A DNA stretch of 57,347 bases, the filler included, from Jimgerdemannia flammicorona (Eukaryota): the NCBI GenBank assembly GCA_003990765.1. It is 2 parts of 2 records of this genome, joined end to end, with 100 filler letters (N's around TTAATTAATTAA, not from the genome) between each part and the next. Parts side by side here need not be neighbours in the genome. Positions count along the whole stretch, not along the records: positions 1 to 28,636 come from RBNJ01000548.1; 1 more part is not named here. One strand, given 5' to 3'. The notes under the pieces were generated by a model that worked only from the letters and a program-made list of their open reading frames with translations, searched no databases and was not told where the DNA came from. The translations under genes were made by a program, and so were the position numbers. This document shows positions 1 through 57,347 of this stretch, piece by piece. Within the stretch, counting starts at the first letter, position 1, and each line of letters starts with the position of its first letter.

Positions 1-997
1 CCTCTTGTTCTTCTTCGTCAGTTTCAGTATCAGAGGGGGTTTCCTCAGGGGCAGGGTCTTGGAGTTCTTGGGTCTCCTCTTCAAAGACAGGAACTTCTTG
101 GGCTTCTTCTTGATTTGGTTCCCAAATAATGAGGTGTGAATTATGGCTGACAGGGTGGTGGGTGGTTGGGGTAGCTCCAACAGGTGTCTCTATGGTGATG
201 GGCGGTCCTTCAAATATCTCCATAAGACTCATTAAGTGGCCTTGATGGTTGTCTTAGAGTGGGGTGGTGTGGAAACCTGGTTGAGTAGGTTTGGTTTGTT
301 GGCTTCCTACGGCAATGCGGTTGCTGCCAATAGCATTGGCTACTTCAGATTCTATCCAGTCAGCATCTTCGGTTGATAGGCGGGAGAGGCTACCAGCTGT
401 TACTCCTTGCAAGTGTGCTATAGCCCAGGGAATATGGCGGAAGATTTGATGGACATGGAGGGCTCTCTTGATTAGCCGGCTAGTGGTTAACATTTCGGCA
501 ATGAGGTCTTCCTGGTCGCCTTCTTGAGTCTCATTGCGAAGGCGGTGTCCAATTTTGTAGTCATGCCAGAGGGTCATTCGTTCGGTAGTGTCTTTGAGCT
601 GTTGGGTCATTATATACCGGTAGTTGATAAAGTGTCCAAGGTCCTCAGTGTAGAAGTTCAAGTGTTCGGAAGTATCTGGGCACCAGATGGCCTTCTTGAT
701 AGCTTCAAAGATCAGAGTCTTTGGGCCAGGCAAAGGGATAGAGCGGCGGGAGGTCTGGTTGGTTCGGCGAATAGGAGGCAATGTGTGGTGGGTACCTGGT
801 TCTTTGGTGCCGATCCTTGAGGCGGAGTAGGGTTCCTTAAATAACGTGGTCTTCATTTTGACTCGGGTCATCTTGTCTTCTTTTGGTGAAATCACTTGAC
901 AGATTGGGCTGGTCACCAGTTATTGCACCATAATGTCATCTGATCTTGTGGTCACAGGGTACTCCGAATTTGGATAGGGTCAATTGTAGACGTCACA
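1..997 (-). mobile_element. LTR (family D), cut by the window edge, with accessory ORF in U3
   Basis: Minus strand begins TGTGAC at 997 at a sharp compositional boundary; contains an ORF homologous to those in the other LTRs. Confidence 0.6.
254..916 (-). CDS. LTR accessory protein (family D copy); the frame continues past the TAA at 254 into an acidic Pro/Glu tail running to the window edge
   Basis: LWHDYKIGHRL...RALHVHQIFRHIPWAIAHLQGV matches WQEYKIGNLL...AKKIHQIFRHAPWSIPNLEYV at 31 kb/50 kb; downstream frame reads WEPNQEEAQEVPVFEEETQELQDPAPEETPSDTETDEEEQE; homology suggests the real start is near 781. Confidence 0.65.
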   Translation of the reverse strand: MTSPICQVISPKEDKMTRVKMKTTLFKEPYSASRIGTKEPGTHHTLPPIRRTNQTSRRSIPLPGPKTLIFEAIKKAIWCPDTSEHLNFYTEDLGHFINYRYIMTQQLKDTTERMTLWHDYKIGHRLRNETQEGDQEDLIAEMLTTSRLIKRALHVHQIFRHIPWAIAHLQGVTAGSLSRLSTEDADWIESEVANAIGSNRIAVGSQQTKPTQPGFHTTPL

Positions 998-3600
998 ATA
1001 TATTTTATTTGTAAACATATAGTTGGACTAAATAGTCAAATATATAGACCAAAAATACAATCATATAAACTTAGTATTACTTATAATTATGACCAGTTTT
1101 TATTTAAGAAGTATACAGTAGTATTAGGAATATATATTCAATAATGAATTGTATATAATACAAGAGTCTATAGATTATTAAAACCAAATCTTTATTGACA
1201 TAAATTGAGATTTTTATACATAGTATTTATGGTATTTATTATGCATAGTATTCATAGTATAGTAGTATTTATAATATAGTTTACAAATTTATTATAGATA
1301 CATTTTACATAGTAAATGTATCTTATCTTTTTGTATTCAAGTTAAATCTCATTTACTTACTTCTTATAGATAACAGATCTAGTTCAGCATTAGGTGAGAA
1401 GTTATATCATAAATCTGACATACTTCTTTGACTATATTATTTCACTTTTGGTTGTCTTCTCTTCCAGTAAAATAAGGTAGTACTTTTTTGATCAGTTGAG
1501 TGATCACTATTTCTTATCCTTTTTCAGTCTTATTGTACTGAATTTGTTTATCATATTGCAATTTTTTACTAAATAGATAATTTTCTACAATAGTATTCTT
1601 GGAGGTAGTATTGGTGGTATATATATTCATACAATTCAGAGTATATTCTAGTTGAGTTCATTGGCTCTGAGTTTTGTTCAGGAATTGTATCTTGAGCTTG
1701 TCTAAGGACAGTACTAATTTGTTGAAGTATTTTATTAACTTTGTTAGTCTATTTGGCTTTCTTTAAAAGTCACTATCACTTTTGGTACTTGGCATTTTGT
1801 TTGGTGCTAATAGCATTTTTTTATTTTATTAAGATTTATTCTCTATCATCAAAGACTCTTTATTGCTAGCTAGAGATAGTGATGATATTATTTCTGTTTT
1901 GCTTATATAAAACAATCCTTTATTAACTATAATTTATATTTCTTTCCATTTTACCTATATAGTAATAAACCTGGATTTTATCAATAGTATTAAGAATATC
2001 ATTCAGAAAATCAGAACAGTTGAGTTGCCGATCTATTCTGATAATAAATACTATTTATATATCATTTTTCTTATCTGGATAGCTATGTTGCCAGTCCCAA
2101 ACTAAGTCTCAAATTTCTGTATATTTCATAAACTAAATTGCTAAGAATATAGACAGAAAGTACAATATATAAACTATAATTTTATGATATAAATTCAAAT
2201 AACTATAGATACAAACTAGTAAATACTAACAGATTTATTATTTTGAAGACACAGCTATACAAACTAAATAATAAGTATATGGATAGAAATATATAGTAAT
2301 ACAAACTAAATAGCTGTAAATTTGAACTATATTAAATAATATAAACCTGAAAAGCTGTAAAAACAAACTAGTATATGTGAACTGAAGTTTTTTTCCTGAT
2401 GAGACTATTATTCTTACTGAAAGATAATATGAAGTTATAAACTATATTAGTTAGTAGAGAAAGGCTATGTCACAATATATAAGAATTCTAGCAATATCTT
2501 AATATAGATGAAGAATTTTAGACACTAAATCTAACTATAGTCAAGTGTAGAGAACAGCTATAGCAAAATATAAGATAGTCAGTAAGAGCAACTATACTAT
2601 ATAAAAATATATAAAATCTCTTATTAACAAAGCTTAAGAGATAGTATGAATCAATGATAGCAAAAATATAAATAATAATATAATTTAAAAAATATAGAAT
2701 TTGGGAGAGGATATAATGAGATATAGGATATATATTTAGCTCAATACTTATTTATATATAATAACTTACATTTCATATAAATTTATCTATATAAAGTATT
2801 TGGCTAATAGTAGAATTAGAAATTTCATACATTTGCTATAGATATTCTTTTTGCAAAATTAGAAATTTCTAACTGTATACATTCTTAAATATTATAGAAT
2901 TTTACTATTAGACAAAGTCATCTATAGTAATTTTCTTTAGGATTGATTTCTTATTTTAAGCTATCCAAAATTTTATATTAAATCTATATATTACATAATT
3001 ATATCCTAAGCCTAATAGTAAAATAATATAATTTATTATCATAAGAACTTATTTTTATTTAGTTATTAGATAGTATAATTATTTAGAATATATACTTATA
3101 AATAAAGAATTGGATTTTTTTAAAGACTAATTATCTTTAATATAAGTTTATACTAATATCTTCTTATACTATTTCAAAGTATGATATTCTTATAAAGTAT
3201 TTATAGATACTTACTGATATCTGGTTGGTTTATTATCAGATCAAAGATATTTACAATATTATAGATAGTATTATAGAGATTCTCAAAGAGAGAATGAAAT
3301 TTTCTATATTATTATCATTTTAATAATTCTGTATATATATTATACTATACTCATTTTGATTATTCATAGATTATTGGAATTATAAAAAAGATTATTGAGT
3401 TTATAGTTTTTATTATAATACTTTTAATTATATTACTTATTATTTACTAATATGTAATAATAATCTAAGAGATAGAATTATCTTATATAATCAAATAAAT
3501 AAGTTTAATATATATATTAATATATAATTCTAAAATTGAAAAATAGATATATATATACAATAAAGCTAATTATACCAAGAAACTACTCTTAATCTAACTT
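998..3600. other. Highly decayed AT-rich transposon debris, family not assignable
   Basis: Almost no CpG, TA-rich, no ORFs; same texture as the recognisable decayed TEs. Confidence 0.45.
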
Positions 3601-4099
3601 TGAAGCCAAGCTCTAATTGTTATCTTATAATAATAAAATAAAATACAAAAAAACACTATTATATTTCTTTGATTAATATATATCCAAATTTGAGTACAAC
3701 TCAAAAAAACCTCTATAGTCAGTCTATAATGCTTTTCTTAGAAATTTCTCTAATAATTACATTGGCTAAGAACTATAATTTCAATTACTAGATCTTGTTA
3801 AAATATCTTAGTATCTTAATATATTGTAGTATAGCCAATCTTCACTTATATCATCAATATAGATATTATCAAAGAAATATTATCACAGGATATATAAAAG
3901 TATATATTTTGTAATTAATAATAAACTAACTTGCTCTCTTCCACTCTCTTAACTGTTATCTATAATAAAAATTATAAGCCCTACTTAGCAGCTCTATATA
4001 TCTCTTATATATATACTATATAATATCAACTAATACTAATAGTGGAAGTACCAGAGATAGTATATCAGTTCTAAGTAGTATAAGTGGAATAGGACTCAA

Positions 4100-6094
4100 A
4101 ATGGATATCAGCATAAGTATACCTATTACAATAGTTACAATAATGATCATTCTAGTAGTGACAGTAGTAACAATAGTAAAAAGAATGATTTCTGTCTTTG
4201 ATAGTAAGAATTATGTCATATAGGTATACTATATGAAGAATCTACTTAAATAATATAGTTTGGAGGACTACTAGAAGCTATAGATATAAATAATAATATA
4301 TAATACTATGAAGAATTATAAATTACTAAGGGAGATTATGTTCACTCTTTCAAATATGCAAATGAAGCTCACAATCAATACTACAACAGTGAACAAGATC
4401 TGGGAGATTCTACATAATCACCATCAATAAGTTTTTGCATCCAACTAATTCTACTTAAAGGTATAACTGTTTAATCTTCAAATAAAGTTATCTAAAGAGA
4501 GTATCTAAGACTATATCAATTATATTGATAATCTAACAAATCAAGTAAATTTTCTTATAACTATGCTAGTAGATATCATCAAGAATGAAGACAAAGTCCT
4601 GGTCCTTATATATGGTCTTCCTAAGATATATAATATAGTTATTACCACTATGTAGGAATTCAGCAGATTATCAGACTATAAGCTCATCATTATGAGCCTC
4701 TTGAATAAAGAAACAAGGCTAAGTAGTAACAGTAATAATACTAATGAAACTTATAATGAAAAAGCCTTCTACAGCCAGTAAAGATGAGGCAGAGGCAAGC
4801 AAGACAAAGAATGAGATCAGTGTGATAATAAGTGTAACAGTCAGTATAATAATCAATAGCCAAATTCAATAGTAAATACTTCTACTATGATTAAGCATAA
4901 ATATTACAAACAAGACTACAACTATAAGAAGAAAAAGGATAGTTAAGGACAATAGTAGACAAATGTAGTATATATTAACAATAATAATAAAGATGGCAGT
5001 AGAGATCTATTTTTTACAAAAGTGATAACTTACTCATATAGGAGTAAATTTGGGAAATACTTTTACATTGATGAAAAATATTAACATAAGTACCAGCACT
5101 AATGTAAGCTATATACTGAGTAATACTTATATATGTAGCAAAGAAGTCTGGCTTATGAATTCTGATATAACATAACATATGACTATATACTATAAGTAGT
5201 TCTCTATATATGAGAAGTTTGAGTACTTCATACCCATTAAGTTAGGAGATAATAATGTAATATATGCTCAAGACAAGAGCAATATTAGTATATATTTATA
5301 CAAAAATGTCAATAAACTCTCAAGCACCTTTGTGGATATATTATATACATATATTAGATATAGATAAAAATCTCTTCTCAATAGGTCAGATAATTGCTTG
5401 AGAGAATAAAGAAGTCAATATATACCTAAATAGCATAATAGTGATCAATCTAAAGAATGATAAGAAGTTAATATATACATCAAAAAAGAGAAACTTATAT
5501 ATAATCAATAGTATATCAAGTAGTACATTATCTATATATTCTACAACTATAGCCAGAGAGGATCTCTGATATATAGTATAAATACTTAAGATATATCAGT
5601 AAGATGAGCTTGAAATAGATGACAAAGAGTAGTTCAGTAAGAGGATTACTAGTGAACTATATATCTCTGACTTCTTTAGTAATAATTGTACACCAAATAA
5701 GGCTTCCTGATAACTATTTTGGGAATAATTGAATCAAATAGCCAGAATTCTCAATATAATACATATGGATATCTGTGGTTCCATACATACCCCAATATAC
5801 TCTGAAAAGAGGTATTATATTATCTTTATTGATGATTATACTCATAAAGCCTATATATACTTCCTTATAGTGAAGAATGAGGTATTTAAAAGATTCCAAG
5901 AATTCAAAATAACTATGGAGAATGAAATGAGATATAAGATATAGGCTCTATACTCAGATAATAGTAAGAAATATATAAATAAAGCCTTTTGACACTTCTT
6001 AAAGAAGTATGGTTTCTAATACTCTATAACAGCTCCCTATATATCTCAGCAGAATGGTATGGCAGAATGCTTTAACTGAATGATAGTAGAAATG
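4100..6094 (+). pseudogene. Copia gag-protease-integrase, 5' part
   Basis: FDSKNYVI*VYYMKNLL (gag N-terminus), WLMNSDIT*HMT (decayed WxxDSGAxxHMT), IIHMDICGS...YYIIFIDDYTH (integrase core), QQNGMAECFN. Confidence 0.85.
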
Positions 6095-6878
6095 TATAAT
6101 AACTCTCACTTCTATCTCTCTCTTATCCTTTGGATAATTAGGGAAGTAAGACTATTACTTAGGGACTTAGTACATAATGTATACCAAGAAGCCTTTAGTT
6201 TGAGGAAGTACTTGCTTAAAAGTAATTGTAGCAGTAGTGCCTTCTATTTCAAAGATCTTTCTCTAGTTTGTCATATCTTTCAAGAGTCTTGTTCTTTGCT
6301 GTGCATAGACTGAATTCATCTTGGAATTTAGATTCAATGAGTTTACTTAAGTCTTTGGGGATTTATATATCAGTCTCAGTTCTGGCAAAGTTAGCTAGAC
6401 TTCTGAAGTTTAGTCAGAAATACTAGAGTCACTTAGATGTCATTACTAAGACTCAGAGGAATGTGTGTGTATGGGGGAGACTTGATTCTTATATCAAAGA
6501 CTACTTTATTTTAGATGGAAACTGGGGGGTATTTATACAAATTGGTCTGCGATTTCTGACTAAGTATGAGTTACTAATTTGGTAACTATAATGAGATTTA
6601 TAATCATGATCTTTGTCAGGTAGTTTTTGGCAAAAATAACTTTATGATCAGGATCTCAATTACTAGACAATAATCAGCTGCTATAGTAATAGTTACTGTG
6701 ATACTTATTGTCAGAGATAAACTGAATATTGTTTTTTACATCATTTTCTGCATTGTTCATTAATTCATCATTCATTATTCATATGTTATGCTCGATTGTA
6801 TGATGATGTCATTGCTCACTGGGTCACATGATCACTCATCATATCTCATCTATTTGTTTGCTCATTTATTCTATTACA
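6095..6878 (-). repeat. 3' LTR of Gypsy A (784 bp)
   Basis: Direct repeat of 16527-17133 plus 19413-19557; TATAAATACCCC on the minus strand near 6530. Confidence 0.92.
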
Positions 6879-6893
6879 TTCTTCCCTCCTTAG
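6879..6893 (-). promoter_or_regulatory. Polypurine tract of Gypsy A
   Basis: Minus strand AAGGAGGGAAGAA abuts the LTR start TGTAAT. Confidence 0.8.
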
Positions 6894-6913
6894 AAATCAA
6901 CATTCTCATTAAT

Positions 6914-7717
6914 TCAGAAATTGAGAACCAGGAGAGAGAAAGGTAGAGAGTCTTCCTCAGGGTTGTTACCATCTTCTTCAATGGCAGGGGGGGTGATTGC
7001 TGATGACTCACTGTCTAGGATGGAGAAGTCAATAAGATCTGCAAATGGTTCTTATATTGAGATGAGCACTGGTATAGAGGTTTTCCATCTGATACAGTTG
7101 GGACCATCCAAGTAGAGTTCTTGGTCCTCATGCCTGGGGATATCCATTCAGATAGACAGTCCTTTGAAAAGATCAGAGAGGCCTTAGAGCCATTAGTCTG
7201 GATTATCATTCAGGAGGGGGCTCCAGTGAGGCTTGATGTCTATAGACTTGAGAGTAATCTAAGAGTTGGCTTCTTAGGCTACCTTGATCTCTAGGGCATC
7301 AACCTCAAAGAAAGAGAGGTTCTGGAAATTCTTCAGTTGTATATAGTTGAGATTGGGAATTACAAAGAATACATAGTATATGATTTGATGGACCTTCTTA
7401 ATAAGTCTTTGCTCATGTCTGTCTAGGTAAGTCTAGTCTGAGACCTGGTCAGTAGGTAGGCTGTTTGTATATTGATGAAGCTGATAGTCAATTTCATATT
7501 CATGCCAGATCTCTAGGCAACTGGTAGCAAGGTAGACTCTTTCAATAAGTTTACAGCAGTCAAGAACATACTGTCCTAGGTCCAGGCTGAAGAGGTTAAG
7601 GGCCTCAGAGTGGCAGTTCCTTCCTTGGATAGCAACCTGAATGTGTCCAAAGAGGTAGTCAATCTGGCTTGGGAGGGGCTAGCTATGGTAGGCAGTTTGA
7701 TGGTGGGTAGTAGGCAT
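6914..7717 (-). pseudogene. ORF3 accessory gene of Gypsy A (268 codons, in-frame stops only)
   Basis: MPTTHHQTA...CLEIWHEYEIDYQL...IKKVHQII...IPNLNYIQLKNFQNLS...WSPLLNDNPD...VLNF*, colinear with the family C LTR ORF. Confidence 0.8.
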
Positions 7718-7778
7718 TCTTGTCTTGTCTTTTCTTTGTGAGAAGAGAGGGATAAGAGTTGTAGGGTATTCTTGCCTT

Positions 7779-7790
7779 GGGTATTTATAC
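7779..7790 (-). promoter_or_regulatory. Putative internal TATA box for ORF3
   Basis: GTATAAATACCC, the same motif as the LTR TATA, about 65 nt upstream of the ORF3 ATG. Confidence 0.5.
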
Positions 7791-8390
7791 TTATTCATCT
7801 ATCTGGTGTGACCTTCTTTCAGTCATACTTTTCAGCAAAATATATGACCTGTTGCTGTAAGCAGGACATATACTAGTCACATGAGAAAAAAAAAATCCTG
7901 ATTTCAAAGATATTGTCACTTGTAGTCATGGTTATACAGGGTTAACAGGTCTTGGTCCTCTTTTTTTTTTTCTGATTGGCACATTTGTGAGAACTAGCCA
8001 TTCTTGTCTAGGGCAAGGGCTCTCATTATCATGGCTGGGGGTTCAAACCTCTCAGAAATAGTATTTCTTATAATCTGAGGCAATTTCTAGTAGCAATATC
8101 TGTCATGTAGATGGACTTAGACTGGTTTTGACATCATCAGCTTTCTTAAGTTCTATATGAAGCATCTATCATCATTCAGTGGAGATGACACAGATGATAT
8201 GAAATAGAGTTGTTTAAATATATTTTGCTATACTATACTAGGTTATCCTTTGCTTGAGTATCTTCTCATTGATTATTTATGATGTTCCCTTGTTTCTGCA
8301 ATGTTCAGTATTATGTATTTCAAATAAAATATGTAGTATTCTTCTACTCACTATGTGCTCCAATTCTTAGAGCTACAGTTCCTTTCTTTG

Positions 8391-11300
8391 CTAGAGAGTG
8401 AGTATTTCCATATAGTCCTGGAGGGCTTCACATATATTTTTCAGAACTTCTTCTTTTTCCCAGATATGTAGCATCATGGGTGGGATAACCCTTCCACTTG
8501 ATGAGGAAGAACCACTTGATTGTTTTGGAGTATTTGCAGACCTTGTGGTCAAGTACTTTCTCAATTTTGAATTCCTTATAATCATTGATCCTAATTGAGA
8601 GTGGTGGTGAGACTGTATGCTCAGGGAATGGGTTCTCATAGTAGTTCACCAATTGGCTGATATGGAATACTGAGTGTACTTAGATATTGTGGGGAAGTTG
8701 CAACTTATAGTTGACTTTACTGATTTTTTCCACAATCTTATATGGTCCAATCCTTCTAGCATAGAGTTTCTTGGCTGGTTGTTGTACCAAGATATCTGGA
8801 TGGAGGTAATCTATTCTAAGCATAACCCTGTCACCAATATTGTAGGAGACTTCTCTTCATTTCAAGTTCGCATACTTGGTCTGATATGTAGTCTTATACT
8901 TCTATGAGAGCATCTCTTATCATTCAGGTAAGATCAGAAATGGTCTCAGCCAGATATTGGGCTGCTAGGACTGCTGATTTCACAGTAGTACTTGAGGTTC
9001 TTGGGTGTTGACTGTGGTTTAGGAAGAATGGAGTCTTCTTTTAGAGGTTTACTGACTGTTATTGTAAGCAAACTCAGCATGGGCTAGGTACTTGTCTCAA
9101 TTATTTTGCTTGTAACAGCAGAAGATGCTAAGCATCTGTTTGAGAGTCCTGTTGGTTTACTTAGTTTAACCATCAGTCTGAGGGTGGTAGACAGTAAAGA
9201 ACTTTAGCTTGATTCTATAGAGAGAGAAGAATGCCTTCCAGAAGTTGCTTGTGAACTTGGCATCTTGGTCAGATATAATAGTACTAGGTATACCATATAG
9301 CCTGAATACTTGGTTGAGGAAAATCTCAGCAATCTCTGGTGCCATGATAGTGGTTTTGATGGGTGCAAAATGGGCTTATTTATTTAGGTGGTCTATAAAT
9401 ACCACTATGGCATCCCATCCTGCTTTAGTCTTAGGGAGTTGAATAATAAAGTCTATTGAAATCTGATCTCAGTTGTGACTTGGAATTGGTAGCAGTTGCA
9501 GAAGTCCTACTAGTAGCTTATTATCACTTTTGAACCTTTGGCACATCTTGTATAAGGCCACAAAGTCTTTGAATCCTTGGTCATCTTTGGCCAGTAGAAC
9601 TCTCTTAAGAGGAGGTTGTAGGTCTTTTCAAAACCAGAGTGTCCTGCTGCAGGAGTATCATAGAGTTCCTGCATGATCTTGAGTTGCAGAGTATCATTAT
9701 TGAGTACAATCACTCTATTATAGTCCCTGTAGATAAGTCCATCATGGTAAGTGAATCTCTTAGATATTTGCCTCATGAGTTCTAGGACCTTGGCTTCTGG
9801 GTCTTAGCAGAATTAAAGGAATTTCATCAGGGGGCTATCCTGCTGGTAGCTATCCTTAATAATCTGGGTAAGGTCTCTAATTACCTCGACCATGAAGATA
9901 AGTTCATCTTCTATGTACCTGGAGAAACCATTAGCCACACAGTTGGTTTTGCCTGAGATATACTTGATTTCTATATCAAAGTTGGCAATGATTTCCATTC
10001 AGCAGGCTTGTCTGTAAGTTAGCATGGACTGTGTGTGAATGTACCACAGGGTATGGTGATCAGTATAGGCTATAAATAGTTGTCCTAGGAGGAAATAGCA
10101 CTATTTCTGGAGTACAGTAATAATGGCCAGGAGTTCCTTCTCATGGGTGGTATACTGGGTCTCAACTGGCTTAAGCTTTTGGAAAAGATAGACCACTGGG
10201 AAGTCTTCTTGGCTGAGTACTGCCCTAATGGCAATATCAGAGACATCTGTGATCAGAGTGAATGGTCTGGTAGGGTCAGGTGCAATTAGCACTGAGGTCT
10301 CAGTAAGGAGTCTCTTGAGATAGTCCATAGTCTGGATGTATTTAGGGGTCCATTCAGTCTTGATGTTTACTCCTTTACAGGCCAGACTGGTCAGTGGGGC
10401 TGTAATAGCAGAATATTCTTGGATAAACCTTTGATAATAATCAGCAATACCCAGAAAGCACTGGAGTAGCTTGAGGGTAGTAGGGATAGAAATATCCTTG
10501 AGAGCTGATACCTTTCAGAGGTCTACATTGATACCTTAAGTAGAGATGATATGTCCTAGGTACTCAATCTGGTCTTGATAGAACTTAAACTTACTTATTT
10601 TGATATAGAGCTAGTATTCTCACAGAAGGGTCAGTACTTGTCTGAGGTGGGTATAGTGCAACTCTACTGTTTTGCTGTAGATTAGTATATCATCAATATA
10701 AACAAGGATACAGATGTTGAGGAGTGGTCCAAAGATATCATTCATCAGATACTGAAATATTACTAGTACATTGGTTAAACCAAAAGATATGACTCAGAAC
10801 TAGTAGTATCTAAACTGTGTTCAGAAAGCTGTCTTTTCAATGTCCTTCTCATCAATGAGAATCTGGTGGTAGCCATTTTGCAAGTCTAGTAGAGAAAAGG
10901 TCTTGGCCTTGAAGATTTGATATAGCAACTCATCAATCCTAGGTAAGGCATACTGGTTCTTGATAGTAATTTTGTTGAGGGCTCTGTAGTCAATATACAT
11001 TCACAGAGAGCCATCCTTCTTCTTAACAAATAGAATAGGGGCTCCAAATGGGGAGCAGCTGGGTTCAATGTATTCTTAGACCAGTAGTTTGGTCAACTCA
11101 TTCTTGAGGGTCTTGAGTTCAGGTTGGGTCAGTTGGTAGGTACTCTTATATGGGGATTCAGATCCAGGAATGAGATTAATCCCATGTTGAATTTGATACT
11201 TGGGTAGAAGTCCTTGAGGATCTTGGAATACATCTTGGAATTCCTCAAATAGTTCTTGAGCCTCTGTTGGGATTGGACCACTTGTAGCTTCAGTGACTTC

Positions 11301-12042
11301 TTGTATAGTGTAGATGAAGTAGGTGTTTCCCTTTTTTCAGGAGAGTCTCTTCATTTGGATGGTAGAGATGATTTCAATTTCTTGATGACTGATGTCTTCC
11401 TGGGGTGTCAGGATGATCTTTCTTCTTTCATAAGTCAGGTTAACTTTGTTGGTCCTCTAGTTGATATCTGGGTTGTGTTGGGTCAGCCAGGCTTTTCCTA
11501 GAATAATGTCTTGTCCTGGGAGATCTACAATACTGAAGTCCAACTTCTCTTGATATTTGCCAATCTTGAGCAAGAGATCTTTGCAGATCTTGGTCAATGG
11601 TGCAGTTTTACCATCACCAAAGGTAACACTTCTTTTCTCAGTAGCTGGTCTGCTTTGGGCTCCAATCCTCTTGGCAGTCTTAGTACTGATATAGTTTTCA
11701 GTAACACCACTATCAAGCAAGATATTGATATTCTATCTGTAGACTTGGCTTATGAACTTGATGCAACTGTCCTCCTTCTTAATGGTGTTGAGCTCTTTAT
11801 TCTCATTGTTGTCCCAATTGCTATCAGTCTCCTCAAAGTCAGTTTCTCCCCATCCTTCACAAGGAGAGTTGCCTTGTTTGGATTTCTCAATCTGTTGGAC
11901 TTGACGCTTCTCAGATTGAATTTTGAAAACTTTAGAGAGGTATACATGATATTCACTAATATGTTCTATGTAGTACATTCAGATAGAATGAGGGCATCAT
12001 CCACATGGTGCATAATTATCTGCAATTCTCCTATACTAGTTT
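8391..12042 (-). pseudogene. pol: Gypsy A pol: protease, RT, RNase H, integrase, chromodomain
   Basis: MLDSGVTENYIS (PR), LVYIDDILIYS (RT), LITDVSDIAIRAVLSQ and THEKELLAI (RH), AAGHSGFEKTY (IN zinc finger), FKIEKVLDHK...FLIKWKGYP (chromodomain). Confidence 0.92.
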
Positions 12043-14105
12043 TGTAAGAGGGTTGCTTTTTAGGATAACTGTTACATAGTTCTGGAAAGGTTTTCTGGAT
12101 ATTCTGGATGTTCTGGAAGACTGTTTTCTTATGGTCAAGGTCAATTTCATATGGAGTACGTCCTCTACGCTTATTGATTTCAAGATCGGGTTGACGTCTC
12201 AACCAAAGTCCTCTTTTGGACTAGTTCTAGATGTTCAGAATTTTCTGTATTTCAGGAAGTTCAAGAAACTAAGACCAGCTTAGTTGAATTGGTGTATTGC
12301 TGTAGACAATACCCAATTAGGAAATTCGTGATGGGGTTAGGAGTGGGACCTAACAGGGAGTGGATTTACTTAAGAGTGGTTTGTGGGTTATTCAAATAGG
12401 TTTATTCGCTATTCATGATATTGCTATACTAGGAGTAGTTGTGTGAAGGGATATTGTGGGAAAGTATTCAGGAATGTTCTTGTGTATTCAAGTCTGAGAT
12501 TCTGAGGTCTGAGGGAGGGGGTATTTATACTAGTGAGGAGCTATCTGGACTATGCTAGATATGGATGTAGCACTAAGTGCCTTGCTGAGTCGGAATGCAG
12601 TCACGTAGTACAAGTATGATCTGATATATCAAGAGATCATCTAACTACTGAGTCAGTTCACAGTCACGTCATATAAGGCTAATCTAACTATACTATGACT
12701 GCTAGGCTATTTATGGGTTTAGGCACTGTCTGGATAGTCCTCGATGACATCACCATCGATTGTATCATCTCTGATGAAGTAGTTGTCTAGGAAGAGTGGT
12801 TCGCAGATTACTTCTCCTTGTTCGCTGAGGTAATAATATATTGGAACTTCATCTCTGTCTCATAAGATGGCATCATCAGTCTCATATGCTGGGAAAGGTG
12901 TTAGTGGGCAAAGGAGGGGTACATTATTTTCACTTTCATCAGATTCATTGTCTGCATACCTTCTGTAGGTTACAGCACTATGAGTCACAGGGTTATAGTA
13001 AGCTGGTGGCTGTGGTTCATGTCGCTCGTACTCGGGTGGTGGAGTGGTTGGTTCGATCTCGAGGGTTGTCTGAAGGTACAGGTTGTGTTCTCCAGTCTCT
13101 TCATTGTAGTTGAAGTAATCAGGGGTAAATGTGGGTTGGTATTTGTGCCAGTGGTCATTGTTCCAATAAGTCTCGTATATAGTTATGAACTGTTGTAAGT
13201 TCATCGGCAAGGTTGGCGGTGTGATCAGGGTTGGCAGAGATCCTTGGCTAGAGGTCATGTCGGCATCAGAGGGATCATTGTCTTCTACTTCATCTTCATC
13301 AAAGTGGATTATATCGTAGATGTCCTTCATGGCATATCCAACTTGGGGCATTTGCAGGATGTGATCATTGGGGTAGAGGAAGGTTCGGTCTGTGGTTTCA
13401 ATATACTCGAGGTACTTCTGGTTGAGTTCTTATATCATGTCATTGATTTGGCCATAGGACAGGGTAGCAACCATTTCGCTGGTAGTAACTCAGAGGTGAG
13501 GAATAAAGGTGCTATACTCATAGAAGAGTTCTCAATGTTTGCAGGCGATGAGCTTCTGGTGTTGAGACATCTGGATAATATCTGTATCATGGTGGTGTTC
13601 GACCATGTCTTCCAGGAGGTGGCCGATCTGGTAGTAGCTTGAGATTTGTCCGATTCGGTGGGCTTCGCTAAGCATATTCAGAGCATTCCATCAGGCTTCT
13701 ACGAAGTAGAGGGGTGCCAGACTATGGATATTCATGAGGAGCAGAGGGGGTGTGGCTTGGTTGACAATGGCATTCCAAATGTCAGCATAGATATGGTTGT
13801 AGATCTCAGTGGTCATGTTTGTGTTTGGAAGTTGTAGTTGTTATTTATTTGTTTTGGTTCTCTGATTCAACGCATCTCGGTGCTCGGTATATATGTATTT
13901 AGTCCTGATTGGTAAGATTCCATTTGTGTAAATCTTGTGTTCTGTGACTTTGTATTGACTCAGCTTTGTACACTGTGACTTCAGTTTGACTCAGCTTTAT
14001 GATCAAGCAGATGATTTCCAGATTTGTTCAGGGTTGCATGTGATTTCAGTGGCTTGTTCAGAGGGTGATGTATAATTTTGGTGGCTTGGGGGTTGTGCGC
14101 TTACA
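12043..14105 (-). mobile_element. 2063-bp solo LTR (family B) inserted in Gypsy A
   Basis: TGTAAG...CTTACA termini; perfect 5-bp TSD AGTTT; TATA near 12525 and AATAAA near 12400 on the minus strand; second copy at 28737-30009. Confidence 0.88.
12719..13816 (-). pseudogene. U3-encoded accessory ORF of LTR family B (366 codons, in-frame stops)
   Basis: IYADIWNAI...IGQISSYYQIGHLL...IACKH*ELFYEYSTFIPHL*V then a D/E/P/Y-rich tail; same frame as the listed ORF 12860-13351. Confidence 0.75.
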
Positions 14106-14157
14106 AGTTTTCATCATCTTCCTTCATGGTAGTGATCTTTTGACTGGAAGGTTTGTT

Positions 14158-14530
14158 GGCTGATCCAAACCCTTTCTTACTATAGTCTGTCTGGGAGAGC
14201 TTGGGAACTTCTTTAATGGTGAGATCTTGATGGATTTCTTCAATGATTGCTTAGGTAATTCTTTGGCCTACTTTGACTTCAAATGAGGTGTCTCCAAAAT
14301 TTCACAAGATAATACAGATTTCACCAGTAAATCTTTGGTCAACTACTCCTCCTTCTAGCCCAATATTGAACTCTTTGGCTAGGCTACTTCACTCAGTAAG
14401 TTGGATATATATATCTTTGAGAGCTTGTATTGCAATTCCTGTTCACACTATAGCATTGGTACTTGGTGGAATAGTGAGATCTTGGCTGCTATAGAGGTCA
14501 TATTCAGCATTGGTTGGGTGGGCCTTAGTG
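14158..14530 (-). pseudogene. dut: dUTPase domain of Gypsy A, between gag and protease
   Basis: All five motifs in order: AEYDL, E*SSLA, GVVDQRFTGEI, GQRIT*, KKGFGS. Confidence 0.88.
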
Positions 14531-14589
14531 GGGATGGTAGCCTTATACTATATCTTCTGTGCTTTGATGACATTCTCAGAGTTCTTCTT

Positions 14590-16420
14590 CTCTAGACCTT
14601 CTTCAATGACAGTAATGTTCTGGTTACTGGGTTTGCCTGATCTGTTTCTCTTCTTAGGGCATTTGAATGAGATGTGTCCTGTCTTCTTGCAGATAAAGCA
14701 CAATCCCTTTTTGTGGAGCTACTTCTTTTCATCCTTGGTGGGAGGTCTGGGTCCTCTGGGGTTTTGCTGGTTCCTTTGATCATTTCTTTGATCATATCCT
14801 TGGTCATTCCTTTGATCATTTCTCCTGGTAGGATTCCTCCTATCTTGGTTATCCTTTTTGTTTTCTTGATTTCATGGGGCTTGTATAGCAAGGATTTCAT
14901 GGACTCTTCTTTGTACTTGGGCAAAGTACTATAAATAGTGGGGACATCCTTGGGGAAGACCTTATTCCTTGATTTTCTGAGTAAGCCAGTCTGGTAGAGC
15001 TGCAAAAAAATAGTTGACTCTGGTATCATTGATGGCCAAATTATTCTCCTGGTAGGTAAGTCCAATGGTTTTGAGGTAGGCATCCATTCTAGTGGCAAAG
15101 GTCTCTAGATCCTCCTTGTCATTCTTGTGGAACTTCATTGGGACAGTTTGTTCCAAGTTTCTTATATATAGGCTATATTTTGGAATTTGGTCAGTAGCAA
15201 GGCCTTGAGTCCTGGGCCTGCTTCATAGTCATCCCAACCTGGTCTGTTATGGGCTTGTGCCTAGCCTGTAACTTGAGGGTGGTCTTCCCAGGTTACTGAG
15301 TGTTGTTCCAAGGTTTGCCAGAATTTGGCTGCTGTTCCAGTGAAGAATGTGGCTACTGTTTCCACTTGTGCTACTGAGGTAGCAAATAGCTATTGAAGGG
15401 TATTATTCTGGTTATTAGTGAGTATTCCTATAGACACTCAGTTATCATTTCATTGGTTTACTCGGTAGCCTGTGTCAACTATATTGATAAAGTTTTTGAT
15501 GTCACTGTTTTTTCCACTAAATGTTGGAATTTGCAAGGTCTTGGTTGGTTTGTTCTGTTCAGCAATCTGTCCTACTATCTTTGCTAGTGCTGCTAGCTGG
15601 GTAGTCAGTGCTACAATGTTGGCATCTACCATTGTATTGACTATTGGTAGTGAGTCTGTTAGGGTGGATTCTCCTAAAGATTGTTCTGCTTAGTGGGGTT
15701 GTGGCGCTGTTTGACTTGGGGTTACTTGATTCTCAGATATCAGATCAAAGAGTTCTGTGAGAGAGGGTAAACCAAACCTCTATATAGGTGGCTGGGTTGG
15801 TTCTGGGGTCTGATCTTCTTGACCTATAGTTCCTTGGTAAATTCCTAGACCTGCTATTCCTAGTTGGCTATTGTCAGACTGATAACCTGTAGAGTCTTTA
15901 TCTGACTCCCTTCTCTGATGAGATAGTATATCCTCATACTGACTAGATCCTTCAAAGAGGATATCAGTTTCTGACTGAGTAGATGGGCCTACTCCTTGTT
16001 CAGCAGTAGGGGATGGGTGGTCTGCTTGCTCATTCTCATATCTGATTATAGCAGAGGCATAGTATATAACTAGCCTGTAGTAGAGAGAGGTCTTGGTAGG
16101 TGTATGATGATATCTGTCAGAGGTAATCTACTTAGCAGCTGCTTCTCTTGCAGCAGGGAATGAGATATAATCTAAAAAATCCTGGGTGGCTACAGCAGTA
16201 GATTCTGGAGTCCTAGTGGTTCCAATATATCCACAGAGAAGTTCATAGAACCTATGGTGGCTGACTATATTTCTAAGTCCTGGGTGATAAGTCCTAAAGG
16301 CCTGGTATAGATCCTTATAAGCCTGGTCAATTATAAGCTAGTAGGTCTCTAGATCTGTGGTTTCTTGGTATGTACCACCTGGTCCTAATAGTAAGGGCTT
16401 CTCTGGCTCTAGTTTGGGGA
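14590..16420 (-). pseudogene. gag: Gypsy A gag
   Basis: CCHC knuckle GLCFICKKTGHISFKCP at about 14655-14710; LQIPTFSGKNSDIKNF capsid-like segment; start approximate. Confidence 0.8.
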
Positions 16421-16510
16421 TCTACAGTTGGTTCTGGAGATTACTCCTGTCTAAGGTTAGTCTTGTTCCAACTTCAAGAGTGTGTTCTTGATACCATCTT
16501 GGCTTGGTAA

Positions 16511-16523
16511 TCCATTGCTACCA
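16511..16523 (-). promoter_or_regulatory. Primer binding site of Gypsy A
   Basis: TGGTAGCAATGG 3 nt after the 5' LTR; TGGTAGC fits initiator tRNA-Met. Confidence 0.65.
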
Positions 16524-17424
16524 AGTTGTAATAACTCTCACTTCTACCCCTCTCTTATCCTTTGGATAATTAGGGAAGTAAGGCTATTACTTAGGGACTT
16601 AGTACACAATGTGTACCAAGAAGCCTTCAGTTTGAGAAAGTGCTCACTTAAAAGTAATTGTAGTAGCAGTACCTTCTATTTCAAAGATCTTTCTCTGGTT
16701 TGCCCTATCTTTTAAGAGTCTTGTTCTTTGTTGTACACAGACTGAATTTGCTTTGGAATTTAGGTTCAATAGGTTTACTTAAGTTTTTGGGGATTTATAT
16801 ACTGATCTCAGTTCTGGCAGAAGTTAGCTAGGCTTCTAGAGTTTAGTTAGAAACACTAAAGTCACTTAGATGTCATTACTAAGACTCGGGAGAATGTGTA
16901 TATATGGGGGAAACTTAATTATTATATTAAGGACTGAACTAAAACTACTTTATTTTGAATGGAAACTGGGGGGTATTTATACAAGTTGGTCCACAATTTC
17001 TGACTAAGTATGAGTGACTAATTTGGTAACTATAATGAGGTTTGTGATTAGGATCTTAATTACTAGGTAATGATCAGCTACTATGGTAATAGTTGCTGTG
17101 GTGCCAATTGTCAGAGATAAACTGAATATCGTTCCCCCTTTCTCTGCTATCTTACTGGTTACAATGGTTTGGTAGACAACCTTCTGAGTCCACTTTCCAC
17201 AATTATTACCCCCTCTACCTCAGGTTGGTTTGCTGTACCTATTGCAGGGCAGTGGGAGGAAGGCAATGGTGATGAGTTGCCCCTTTATCAGTGTCAGATC
17301 AGTGTCTTCTCCACTTTTTCACAGTTTCTGGTACCTTTGGCTGTGTCTGGAGTGCATCCATTTTGGTGTGGCACTTTCTTCCTTTTGCCAGTACCAACAA
17401 GGTGTTGTCTTGGTGTATCTCGGG

Positions 17425-17848
17425 TAGTGCTCCCAAACAAGTCAAATCAATTCAAATCGAATTGAATTGAGGGTTAAATGAGTCAAATCGAATTGGGGAT
17501 TTTTCAATTCAAATCAATTCAAATCGAATCAAAAGTCAAATCGAATTGAGGGTCTGATTTGAACCCTAATTTTCAAAATGTAATAACTCAGCATAAACTC
17601 ATCCAAATCTAACATACTTTAGCTTGTTAGAATCACATTAATATGGTGAATCTAACAAGCTAAAATACGTTAAATTTGGATGAGTTTTCGTCGAGTTATT
17701 ACATTTTGAAAATTAAGGTTCGAATCGAACTTCGAATCGAATTGGACCTTTGATTCGATTCAAATCAAATCGAATTGGACCCTTGATTCGATCGAATCAA
17801 ATCGAGTTTGGGCCAAATTTGATTTGATTTGATTCGTTGGGAGCACTA
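17425..17848. mobile_element. hAT-type foldback MITE
   Basis: TIRs TAGTGCTCCC...GGGAGCACTA; 8-bp TSD ATCTCGGG/GTCTCAGG; mostly palindromic with TCGAAT subterminal repeats. Confidence 0.85.
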
Positions 17849-18291
17849 GTCTCAGGCTATATAGGGAGTTGGTCAATCTTGAGCATCAAGTGCTCAGTAT
17901 AGGTTACCTACAGGTCTTCAGTACCTGTGGTGGGGCCCTCTGGCTTTGGCAAGCTTCCCAGCAAGCATGGTTCTGGTATATGTGACTGCTTTTTGGGTGT
18001 TATCAGGATGGGAGGGGAGATGGCCATCACAGATAGGAGGAAGAGCAATAATAGTGAACCAGTAGAGTACCAGGCTGGGGGCAGTCATCAGAGCTGGGGC
18101 AGGTGCTGCTTTGGTGGGGCCTTTTGATTGGTTAGGTAGTAGGTGACACTCTCGGCTTCTTTTGGTAGATTGGCGGGTTGGACCCTGGTTGTCAGGGGGG
18201 GTTGGAGGGCCTGAGGCTACCTATTTCAGATATCTTGGCTGCACTCAACTGGAACTGGGAGCTGATATGGTAATGTGATCAAGGCCCACAG

Positions 18292-18939
18292 TAGTGCTCC
18301 GAACGAGTCAATCCGGATGGGATTCGGATGGATTCGAATTGGATTCGAATCAGATTCGAATTGGATTCGAATCGGATTCGAATCAACCATTGTTTTGATT
18401 TCCAAATTAGACAATTAAATGTTTACATCAATAACTTGATGAATAATCATCCAAATTTGATGATCTTGGTGTCATTTGAAAGCCCTTAATAAGGCCTTTC
18501 TAATGATATTAAGAACATTAAAATCGGATTACGTGTTGCCGAGATATTAAGGAAAACGTTCCATTTGACGAAATTTCCAAAATCGGCAAATCAAAGAATT
18601 TCCAAAATCAGCGATTCAGACGTTTTCCTTCATAACTCAGCAACGCATGATCCGATTTCAATGTTCTTAGTATCATTAGATAGGCGTTATTAAGGGCTTT
18701 CAAATGACACCAAGATCATCAAATTTGGATGATTATTCATCAAATTATTGATGTAAACATTTAATTATCTAATTTGGAAATCAAAACAATGGTTGATTCG
18801 AATCCGATTCGAATCCGATTCGAATCTGATTCGAATCCATCCGGATGGGATTCGAATCCCATCCGAGTTGATCCAGATGGGATTCAATCCGAATCAATCC
18901 GAATCCAATCCAGATTAAATTGACTCGTTAGGAGCACTA
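18292..18939. mobile_element. hAT-type foldback MITE
   Basis: TIRs TAGTGCTCC...GGAGCACTA; perfect 8-bp TSD GCCCACAG; about 270-bp inverted arms with GATTCGAATC arrays. Confidence 0.92.
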
Positions 18940-19557
18940 GCCCACAGGCTTGAGTAGTGGGGTATTGGGGGTCTCCTCCTGCCTCACATATAAGTTCTTT
19001 ACTCACTTCAACTAGAAGAACCAGGCCCTACCCACTGTGTTGTACTTTGATGAGAGTTTTTTCTTTGCCTATCATTCTCTTTGAGGTGACAGGGGCTATT
19101 CTATTCAGCTCGGGCATGGTCTTGTACATATGTTGGGTTCTCGGACATGCACTTTCGGTCATTGGTGTATGGCTGGATTTCCCCTGGTGGTAGGAAGAGC
19201 ATGGTACACAGAATGAGGTACAGGCCAATATAGGCCCTGCTGTGCCTGGTATGATCAAGCTACTGAACAATAGCTAGCCTAGGTTAATGGGGGGGCAGTG
19301 CTTAATAGGTGGTGGGGGAGGGTTTTGACCTATATAGTCTAGGTTCCCTTCCAATAAAATTCTACAAGATATTGAGTCTGTTAAAAAAAAAAGAGATAAA
19401 CTGAATATCATTTTTTACATCATTTTCTATATCATTCATTCATTTATCATTTGTTATTCATATATTGTGCTTGATTGTATGATGATGTCATCACTCACTA
19501 AGTCACATGATTGCTCATTGCATCTCATCTATTCACTTACTCATTCATTCTATTATA

Positions 19558-21327
19558 AAATAGCTTGAATAATAATAAATATGACTAACTTATTATACTT
19601 CTTCTAGACTAAAGCAGTGAATACAGTGGTATATACCTGAAACCATTATGTTTCTCAAGCTCTAAGCAAGGAATCTGGTAATAATCAATAATCTAGGAAT
19701 GATGCTAATCTTACTCCTAAATAATTATGAAATAAAAATAAGTCAAATATCTCACATATATATATATATCTTCAGTAGTGAGGCTTACATTCTAGATAAG
19801 AGTAGAAATAGAGATAAACTTGAGCCTAAGGCAGATAAACATATATTCCTTAAATATGATGGAATGATATATAGGCTGTAGAATACTCAAAAATAGTATA
19901 TAGTGATATCTCATGACATTCAGTTCAATGAGTGGATCAAAAAGTATAAAATTTATATAAAAATTACATTAAATCCAACAATAGTTTCAGCAACATCTAT
20001 GTCAACTTTAAAGGCAAGCAGAATAACCCCTATGTTAGTACCAGTATAGCTAATATATATGTCAATACTAATAAGACTACTAGAGTCAAGAATTACAGAA
20101 ATTATAGATGAGGATAATGAAGAAGATACCTCTCCAAAGGATAAAAAGAAGTACAAATCCAGAATTTTAGAAGTAGATTTAAAAGATTATTAGGACTTAT
20201 CTAAGATATCTTATCATAATCATTATATGAACTATGTATATAAATATAAATATGCTTATATAGTAATAACTGGTGAGCCAGTAAACTATAATGAAGCCAT
20301 TCACTCAGATGATAAGAAAGAGTGGAAAAAGGCTATAGATAAGAAGTATAATTTGTTTATCAAGAATAATATATAGAATTTGATTCCTCTTCCAGTGAAT
20401 TAATAAGCAATAAGATCTTACTAGATATGTATATAAGATAAAGTACAATAGTAATGGCAATATAGAGCAATACAAGGTCTGATTTGTGATAAAGGAGTAT
20501 TCATAAAGAATATAGCATAGACTATGATGAGATCTTCTCCCCAGTATTTAAGCTTACTTTGCTTAAAATACTTCTTATGATCAGAGCTAAATATAACTAT
20601 GAAATTTACTAAATAGATATAAAGACAGTATTCTTAAATAGCAACATAGATACCAAACTATATCTATTAACCACAGGATATAAACTATATGACAATAAGC
20701 AAAAGGAGCTTATATACAAACTATGTAAAGAACTCTATAGCATCAAGCAAGCAGTAAGACTGTAGAACTAAAAAATTGATGAATATCTTATAAATAACAA
20801 TAGATTCAAAGTTGTAAAGCCAATTTATATATACATATACTTAACATATATTTTCAAGAATAGTATATTTAGAAATTTGAATTGATGACATCATTCTGGT
20901 TGGAATAGTGAGTGAGATCAATAAAGTAAAGATAGTACTATACAAGGAGTTCAAAATGATGGATTTAGATAATACATTCTTTCTTTTGAAGATATCTATT
21001 ATATATAATAGGAGAGCATATACTATACATCTAAGCCAAGGAGCCTATATCCAAATCATACTCAAGCAATTTAGTATGAGCAAATACAAATCTATCAGTA
21101 TACCTATGAAAATATCTGTGAGACTGAAGAAGTCTGAAACTATATCTGAAACTAAGGATATTTCCTATCAATAAGTAGTGAGATCTCTTATATATCTTAT
21201 ACTTAGGATAAGACCCAATATATTATATATAATCAACAAAGTAGCACAATACTCATTATACTATAACAATTCTCATTAGATGGGAATTAAGTATATATTT
21301 AGATACATTAAAGGCATGGCATACTAT
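19558..21327 (+). pseudogene. Copia integrase C-terminus and reverse transcriptase
   Basis: FF*TKAVNTVVY, RDKLEPKADKHIFL, EPVNYNEAI, DYDEIFSPV, IDDIILVG, HLSQGAYI, RYIKG. Confidence 0.85.
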
Positions 21328-21634
21328 ATGGGGTGTGCTGCAACAAAACTAGACAAAGTGAACATATGTATTAACTTCTTGTTTATTAGCAGCTAAGTCT
21401 TTTTTTCCTCAGATTTTAACATACTCTTCAAGATCTCTTAGATCCTTTTGTTTTCCATTGAGCCTCCTAGTTGATTATGATAAATTAATCTTTCCCCTTT
21501 TCACCATCTGGCTGTTTATTCACTATGAATCAAAATAGGAAATTGGTGATGATATCAATCTTGATAAATTTTCACTAATTTTAGAAAATTGACAATAAAG
21601 TGGCTCTAACAAAGAAAATTCTTATCCATTGACC

Positions 21635-23907
21635 CTTTCTCTAGTACCATTCAGGTTACACAATCTTTGGAAGGCACTTACAATATCATTTTTGGAGAAA
21701 AGAGACTAATAACATGGCAACTGATAGGCAATCTGAGGTATGTACTGGGCAGAGTGGCCCAAGTGCTTTCAAATGGCAGCAGGTGGGGAGGGGCCTGGGC
21801 CTGAGGGGGGGCATGAGGGGGCTGCTGGCAGGAGGACATAGAAGGGGTAGCAGTAATGGTGGAGGCCAAGGGTCTGGAAGGGTGAGCTTTGCAGAGATGG
21901 TGAAGGAGAGACAGCAGGCATCAGGGCTGGAGGGCTGGCTGAGGAAGGGCAAGGAGACCGAGAAGGTGGCGGTGCATGAGAGAGTAGCCCTTGAAAAGGG
22001 AGCAGTGGAGCTGGGGGAGTAGCAGCTGGGGGGAGTGTGACTGCTGATAGCGATGGGACTGCTAATCTGGAAAAAATCCAGATATAATGGTGGATGACAA
22101 GGCTGAGTGGCTGAGGCTTAGAAGATAAGGAGGTTTGGTGGATGGCATAATGGGCCTAATGGTGGCCCTGTTACTCAAAAAATCGATCTTGGCATTGGTG
22201 ATTACACTGTGCTTCCAGGGCTTAGTGGTGATGGTGAAAATGGTGCTGGGGCTTATAGCTAAGCAGGTGGCAGGAGCTGCATCAGTGAAGTTTTTGAAGG
22301 GACTGGAGGGTGTGGAGGTGGGTTTTGAGGAAGCTGAGCTACTGGAGGAGGTACTGAAGGTTGGGTTGGTAGTTGGGGAGAGGTGTGTTCTGATGGTACA
22401 GTGCCTGAAATGGGATCTGAGGGTGGTCCAACTGCTGGTGAAAGGAGTGCCCATGGTAATGGCAGAGGAGATGAGAAAGAGAGTTGAGGAAGTTATAGCA
22501 GAATATGGAGAGGTGGTGGATATCAGATTCAGGGTCTGGGAAGGAACCTCACTCAGGACTAGTGACATGGATGTGAGGATTCAGCTGGCTGGGAAAGAAG
22601 CTACCAGGAAGATGAGAGACTGGCCTTCAGTAATGGTTTGGGGAGCAATTCTGTACAAGGTGATGAGGGTGAAGAGAAGTGAGGAGAAGGAAGAGGATTT
22701 ATTAGAAGCACTTGAAGAATTGAGTGGTACTGTGGAGCAGTGAGCAGAGGCTTGGAAGGCTGATGATTGGGCAACATCTCTCTCTGGTACCTCTCAGGTT
22801 ACAAAACTATTGGAAAGCAACTACAACATCATTTTTGGAGCAAAGAGACTAGCAACATAGTAACTAACAGACAATCTGAGGTATATACTGGGTAGGGTGG
22901 CCTAAGTGTGTTTGACTGGCAGTATGTGGGGAGAGGTCCTGGTCTGGGGGGAGATATGAGAGGGCTGCTGGCAGGTGGACGCAGAAGGGAAGGAGGTAGA
23001 AGTAGAGGACAGAGATCTGAGAGGGCAAGCTTTGCTGAGACAGTGAAGGGGAGAAGGCAGATGTTGGGGCTGGAGGGTTGGTTGAGGAAAGGCAAGGAAA
23101 TGGAGAAGGCAACAGTATATGGAGGAGCAGCTCTTGGTAGAGGAGGCAGTGGGGCTAGAGGTGTAGTGGCTGGGGGGGGTGTGACAGCTGATGGAGGCAG
23201 GACTGCTAATCTGGAAAAAAAATCCAGATGTGACTATGGATGGTGCAGCTGAGTGACTGAGGCTTGGGAGACAAGGAGATTTGGCAGATGGTGTGATGGG
23301 TCTGGTGGTAGTGCTATTACTCAAGAAATTGATCTTGGTATTTGTAGTGACACTGTGCTTCTGGAGCCTAGTAGTGATGGCAAAAATGATACTGGGGCTG
23401 ATTGCTAAGCAGGTGGCTGGAGCAGCATCCATAAAGTTTTTGAAGGGACTGGAGGAAGTGGAGGTGGACTTTGAGGAGGCTGAGCCTTTGGAGGAAGTGT
23501 TGAAGGTTGGATTGATAGTTGGGGAGATCTGTATTCCAATGGCACAATGTCTGAAATGGGATCCCAGAGTAGTCCAACTGCTGGTGAAAGGGGTGCCCAC
23601 AGTGATGGTGATAGAGACAAGAAAGAGAGTTGAGGAGGTCATAGTGGAGTATGGAGAGGTGGTGGATATTGGATTCAGAGTCTAGGAGGGGACCTTGCTC
23701 AGGACTAGGGATGTGGATATGAGGATGCAGCTGGCAGGGAAGGAGGCCACTGGGAAGGCAAGAGACTGGCCTTCCAGTATGGTCTGGGGAGCGATCATGT
23801 GCAAGGTGATGAGGGTGAAGGGGAGTGAGGAGGAGGAAGAGGACCTATTGGAAGTGCTGGAAGAGTTGAGTGGTATAGTGGAATGGTAGGCAAAGGCTTG
23901 GAGGGCC
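21635..23907 (+). repeat. Tandem duplication (about 1145-bp unit) of the LINE ORF1-like region
   Basis: ORFs 22135-22743 and 23281-23889 are colinear homologs; the units start at about 21635 and 22780. Confidence 0.85.
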
Positions 23908-24919
23908 TTTGAGGAAGTGACGCACTTGGAGGTAGTGGATGGAAAGTGGATTCGAGTGAGTAAGAAGCAGTGGGAATGAGATCAGGGACATAAGAGACAG
24001 AGGGAACTGTTAGCGAAGATGAAGGGTGGGCCTCAGAAGGATATGAGCAGGATGGTGGACATGGGGGGGGCCAAGGTGAGTGTCTGGGCAGGTGAAGAAA
24101 GTGGGAGTGCTGGGAAGAGGACTGGCAAGAACAGGGAGGCGACTGGCAAGGACCCATATATGGATGGTATACTGAAGGTTTGGGATGAGATATGGGAGAA
24201 TTCCCCTACCCCTACTCTCTCATCAGGCAGGGCCCAGCTTCCCGAAGCAGGGTGGTGGAGAATATGCCAATGTAAGGGGCCCAATGAGTGCAATTTGGAG
24301 TTCTGGAGGCAGCGAAAGGGGGACAAGTGGTGGTGGTCAGTGAGGAGGAACTGGTGGATGTCCCAGAGGAGTGGGACAAGGCTGCAAGTGCTGGGGCTGA
24401 TACCACAATGCTGGATGGTGGGAGGCTGGCAACCCCTGGAGGAAAGAAGGTGGGGAACCTACTTTGGATGTGCAGAATAATGAACAACCTGGTGGCCAAG
24501 GAGCTGGGAGAGGTGGATTTGAGGGTAATGAGTGATGAGCATTGGGCAAGGATCCTGCAGGGAGAGGGGGTGGTGATGGCATTGAAGGTGGAAATTCTTG
24601 CAGTGTATCTGGAGGAGAAGGGCTATGAGGTAGATAAAGAGAGAGAGGCAGAGATGGTGGGAGTCATGGGAGAGAGGGCTGAATACTGCTGGACCAAGTG
24701 TTATGGACTGCAGCTCTGGTAGGAAGCCTGCCTGGAGTACTGAGAGGAATTCGAGGAGAAGGCAGATGGGGAGATGAATGAGTTGTTGGCTGGACTGGAG
24801 GCTCAGAGGACTGAAGAGGAGGCAGTGACTGCAGAACATAATCTGGACTTGGTACAGGAGGAGTGAACATGGAGCAGTAGAGGAAGCTTGATAATACACC
24901 ATCTTTCACTATAAATAGT

Positions 24920-27900
24920 ACAACCAATATTTTTTCTTTGAATGTGAATGGGCTATGGGGCACTTATTGATGTAAGAACATTTTTACTTGGCTGAAGGGA
25001 TTGGAGGCCGATCTCTTCCTCTTGCAGGATGTCAGGTGTGAGGATGACTTGGATAGACTGAAATGGACGAAGGAGTGGGGAGGTGAGGCAGTCTGGAAGG
25101 GAAAGGTTGGGATTCTGGTGTGGAAAGGCAGAGGGGAGATAAGGGATATGTGGAGCTGGGAGGATAGATTGGTCTGGGGAGAGTGGATATGCACAGGTTG
25201 GGAGCCAGTCATGGTGGGCTCCTATTACTGCTCTGTGGTACAGAGTGAGCAGGTGAATTGGGTGAAGGGCCTACAGGAGAGTGGAATTCTTGCAGAGGTT
25301 GGGGTAGATATGCTTGGTGGGGACTTCAATATGGTCCGAGACATATTGAGGGATAGAACTGATGGAGGATGAGGAGCTGAGGGCTAGAGTGGAGGACTGA
25401 CAGCATGGGAGGAAGTAGAAAGACTGAGTGCTCTGGTGGATGCAGGTAGAGAATGTTGGGGAAATAGGAGGGTGTACATGCACTGGGCCAGGGGCCTGGA
25501 GACAAGGATTAATTGGATTCTGACAGCCAGCTGCTGGGGTTTGGATGTTTGGAAGTCGCTGGAGGTGGAATGGTGTCCTTGGTCAGATCATTGGGGGCTT
25601 TTAGGGCAGGGGCATTTTGGGGGGAGTGGGGATGGGCCTGGACATTGGCGTCTCAATTCCTCATTACTAGATGATAAGATCTGGTGGGATGAGTGGGTTG
25701 AAGACATTCAACTGCGAGTGGAGTACTGGAGGCAGGAAGGTGTCCCAGTTGGTATTTGGTGGATGAGGATGAAGGAGATGGCCAGGACCTTCTGGGGTGA
25801 GGCTGGTAAGGAGGCTGGGAAACAGAGGAGGTGGCAGGTGTGGTGGGCTTCTAGTAGACTGTCTAGACTCTTAGAGGACTGGGCAAGACTGGTGACATTA
25901 GAGAGAGAGGAGGACTGGAGATTGATAAGGGTCCAAATAGAGATGGTTGAACTACAACAAGTGCTGTGGAATGAGGAAGAGGCAAGGGTCCAGGGTCTGG
26001 TGGCATGGCTGTGTTAGCAGGGGTTGGAGGAAAGAGAGTGGCCCTCAAAGTTTCTCACAAGAGCCCTTCAGGTGAGAAGGGTGCAACAAAGGTGGGAGGG
26101 GGTGCTTAATGCTGATGGTAGATTGGTGCATGGTGTACAAGACATTCTTGGTTCATTAAAGGAGCATTGAAGTAGATTGTGGAGTGAGGAGGAGGGTGGG
26201 GCAGATACTAAGGACATTGACCGAGCATTGGAGGATTAGTACCCTACATGAGCAGATGAGCTGGGTGACTTAGTAATGCTGGTGCAAGAGGAGGAGATCC
26301 ACTAGGTTCTTGCCACGACAACCTTGGGTATGGCACCTGGGGAGGATTGTCTGCTCTGAGACTTCTGGAAAAAGATGGTGGGAGTCCCAGGAGTACTGGG
26401 AGAGATGATGATACTGTGTAATTAGATTCTACAGATGGGGAGATGGGTGGGAGAATAGTATCTGGGGCTGGTGACATTGCTTTATAAGAACAAAGGGAGG
26501 TAAGAGGACTGAAAGAACTGGAGGCCAATTATGCTACTAGATATGGACAGAAAGTTGGTTACCAAGGTAGTGGTTGTAAGGTTGCAAAAGGTGGCCTAGT
26601 AAGTCTTGGGTGATGAGCAGAGGGGCTTTGTAGGAGGCTGACTCATCAGGGATGGCACAGCATGGGTTCATAGAGTTATTGAAGGGGCACGAGCCAGTGG
26701 ACTGGATGGGTATCTGGTCTTTCTGGACCAGGAGAAGGCTTATGACCGAGTGCAACAGGTCTGGCTGGCAAAAGTATTGGATAGGATTGGGGCCTCACAC
26801 CAGTTCAGGACAGCTATGGTCAGCCTGCTAGAAGAAAGTAGGGCTGCACTTATGTGTAATGGACACAGAGGGGTAGCATTTCCCCTGGGTAGGGGGGTGC
26901 CCCAGGGGGACCCACTGTCCCCCATTTTGTATACTCTTTCTCTGGAGCCCTTCATGGACAGAATCAGGCAGAAGATAGTAGGGCTCTCTATCTTTAGCAT
27001 TGGGTGGAAAGTAGGGGCATTTGCAGATAATATAGTGGTTGGCCTGGGATCAATTGCGGATGTTGAGAAGTTCAAGGAAACAGTGGAGTGATATGAGGTA
27101 AACTCCAGAGCTAGGCTTAATTAGCATAAGTGTGAAACAATGGTGTTAGGCAATAGTCTAGTGGGAGGGGAGATTATTGGTACCATTATTCCTGCTGGTG
27201 AGGCAGTATGGTACTTGGGTATTTATCTGTCAGTATATGGGTTAGTTCTGCCCAGACTTTGGTGGGAGCAGTGGGTTGGCATCTGGGAGGAGGCCCTGCA
27301 GAGTTGGGGGGGCTGCCAATTGTCTCTGGTAGGACGCATTTCAATTCTGAACATCTATTGGCTGCTGAAGTTATGGTATCTGACTTATCATCTAGACTTC
27401 CCAGCTTGGATGGTGAAGCGATTGGTGAAGCTGGCCAAGGGGTGGATCTGGGCTGAAAGGTGGAGTCAGATCAGCTGGAAGGTCTTATCCTTACCAGTGG
27501 TGAGTGGGAGACTTGGGCTGGTTGACTTTCCTAAGAGGCTGCACTGCTTGAGAGCATGGTGGCTGAAGAGAGCAGTAGAGTTGAGAGGGGGTGGTTGGAT
27601 CCCCCTATTGCAGAAAGTCTGAGAGATGAGGTCCTCTCCAAGAGGTTCAACTGGTGATCTCCTAGCACTTGTGGACCTTCAGAATACTGAACAATTGCGA
27701 TACAAAGGCTTCTGGTGGGGAGTGGCAGAGGGGGTGCACTGTATTGGAATTAGGTGGCAGAGAAATAAAGGGGAGATAGCTTGGGACCCAGCAATGTAGA
27801 GATGGGACCAAGTGTTACTGGGCAGCATTCCCTTAATTGAGTTTGACATTGGTGATGTGATTGAATGCCAATGGGGACCAGGCCAGGACCTGTGGCCTAA

Positions 27901-28540
27901 CAGTTGGCAAGGGGTGAGAATCAGCAAGGAGTGGGACTGGCATAGCATTTGGGCCTGGAGTGCTGAGGTGAGGAGGTGGCTTCTGCCAAAGTACTGGGTG
28001 GTCTGGTAGCATATGCTGAGGCGGAATATTATGCTCAACTTCTGCTCAGATTACCTTATCAAGGGAGGTTGCTTTGACTGTAAAGAGTGTTATAATGTAG
28101 AGCAGGAAGGGAGATATACATATACAGATGCCTGAACATTGGTTAGGAGAGTGTGAGGTACTTAGTACCTTTTGGCAGAACATTGGGGATTATTTGGGAG
28201 TAGTGTGTAGGGGAGCTGGCATGAGGGAGCGATGGGAGGATTTAAGGGATAGATTAGAGGGGGGGGTGGGGAAGGAATGGCTGATATTGGGCTGGGCTTT
28301 GGCTATTTGAGTGGGGCTGGCCAGTCACTGGTTATTTGTTTTTGAGGATGAGAGGTGGCTTGGCTCAGAGGTCAGGCTGCTGAGATTGCATAGCCTTATG
28401 GAAGACACCTTGATAGGCTGGTGGCTTGGTTGGGGGTTGCAGGGGGGTCAAAGGTGTCATTTGGTAGAGAAAATCTGTAGGTAGAGTGGAGGGAGGGTTG
28501 GAGTTGCAGGTGACAAAGTGGTCTTTGTTCATGTAAGTGG
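24920..28540 (+). pseudogene. LINE ORF2: AP endonuclease plus reverse transcriptase
   Basis: IFSLNVNGL, LGGDFN, WSDH, WRLNSSLL, LKNWRPIMLL, DQEKAYDRV, RGVPQGDPLSP, AFADN, YLGI. Confidence 0.9.
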
Positions 28541-28636
28541 GGGGAGTGGCACCCCTATGGGGATCAGGTAGTGGGAGGGTGTACTGTAAACTTATTAATA
28601 GATGGGTAATAAATAGCAGAGTCCAAGTGACTATAA

Positions 28637-28736
28637 NNNNNNNNNNNNNNNNNNNNNNNNNNNNNNNNNNNNNNNNNNNNTTAATTAATTAANNNNNNNN
28701 NNNNNNNNNNNNNNNNNNNNNNNNNNNNNNNNNNNN
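28637..28736. other. Assembly gap with artificial TTAATTAATTAA spacer
   Basis: N runs flank a 12-mer placed centrally in a 100-nt gap. Confidence 0.95.
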
Positions 28737-30009
28737 ACTTCGATGAAGACGAAGCAGAAGACAATGATCCCTCCGACGCCGACATGACCTCAAGTCAAGA
28801 ATCCCTGCCAACCCTGATCACGCCGCCAACCTTGCCGATGAACTTACAACAGTTCATAACTGTCTACGAGACTTATTGGGACAATGACCACTGGCACGAA
28901 TACCAACCCGCGTTCACCCCCGATTACTTCAATTACAATGAAGAGACCGGAGAACACAATCTGTACCTCCAGACAACCCTCGAGATCGAACCCACAACTC
29001 CACCACCTGAGTACGAACGATACGAACTACAGCCGCCAACTTACTACAACCCTGCAACTCATAGTGCTGTAACCTATAGAAGGTACGCAGACAGCGAATC
29101 CGATGAAAGCGAAGACAACACACCCATCCTTCGCCCACCAACACCTTATCCAGCATACGAGACAGATGATGCTATCCTGTGGGATGGTGACGAAGTTCCA
29201 ATGTATTACTACCTCAGTGAACAAGGAGAAGTAATCCGCGAACCACTCTTCCTAGATGACTACTTCATCAGAGATGATGCAATCGATGGTGATGTCATCG
29301 AAGACTACCCAGATAGTGCCTAAACCTATAAATAGTCTAGCAGTCATAGTATAGATAGAATAGCCTTGTACAACGTGACTGTGAACTGACTCAGCAGTCA
29401 GACGATCTCTTGACATGTCAGATCACTATTGTACTACGTGACTGCATTCCGACTCAGCAAAGCACTAAGTGCTACATCCACATTTAGCATAGTCCAGATA
29501 GCCCCTCACTAGTATAAATACCCCCTCCCCCAGACCTCAGAATCTCAGACTTGAACACTTGAACAATCCGAACACAACTCCTGAGCACTTCTCCACAATA
29601 CCCCTTCACACAAATACTCCTAGTATAGCAATATCATGAATAGCGAATAAACCTATTTCATAACCCACAAACCACTCTTAAGTAAATCCGCTCCCTGTTA
29701 GGTCCTACTCCTAACCCCATCACGAAATTTCCTAATTGGGTATTGTCTGCAGCGATACGCCAATTCAACTAAGCTGGTCTTAGTTTCTTGAACTTCCTGA
29801 AATACGGAAAATCCTGAACATCCAGAACTAGTCCGGAAAAGGACTTTGGTTGAGACGTCAACCCGATCTTGAAATCAATAAGCGTAGAGGACGTACTCCA
29901 TACGAAATTGATCTTGACCATAAGAAAACGGTCTTCCAGAATATCCAGAACATCCAGAAAACCCTTCTAGAACTACGTAACGGTCACCCTAAAAAGTAAC
30001 CCTCTTACA
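28737..30009 (+). mobile_element. LTR family B, second less-mutated copy, cut by the gap
   Basis: Reverse complement of about 12043-13305; ends CTCTTACA; TATAAATA near 29513, AATAAA near 29646. Confidence 0.9.
28784..29323 (+). CDS. C-terminal acidic part of the LTR family B accessory ORF (open; 5' end lies in the gap)
   Basis: Near-identical to the 12719-13260 translation but without stops. Confidence 0.7.
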   Translation: MTSSQESLPTLITPPTLPMNLQQFITVYETYWDNDHWHEYQPAFTPDYFNYNEETGEHNLYLQTTLEIEPTTPPPEYERYELQPPTYYNPATHSAVTYRRYADSESDESEDNTPILRPPTPYPAYETDDAILWDGDEVPMYYYLSEQGEVIREPLFLDDYFIRDDAIDGDVIEDYPDSA

Positions 30010-30590
30010 TGTAATCTCTAGAAAACATTGTAGGAGCTTGAGGGTAGTAGAAATGAGAATATTCTATAGGTCTAATATCTTTCAGGAGTCTATGTTGATA
30101 CTACATATCTACTGAGGTAGTATAGCTCAGATATTTAATCTGATCTTAGTAGAACTTATATTTACTCATCTTAGTATAGAGTTAGTATTCTCACAGTAGT
30201 GTCAGTATACTTTGTGGATGAGTGAAATATATTTCAACCATCTTGCTGTAGATCAGAATGTCATCAATATAACTAGAATATATATATTAAGCAGTGGTCT
30301 AAATATGTTATTCATGAGATTCTAAAAAGTTGCAGAGGTATTGATCAGGCCAAAGAGTATGACCCAGAACTGATAGTGTTTAAACTATGTTCTAAAGACT
30401 GTTTTCTCTACATCCTTCTCATTGATAAGGATCTGGTGGTATCTATTTCACTCTAACAGAGAGAATATCTTAGCCTTGAAGATCTGATGAGTAGTTTATC
30501 AATTCTGAGAAGAGCATACTAATTCTTGATTATGATCTTGTTGAGGGCCCAGTAGTTAATACACATCCTCAGAGAGCCATCTTTTTTCTT
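30010..30590 (-). pseudogene. Gypsy reverse transcriptase fragment related to family A
   Basis: Colinear with 10445-11020 (LVYIDDILIYS). Confidence 0.8.
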
Positions 30591-30975
30591 CTCAGCAACA
30601 CCCTCAGATATATTTCCCCAACACAATGCTGGATCCTATCCAAATCTCTAACTTTATATCATGAAATTCCAATATAATTGCAAAAGCATATCATATACAT
30701 TTTATTATAAAATAAGATTCAAAACATAACTATTATAATGATGACTCCAGAATGATGATATCAGTATAGAAGACAGTCTTTCCTTACAAGTCACCAGATT
30801 GGAACACAAGAAGATCATATGGTATATGAGATGAGCAATGATGACCAACTGTGAGTCATTGTGACCACAGTATGGATATCTTAAGGAATATAAAAGAAGG
30901 ATCAAGGAACTGCAGTAGCAGCAACCAACAAGACCCACCAATCCCAAAATAGCTCAAAGATTTACCATAAATGAA

Positions 30976-31835
30976 ATACCTGCTGTTCACTAAACCTCAA
31001 GGTCAAGAAACTACCAAGGCACCTCAGTTGAAGAATGGATGTTCCAAGACATCAGAAGAGCCATGAGGACCTGCTTAGAAGAACTCTTAGTGTCAACCTG
31101 AGTACTAGTGACCCTTATCATTATATCCTCTACTGCCATAAAATGGAAACAAGAATCACTATTGCTACCGAATGTCTCCAAATATGGCAGGAGTACAAAA
31201 TAGGAAACCTCCTCTGTTGGGAGTTTTTACAGGCCAGCACTCAAGAGCTACAAGATGCCACTCTCATAGATATATATGAAATAAGGACAGCTAAGAAGAT
31301 CTATCAGATCTTCAGGCATGCACTATGATTGATCCCCAACTTGGAGTATGTTAGAGTCTCAGACTTCAGAGACCTATCAGCCTGGTATATCAATGCACTA
31401 GAAGCTAGGGTGGCTACAGAAGCCCAGTCCACTATCACCCTTGATAGTGATGAAGTAGAAGACTTCTGGCATCCCATCCTCCAGGACAACCTAGACTAAT
31501 TCCTACAAGAATTGATCTCAGTATTCCAAGGCCCAAGTATCCAGATTAGACCTCCTCAAGATCTCACATTTGTCCTCTATTTTGTAGAAGAGAACCTCAT
31601 AGACTAGAGAGCCCCAGACCTCCTTGTTCCTGCTACTGCCAAATGTGATGATATCATCAGTGATGATGTCATCCTGCATGACATACATGAGATATGTAAC
31701 ATACATGAGATGTGTGACATATACAAAACATGCAACCTATATAATGATGATGAATTCGCAGACCTCATCTCCTTTGAAGACATCCTGACCTCTGATGAGG
31801 ATGAAGCCCCTATGGTCTTGAACATTCTGCTCTAA
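30976..31835 (+). pseudogene. Family C accessory ORF, decayed
   Basis: TECLQIWQEYKIGNLL...AKKIYQIFRHAL; ATG mutated to ATA; colinear with 49796-50623. Confidence 0.8.
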
Positions 31836-31844
31836 AGTCCTTTG

Positions 31845-32008
31845 GTGACACTGAATTATACCAGCATTGGCATTCTGATATGACACTGAATTATGCCAGC
31901 ACCAGCATTCTGATGTGACACTGAATTATACCAGCATTGGCATTCTGATATGACACTGAATTATGCCAGCACCAGCATTCTGATGTGACACTGAATTATA
32001 CCAGCATC
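31845..32008 (+). repeat. 34-bp tandem repeat (about 5 units) in U3
   Basis: TGACACTGAATTATRCCAGCAYYRGCATTCTGAT repeated with alternating variants. Confidence 0.9.
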
Positions 32009-33008
32009 CTGAACCTGTGCAACCATTAGTGCCGACCCTAGAACTTAGCAGTTTTTCCTGTCCTGGTATTTTATTTTAGTTATTGGAATTTATATTTAGC
32101 TTTATATCTTAGCAACCATTGAATTATATTTTGTATAAATACCCCTCTTATTTCCTCTGAAATAAAGTCAGTCTACTCAGTGCAATACACACATTTCCTT
32201 GCAAGCAATCTAAGAGATAACAAGACAGTTTAAAGATAAGAAGTTTGAGGACTATAAGACCTTGGGAAGGCACTCCAATAAGAACTTGTTTATAACAAAC
32301 TTGAGTTAGTCTAAGAGATACACCTTGAAGAGAATCTGGCATATTTGAAGCACTACGTGACACTATATAAAGCTCATATCGTCTCTCCTCGAATTGGCGG
32401 ATATTACCCGTGGCGAATGACATTCGGATTATGGGACCCCCATGCGGATTTGATTCAGCCTGTTTCCGGTGTGGTCGTAAATGCGTGAGGTTATGGCGGC
32501 GAAGGAAATTATCGAAAGTCAAAATGTTTGCACTCTTGACAGGAGCTGACAATTTGTAAAATTTTGGAATTACGCATAAAATAGGTTCCAAAGCAAAGCC
32601 ATAAATGCGTTGTTTCTTTGTTGATTCGAGCAGCCCACTCTGGTCTATGATGCTACCGGTTCGCAAGACATGAAAGCACTGCATTTGCTCAACATGCCGT
32701 TTTGTTATCGCATTATGCTAATGTTTCAAGTGGCAAACAAAATCACATCCCTCAAACAAAGCTACTGATACGCGTGTGCCTATGGTGATAATTGGAAACA
32801 CCACAAAGGTATCTGATACATTATAGAAACATGGTATAACAAATAACTCTGTCGTTCTCTACCAAACTTGTTTACAGCCTATTGATGAAACGGTGTGCTG
32901 CGATATGTGGCATCCCGTCGTTTTTTTCAATAATATAAAACCACTTTCTGCTCCTTTGACGGAAACATTCCCCAAGAAGGTATTCCCCAAGATCCTTACA
33001 CTCCAAGT

Positions 33009-34016
33009 ATGAATTACTCAAACCAAAAATCTACATTACAATCGCGCGATGCCGTTCATGCTCACAGCGAACGTTTTGGCGTTGACCTTAGCCGGTTTGA
33101 AGAAGAAATCAGCTCCGACGACATGGATGAGCTTTTTGAGAATATCGTCAAGGCCATGGAGATATTCGATTATTCCCTGTCTCCCGCGTACCTGTATAAG
33201 CCGGACGAGTTGACCCTCGAATTTGTCAACAAGATCAAGCCGCAGCGCGGTCCATTCCGTAATGAGGTCGTAAGACCTGTGCTGGACCTCGCAAACGGCG
33301 CATGTCTGCATTTTAGCCATGTGATCAACATTTGCCAAGAGCTTCAAAAACCAGGTTCTTTGAAAGAGAGCGATATGTCCCGGCGGGCGTGGGATACATT
33401 GTTTCGTGACGTTGAGAAATTGTGGATGAACCTGGAGGTTGTGTGGCAGCGACTCGATGGTATCATTCGGTTTCTGGCCATCTCCGATTTCCCACAGCTT
33501 GAAGCCTCCTATACAGCTCCGCCCATAGTTCAAGTCGTCTCTGTTAACGAAAATCATGATTTTGAAATCGGAGAACCGTCTTTCATACGTTTTCTTTTCA
33601 ACGTATGCAGCAAGATCTGGTCGAATTTGTTTCGCGCTTTCTTTGGAGAAATTAACAACGGTATGGTGCAAGAACATTCATGTAATTTTTTGTGCATCGG
33701 ATACCCCGACTGGGCTGACAATTGAACTCTATACCTCCACAAAGTACAACCTTCATTTAGAGAAAACGTTGATCAAGAACAGCTCGACAGGTCCTGCCTG
33801 GAATATTTGGTAAATCGGCTCCAAAATATTTGCAATGATCTCAGGCGCTTATACAGAGCTTGCAAAGATTACGAGGCGTTTATGAATTACAAACGAGAGG
33901 ATGATATGACGAGGGAGTTTTGGAATGATATCCATCTGGCGGCCCTTCTGGAGAAGCTTACAAAGGCTTCCAAGATCTTGCTTCGATTTTGTGCGAATGT
34001 CGAGGCTCGTCTGTAA
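33009..34016 (+). CDS. Hypothetical alpha-helical protein, 307 aa, two exons (33009-33660, 33745-34016)
   Basis: GT..AG 84-nt intron with GCTGAC branch site joins ORF 33009 in frame to ORF 33807; TATAAAA near 32935; CpG-rich. Confidence 0.75.
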
Positions 34017-34529
34017 TTTTGTCTCCATTGGTTGGGTTTGGGTGTCACCAGGAAATATAGTGGAGCTGAAGTGTACATTCTGTTAGGTATCTTGTAATAA
34101 CAATAGTAATATTTGTAATTAGTCAGAAAAGAAACTTCGGGTGCCGAAGAGCAGAAACAACATGACATGGAGGGTCAATCTTCAGGTGTAGTATCACCCT
34201 CAATTGTTGGATTTATAGACCAAAGGCAATAAGCATAACAACATTAACAATTGTCCAACAGTAACAGACCAAGAACCATAATACAATAAACCCAACAGAA
34301 AAATGTGAGATTGTTAAGAACACGTTTATAAAGCGACGAACCCTACATATTGCAAACAATCCGATATCTCACAGAGTCATTTCAAAGAGAAAAGGCAGGC
34401 CAACATATCACCCAAGTACAAGAAATTAGGTTTTTATTTTACTGTAAGGTACAATGCTTCTGATGAACATCTTGGCATGATGCCATTATTTTTACATATA
34501 CTATTTCAGAGCTGTAGTGATCAGGTATT

Positions 34530-34705
34530 AATTCAATTTAAACCCTATTTTTCAAAATGTAATAACTTGACGAATATATGTTCAAATTTAATAGCTTTAG
34601 CTTATTAGATTCCCCAATATAAAGCAAATCTAATAAGCTAAAGATTGTTAAATTTGGACATATTTTCATTGAGTTATTACATTTCTAAAAATAGAGTTTG
34701 AATCA
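34530..34705. repeat. Palindromic core of the 17425-type MITE family, termini lost
   Basis: TTTCAAAATGTAATAACT...AGTTATTACATTT inverted repeat homologous to 17560-17725. Confidence 0.75.
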
Positions 34706-34799
34706 GACTATTGTTTGGCAAGGCTTTAGTCTCTCAAAAAATTTTAATCAGAGTTTTGTATTGAGAGTATTGTAGAGACAAGTATGAGTGTCTTAGTAA

Positions 34800-35697
34800 T
34801 CAACTAGAATAAGTACATATCCTATTGGTTCTTGACAGAGATCTTGTTAAGTGCTCAGTAGTTAATACTGTGATGAGCTTAGTATAGTATAGTTATTTAT
34901 ACCTAATTATCTACATATACTACTACTTATAATTAGCAAGATATCAAATCAGGTTTATTGATCTGTATCCTAAGAGTATATCTGTACCCATCAGACACAC
35001 TTGTGTCCACCAGACACACCTGTACCTACTGAATACACCTGGTCACCTTCTTTTCAAAATAGCATTACTGTGAATTCTATAGTTAGCTATATACATAGTA
35101 ACCAGATAGCAACCACAACTATATAAAATATCCCAGAGACAAGAGTGAATAAACCTCAGTCTAAAAATCAAAGCAAAAGCCAATTGTCTGATACACTTAG
35201 GAGGAGAAACCTGCCAACAAGCCACTGTTAAGAAGTTGTGAGCTATTTTCCACTCTGGTCCACTTTCTGATAGAAAGCCTGATTTTGAGTGAAGAACTTC
35301 ACTGCTGTTTTCAAGTAGTCCACTGATTCAGGAAGAATCTGCACCATCCAAGTTATTTTCAAGAAGTCTGCCATCCCGCCACTCAAAGCCAGTCTAGTAT
35401 AAGATGCACCTTCACAGTGAATATCTATTCGCGCAAACGAAGCAGTCTTTGACACAACTTTGAGAAACCCACTATATTTCGGAAGAATCCGCGTCAACTG
35501 AGTAATCCGCCAAAATTACCAACTCGCCGCCTAATAAGGAAACCCGCCAAATCACGCAGAAATCACATACATAAGGAAACTGCTCTCACTCAAGGAAATC
35601 CGCCAACTTAGGAAAATTCGTTTACCCAAGAGATCGCCGCCTAATTAGGAAATTCCGCCGAAATCGTCCGCGTTACGCGAAACAGAGAACTTGCACC
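34800..35697. mobile_element. Probable DNA transposon remnant with subterminal repeats
   Basis: CpG-depleted decayed coding-like sequence, then repeated AGGAAA..CCGCC motifs at 35480-35690; partner end not found. Confidence 0.35.
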
Positions 35698-35814
35698 TAT
35701 CTCTGAGAGAAACCATTGAACATTTTGTTGCTTTTTGACAAAGTAACAGGGGGCTCAAGCCAATCTACATAGCGGCCCCAACCTTGTAATTTTGCCTCCA
35801 TTGAGCTGGCACGT

Positions 35815-36495
35815 TACAATACTTACTCAAAAACTGGAATATCAGACATAAACACAGAGGATGCGTTCACATATTTTGCATTGATTTGTTCCATGGTCGT
35901 ATATACCTCCAATGTAGACTATTTTGCCATTACTTAAATAATGACCAATGAAAATTTAAAGTAGAAATTGACGTTGGAATAGTACCGTGACAATTAGAAC
36001 AAAACATGCAACTCCACATTTCAATGTGCGTACGGGAGCAAAGACAAGACAAATGTAGCAAAATTTACGGGAGCATCGTTTCAGTGTACCGTCGTCTGGG
36101 AACAGGCTTTTGACCGACGATATTGATCATTTGCCATTGAATCGCATTATACGTAATCATATCGTTGAAGAGAGACTGATTGGTACCTATGAGCATGATA
36201 GGATACATTCGGTTCTTAAATAAAGAAGCGGCGCAAAAGAGTCGGAGTCGGAAGCTTTGTGTATCACGACTCACCTGAGTACACGTCGCTATAACCACCC
36301 CAGATGTAGGCAACTCCGGACGGAGTCCACGCGGCCGACATCAACCTCCTTTGCTGCGGGACATTGGCGTAATCAGATGGAAGAGACCAAGTTTTCGTGA
36401 CGACGTTGTACTTGGCAAACCCACTACACGGCAATGCCGTCTTTGCGCTGCTCCCTCCGCCCCAGACATAAAAAGAAGAATTATCGGATAGCCAT
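35815..36495 (-). pseudogene. Kelch-TM paralog fragment (part of exon 1, exons 2-3)
   Basis: VPQQRRLMSAAWTPSGVAYIWGG and VGQKPVPRRRYTETMLP, with introns at the same positions as the intact copy. Confidence 0.8.
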
Positions 36496-36976
36496 CATAC
36501 AACGTATCCGAGCATTCTATTATTGCGAGTAGATCGTCCGAGAATCCCCCAATGCTCAATTCAATAGAATACAGAATGGCCATAGTGCATTGACATAAAG
36601 CTTACATGATAAAACTAATATTCAACCTTATTGTGCAGTAAAGCTATTTATGTTTCCATCAATTCGTGCAGGCTAACTAGGATTAACGAATTCCGTTTTT
36701 TTTTTTTTTTTTTTTTTGTAAAACCGAATGGCTGTGCTGATAGATGTATGCATTACAGGTGTAGAGCTGGACATAGTATATTTTTGCCAAGAGGGATCGT
36801 ATGGGGTGATATGTAGAAAAAGACAAGGCGGAGGTGGATATGATATGTCTTTTGTCTCAATTCTCATTGACGATTGGAATTTCCTGTCCCAAATATCTGT
36901 TCCGACGACACAATATCCAATGCATCAAAACATGACAAGAGACCCCGACTTACAATGATAATTACATAAACACAAA

Positions 36977-38705
36977 TTATAGACAAACGACATTACGCGT
37001 GGAACTAGAAGAGAACGGATATTTACTGTTTCCATCTTTCATTCCATACCGAAGGGCAGTCCTGCCATCATTATGTATGCTGTGCTCTCCAGTCCCTAAA
37101 TCCATCTCGCCGACCCCCGGTAAGTTGCTGTAGCCGTTCCTTGCCTGACTTTCCGACGTATCAACCTCGTTCGGTGGAAATCTGCCATCACTCGAGTTGC
37201 TGTAGCCGTTCCTTGCCTGACTTTCCGACGTATCAACCTCGTTCGGTGGAAATCTGCCATCGTTCGAGTTACTGGAGTTATTCGTCGACTCTCGCACCGC
37301 TATATCGACTTCGTTTGGCGGAAATCGGTCATGACCTAATACTATGGGAGAGCGGTCTTCACCAGGCATTCCAACGGCCAGGACCGACAAACGCTAGGTA
37401 TTGTCACCCGGCTGACTTCCGTTGAGGCTCCCTTGGACAAACCCTGAATGATATATTTCGGACTGTAGCGGAGGATTGGTATAGGAGGGTCCTTGCTGGG
37501 CAAGTTGACCTTCGTAGTACGGGGGCTGGGCAGGAATCGCGGGGTCCCTATACTAGTTCAGTTGGTGATCTGTTTGGTAGTTCGCGTACACACCCTGACT
37601 AGGCTGCTTACTTTAATCGTACTGGAGCGGTAGAACGATAAGGCGGAATTTGCACTGGCACTGGAAATTCTTTACCGGCGTGAGCCCTGTGCGGGCTGAT
37701 CATTTTCCAGCTGCTGGACCGGTGACATGGTGGATCCTCCGCGGGTTCTGTATGGATCCGCTTGTTGAACCTGACTCACGTTGGTAACATACGGCAGCGG
37801 AATGGCTTCCGACCCGGTCTTGATGGTTTCAGCGCGCCGCCACCCCCGTTTTCGGATGTCGATAGCGGCGATAACGGCTGTCAAGCGATGCCGATTATGA
37901 GGCCTAGGTTACTGAAGCTACTGGGCTCATTCGGGATATTCGAGATATTCGTGGTGGGAGTGTAGGTTGAGGACTGGAGGATGTTCGATATAGGAGAAAA
38001 TCTGGTGATCCATTTGAACAGGATTCTAGCTTCCAAAATGTGGACGCTGCCCTTTGGCTCGTTCGAACTACTTTGCTCGCCTGACTTTACCAAAACACAG
38101 AGAATCGTCGTGAGATAGACTGTAAAAAAAAAACTCGATCTCATAAAAGAAATGAAGAGAAACAATATCTTGCTATGCTTACCAAAGGGGACTATTATCT
38201 GCCTATTTGAGAGTGTGAAATCCTTCCTGTGAGTACTCCCACCAATTTCAGGCATTGTCCAGGACCATAACTGCGTATTGAGCACAGCGACGTCGTTTAA
38301 AGTGTTGCATACCGCCGCAGATAATAATAGATATATCATCGCCACCTGAGATAAATATTTCCGTCAGCAGGTAATGGACTTTCGACATTATTCCACAGTG
38401 AAAAATGTGAGTATTGTGCACAATTTAAAGCGATGCCTTGCCAAGTACAGCAGAGTGCAAATAGCGTCTAATTGGAATATTGCCGGTTGCGTTGACCAAA
38501 ATCCATGCTGCCGTGCTTGTATATACTATCAAACGGAAAAATGGACGTTAGCTAATATTTCAAACCGAAGTAACGTCACACTACGTGAAAGTATACTTAC
38601 TCAAAAATTAGAATATCAGACATCAGAACATTGGAAGCGTTCACAAATGTTGCACTGATTTGTTGCATGGCCCAACCTCCGATATGGACTATTTTGCCAT
38701 TACCT
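36977..38705 (-). pseudogene. Kelch-TM paralog, exons 3-6, 5'-truncated and frameshifted in the TM
   Basis: LNDVAVLNTQLWSWT, LGLIIGIA*, GRFPPNEVD repeats; lacks exons 1-2. Confidence 0.85.
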
Positions 38706-39197
38706 TGAATAATGACCAGGTAACAGGGTTCATTCATTGGGACAAAAGGACTTGGCCTGATTGAAGCATTTATGTGTATGTATGCATACTCAACAGCATC
38801 CGTCTACGGTTCCAAATTTCAGCAACTTGTAAAAGCGCGAATAATCGAAACGAAAAATGAACTAAGAAATCGGAAATATTGCTACCAGTGTCACGCACGC
38901 AATACCTGTATCTTCAACAACAGCATGATGCTCTGGCGCTCCATACGAAGACTCCTTGAGGATGTTATTTTCGGGATTGGTATGCTAGTCGATTTTTGTT
39001 GGTTCAGCAGCTTAGACAGCCATGTGACCGAGAATTCTATTTTACGAGTAGGACGTCCGAGGATTCCTCAAGAGTCCAGAGTGACCATAATGCAATGGCT
39101 TTTATTTTGCATGATAAAATTAACATTCAACCTTATTGCGCAGTGCTGAAGGACTAAAGCCGTCAAGAACAATCCGTGCAGGGCTAACTAGGATTAC

Positions 39198-39235
<38 letters not shown>

Positions 39236-40111
39236 AAGACCGAATGGCGATGAGTCAAATTATTACCCCAACTCTATGTCACACATAAAGGTGTCCAAGT
39301 GAAATACAATTACAGTCTGGTCGCGCTCTCCGGCGCTCGTTGGATTCAAGGCACAAAATTCCCTTTATTTTAATAATATTTATTCGGATAGCGACTGTGT
39401 CTCAATAAGTGTGTTCTCTCTCACCCATTACGTACACCGGGTCTCGCATTGATATATTGTTCCCGACTTCATGCGCACCATTCGTAAGGCAAAAGAGAAC
39501 CATTCTATTTAAACCTCATAAGTTCCATTTTCGCAGCGTGTTTTCCTTTTCCCCCGCGTTTCATCTCCCACAACCGTGTCCGGACCGCCCCACACTCCCT
39601 TAAAACAATAGTGGTTGGCGCATCCGTACGTCCGTACCACGGGAGCTCTGCTGATCGATGTATGCATTACAGGGGTAGAGCCGGACATACCATATTTTGT
39701 CAAGATGGGTCGCATGGATATGATATGACTTAAACACCAAGAAATAATGTCTTTGTTTTCAATTCTCGTTGATGATTGGAACTTCCTGTCTGAATTATCT
39801 GTTTCGACGACACAATATTCATGCATCAAAATATGACAAAACGCAATAACTAGTAATCTGGCATATTATTAAATTATAAATGATTAATTTGTCAAAAAAA
39901 AAAAAAAAAATACATTGGGTGTCATTGACGAAAGCCGAAAACGATGTGCCTTGATAATTATCCTCGTTCCATGGTTTGAAATTCCGGCTTATAATGATAT
40001 GAAGGTGTATACACACAAATTATAGACAAATGGCATTACGCGTGGGACTAGAAGAGAAGGGAAGTTTACAGTTTCCAGTTCATTCCATACCAAAGGGCAA
40101 CCTTGCCATCA

Positions 40112-42799
40112 TTATATATGTTGTGCTCTCCATGTGCCTAAATCCATCTCGCCGGCCCCCGGTAAGTCGCTGTAGCCGTTCCTTGCCTGACTTTCTGACG
40201 TATCAACCTCGTTCGGTGTAAATCTGCCATCGTTCGAGTTGCCGGAGTTATTCGTCGACTCTCGCACCGTTATATCGACCTCGTTTGGCGGAAATCGCTT
40301 ATGACCTGATACTATGGAAGAGCGGTCGTCACCAGGCATTCCAATGGCCAGAGCCGACAAACGCCAGGTATTGTCACCCGGCTGGCTTCCGTTGAGGTTC
40401 TCTTGGACAAACACTGGATGATGTTTTTCGGGCTGTAGCGGAGGATTGGTATAGGGAAGTCCTTGCTGAGCAAGTTGACCTTCGTAGTACGGGGGTTGGG
40501 CCGTCGGCCTGATAGGAATCGCGGGGCTCCTGTACGGGTTCGACTGTTGGTTTGTTTGGTAGTTTGCGTACACATCCTGGCTAGGTTGCTTATTGTAATC
40601 GTACTGGAGCGGTATAACAGGTAAGGCGGAGTTTGCACTGGAGCTATGCGGGAAACCTTTACCGGCGTGCCAGCCCTGAGCAGGCTGATAATTCTGCAGC
40701 CCCTGAGCAGGCTGATAATTCTGCAGACCCTGAGCAGGCTGATAATTCTGCAGCCCCTGAGCAGGCTGATAATTCTGCAGTCCCTGAGCAGGCTGATAAT
40801 TCTGCAGCCCCTGAGCAGGCTGATAATTCTGCAGCCCCTGAGCAGGCTGATAATTCTGCAGCCCCTGAGCAGGCTGACAATTCTCCGGCGGCATGGTGGA
40901 TCCTCCGGGGGTGTTGTGTGGATTCGCTTGTTGAACCTGGCCCACGTTGGGGACATAGGGCAGCGGAGCGGGTTCCGACCCTGTCTTGACGATTTCAGCG
41001 CGCTTCCGTCCCCGCTTGCGGATGACGAGGAAGATGGCAATAGCGGTGATAACGGTTGTCAGCGCGCCGCAAGCGGTGCCTATTATGAGACCTAGATTAT
41101 TGACACTATTGGGTTCATTCGGGGGACTCGTGGCATTTGTGGTGGGAGTGTAGGTTGAGGACTGGAGGGTGTTCGATGTAGGAGGAAAGCTGGTGATCCA
41201 CTTGAACGGGGTTGTTCTAGTTTCCAAAATATTTATGTCGCTCGTGGGCTCGCTCGAACCATTTTTGTTGCCTGATATCACAAAAACACAGATAATTCTT
41301 GTGAGATAGACGTCCAAAACCTGTAAAACGAAAACGCAGATCCTATAAAAGAAACAAAAATGGGAGTAAGGGAAATACTTCTTGTTATGCTTACCAAAGA
41401 GGACAAACATCTGCCCATTAACCATGACCGAAGAGTGTGAATTCCTTCCTATGAACACACTCCCATCATCAATTTTAGGTATCGTCCAGGACCATAACTG
41501 CGAGTTGAGCACAGCGACGTCGTTCAAAATGATGGTGGGTGTACCCATTTGACCGCCGCAGATAATGATAGATATACCATCTCCACCTGTTGCATGTAGA
41601 GTAATTATTTCGGTCGTTAGGTTATGAACTTTCGACGTGATTCAACAGCGAAAAATGTGAGTATTATGCACAATTTAAAGCAATGCCTTGCCAAGTACAG
41701 CAGAGTGCATATAGCGTCTAATTGGAATATTGCCGGTTGCGTTGACGAAAATCCATGCCGCCGTGCTGGTACTGTCAAACGGAAAAAATGGACGTTAACC
41801 AATATTTCAAACCTAGGTAACATTACTGTACGTGAAAATGTACTTACTCAAAAACTAGAATATCAGACAAAAGCGCAGAGGAACCGCTCACATATGTTGC
41901 ATTTATTTGTTGCATGATCAAACCTCCGATATAGACTATTTTGCCATTACTTGAATAATGACCAATAAAAATTAAAAATAGTAATTGACGTTGGAATCGT
42001 ACTGCGATTATTAGAACAAATCATGCAACTCCATATTTCAATCCGTGTATGCGAAGCGAAGACGAGTAATTGAAAGAAAGAAATGTTTACGGGAGCATTG
42101 TTGCTGTGTATCCATCTCTGGGGACAGGCTTCTGCCCGACGATACCGATAGTTTTCCATTGAATCGTATCATACGTAAGCATGTCATCGAAGAAGGTAGA
42201 ACCAAGAGTATATCCTGTGAGTGCGATAGGGATACATTCAGTTAACTCAAATAAAGAAGCGGCGCAAATAGTCTGAATATTTGTGTTGGCCACTACCCAC
42301 CTGTAAACTGGTCGCCTTTTCCGCCCCAGATGTAGGCAACTCCGGATGGAGTCCACGCGGCCGACAGGAACCTCCTTTGCTGCGGGACATTGGCTGAATC
42401 AGACGTAATCGACCAAGTTTTCGTGGTAACGTTGTAGTTGGCGAATCCATTATAGGGCAATGTCGTCATTGCGCTGCTCCCTCCGCCCCAGATATAAATG
42501 GAGGAATTATCGGCAGCAGGCCACATTGTGTGGAATTCGACCGCAGGAACAGTGAAGGTCCCAGCGTCGCTTGTATGATCGATCCATGCTGGGGCTGGGT
42601 TCGTGGAATTCCATGGCTGGGAAACATCCAGAGCGTACAGGTTTGAGAAGCTAGCATAATCCGTCCCGCCACCGTAGACGTAAATAGTATTGCCGATGAG
42701 CACGGCAGACTGGCCGTACCGGCCGACAGGAGTGAAGCCTGTGACGTGGACTGTTACGATGAGCAGTAGGAGAAAGGCTCGGAAGATGTGTTTTAACAT
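40112..42799 (-). CDS. Type I membrane kelch-repeat (beta-propeller) receptor-like protein, 718 aa; exons 42799-42301, 42214-42091, 41949-41848, 41771-41692, 41586-41395, 41271-40112
   Basis: Signal peptide MLKHIFRAFLLLLIVTVHVTG; kelch motifs (IYVYGG, IYIWGG, AYIWGG, IVYIGG, IIICGG, MFVLFG); S/T stalk; TM LGLIIGTACGALTTVITAIAIFLVI followed by RKRGRKR; exon sum 2157 nt is in frame. Confidence 0.88.
40672..40884 (-). repeat. Coding 27-bp minisatellite (about 8 units, QPAQGLQNY)
   Basis: CAGCCCCTGAGCAGGCTGATAATTCTG in direct tandem. Confidence 0.95.
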
Positions 42800-42970
42800 A
42801 GGGATTCGATGGTGGCTGCTCAAGATTCCAAGAGTCGGAGAGAAAGAAATTCAAGTTTATGTGTAAATAAGAGGTGGCTGGATCTTGGTCTTCATTCAGT
42901 ACAATGCCAATGGCCAATGGTGGTGTGGGAATCTTGATCTTGTTTTACCGTCTGGCTGGGTCTAGAGTTT

Positions 42971-44434
42971 CAACGAGATGCTGTTGTCCTATTCCGGTGG
43001 ACCTTGGACGGATCCTCCATTTGATCGACATTTGCCCCATTTAGAATCCTTTCCTCATTGTAAACTTCCACTTGATAATCAATACTTCATGGCGCGTGGA
43101 AATCACGTTTCCGTATAATTGCCGTGTAACCTGCCAAGCACACAAACTAACCAAGCACACCGTTTTCGTGTGAAAACGATTGCCATTGAACAACACAAGA
43201 TGGAGTGGAAGGAGGATACAGGCGTCGCGGCTTAGGGGGCAGGGTGCATTCATTTGTTGGCCTGATTGAAGCGATCGATAAGTAGCATGCGTATATAATA
43301 CCCACAACATCGGTCTACGGTTCTAAGAGTCGCTTCTCGAACGGTGCGCAATGATTTGATTGGCCATTTCTAGATCGCCTGTTGCTTACGAGATATACGC
43401 ACAAGCTGTGAAGGCGATCCCTTGTGACGTTCCACTAGTCCACCGGATAAGTCACACGAAATGAACTTACCCGGATTTCTGAGAGTGCAGTATCTGGCGA
43501 GATGAAGCAGTGGTACAGGTACTCATCTCTCAGGGATGATGTATACCGATATATTAGATCGAAAACTGGATCTGTCGCAATCACTTTTCTTCGTATCAAT
43601 CTTAATATATCTACATAACTCTTGACTGATTTATAAAAATAAAAATAAAATAAAAAACTTCGATTGTATTCACGCAAGTTAGCTATTAAGGGAGAAGGAT
43701 AGTGGCAAAGGTTATACTTCGGGTGTCCCGTAACGTGCGAGCCTTCCCATATTTGTCCGCGTATAGAATTCCAACGAGATGCTGTTGTCCTATTCCGGAT
43801 CCTCCATAACGTAGTAATCACGGCGAGGGGGGAACATGTCACATCGAAAAACACGTTTCCGCACAATTGCAGTGTAACCTGCCAAGCATGCGGAAATACA
43901 TATAAACTAGCCATGCACACCGCTTTCGTGTGAAAACGGTTGCCATTAAACAACACAAGTGTAGTAGAAGGAGGAATACAGACATCGCAGGGTGATAAAA
44001 GAACTTGGCCTGATTAAAGCGATCGATAATAGTAACATGCGTATATAATACCCACAGCATCGGTCCACGGTTCTAAGAGTCGCTTCTCCTGCAGCGACGC
44101 ACGGTGCGCAATGATTTGATTGGCCATTTCTATACTTACGAGATACTTATACGCACAAGCTGTGAAGGCCCCCGTGACGTTCCACAAGTCCACCGGATCG
44201 GCGAGTCACACGAAATGAACTTATCCGGAATTCTTTTCGTATACATGGGAATGCAGTATCTGGACGAGATGAAGCGGAGTTACAGGTACTAATCTCTTTG
44301 GGATGATGTATACGATACACTAGACCGAAAACTGGATCTGTCGCAATCGCTTTTTATCTTAATATAACTTTGATTGTGTATTCAAAACTCAAAACGCAAG
44401 TTGAGCTACTAGAGAAGGATAGTGGCAAAGGTTA
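42971..44434. repeat. Tandem duplication of the kelch gene upstream region (42971-43713 and 43772-44434)
   Basis: Shared blocks CAACGAGATGCTGTTGTCCTATTCCGG ... GAGAAGGATAGTGGCAAAGGTTA; partial copies near 38730 and 46326. Confidence 0.85.
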
Positions 44435-45599
44435 ATAGCTAAGCTACTCATCCGAAGCGCCATTCACCCATTGGTCTTTAACAGGTGATTTACGGCTTCA
44501 TATTCAAAGAATACAACAAAAGAACCTGTGAACACAATGTCGTAGGGTCACGTGTAGGGGCTACGTCGTCCAATTTCTCTGGCCATTTAACTACAATTAA
44601 ACTGGTGTCTTCTGTGTCAAGGTAAACAATACTGACCATCGCGTGTCGAGGTATCGGGTACACCAACAACGCGAGGGTCAAAACAACCATTTATAAATTG
44701 GCATCTCTCATGTATATATATACATTCCAGCGCCACGGCTTTTAGGTTGGACGGCACTATAAATTTAAGCCCGGTGTTCTCGAGCAAAGTTCATGAGGGT
44801 TTTCGTTTTCGCTTCCAATTATGGTCCGTAGCCTAGTTCACAGTTTTGCCGAACCCCATTTTTGTAGTTAAAAGCGTAACCTCTTCGACGTCGTTTTGTG
44901 AGCAAGTCATGGGATATAAGCAGGGGAGTCATAATATTTGTTTCACTTGCCAAAGGTTTTATCTCCATCGCTTATCCCTAAACCACTTAGGGACTTAGAT
45001 TATACTCATTGATCTCATAGTAAATGTCATCGCACATCCGTCGGAAAGAACAATAATACACGTCGCATACATTAAGCAAAAAATGGTTTGCAGAACTGGA
45101 TTGTCCAGCTTCTGGTCCTTCCTGTAGTGCGTAAAAAGATGGAGTGAGAATTAGGCGATGGTTTTTTGGAGTTTGAGTAATTCTTTTGTAATATGTACAA
45201 TAAAAGATAAATTACAAGGAAGGCTATCGTTCCTTGAAATAACAGTCCATTTCACCGGTCCTCCTACTGATAGGCTGATTGAATAGATATGGGCATCCCG
45301 AAAGCCACAGAATGTGCAGCTGCCATGCTGACGTAAATCGAATTATCGTCTTTAGATTCTCATTGATGATTGGAGCTTCCTGTTACAAATATCCGCTACG
45401 GCGGCATATATATTTTTACTTCATACATCCCTACATGGCATATTTGCTAAACTTACAATGAATCATTCGCCAAAAAAATAAAATAAAATAAAATAAAATA
45501 AAATTGAGTGTCGTAGACTTAGAGCCGAACGCGATGTATTTTTTATAATTGACCGTGTTTCATATTTTGAAATTCCGACTTACAATGATGTGGAGGTGT

Positions 45600-46215
45600 A
45601 CATACAAATGACATTACGCGTAGAACTTGAAGATAAAAGATTCCGTTGTCTTGCAATCCATGCTGAAGAGCAAGCGCATCATCGTTCTCCAGAAGCCCTG
45701 TCGTCATTATGTATGCTGTTCCCATAGCCATCTCATCGGCATCCGGCACGGTGCTGGTCGTTCCGCGCCTGCATTTCTGACATTTCAATTTCGTTCGGTA
45801 AAATCTCCCATCGTTTGAGTTGCAGGAGTTATTCCAACGGCCAGGGACGACAAACGCCAGGTATTGGCACCGGATGGCGTGCGTTGGGCATGTCTTGGAT
45901 GATAGTCTTCGGGCTGCAGCGGAGGATTGACATAGGAGGTTTCTTGCTAAGCAAGCTGACCTACGTAGTACGGGGACTGGGCCGTCGGCACGATAGGACT
46001 CACGGGACCCCTGTACGGGTTCTACTGTGGTCTGTTTGGTAGTTCGCGTACACACCCTGGCAAGGTTGCTTACTGTAATCGTACTGGAACGGTAGAATCG
46101 GTAAGGCGGAGTTTTCACATCTTTACCGGCGTTCCCGTCCTGAGCGGGCTGATCGTTCTGCAGTTGCTAGACCGGCAGCATCCTCCGGGGTGCTGTATGA
46201 ATCCCCTTGTTGAAT
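45600..46215 (-). pseudogene. Kelch-TM paralog, last-exon remnant
   Basis: Colinear with 40030-40935 (NSCNSNDGRF, DADEMAMGT) with multiple indels. Confidence 0.8.
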
Positions 46216-47833
46216 CCGACCCAAGAGTCGGAGAGAGATAAATTCAAGTTTGTGGGTGAATGAACGAGCCGTGGGGACCTCATTCGGCACCCAATGGTGG
46301 TGTTTGGGAGTCATGATATCGTTTTGCCATATTTGTCCGCGTCTAGAATTCCGCTGTCCTATTCCGGGCGTTGATCAACATACCCATTGCTTTAAAACAC
46401 AAGGATGGGAAACATGTCGCATCGGAAAAACACGTTTCTGTATAATTGCCGTGTAACCTGTCAAACATACGGAAACACATAAACCAACGATTTCGTGTGC
46501 ACAGAACAGTACAGCACAAAATAGAATGTAAGGAGGAATACAGACTTCGCGGCTGCATCCATTGGAAACAAAAGAACTTGGCCTGATTTAAGCGAGCAAT
46601 AGGCGGTAGCATAGAACCTTACGAAATCCGATTGCTAACGACACTATGGCTTCATACGAAGACCCCTTGAGGCGAGCACGTTATTATTTCCGCGATTGGT
46701 ATGCTAGCCGAGGTTTTTTTTTTTTTTTAGCAAACTATATTAACCTTGAACAACCGTGCGACCGAGGTAAATTTCAGACCCCCATTATACAATGTATCGG
46801 AGAATTCTATTTTTACGCAGTGCCATGCAAATAGCAGACGGAATGAAGGATTCAAGCGGTTCGTGTTTCGAACAATCCTTGCAGGGTTGATTGGGATCAT
46901 CGAATTCATTTTTTTTGGCAAGACCGAATGGCGATGAAGAGTCCAACGATTGCCCCAACTCTGTCACATATAAAGGTGTCCAAGTGAATGTAATATACGT
47001 TCTGGTCGTGTGCCCCAGCGCTCGTTGGGGACAAGGCACCATTGGCGCCAGGCAGAAAAAATTCCTTTTTGGATTTGTTAGAGTAATATTTGCCCTGCTA
47101 GCGACCTACTCCTCAATAAGGATATCTGCAGACACCGCGTCCCGCATTGATATGTTGGTTCAAACTTCATGCGTATCATTCGTAAGGCAAAAGACGACCA
47201 TTCCATTTAACCCTATACGTTCCATTTTCGCAGCATGTTTTCCTTTTCCTATGCGTTTGACCTTCCTCCAACGGTGTCCGGCCCGCCCCATACATGGACA
47301 TGCTCTAGTTGCTGGCGGTCGCTGCTTTCTCAAGTACGTCCGTACCACGGCGGATAATCTAAACATTGATGTCAGACTACGAGGCGTATCTCCCCTAACG
47401 TCGGTACATACTGAGTAAACATTCAATGCACCCTGTACCAGCCTGATCAATGATCAATGTATGCATTACAAGTGTAGAGCTGGACACATCGTAACCGTCG
47501 CATGGGGGGAGAAACAGGCGGAGGCGGACATGATATGTTGTAAACACCAATAAATTGCGCCTTTTGTCTTTAATTCCCATTGGACGATGGGAGCTTCCCG
47601 TCACAAATATCCGTTCCAGCGACACAATAATCCATGTATCACAGCATGACAGGATGCCCCAACAAACAAACTAGTAATATGGCATATTATTAAAGTTAAA
47701 AATAAATTGCTTGGCAAAATAAAAACATTGAGTGTAATGGAAATCCAAGAATAATGCACTATAATAATTGGCCATGTTTCAGATTTTGAAATTTCAAACT
47801 CACAACGACATGAAGGAGCACATAATGGAACAA

Positions 47834-47990
47834 TGACATATGACATTACGTGTGGAACTTTGAAGAGAAGGAAAATGTTCAGTTTCCATCGTCTTACAAT
47901 CCATGCCGAAGGGCTCGTTTCCCAGCAGTCCTGCTGTAATTATTTATACTTTGCTCTCTTGGTCTCCATACCCATCTCATTGGCATCCCT
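47834..47990 (-). pseudogene. 3' tip of a fifth kelch-TM paralog, truncated at a LINE
   Basis: Matches 36988-37118; shared 3' flank at 46780-47830. Confidence 0.65.
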
Positions 47991-49200
47991 ATCCTACATT
48001 AAAGCTGTCCTTACACTCATAACTTCTACCCACTATCAAATGTCCTGACCAAAAGTTCAATATAATATTCCTCCTCAAGATATACCACCATACTACTCAA
48101 AACTTAGGAGGAAACTATTGTCACACCTCAGCACTCCAAGACCAGACTCCAGCTCAGTCCCAAACCTTCCCAATATCTGCTATCTACCAGCCTACAGGCC
48201 ACAGATCTTGACCCACACCCCACTGATGCTCAATACCCTCCTCAATGTTAAAGTCTACCAGTAGTATACTATCTAACAGGAGCCTGTCTCACCTCCACAT
48301 CACAGGACCCCTTTGAGTCTCACCCTCATTACTATACCAGTGTAAGCCAATATAATATGTAAGTACCCTCTACCACTCTCTACCAGAATCTCTAGTACTG
48401 CAAGCACTGACTATTTTTCAATCTAACTATAGACAGCAGATTACCAGAAGAATTTTTAGAGAAGAACCTCACCTCCCAGACCTTCTGCATCAATGACACC
48501 CAATTACCACTCTATAGCTTAATAGCTCTCTTCAGCCACCAGACTCTAAGGCTGTGCAGCCTCTTTGAGAAGTCTACCAGAGCTATATATCATCATTACC
48601 AGTTATATTGACATATACTTCACTATTGATATTATTACTTTTTGCTGACTCAAAAGTATATAGCTTAGGTATAAATGTAGATATCTTCTTCAGATACTCA
48701 GTATATATTACTTTTGTATAAAATATATCTCTATCTTAATTATTATTAGTTTTAGCAATATTTGTATTATATTACTCTTTATTATTTCTCTTAATTCTTT
48801 CCACTACTCTTATACATATTACCAATGCTAGCCTCTATGCTTATTTTCATCATTCTTCTTATCTTTATAATAGTAGTCATTCTACATATACCTATACTTA
48901 CTACAGTAATAGCAGTTTATATCAAACTTAGATTCATATTTTTAATCTTGTTAGTACTTCTTACCTCATCTATATAATCTATAGAATATTTTTTTATCAT
49001 TATCACTTCTATTTCCTTAATATATCTTCTTATTTATAAGGCTCATTATTATATAGATATAGTTTATAAGCTTATTGCTTTTATATATAGCTATTACTAT
49101 AATATTATATATTTCAGAAAGACTTCTTATTAAGATCAGAGCCTTATCTTAATCACCTATATACTCTACTAATATACTTAGAGAATTCACTTGATTTATC
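47991..49200 (-). mobile_element. LINE ORF2 fragment related to the 21330-28636 LINE
   Basis: Reverse complement of 48530-48580 matches 27517-27570 (LVDFxKRLHxLRxWWLK). Confidence 0.75.
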
Positions 49201-49318
49201 AGATTGTTAATATAATTAACATATTTATAGATTCTCTTTTTAGACTTTATTTATAGATTGAATAGCTGAGATTTCAGATAGAACTGATTTGATATAGATG
49301 CTTACACATGATGATTAT

Positions 49319-50836
49319 TGTCACGTAGTGGTCGCTGAGTCCTTCAAATACGCCAGATTCTCTTCAAGGTGTATCTCTTAGACTAACTCAAGTTTGTTAT
49401 AAGCAAGTTCTTATTGGAGTGCTTTCCCAAGGTCTTATAGTCCTCAAACTTCTTATCTTAACTGTCTTGTTATCTCTTAGATTGCTTGCAAGGAAGTGTG
49501 TATAAGTGAAACCGGAACTTGACTTTATTTCAGAGGAAATAAGAGGGGTATTTATACAAAATATAATTCAATGGTTGCTAAGATATAAAGCTAAATATAA
49601 ATTCCAATAACTAAAACTACTAAGTTCCAGGGCTGGTATTGTTGGTTGTACAGGTTCAGGATGCTGGCATTATCCAGTATTACATCAAAATACCGGTGCT
49701 GGAACAATTTCGCGTCACCTCAGAATACCGGTGCTGGTATTATCTAGTGTTACATGAGAATACCGGTGCTGGCATTATCCAGTGTAACAAAGAACTTAGA
49801 GCAGAAAGTTCAGGACCATGGGGGCTTCATCATTATCATCATCATTGAAGGAGATGAGATCCACGAATTCGTCATGCAGGTCACGCGTCTCGCATACTTC
49901 AGGTATGTCGATGTCGCGCAGGATGACGTCATCGATGACGTCATCATGTTCGATAGTGGCGGGAAAATCGGGGACAAGATCTGGAGCTCTCCAGTCTATG
50001 AGGTTCTCTTCCACAAAATAGGGGACAAATGTAGGGTCTTGGGGGGATCTAACTCAGATGCTTGGGCCTTGGAATACTGAGATCAATCCTTGCAGGAATT
50101 GGTCTGGGTTGTCCTGAAGGATGGGGTGCTAGAAGTCTTCTACTTCTTCACTGTTGAGAGTGATAGTGGACTGGGCTTCTATAGCCACCCTGGCTTCTAG
50201 TGCATTGATGCGGCGAGATGACAGGTCTCTGAAATCTGAGACTCTAACATACTCCAGGTTGGGAATCGACCATGGTGCATGCCTGAAGATCTGATGGATC
50301 TTCTTAGCTGTCCTCATTTCACGTATATCCATGGGAGTGGCATCTTGTAGCTCTTGGGTGCTGGCCTGTGGGAACTCCCGGCAGAGGAGGTTTTCTATTT
50401 CGTACTCCTGCTACATTTGAAGGCATTCAGTGGTGATGGTGATCCTTGTTTCCATTTCACGGCGGTAGAGGATAAAGTGATAGGGGTCTGCAGTACCCAG
50501 GTAGATACTAGGAGTCCTTCTTGAGCGGGTCTCCATGGCTCTTCTGATGTCTTGGAACATCCTTTCTTCAACCGAGGTGCCTTGGTGGTTCCTTGACCTT
50601 GAGGTTTGGCGGGTGGCAGGCATTTCGTTTGTGGTAAATCTTTGAGCTATTTTGGGATTGGTGGTTCTTGTTGGTTGCTGCTACTGCGGTTTCTTGATCC
50701 TTCTTTTATATTCTTCAGGATGCTTGTGCTGTAGTCACAATGACTCACAGTTGGTCATCATTGCTCATCTTGTATGCCATATGATCTTCTTGTGCTTCAA
50801 TCTGGTGGATGTCATTATTCTGGGGTCACCATTACA
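49319..50836 (-). mobile_element. LTR family C, second less-mutated copy
   Basis: TGTAAT...GTGACA on the minus strand; reverse complement of 30734-32362; flanks TTAT/ATAT are an imperfect TSD. Confidence 0.88.
49796..50623 (-). pseudogene. Family C accessory ORF (276 codons, three transition-derived stops)
   Basis: Listed ORFs 50411-50623, 50129-50332 and 49796-50014 share one frame; the stops are TGG>TAG and CGA>TGA type. Confidence 0.85.
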
Positions 50837-53800
50837 ATATTAAAGGGTTATATATTTAATACTATATATCAGAAGAAATTCTGATATTATTCACTGCTGG
50901 AGAATTTTCTTTAAGGAATCTTCTTAAATATCTATATCTTATTTTCCATCAGTAATATAGAGAGTATAGGCCGACTTTCAGTTTTGCTATTTTTCTAGAG
51001 AGTCAGTATTCTTTATTCTTGATTTGCTGAGTTTTTAATTTTATTTATAATAATTATAAGAGTGCTTTTAACAATGTTTGGGAGAGATAATATATAGTAT
51101 AGGACTAATAAGTATTAGGGTATTTGAGTTTAGTTATTTAAGAAATTATATTTCTGAACTAAGTTAATAGCATTCTGAAGATTGGTTTTGAGTTTGTATA
51201 TTATATCATAGATTGGATAACCTTTCTATTTGATAATGTATTCTGGATGGTTCTTGTAACTATATTTGTTAAAAATTTATTCAACTTTATATTCTTTTTG
51301 ATCATTAATGATAACAGGTATAGGTAGTTTATTAGTTTGGTTTATCATTATTTTCATTATATTGCTTGAGATATTGAATATTGAAGATGGAGTGAATCTT
51401 AATAGTATCTAGTAGTGACAATTTGTAGAAAGTTAGAGAGACTTGTATGATGACTTCAAATGGTCTGATGAACTTACTGTTCAGTTTTATAAATAGTCTG
51501 TACTTAAGGTTATCAACTTGATATCCTTGAATATCTAGTAGAACTTTTTCTCTAATATTAAAAGTTTCTTCTCAGCAGTACTAGTTGATATACTATAATT
51601 ATTATTCTTGAGCTTGAGATAAAATTTTAATTATAATCTGGTTTAAGTTATATATTTAGAGTAGGAATTCTTCAATGACTTTGATAGTGGAGAGTTCATC
51701 AGTAGTTCTGAAAAGTATCAGAGGGATGTTTGGGTTTTGTTCTATATTGGTGAAAAATGGAGTTATTCTAAGATAGACTTATTTGTTATTATTGTAGACA
51801 AACTCAACTATAATAAGATATTTATTCCAATATTCTTGCCTGTAGGAAATATAGTTTTTTAGTATTTGTTCTAGAGTTCAGTTCATTCTTTCAGTTTGGC
51901 TATCAGCTTTGGAGTAAAAGGCTGTGGATAGTACAAGTTTTATTCCAAGATATATATATAGAGTTTTTCAAAAATAGCTGGTAAATTTTAGATCTTAGTC
52001 ACTAACAATAATCTTAGGAAAACCATAATAGCAGAAAATATTGTCAAATAAGAGTATAGTAATTTCAAATGTTATTACAGTTGTAGTAGTAGGTATAAAG
52101 AGGGTTTATTTGCTAAGATAGTCTATAAAGACAATAATTACATCTTTCTCATTTTTGGTTTAGGGTAGTTATATAATAAAGTTCATAGAGATTTGTTCTC
52201 AATTAGTAGATAGTACTGAAATAGGATAGAGTAGACCAGGTTTTGCTAATATTGAGGACTTATTACATTAGCTGATATTATAGAAAGTGATATAGGTCTT
52301 TAATAGATCTATTATATGAGACTAATAGAAGTTTTAGAAAATAACTTTATAGCATTTGTCAAATTCTAAATGTCCAGCTATAGGGGCATTATTATATTCA
52401 AATAGGACAGTTCTTCAGAGGTCTCAATTGTTAGAGATATATAATCTATCCTTATAATAAATAGTATTGTCCTTCAGTTGGTATTAGTAATATTAGAAGT
52501 CCTTATCAATATCATTACTATTCAGGATTTCTCAGAGTGCTTGAGCTTCTTTATTATTAGTATATACTGCAATAATTTGTTCTATAATAGAGTTAGTAAC
52601 CAAGATGAGAGTTTGTATGACTTTTTTGATTGATGGCCTGAAAATTATATCAGCAATAATATTCTCCTTATCAGGATGATACTGGATTTAATAGTTAAAA
52701 TTGGTGAGAACTTTCATCCATCTGGCTTGCTTTCAAGAAAGAGTAGTCTGGATTTTAATATTGACTAATAATTTGTAGTCTGTCAATATAGTGAGTATGC
52801 TTCTTCAAGATATAGTTGACATTTGATCAGAGTATTTATAATAGCTAATATTTTCTTCTCATGGGTTATATAGTTGATTTTGGCATCATTGAACTTGTGA
52901 GAGTAGTAGGCTATAGAGTATTATTCTTGTATGAGTATTGCTCTAAGAGCTAGATCAGAGGCATCAGTAGTAACTTCATATAGTAGAGCAGGGTTTGCTA
53001 CTTAGAGTACTGGAGTAGTTATCAAGATATCTTTCAGTATTTGAAAGGCTATATCTTGTTTAGATCTCCAATTTATAAGATTATTGAAGTCTTTTTCTTA
53101 CTTTGTGGTCTAAAGCTGTTCTTCTTTTTTACTATGCTTGGTTATTTAGATAAGAGCAGTAGCAATCTTGGTGAAGTTTGTAATAAATCACTGATAATAG
53201 TTTTCTAGTCCCAGGAATGACTGAAGGTCTTTCAACTTCTTAGGTCTGGACCATTCCTTAATTGTGGAGATTTTGCTAAAATTTACTTTAATTCTATTGA
53301 GAGTAATGATATATATATCTAAAGAATTAAATTTCCTTCAGGAGAAATTCACATTTGCTAAGTTTTATAAAGAGTTAGTTTTCTCAAAGCTTCAATAGTA
53401 CTAGTTCAAGGTATTTAAGATATTTCTCCAGAGTTTTGCTGAAGACCAGGATGTTATCAATATAGATATATAATAATAAATTTATCTAAATATAAGTATA
53501 GGATAATATTCATCAGTATCTAGAAGGTTATAGGAGTATTAGTTAAGCCAAAAGGCATAGCCAGGAACTCAAAATGTCTATAGTGAGTTCAGAAGACAGT
53601 TTTATAAACATCTTCTTCTTTTATTGTAATTTATCAGTAACTATTTTATAGGTCAAAAGTGCTTATAAACTATGGATTGATAAATCTATCAAATATTTCA
53701 TTGATTTGGGATAGTGGGTAGCAGTTCTTAATAGTTTGCTCATTGAGGTCATAGTAATCTATGTATATTCATAGGTTTTCTTCTTTCTTGCTAAAAAGAG

Positions 53801-54346
53801 AACTGATGTACTATAGGGTAATATACTAGATCTAATGAATTTTTGTTCTATGTAGGAGTTTATTAATCTCGTTTTTGAGTGTATTAATTTCTCTAAGAGA
53901 TATATAGTAGATTGACTTGAAGACAGACTTAGCATCTGAGATGGTCTTGATGGTATAGTCTACTCCTCATTTAGGTGGTAAACCTTTTGGGAGTTTTTTT
54001 TGGAAATATATCTCAGAATTTCTGAAGTAGGGGTTTAATATAACTGCCAACTTTGAAAAAAGTCTTCTTCAAGATTCTCAGATTCTTCTTTGGATAGCAA
54101 TATAGAGATAGAAAAGAGAGAGTATTTCTTGACTAGTTTTTTGAGTTATAGCTTATTGATGTAGATGATCTTTAGACCTAGATTGCTAGAACTAAGTGGG
54201 TTTTTTTCACCTTATAGTTTGAAATTATGGCATCCTTTCTTAATGGTAAGAGAATGATTTACCCAATCAATCATAAGGTTCTCTTATTTTAATTATAGAG
54301 TTCCAAGGATAATCTTATTATCAGGAAGTAGTATAATTTAAAGAGT

Positions 54347-54358
<12 letters not shown>

Positions 54359-54394
<36 letters not shown>

Positions 54395-55135
54395 ACAGCC
54401 ACCACAAACTGGCCACGGAAGATTTATTTTCTATAAATGACAGGACCTAGGTCAAATATCGGATGCAGCAAAATGAAAAGAAAAAAATCGCTAAAAAGAT
54501 GTACAAAGGCAGGAGGATCTATACAAATGCCAAAGATACAAAACCCACATGCACGAAGCACAAAATGGATTAACGTGTGAGAAATGTACATTAAAAAAAT
54601 TGTGAAAGAGGTGCTAGATAGCGAGTACAAGTACATGAATACGGTTGAAAATGTTCTAGCTAAACAAATCAGAATTTCTGATTACGATCGCTCGCCACAG
54701 AGACGACGGGCCAGCTGGATATCCTTGGGTTGGATGGTGACATGCTTGGCGTGGATCGCAGCCAAGTTGGTGTCTTTGAAGAGGGCAACGAGGTAAGCCT
54801 CAGAGGCTTCCTGGAGAGCACCAGTGGCAGACGACTGGAAACGCAGATCAGTCTTAAAGTCCTGGGCAATTTCACGGACCAGACGCTGGAAGAGCAGCTT
54901 GCGGATGAGGAGTTCGGTGGATTTCTGGTAGCGATGGATCTCACAAAGAGCGACGGTACCAGGGCGATAACAATGGGGCTTCTTGATACCACTAGTAGTA
55001 GGTGCCGACTTGCGAGCGGCCTTGGTAGCTAGCTGCTTATGGGGAGCCTTACCACCAGTAGACTTGTGAGTGATTTGTTTGGTACGAGCCATTTGTACGT
55101 GTGTATGTGTTTTGGTTTGGATGCTTTGCTGAAGT
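54359..55135 (-). other. Retrotransposed H3 mRNA (5' UTR, CDS, 3' UTR, poly(A))
   Basis: Poly(T) at 54359-54393; approximately 15-bp TSD AAGAGTAATATATAT (54341-54355)/GAAAGTAATATATAC (55136-55150). Confidence 0.85.
54682..55092 (-). pseudogene. H3: Histone H3 processed retrocopy (ORF still open, 136 aa)
   Basis: [31 protein letters not shown]...RRLCGERS; intronless; many R>H/C changes at invariant residues. Confidence 0.92.
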
Positions 55136-55589
55136 GAAAGTAATATATACTTAGTAGTTGTCAATTCTAAAGAGTAGGTTGTGTACTTCCTTACTAATAA
55201 CATATAAGGTTCTATCAGCTATAGCAACTGCTTGAGTTTATTATACTAGAGAGGTCAAGACTTTAAGTCTGTTGACTGTTTTCTCATTAATTAAATTGCT
55301 AGAGGTACCACTGTCTATCATGATTTTAATAGATACTTGATTAATAAAAGCTTAGAGAGTAAGCAGTTTATCTGATCCAATAGTGGTGATTTCAGTTATA
55401 GAGAATTTCCTTCTCTTAGTTCTTCTTTGGATCAGTTTATTAATACAAGAGAAGCAATCATTAATTATTTGGAAAGAATATATTCTAATACTATAGAGAC
55501 ATTGGCCACTTAGTATAAATCTATCTTCAATTTTATTATAAAATTATTTCTCTTTATTTGTGATGGGTTGGGCTTGGACTTTGTTTGAT

Positions 55590-55985
55590 GAGCCAAATTC
55601 TTTGAATCCTCAGATAGTAGATAGTAGTTTAGGAACTTTCTTGACTATCAGAGTTGATTCAATTTTTTTGAATAAAATTTAAGCAATATAGTAACTGATA
55701 GAGATCTTGAATAGTGTCTAACTATGGTTTTGGATGAGGATAATGATTTCATCTGTATAATCTTCATCAATGATTTCTCCTTCTACTGAGAGTTCTTTTA
55801 ATGCTAGGCTGTTGTGACAATATATCCTTCCAATATATTCTTCAGGAATTTGAATGCTGATTCCTGTATAGACTTTCTTAACTTCTCAGTTAGAAACTGT
55901 AACTTCTTCAGCTATATATAGATTATATTCAGCTGCTTTTTGGCTTTCTTTTGTTGGGGCCATAGCTGTTGTCCTTAACTTGACA
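55590..55985 (-). pseudogene. dut: dUTPase domain of Gypsy E
   Basis: APTKESQKAAEYNL, TGISIQIP, HNSLA, EIIDEDYTDEI, I*GFKEFGSS. Confidence 0.82.
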
Positions 55986-57203
55986 AAGTCCAGTATCTTG
56001 GTAGTCAGATTGTTGAGATAATACAAGGTGGTAACAGTTGCTTGTACATATTGCTGTTTGGGGTTTTTAGTTGGAGCAGACACTGGCTATATGTCCTGTC
56101 TTTAGCAATAGAAGTATGCTCTACTTCTTCTGAGTTTGTTTTTTTCTCCTTCTATGAGTTTCTTTAAAGTACTTGGTTGGGTAGGTTTAGGATTTTAAGA
56201 TGTCTATGAGGTAGATATAGAGGGAGCTCAGAATGCTTCATACTTGAGTTCTTCTTTTTTGGTCTAAGATTTTTCCTTGTTATTGAATTATCTTTGAGGC
56301 AGAATTGGTCCTACTGTTAGAATTCACTTGATCATAGTCTTGATTCTTACCAGGTACTATTGTTAGTGATTACAACTAATTGGATATTCTTGTTCTCAGA
56401 TCTTTCTTATCAGCCATTCTGGTAGTATATCAAATAAATGGTCTGCTTTTGTACTATTTCATACTTCATCATTGGCAATATATCTTAGACCAACAGTGTT
56501 CAGGAGTAACTTAAGTTTTATATAGAAGGTTTCAAATTCCTTCTTACTATATATATATGTCAAATTTGAGATTGTAGAGTTTAACTTGGAATTTGACAAT
56601 CAGGGTTTCACTATGATATTGAACAATTATAAGTTGTTTGAGTTCAGGGGCTATAGAGTAGTCTCTATATTCTGAGGTATTATTTGCTATATTTTGAGCA
56701 ATAACTACAGGTCAGGTATTCTATATGAGAGGTTTTTCTAGAAGAGTTTGTCACTATTCTTTGGCAGATTCTCAGAAGAATATAACAACTCAATGGATAT
56801 AAGCTGTAGTAGTAGCAAAGAGTTATTTGATAGTGTAATCTTAGTTATTTGTCAGAAGGTAATTAGCAACTTATTCATTGGTCTATTGGTTGGCTTTGAA
56901 ATTGATATCAACTATACTAATAAAGCTTTGGACTTCTTATATAGTACTATTAAAGGTAGGTAGACTTAGACATTTTATTGATCAGGTCTGTTTAGCTAAG
57001 GCAGTAATGATTGCTACCATTATGACTATCTGGGCTGTAAGATCTAGAATTTATTAGTTTGCTATATTATTTACTAGAGACAGTTGGACTACTAATAGTA
57101 GAGTTACTGGTATGACTTAAGATACTGGTGCAGAGTGTGATAGTGTTCTTTAAGTCTATATAAATTGCTAAAGTATGTAACTATTGCAGATCTGGTGTAA
57201 GGG

Positions 57204-57204
<1 letters not shown>

Positions 57205-57249
<45 letters not shown>

Positions 57250-57347
57250 TTTTTTTTTTTTTTTTTTTCCCCTTTTTTTTTTTTTTTTTTTTTTTTCCAT
57301 CCTCCTTTTTTTTTTTTCTTTGTTCCCCTTTCTCTTTTTTCTTTTTC
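57205..57347. repeat. Long poly(T)/pyrimidine tract, possibly the tail of a further minus-strand retro-insertion
   Basis: About 140 nt of T-rich sequence running to the window edge. Confidence 0.6.

Follow-up and report, generated by a model that had tools for sequence, protein, structure and literature searches.

The question raised by this locus is whether a set of similar open reading frames, scattered among the decayed retrotransposons of the fungus Jimgerdemannia flammicorona, represents a gene that these elements carried, and what such a gene would do. Extra ORFs without known function are common in LTR elements; to our knowledge almost nothing is known of the roles that they play, and fungal examples are barely described. 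An earlier note on this DNA proposed one accessory gene family shared by four LTR retrotransposon families, with homologous ORFs at 1-916 (minus strand), 6914-7717 (minus), 12719-13816 (minus), 28737-29323 (plus), 30976-31835 (plus) and 49796-50623 (minus). All of these spans were located in the window (the whole stretch of 57,347 nt that was analysed), and we refer to the ORF as ORF3. The copies are as follows:

2-781, minus strand: ORF3 copy A (family A), with one internal stop, cut off by the start of the window
6914-7717, minus strand: ORF3 copy B, 268 codons with eight internal stops; HMM score 217.4 bits
12719-13816, minus strand: ORF C, 366 codons with five internal stops and a long acidic tail
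28739-29323, plus strand: second copy of the tail of ORF C, an open frame
30976-31835, plus strand: ORF D1, with four stops; HMM score 302.2 bits
49796-50623, minus strand: ORF D2, with three stops; HMM score 371.8 bits

The family HMM was built from 14 intact database relatives and scanned over the six frames of the window. It matches copies A, B, D1 and D2 alone (217-372 bits; 326.9 bits for copy A), plus a weak, collinear match at the N-terminus of ORF C. Judged by their sequences, copies A (2-781), B, D1 and D2 are clearly homologous: blastp E-values are 3e-17 for A versus B, 9e-19 for A versus D2, 2e-15 for A versus D1, 7e-37 for B versus D2 and 8e-34 for B versus D1, and D1 and D2 share 69% identity. 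Copy A is identical to an intact protein of 325 aa (P0002) at 208 of 260 aligned residues, and the intact part of copy A is covered by P0001 (254-916). ORF C is probably a weak relative in this family: its blastp E-value against copy A is 0.053, a 135-aa piece of it alone scores 15.7 bits (none of 2000 shuffles reaches this score, the best having 8.2), and hhalign gives a P-value of 4.4e-4 with a probability of 33% over 123 collinear columns. The frame at 28739-29323 shares 88% protein identity with the tail of ORF C only, and the family core is absent from it; the tail of ORF C itself is 64% identical to the database protein P0029. The claim of six homologous ORFs thus holds for A, B, D1 and D2, is probable for C, and for 28739-29323 reduces to the C tail. 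The motifs that had been cited are all seen in the alignment (IFxxIKxAM, WHEYEIGHxL, AKKxHQIFRHxPWxIxxLxxVxV...LS, WxPxLxDNPDQ and a terminal VLNFLL), and the outcome named in the earlier note as fatal to its idea, a lack of significant alignment among the families, did not occur for the A, B and D copies. A count of four distinct LTR retrotransposon families is putative, pol being attached in B and D2 only.

Elements B and D2 were delimited by a domain survey (Pfam, with 341 ORFs of 55 aa or more, each read from stop to stop) and a self-comparison of the window, with the following parts:

6097-6876, minus strand: 3' LTR of element B, which starts with TGTAATAG and ends with ...TTATACA
6879-6891, minus strand: polypurine tract (PPT) of element B, AAGGAGGGAAGAA, immediately preceding the LTR start
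8431-11732, minus strand: pol of element B, with PR, RT, RNase H, integrase (H2C2, rve, SH3) and chromodomain, from Pfam
14131-16528, minus strand: gag, zinc knuckle (zf-CCHC) and dUTPase of element B, from Pfam, reading frames and homology with the gag-dUTPase of D2
19555-19392 and 17133-16529, minus strand: 5' LTR of element B, in two pieces around a 2.3-kb insertion, with a PBS-like TGGTAGCA just inside
51196-57050, minus strand: body of element D2, with gag, CCHC, dUTPase, PR, RT, RH, IN and a chromodomain-like region

The 3' LTR of element B repeats 16529-17133 and 19392-19555 at 80.6% and 83.5% identity, respectively, and the PBS-like sequence presumably matches initiator tRNA-Met; a target-site duplication was not found for this element (its flanks are TATTT and TTTCT). 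The 2.3-kb insertion in its 5' LTR (17134-19391) contains an inverted-repeat pair (17552-17729) that recurs at 34532-34708 with 74-76% identity. Gag and dUTPase of element B form a single reading frame, and the order of Pfam families along the minus strand is RVP_2/gag-asp_proteas, RVT_1, RT_RNaseH_2, Integrase_H2C2, rve, SH3_Tf2-1 and Chromo. ORF B starts 714 nt past the chromodomain match (the spacer of ∼600-700 nt between pol and ORF3 is non-coding), and its frame ends 23 nt ahead of the PPT-LTR junction, outside the LTR. The same ORF-PPT-TGTAATA junction is found at L001, a metagenome locus of 1,535 bp that was identified by a single-protein scan, where the stop of the ORF overlaps the PPT. 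The body of D2 has Pfam matches to dUTPase and SH3_Tf2-1, is collinear with B by tblastn (27-40% protein identity, chromodomain region included), and shares the plan of B, with the ORF placed after IN-SH3, the chromodomain-like region and the spacer.

Both elements show the arrangement by which chromoviruses are recognised (PR-RT-RNase H-integrase order and a C-terminal chromodomain), and the carriers of ORF3 are a fungal chromodomain Ty3/gypsy group with a dUTPase between gag and protease. ORF B and ORF D2 lie on the same strand as their own pol, i.e. in sense orientation. ORF3 is present in B and in D2, the two elements of which the 3' end can be seen, and the fragments A, D1 and C add three more copies. 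ORF3 is a sense additional ORF (aORF): it is on the sense strand, lies between pol and the 3' LTR, and recurs across families. Copy A is fragmentary and has a decayed copia element next to it, and a search for pol upstream of the copy (Pfam on 917-6096, minus strand, read through) returned no family.

The surroundings of these copies hold several other repeats. Decayed Ty1/copia remnants occupy 917-6096 and 19666-21171 (plus strand), the latter with SH3_retrovirus and RVT_2 matches; by eye, a decayed copia-type integrase can be read on the plus strand at ∼4500-5600 (GC 0.20-0.27), opposite to the strand of copy A. The protease region of element D2 contains a processed histone H3 retrocopy (54359-55150, minus strand) with a short 5' UTR, an intronless CDS of 136 codons in open frame (55092-54683), a 3' UTR of ∼290 nt that includes AATAAA and is followed by a poly(A) of 35 nt (54393-54359), and a ∼15-bp target duplication (TATATATTACT.TT). 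The lack of introns, the poly(A) and the target duplication are the hallmark of LINE-mediated retroposition. Relative to what we take to be the canonical H3, it has R to C and R to H changes, which would mean CpG transitions. A G-rich stretch at 21600-28100 (plus strand; GC skew ∼+0.5, GC 0.50) includes a tandem duplication (21635-22760 versus 22778-23906, 78% identity) and a non-LTR-type RVT_1 match (26642-27088), and is possibly the LINE family behind the H3 retrocopy. Finally, diverged copies of a Kelch-repeat gene are clustered in tandem at 36000-48000 (minus strand; Pfam Kelch at 36267-36494, 40115-41641 and 42296-42850), with many internal direct repeats of 65-85% identity and one open ORF of 509 aa.

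Was ORF3 a gene before these copies decayed? Three of the spans are exact codon multiples (804, 1098 and 828 nt), as had been claimed, and the internal stops have the expected form: for 18 of 21 an intact relative has a residue at the aligned site, and in 13 of these 18 it is W, Q or R, as expected from transitions. Among the substitutions between D1 and D2, 183 of 222 are transitions. The window is repeat-rich, with decayed transposons and AT-rich blocks (GC 0.20-0.52), and the AT-rich blocks have TpA/ApT values of 1.04-1.09, which are RIP-type index values. The transition bias, these values and the changes in the H3 retrocopy fit a fungus in which repeats are mutated by deamination.

Relatives of ORF3 are rare: there were 11 matches among 1.84 billion representatives, four of which were rejected, and a word-indexed search of 5.8 billion entries gave 14 relatives; one relative was found for ORF C. 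The phmmer matches P0015, P0017, P0018 and P0019 (E-values from 2.7e-5 to 3.1e-4) are spurious, each consisting of 5-7 stretches in proteins with TPR or mixed repeat-type Pfam matches. All database relatives are found on JGI or ENA environmental contigs and are labelled at most 'hypothetical protein'. The earlier note had loosely likened the core to the expanded ARKIYxLF hypothetical proteins of Glomeromycotina; no taxon is given for any of the 14 relatives. The 14 database proteins form at least four subfamilies, and intact full-length relatives are available from four subfamilies: P0002 (325 aa), the ORF of L001 (291 aa, in the subfamily of B), P0012 (342 aa) and P0020 (271 aa).

The in-frame dN/dS is 0.19 for L001 versus B (with a dS of 1.85, near saturation) and 0.28 for D1 versus D2, low values despite the decay of the window copies after insertion. 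For the same alignments dN/dS is 0.76-1.33 in the two other sense frames, and 0.38-0.45 in the antisense frame with shared third positions. Compared with the other sense frames, the in-frame values, which are not near 1, indicate that ORF3 was a real gene, as do the intact relatives of 271-342 aa. Between B and D, ORF3 is 33-39% identical and pol/gag-pol 27-40%, so ORF3 is about as diverged as pol. We conclude that ORF3 is an accessory gene of fungal chromodomain Ty3/gypsy retrotransposons (chromoviruses) that was under selection and is lineage-restricted; the homology, the position after pol and the purifying selection bear out this central part of the earlier note.

The ORF3 protein has 270-340 aa, with a short basic N-terminus, a helical core of ∼190 residues and an acidic, disordered tail dotted with hydrophobic residues, in which a VLNFLL terminus is frequent. 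The first 40 residues carry a net charge of +1 to +8, and the tail -14 to -26 (20-34% D+E). The N-terminus is basic and polar without a signal peptide, and the hydropathy peak (Kyte-Doolittle, mean over 19 residues) is 0.64-1.07 in five proteins, with no membrane segment. From these properties the product is predicted to be soluble and not an envelope protein, in agreement with what had been proposed, and an envelope-like ORF of the Athila/errantivirus type is ruled out. Two AlphaFold2 runs on shallow alignments gave models of low confidence (mean pLDDT 52 and 56; core blocks 70-93) that agree in the order of helices (residues ∼20-187) and include a small hairpin as well as a disordered tail.

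Searches for relatives by domain or by fold gave nothing above noise. Pfam on four intact ORF3 proteins (E up to 10) returned no family, and a sequence profile search of the PDB (E up to 10) returned no match. In the ESM Atlas the top feature score was 0.83 and the top TM 0.33, both under the lead level. With low-confidence models as queries, a wide search by VIA-align gave a best Z of 4.5 (0 of 48,161 chains at Z of at least 5), Foldseek against the PDB gave a best E-value of 0.41, and Foldseek against BFVD a best E-value of 0.051, with no retroviral regulator among the best 50 matches. ORF3 is an orphan protein family, without a match above noise in Pfam, the PDB, named proteins or fold searches. 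A duplicate of gag or capsid was considered and rejected: the family HMM has no match on either gag region in six frames, and Pfam gave none. It had been suggested that the protein combines a helical nucleic-acid-binding domain with an acidic activation domain; the models and the charge support a helical domain with an acidic tail, and the fold searches lend nothing to a nucleic-acid-binding fold. A match to a characterised retrotransposon ORF, another finding that was to count against the proposal, is missing from the results of the Pfam, PDB and fold searches.

The position of ORF3 relative to the LTR is clear for element B, and families C and D present a different picture, with four units of the following form:

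12043-14105, minus strand: C unit of 2,063 bp, with TGTAAG...CTTACA ends and a 5-bp duplication, AAACT (14106-14110 and 12038-12042)
28737-30009, plus strand: second copy of the C unit, 5'-truncated, 89.4% identical to 12043-13305, with the tail of ORF C and the LTR-like part
30734-32362, plus strand: D1 unit, homologous to D2 from TATAATGATGAC to ...GTGACA, with CTAT on each flank; holds ORF D1
49319-50836, minus strand: D2 unit, located at the 3' end of element D2, with TGTAATGGTGAC as its start and ...GTGACA as its end; holds ORF D2

The C unit makes up the ∼2 kb that element B has in excess of D2 between dUTPase and PR, and consists of a promoter-like stretch, ORF C and then an LTR-like part with TATAAATA and AATAAA. 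If the unit is excised together with one AAACT, ...KEDDEN runs on in frame into (stop)YRRIADNYAPCG..., and the joined sequence matches D2 past its dUTPase. The TG...CA ends, the AAACT duplication and the restored host frame thus place ORF C in a separately integrated unit. The second C copy has the same right end as the first (...CTTACA, at 30009), and is adjoined by runs of N at 28637-28680 and 28693-28736 (44 each), filler between the joined parts of the window. The D1 unit has no pol of its own upstream. The starts of the C and D units (TGTAA-type) look alike by eye, and a block that precedes ORF3 in B, L001 and A can be aligned with the start of the D unit. Right after the stop of ORF D, in the LTR-like part, are ∼35-bp repeats, about three in tandem (TGTTACACTGGATAATGCCAGCACCGGTATTCT...; 49680-49790, minus strand, and 31840-31950, plus strand), which are enhancer-like.

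A unit with TG...CA ends and a 5-bp duplication in the gag-pol frame of another element suggests that ORF3 may be within the LTR, and we consider it somewhat probable that the ORF is inside the LTR in families C and D; a solo LTR would then be a self-contained gene cassette. But the LTR of element B starts past the ORF, so an LTR-embedded ORF would require that the boundary has shifted in C and D, the alternative being that C and D1 are insertions of truncated cDNA. On this alternative, priming at a purine tract inside the element, upstream of ORF3, would have given cDNAs that then integrated as the C and D1 units, with a left end that resembles a U3 terminus. Three observations would suit truncated cDNAs: element B has an 18-nt purine run (7956-7973) ∼20 nt before a block similar to the beginnings of the C and D units; the C unit closes with 680 bp that have the look of a complete LTR (with TATA box and AATAAA); and no polypurine tract lies ahead of the proposed LTR start of D2. 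However, a PPT is also absent between the ORF and the LTR-like part in both C and D, and two independent units begin with TGTAA-type sequences that look similar by eye; on balance, truncated cDNAs appear possible and rather doubtful. A search for a 5' LTR remnant inside the C unit (blastn-short) gave chance matches of 7-12 nt alone.

Several copies also have promoter-like signals upstream of the ORF, in particular TATA-like heptamers:

837-843, minus strand: TATTTAA, 62 nt upstream of the start of copy A
7783-7789, minus strand: TATAAAT, 72 nt upstream of the ATG of ORF B
50704-50710, minus strand: TATAAAA, 87 nt upstream of the ATG of ORF D2
30889-30895, plus strand: TATAAAA again, for D1

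Such a heptamer is found 62-87 nt before the ATG in A, B, D1, D2 and L001 (the sole one in 300 nt for B and L001), to be read against a background in AT-rich decayed DNA, where TATA-like motifs are frequent, of ∼0.05-0.21 per 50 nt in the two elements. A 25-nt leader before the ATG is nearly identical in D and L001 (...TTACCACAAAC.AA.ATGCC), with proteins that are 46% identical. TGASTCA sites precede C, D1 and D2 by 118-171 nt, C having two of them within a tandem repeat; over the entire window this motif is not enriched (14 observed versus 9.9 expected). The TATA-like motif, the shared leader and the TGASTCA sites suggest a candidate internal promoter and a separate mRNA for ORF3.

The explanation of the whole that we lean towards is an accessory ORF3 gene of chromoviruses with the putative role of a separately promoted nuclear regulator. 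ORF3 would be transcribed apart from the rest of the element, from a TATA-type internal promoter 60-90 nt before its ATG, and the protein would work in trans in the nucleus, as an activator of element expression or as an antagonist of silencing; its core would dock on nucleic acid or on a host factor, and its acidic tail would bring in host machinery. That ORF3 had both its own transcript from an internal promoter and a function as trans-acting nuclear regulator of element expression is, taken jointly and from sequence features, a tentative proposal. A bolder version, by analogy, in which ORF3 would be a self-promoted Tas-like activator or silencing suppressor that moved into the LTR in some families, so that solo LTRs would be expressible in trans family-wide, seems to us improbable.

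The analogy is with foamy virus Tas (Bel1), a regulatory gene 3' of the structural genes whose product has an acidic C-terminal region and which has an internal promoter. ORF3 resembles it in position, in the acidic tail and in having promoter-like motifs just upstream, but differs in its fungal host; no sequence or fold likeness was found (best E-value of 0.051 in BFVD, with a low-confidence model). Other retroviral genes, MMTV sag and lentiviral nef, are embedded in or overlap U3 of the LTR. ORF C is similar to these in that it lies ahead of an LTR-type TATA box and AATAAA, within a unit that has TG...CA ends and a target-site duplication; it has no homology to sag or nef, and the ORF of family B is outside the LTR. 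In fungi, an additional antisense gene of Boty-like elements in Botrytis, brtn, was reportedly described by Zhao et al. in 2011. Both brtn and ORF3 are extra genes in fungal Ty3/gypsy elements, brtn being antisense and ORF3 sense; a gene of the brtn type is ruled out here by ORF B and ORF D2 being on the pol strand.

A known class of additional ORFs occupies the interval between pol and the 3' LTR in LTR retrotransposons, and a review covers this class for plants (PMC7264820). As far as that review's account of the class goes, ORF3 is alike in place, in sense strand and in its presence in most copies of a family, and it is unlike in lacking envelope-like features, in being a distinct orphan family, and in occurring in dUTPase-bearing fungal chromoviruses. 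Fig. 3 of PMC2864245 shows fungal chromoviruses with an 'add. ORF' of unknown function, which may or may not be the same ORF as ORF3; the paper also mentions a dUTPase in fungal elements, Tuber Tmt1 included. No description of the ORF3 protein family was found in a full-text literature search, with the Tmt1 paper (Riccioni 2008) and the supplements of PMC2864245 outside its scope. The statement that ORF3 is not a described Ty3/Gypsy gene therefore holds within that search, in that no family description was found, and is tempered by what the figure legend of Novikova et al. indicates and by aORFs being a known class.

Other roles for ORF3 would also account for part of these data. The protein could be a cofactor of the particle or of integration, packaged in the virus-like particle or binding integrase/chromodomain or gag, and aiding assembly, nuclear entry or target choice. 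ORF3 has diverged between B and D about as much as pol and is found in both elements with visible 3' ends (B and D2), as would suit such a cofactor; but it has no likeness to capsid or nucleocapsid (the HMM skips gag, and Pfam is empty), and we think this role unlikely. Still less probable in our view is an RNA-handling adaptor similar to Rev/Rex, with a basic N-terminus that would bind unspliced element RNA and with tail motifs (DLISF, VLNFLL) that would be signals for export or packaging. The position of ORF3 is that of retroviral regulatory genes, the N-terminal 40 residues are basic, and hydrophobic-acidic motifs can be seen by eye in the tails; however, the N-terminus is mildly basic, in P0012 (+1) it is not arginine-rich, and Pfam gave no RNA-binding domain.

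Gene capture by LTR elements is known, and the H3 retrocopy inside element D2 is an example of a host gene present in one of these elements, so ORF3 might in principle have been taken up from the host, or be a passenger that does nothing for the element. Against this, ORF3 is found at the same place in several diverged families, has diverged like pol and shows purifying selection; no cellular homologue was found either, the 14 relatives from the word search being unnamed and the contigs listed for them short, at 567-4,848 bp (one further cluster member is on a contig of 19,434 bp). Capture without a role is very improbable, and we retain the reading of ORF3 as an accessory gene, with a regulatory role as a tentative best guess.

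ORF3 thus is a selected, predicted soluble, non-envelope ORF common to diverged chromovirus families. Natural intact versions of it can be cloned, and the promoter-like signals upstream of it can be tested. The family offers a handle on the question of whether retrovirus-style regulatory proteins exist in retrotransposons outside animals, e.g. acting against genome defence in repeat-rich fungi. If it is true that ORF3 sits in the LTR of some families, solo LTRs would be gene-bearing units, and the annotation of such repeats would change.

What the first reader, a model, noticed from the sequence alone, without database searches (positions are those of the whole stretch)
12043..14105. Solo LTRs as self-contained expression cassettes: a whole gene inside U3
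The 2063-bp unit has TG..CA ends, a perfect 5-bp TSD and no evident terminal direct repeats, so it behaves as one LTR. Its order is TATA-like box (about 13890), 366-codon ORF, canonical TATA (about 12525), AATAAA. Family C (30734-32362, TSD CTAT) has the same layout. In family A the homolog lies outside the LTR, just upstream of the PPT, so the LTR boundary has moved across the gene. U3-encoded genes are known from MMTV (sag) and partly HIV (nef). Inference: the gene survives LTR-LTR recombination, so every solo LTR could supply the protein in trans.
Basis: partly seen in the sequence, partly recalled or inferred. Interest (0 to 1): 0.8.

Follow-up and report, generated by a model that had tools for sequence, protein, structure and literature searches.

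The report
Accessory gene inside solo LTRs
A 2-kb retrotransposon end-piece (most likely a solo LTR) sits inside an older element and holds a whole accessory gene, once under selection but now broken, with its own promoter-like sequence, a layout known from a few retroviruses and seldom described in retrotransposons.

Summary
Window 12043-14105 (sense = minus strand) is a 2063-bp insertion with TGTAAG..CTTACA ends and an AGTTT duplication. It lies in the gag region of an old chromovirus, element A. Contigs from two other runs join the flanks without it. It has no internal direct repeats, primer-binding site or polypurine tract, so it behaves as one LTR.

Its order is: enhancer-like motif pair, TATA-like box, 365-codon frame, second motif pair, core TATA GTATAAATACCC (shared with A's LTRs), AATAAA.

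The frame is not open here; it has five in-frame stops. It was a real gene: between copies B1 and B2, dN/dS is 0.10 in frame against 1.28 and 1.47 in the shifted frames.

Families C and D have the same layout. Their ORF is a clear homolog of an ORF that in A lies just upstream of the polypurine tract, outside both A LTRs. The B ORF's homology to that family is only marginal.

No full-length B, C or D element could be reached, and no transcription was shown. Five of the six copies in the window are visibly broken, and the sixth is cut off. The "expression cassette in every solo LTR" idea is therefore untested and does not hold for these copies.

Best reading: a solo LTR with an accessory gene in U3 (confidence 0.6). 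The protein is an orphan.

The parts
12043..14105 (-). B1 unit: LTR-like insertion of 2063 bp, TGTAAG..CTTACA ends
   Evidence: empty-site contigs
12038..12042 (.). Target-site duplication AGTTT, left copy
14106..14110 (.). Target-site duplication AGTTT, right copy
13944..13994 (+). Two copies of the bipartite motif GTGAC-N8-GACTCAG upstream of the ORF, antisense to it (13944-13963, 13975-13994), inside a 31-bp tandem repeat
   Evidence: 6 matches in the window, all in B copies; 0.03 expected
13887..13894 (-). TATA-like box ATATATAC, about 70 bp upstream of the ATG (putative ORF promoter P1)
   Evidence: motif only, function inferred
12722..13816 (-). Decayed 365-codon accessory reading frame with 5 in-frame stops; terminal TAA at 12721-12719
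   Evidence: selection shown; relatives P0003 and P0004
12585..12667 (-). Two copies of the same bipartite motif in sense orientation (12667-12648, 12604-12585), between ORF stop and core TATA
12519..12530 (-). Core TATA GTATAAATACCC, the same 12-mer as in the LTRs of A and C (putative LTR promoter P2)
   Evidence: 7 matches; 0.38 expected
12401..12406 (-). AATAAA polyadenylation-type signal; 12400-12043 would be the rest of R plus U5
   Evidence: motif only
28737..30009 (+). B2: second B copy, 89.4% identical to 12043-13305. It is cut at its 5' side by the N44-TTAATTAATTAA-N44 joiner and abuts an A-like RT fragment (30020-30590)
30734..32362 (+). C1 unit: CTAT duplication, TATA-like 30889-30894, ORF about 31039-31836, 35-bp repeats, core TATA 32133-32144, AATAAA 32161-32166
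49319..50836 (-). C2 unit: same ends as C1 at another locus; ORF 50560-49799
1..997 (-). D unit, runs off the window start. 5' end TGTGACGTC at 997 abuts AT-rich host DNA; TATA-like 843-835. ORF homologous to the A and C ORF; P0007 (80% identical) is intact at 325 aa
6917..7717 (-). Element A: accessory ORF (C/D type, 7 stops in this frame) between the chromodomain end of pol and the polypurine tract; its own GTATAAATACCC stands at 7790-7779
6879..6891 (-). Element A: polypurine tract AAGGAGGGAAGAA, directly before the LTR start TGTAATAG
6093..6878 (-). Element A: 3' LTR (786 bp), core TATA 6538-6527
16527..17133 (-). Element A: 3' part of the 5' LTR, followed by the primer-binding site TGGTAGCAATGG (16523-16512). 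The first 166 bp or so of this LTR lie at 19392-19557, behind a 2.26-kb poly(A)-ended insertion

Best explanation
The 2063-bp unit is a solo LTR of a Ty3/gypsy (chromovirus-type) retrotransposon family, B. It was left after LTR-LTR recombination and is nested in the gag region of an older chromovirus, A.

Its U3 is unusually long, about 1575 bp, because it holds a complete accessory gene. Two copies of an enhancer-like bipartite motif and a TATA-like box (P1) precede a 365-codon ORF. Two more copies of the motif, in the opposite orientation, and the family's core TATA (P2) follow it. AATAAA and U5 come last.

In a full-length element the gene would sit at the 3' end of the genomic RNA and be copied into both LTRs. 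A P1 transcript could end at the LTR's own poly(A) signal.

Shown here: the insertion, its ends, the absence of internal LTR, primer-binding-site or polypurine-tract signals, the motif order, and past purifying selection on the ORF.

Inferred: that it is an LTR of a full-length element, that P1 and P2 fire, and what the protein does.

The protein has no known relatives outside this retrotransposon group. My guess, at low confidence, is a trans-acting factor of the element. Its features are a helical N-terminal part and a long acidic, Pro/Tyr-rich tail. The copy in the window is dead: it has five stops and has lost CpG sites.
For: LTR anatomy:
- TG..CA ends with a 6-bp inverted repeat, and a 5-bp duplication.
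- Empty-site contigs in 2 of 4 laid runs, X2 and X3, from two studies.
- No terminal direct repeats.
- No primer-binding-site-like match on the sense strand inside the unit. The only close match in the window is A's own, at 16523-16512.
- No purine run of 9 or more between ORF and TATA in 0 of 4 B and C copies, against 1 of 1 in A.
- 0 of 4 readable 5' flanks (B1, C1, C2, D) are purine tracts. 0 of 4 readable 3' flanks (B1, B2, C1, C2) start like a primer-binding site.

Link to real LTRs:
- The 12-mer GTATAAATACCC occurs 7 times (0.38 expected), always in sense: in both A LTRs, before A's ORF, and in B1, B2, C1 and C2.
- C's TATA-to-AATAAA core aligns with A's LTR, score 52 against a shuffle maximum of 38.
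- Ends recur at independent loci: C1 and C2 share both ends with unrelated flanks.

The gene is real:
- dN/dS between B1 and B2 is 0.10 over 193 codons, against 1.28 and 1.47 in the shifted sense frames. Differences by codon position are 15/8/47 of 70.
- C1 against C2 gives 0.24.
- Open relatives exist: P0003 (247 aa, 64% identical) and P0004 (128 aa, 88%), and B2 is open over its 194 visible codons.

Regulatory symmetry: GTGAC-N(7-8)-GACTCAG occurs 6 times in the window (0.03 expected), only in B copies. In B1 there are two before the ORF in antisense and two after it in sense, each pair 55-140 bp upstream of a TATA.

Contrast case: in A the C/D-type ORF lies outside both LTRs.
Against: - No full-length B, C or D element was seen in the window. 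None could be fetched: two metagenome scans, three viral protein scans plus one viral pattern scan, and two genome-collection scans found nothing. The window's genome is not held. The defining test, the same unit at both ends of gag-pol, is therefore open.
- All five ORF-bearing units in the window are solo or cut off, and none is full length. Frequent recombination of long LTRs fits this, but so does a unit that is not an LTR.
- The B ORF is not significantly similar to the A, C and D ORF. The 'same gene, moved boundary' argument therefore rests on C and D. For B it rests on position only.
- P1 and P2 are motif matches only.
- The 5' 289 bp of B shows no significant similarity to the 5' parts of C or D, or to A's region upstream of its ORF.
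Confidence: 0.6

Rival explanations
1. LTR-length dimorphism. The family's RNA genome carries the ORF between pol and the LTR core, as A does. The long 'LTR' arises only when plus-strand DNA synthesis is primed upstream of the ORF. One lineage would then leave both short and ORF-bearing long LTRs, and the state would be set anew in each replication cycle rather than inherited.
For: A has a purine-rich tract followed by TGT (7973-7930) upstream of its ORF, as well as its real polypurine tract at 6891-6879. A's ORF has the LTR's own 12-mer TATA in front of it.
Against: B and C copies have no purine run of 9 or more between ORF and core TATA (0 of 4), so they have no site for a short LTR. A's upstream tract is 17 bases away from the candidate TGTATAACC. 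Its similarity to the C and D 5' ends is not above shuffles: 28 of 500 and 128 of 500 shuffles reach the observed score. A's 5' LTR is short.
Confidence: 0.1
2. A non-autonomous or internally deleted derivative. The unit is not one LTR but a remnant (5' terminal piece + accessory gene + 3' LTR), copied in trans by A-like elements.
For: No autonomous partner was seen for B, C or D. The units lie among A-like elements: B1 is in A's gag and B2 is next to an A-like RT fragment.
Against: There are no terminal direct repeats, no primer-binding-site-like sequence on the sense strand and no polypurine tract. Without these a unit cannot be reverse-transcribed and integrated. Yet the same ends recur at independent loci, with a clean 5-bp duplication and an empty site.
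Confidence: 0.12
3. Not LTR-derived. A cut-and-paste DNA transposon with TGT..ACA ends and a 4-5-bp duplication (a Ginger-like class, recalled from memory), with the ORF as its transposase.
For: Short terminal inverted repeat, a 5-bp duplication and a single ORF.
Against: The ORF has no integrase or transposase domain in Pfam at E up to 1 and no PDB relative. The inverted repeat is only 6 bp. The core TATA/AATAAA module is that of A's LTR. The C/D-type ORF sits inside retrotransposon A in sense, next to its polypurine tract.
Confidence: 0.04

Closest known systems
MMTV superantigen gene (sag) in the U3 of the LTR
   Same: A whole protein-coding ORF lies inside the LTR, upstream of the LTR core promoter, so each integrated copy carries it at both ends. 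[quoted passage not shown]
   Different: MMTV is an enveloped vertebrate retrovirus. Here the setting is a chromodomain-bearing Ty3/gypsy retrotransposon. No sequence similarity: Pfam gave no family hit for the ORFs. Here the ORF has its own TATA-like box and enhancer-like repeats. How sag is transcribed is recalled from memory and was not checked.
Foamy-virus accessory genes (tas/bet) with an internal promoter, and HIV/SIV nef overlapping U3 (all recalled from memory)
   Same: Accessory genes sit at the 3' end of the genome and reach into U3. In foamy viruses a second, internal promoter drives the accessory gene, and its product activates both promoters. The layout here is comparable: two TATA elements, each preceded by the same bipartite motif. 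A's ORF is preceded by the LTR's own 12-mer TATA.
   Different: There the overlap with U3 is partial; here the whole gene is inside. Transactivation is only my guess for this protein. No similarity was detected.
Additional ORFs between pol and the 3' LTR of plant Ty3/gypsy elements (Retand/Tat lineage)
   Same: Element A has this layout: an extra ORF of unknown function in the pol-to-3' LTR region. The abstract of PMC11963269 reports long POL-3'LTR regions with conserved extra ORFs and suggests a regulatory role.
   Different: Those ORFs are antisense, carry the TRP28 domain and stay outside the LTR in non-chromovirus elements (abstract). Here the ORF is in sense, has no Pfam domain, and in B, C and D lies inside the LTR-like unit.
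Cassandra, Helenus and Ajax: LTR elements with small-RNA genes inside their LTRs
   Same: A gene with its own promoter is carried inside the LTR and so is present in every LTR copy. [quoted passage not shown]
   Different: Those are short RNA-gene-like sequences in non-autonomous elements. Here it is a gene for a protein of 250-365 residues with a TATA-type promoter.

Membership tests
LTR (solo LTR) of a Ty3/gypsy retrotransposon | TG..CA termini with a short terminal inverted repeat | tested here: met
   TGTAAG..CTTACA. A's LTR reads TGTAAT..TTATACA. C2 reads TGTAAT..GTGACA.
LTR (solo LTR) of a Ty3/gypsy retrotransposon | 4-6-bp target-site duplication and a demonstrable empty site | tested here: met
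   AGTTT on both sides. Contigs of X2 and X3 join the flanks, skipping 2068 and 2071 bases.
LTR (solo LTR) of a Ty3/gypsy retrotransposon | U3-R-U5 order: promoter, then poly(A) signal, in one orientation | tested here: met
   By motif only. Core TATA at 12530-12519 is identical to that of A's LTRs; AATAAA at 12406-12401. Transcription was not tested.
LTR (solo LTR) of a Ty3/gypsy retrotransposon | The same unit occurs as a direct pair around gag-pol, with a primer-binding site after the 5' copy and a polypurine tract before the 3' copy | tested here: inconclusive
   There is no full-length B, C or D in the window. The genome is not held. Eight collection scans found nothing.
Non-autonomous LTR element (TRIM / LARD / TR-GAG type) | Own pair of terminal direct repeats with a primer-binding site and polypurine tract between them | tested here: not met
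Accessory ORF family of elements A, C and D ('ORFx') | Significant sequence similarity to the A, C and D proteins | tested here: inconclusive
   A, C and D match each other at E 2e-13 to 2e-34. B against them: tblastn finds nothing. hhalign E is 0.062, 0.0053 and 0.0086, and the score of 26.3 equals the best of 40 column shuffles, 26.2. Position and build are the same.
MMTV Sag | Sequence membership in the Sag protein family | tested here: not met
   No Pfam family at E up to 1, other than a sub-threshold DUF5338 match. That Pfam holds a Sag model is recalled from memory.
DNA transposon with integrase-like transposase (Ginger type) | DDE/integrase domain in the ORF and long terminal inverted repeats | tested here: not met
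   No domain was found. The inverted repeat is 6 bp.

The most novel reading that the evidence does not exclude
In this chromovirus group the LTR boundary, set by where plus-strand priming starts, has moved across a selected accessory gene. In some lineages (B, C, D) the gene, with its own promoter, is duplicated to both ends of every new copy. It then stays behind in each solo LTR as a free-standing gene.

The protein could be a trans-acting regulator of the shared promoter module. In B that module is GTGAC-N7/8-GACTCAG plus TATA, present before and after the gene. Young solo LTRs would then feed back on active elements of the family. Solo LTRs would be a hidden source of protein-coding genes that repeat masking removes from annotation.
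Probability: 0.15. Interest if true: 0.8.

Novelty: new variant of a known kind. Interest (0 to 1): 0.55.

Why it matters
LTRs are normally treated as non-coding control regions, and solo LTRs as inert scars or enhancers.

A retrotransposon lineage that keeps a complete, selected gene with its own promoter inside U3 would differ in several ways. It would double that gene at each insertion. It would leave coding-capable relics after recombination. It would hide a gene family from annotation pipelines that mask LTRs.

The side-by-side presence of a relative with the gene just outside the LTR (A) gives a natural pair for studying how LTR boundaries move. The case also extends a layout known from a few complex retroviruses to a simple chromodomain retrotransposon.

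In this window the copies are decayed, so any present-day function must be sought in younger copies elsewhere in the genome.

Tried and rejected
1. Alternative genetic code (TGA as sense) for the broken frame: rejected. One of the five stops is TAA. Relatives that cover the TGA positions carry more than one kind of sense codon there. The B1-B2 differences are dominated by transitions (108 of 123), with C/G in B2 against T/A in B1 at 77 sites. This fits decay, not recoding.

2. Expression: no RNA holder was listed for the unit. One laid run (X12) is only guessed to be RNA. Nothing can be said about transcription.

3. Depth in the laid contigs: the bin over B's TATA-to-end part is 1.5-5 times deeper than the ORF bins in X1, X2 and X3, and more than 100 times deeper in X12. 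The tool states that contig depth cannot rank parts of a gene, so I do not use it. It remains unexplained.

4. One X3 contig of depth 2 joins 14056 to 12413 through 17 letters that end like the unit's terminus. It may be a B copy nested in another B. It is too weak to count.

5. Full-length relatives elsewhere. Protein scans found none: metagenome contigs (one search failed on the alignment), viral contigs and genome contigs. Exact 20-mer scans found none. No longer fused proteins were found: 0 of 1095 candidates. This is weak evidence only.

6. Function of the protein.
- Pfam: 0 families for 5 relatives; only a sub-threshold DUF5338 match for B1.
- PDB profile searches: 0 hits at E up to 10.
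- ESM Atlas: no usable hit for P0007. For P0003 the structure matches were all TM 0.30 or less, on a model with pLDDT 0.39.
- The AlphaFold model of P0007 with 7 sequences had mean pLDDT 41.8. I therefore ran no fold search. Only the helix pattern of residues 20-151 is noted.
- Two PPxY-like strings in B1 and B2 are absent from P0003, so I dropped a late-domain idea.

7. Duplication of the LTR promoter in front of the ORF: beyond the 12-mer TATA in A, there is no similarity between the region before the ORF and the region after it, in A, B or C.

8. The idea that A keeps an old LTR start upstream of its ORF: MAFFT put A's TGTATAACC under the C and D termini. Local alignments are not above shuffles, so this is not supported.

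9. A target-site duplication for element A itself could not be found. The element is old; its LTRs are 81% identical.

The window's genome is not held.

11. Literature. Four full-text searches listed no paper whose title or abstract describes a protein-coding ORF inside the LTR of a non-retroviral LTR retrotransposon. 'LTR ORF' hits were mostly MMTV. I read only the listings, one passage of PMC5408684 (not relevant) and the abstract of PMC11963269. This is not proof of absence.
Full report
WHAT IS THERE

The stretch 12043-14105 is a discrete 2063-bp unit whose sense strand is the minus strand. It starts TGTAAGCGCAC (14105-14095) and ends CCCTCTTACA (12052-12043). These are TG..CA ends with a 6-bp inverted repeat, and AGTTT flanks the unit on both sides.

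It lies inside an old Ty3/gypsy element, A, on the same strand. Pfam finds aspartyl protease at 11460-11732, RNase H at 10104-10514 and the integrase zinc domain at 9513-9803. A chromodomain-like stretch follows near 8580-8430 (the name rests on my reading of the translation). The unit therefore splits A's gag region.

The insertion is confirmed from outside the window. When the contigs of four public runs were laid on 1-16500, one contig of X2 lay on 11908-12033 and 14102-14230, skipping 2068 bases (the unit plus one copy of the duplication). One contig of X3 skipped 12035-14107. These are related A copies without the insert. They come from runs of two studies and were laid at a likeness threshold of 80%.

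IT BEHAVES AS ONE LTR

- The 289 bp before the ORF and the 676 bp after it share nothing. The best local score is 21, against 20.8 +/- 2.8 in 200 shuffles. The repeat finder shows only short local repeats.
- No primer-binding-site-like string lies on the sense strand of the unit. The only close match in the window is A's own TGGTAGCAATGG at 16523-16512.
- There is no purine run of 9 or more between ORF and TATA.
- Downstream of the ORF stands GTATAAATACCC (12530-12519). This 12-mer occurs 7 times in the window against 0.38 expected, always in element sense: in both LTRs of A, in front of A's extra ORF, and in B1, B2, C1 and C2.
- AATAAA follows at 12406-12401, and about 360 bp more run to the CA end.

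The 3' quarter is thus a normal LTR core. The 5' three quarters, about 1575 bp, would be U3.

THE READING FRAME

From ATG 13816 to TAA 12721-12719 there are 365 codons. The frame is broken by five in-frame stops, at codons 42, 95, 109, 129 and 319.

A second copy, B2 (28737-30009, plus strand, 89.4% identical over 1274 columns), is open through its 194 visible codons. It is cut off by N44-TTAATTAATTAA-N44, which looks like a contig joiner.

Searches of two very large protein collections gave only two true relatives. P0003 has 247 aa, is 64% identical and covers codons 115-364. P0004 has 128 aa, is 88% identical and covers codons 1-128. Both are open. At the positions of the stops that they cover, the relatives have sense codons.

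The B1-B2 differences are 108 transitions out of 123, with C/G in B2 against T/A in B1 at 77 sites. CpG observed/expected is 0.43 in B1 and 0.84 in B2. B1 is therefore a decayed copy, not a recoded gene.

The frame was a real gene. Over the 193 comparable codons dN/dS is 0.10, against 1.28 and 1.47 in the two shifted sense frames. The 70 differences fall 15/8/47 on codon positions 1/2/3. CpG decay inflates synonymous change somewhat, but it cannot produce this pattern. Most of the divergence between the two copies therefore arose while the ORF was under purifying selection in replicating elements.

REGULATORY LAYOUT

The bipartite motif GTGAC-N(7-8)-GACTCAG occurs six times in the window (0.03 expected), only in B copies. 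In B1 two copies stand upstream of the ORF in antisense (13944-13963, 13975-13994). Two stand downstream in sense (12667-12648, 12604-12585).

Each pair lies 55-140 bp upstream of a TATA element: the TATA-like ATATATAC at 13894-13887, and the core TATA. The ORF therefore has in front of it a module of the same kind as the LTR promoter behind it. That these are promoters is inference from motifs. The GACTCAG half resembles an AP-1/Gcn4-type site (recalled from memory).

FAMILIES A, C AND D

C1 (30734-32362, CTAT on both sides) and C2 (49319-50836) share both ends at unrelated loci. C2 begins TGTAATGG; C1 begins TATAATGA.

Both carry a frame of about 254 codons between a TATA-like box and the core TATA, with different stops in each copy. 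C1 has 3 stops and a frameshift; C2 has 3 stops. dN/dS between them is 0.24.

This ORF is clearly homologous to two others:
- A decayed ORF in element A at 7717-6917: tblastn E 1e-28 to 2e-34.
- A fourth copy, D, at the window start (ORF from about 778 to 1, minus strand): E 2e-13 to 3e-16.

D's 5' end, TGTGACGTC at 997, abuts AT-rich host DNA, not pol. Its closest relative, P0007, is an intact 325-aa protein, 80% identical.

In A the ORF ends 25 bp before the polypurine tract AAGGAGGGAAGAA (6891-6879). The LTR start TGTAATAG follows directly, so A's 3' LTR is 6878-6093.

A's 5' LTR is 16527-17133 (81% identical), followed by the primer-binding site. Its first 166 bp or so lie at 19392-19557, behind a 2.26-kb insertion. 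That insertion ends in an A-run and is flanked by a 19-21-bp duplication. Beyond 19557 there is AT-rich DNA and no ORF.

In A, then, the gene is outside both LTRs. In C and D it is inside a unit with LTR ends, and C has no polypurine tract between ORF and TATA. C's TATA-to-AATAAA core aligns with A's LTR, score 52 against a shuffle maximum of 38.

First, the B ORF is not demonstrably the same gene. tblastn finds no match outside the B copies. Profile-profile comparison gives E 0.062, 0.0053 and 0.0086 for a collinear N-terminal alignment of 97-118 columns. My control shows that the score of 26.3 is matched by the best of 40 column-shuffled profiles (26.2) and nearly matched by reversed profiles (23.5). 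B shares position, orientation and build with the others: a helical N-terminal part, then a long acidic tail rich in Pro and Tyr. It does not share provable ancestry.

Second, no full-length B, C or D element could be examined. None is in the window, the genome is not held, and eight scans of public collections found nothing. 'Both LTRs contain the ORF' therefore remains inference.

Third, none of the six ORF copies in the window is an intact full-length frame. Five are visibly broken, and B2 is open only over the part that the contig break leaves. No evidence of transcription was obtained.

WHAT THE PROTEIN IS

It is unknown.
- There is no Pfam family and no PDB relative by profile.
- There is no usable Atlas neighbour.
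- No longer fused form turned up among 1095 candidates.
- The AlphaFold model is of low confidence, mean pLDDT 41.8. It shows only helices over residues 20-151 of P0007 and no structure beyond.

The gene was kept under selection in replicating lineages, so it presumably serves the element. A trans-acting regulator of the shared promoter module is my guess, by analogy with complex retroviruses (recalled from memory). It is untested.

MECHANISM, WITH STATUS

Shown:
- integrase-type insertion of a 2-kb unit;
- the absence of the internal signals that an independent element would need;
- an LTR core shared with a bona fide LTR;
- a selected ORF upstream of that core;
- the homologous ORF outside the LTR in a related family.

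Inferred:
- the unit is what LTR-LTR recombination left of a full-length element;
- in such elements the polypurine tract lies upstream of the ORF, so reverse transcription copies the gene into both LTRs;
- the upstream TATA-like box can drive a short mRNA that ends at the LTR's poly(A) signal.

Long LTRs of 1.5-2 kb should recombine readily. That would fit five solo or cut-off units and no full-length one in this window, but this is not evidence.

RIVALS

- Length dimorphism through alternative plus-strand priming: 0.10.
- A non-autonomous derivative: 0.12. It is weakened by the lack of repeats, primer-binding site and polypurine tract.
- A DNA transposon: 0.04.
- My own idea that A keeps an old LTR start upstream of its ORF did not survive a shuffle control.

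COMPARISON AND NOVELTY

The closest functional parallel is MMTV sag in U3 (abstract of PMC2118998 in the listing). Next come foamy-virus and lentivirus accessory genes that reach into U3 (recalled from memory).

Element A resembles the plant Retand case of extra ORFs between pol and the 3' LTR (abstract of PMC11963269). Cassandra-type elements carry RNA genes in their LTRs (abstract start of PMC10886601, listing).

Four full-text searches listed no description of a complete protein-coding gene inside the LTR of a non-retroviral LTR retrotransposon. I read listings only, so this is no proof.

I rate it a new variant of a known kind, with interest 0.55. The structure and the selection signal are solid and unusual. 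The key claim, membership in both LTRs of a full element, and any present-day activity remain open.

Noticed in passing
window 28637-28736: N44 + TTAATTAATTAA + N44. This looks like an artificial contig joiner (stops in all six frames). The window would then be two contigs placed end to end, and B2 is cut by a contig end, not by biology.
   Followed up: partly
window 17134-19391: A 2.26-kb insertion in the 5' LTR of element A. It ends in an A-run preceded by AATAAA and is flanked by a 19-21-bp duplication (17113-17133 / 19392-19412). That suggests a poly(A) retroposon. It holds two large palindromes (17505-17777, 18308-18871), and no ORF with a Pfam hit was seen.
   Followed up: partly
window 54685-55092 (-): A histone H3 reading frame (Pfam Histone, E 1.4e-39). 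It has His or Cys at several places where canonical H3, as I recall it, has Arg. It looks like a CpG-decayed H3 pseudogene rather than a centromeric variant.
   Followed up: partly
window 2001-5900 and 6879-12042: Extreme CpG depletion: observed/expected is 0.02 in AT-rich host DNA (24% G+C) and in A's internal region. It is 0.06 in C1, 0.43 in B1, 0.46 in C2 and 0.84 in B2. This works as a rough age scale and hints at heavy cytosine methylation or a RIP-like process.
   Followed up: partly
window 21635-28636: A G+C-rich block (about 50%) with strong G-over-C skew (0.36-0.52). It holds an RVT_1 reverse-transcriptase fragment at 26642-27088 (+) and a 1.14-kb tandem duplication (21635-22760 / 22778-23906, 78%). 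It may be a non-LTR retroelement; it was not classified.
   Followed up: no
window 35800-48000: An array of diverged Kelch-repeat gene copies on the minus strand (for example 40115-41641 and 42296-42850), with a 27-bp tandem repeat at 40620-40938.
   Followed up: no
window 30734-32362 vs 49319-50836: C1 and C2 are 97-100% identical from about 60 bp before the core TATA to near the 3' end, but only about 80% identical over the ORF part. Either the CpG-poor R-U5 part escapes decay, or the LTRs are recombinant. This is unexplained.
   Followed up: no
window 7779-7790 (-): Element A has the exact 12-mer core TATA of its LTR a second time, about 60 bp upstream of its extra ORF. This is an internal promoter-like site of the same kind as the LTR promoter.
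   Followed up: partly
window 20881-21171 (+): A Ty1/copia reverse-transcriptase fragment (RVT_2, E 2.5e-8) just beyond element A.
   Followed up: no
window 12101-12650 in laid runs: Contig depth over B's TATA-to-end part exceeds that over the ORF 1.5-5 fold in X1, X2 and X3, and more than 100 fold in X12. The tool warns that such depth cannot rank parts. It may point to relatives with the same R-U5 but no ORF.
   Followed up: no
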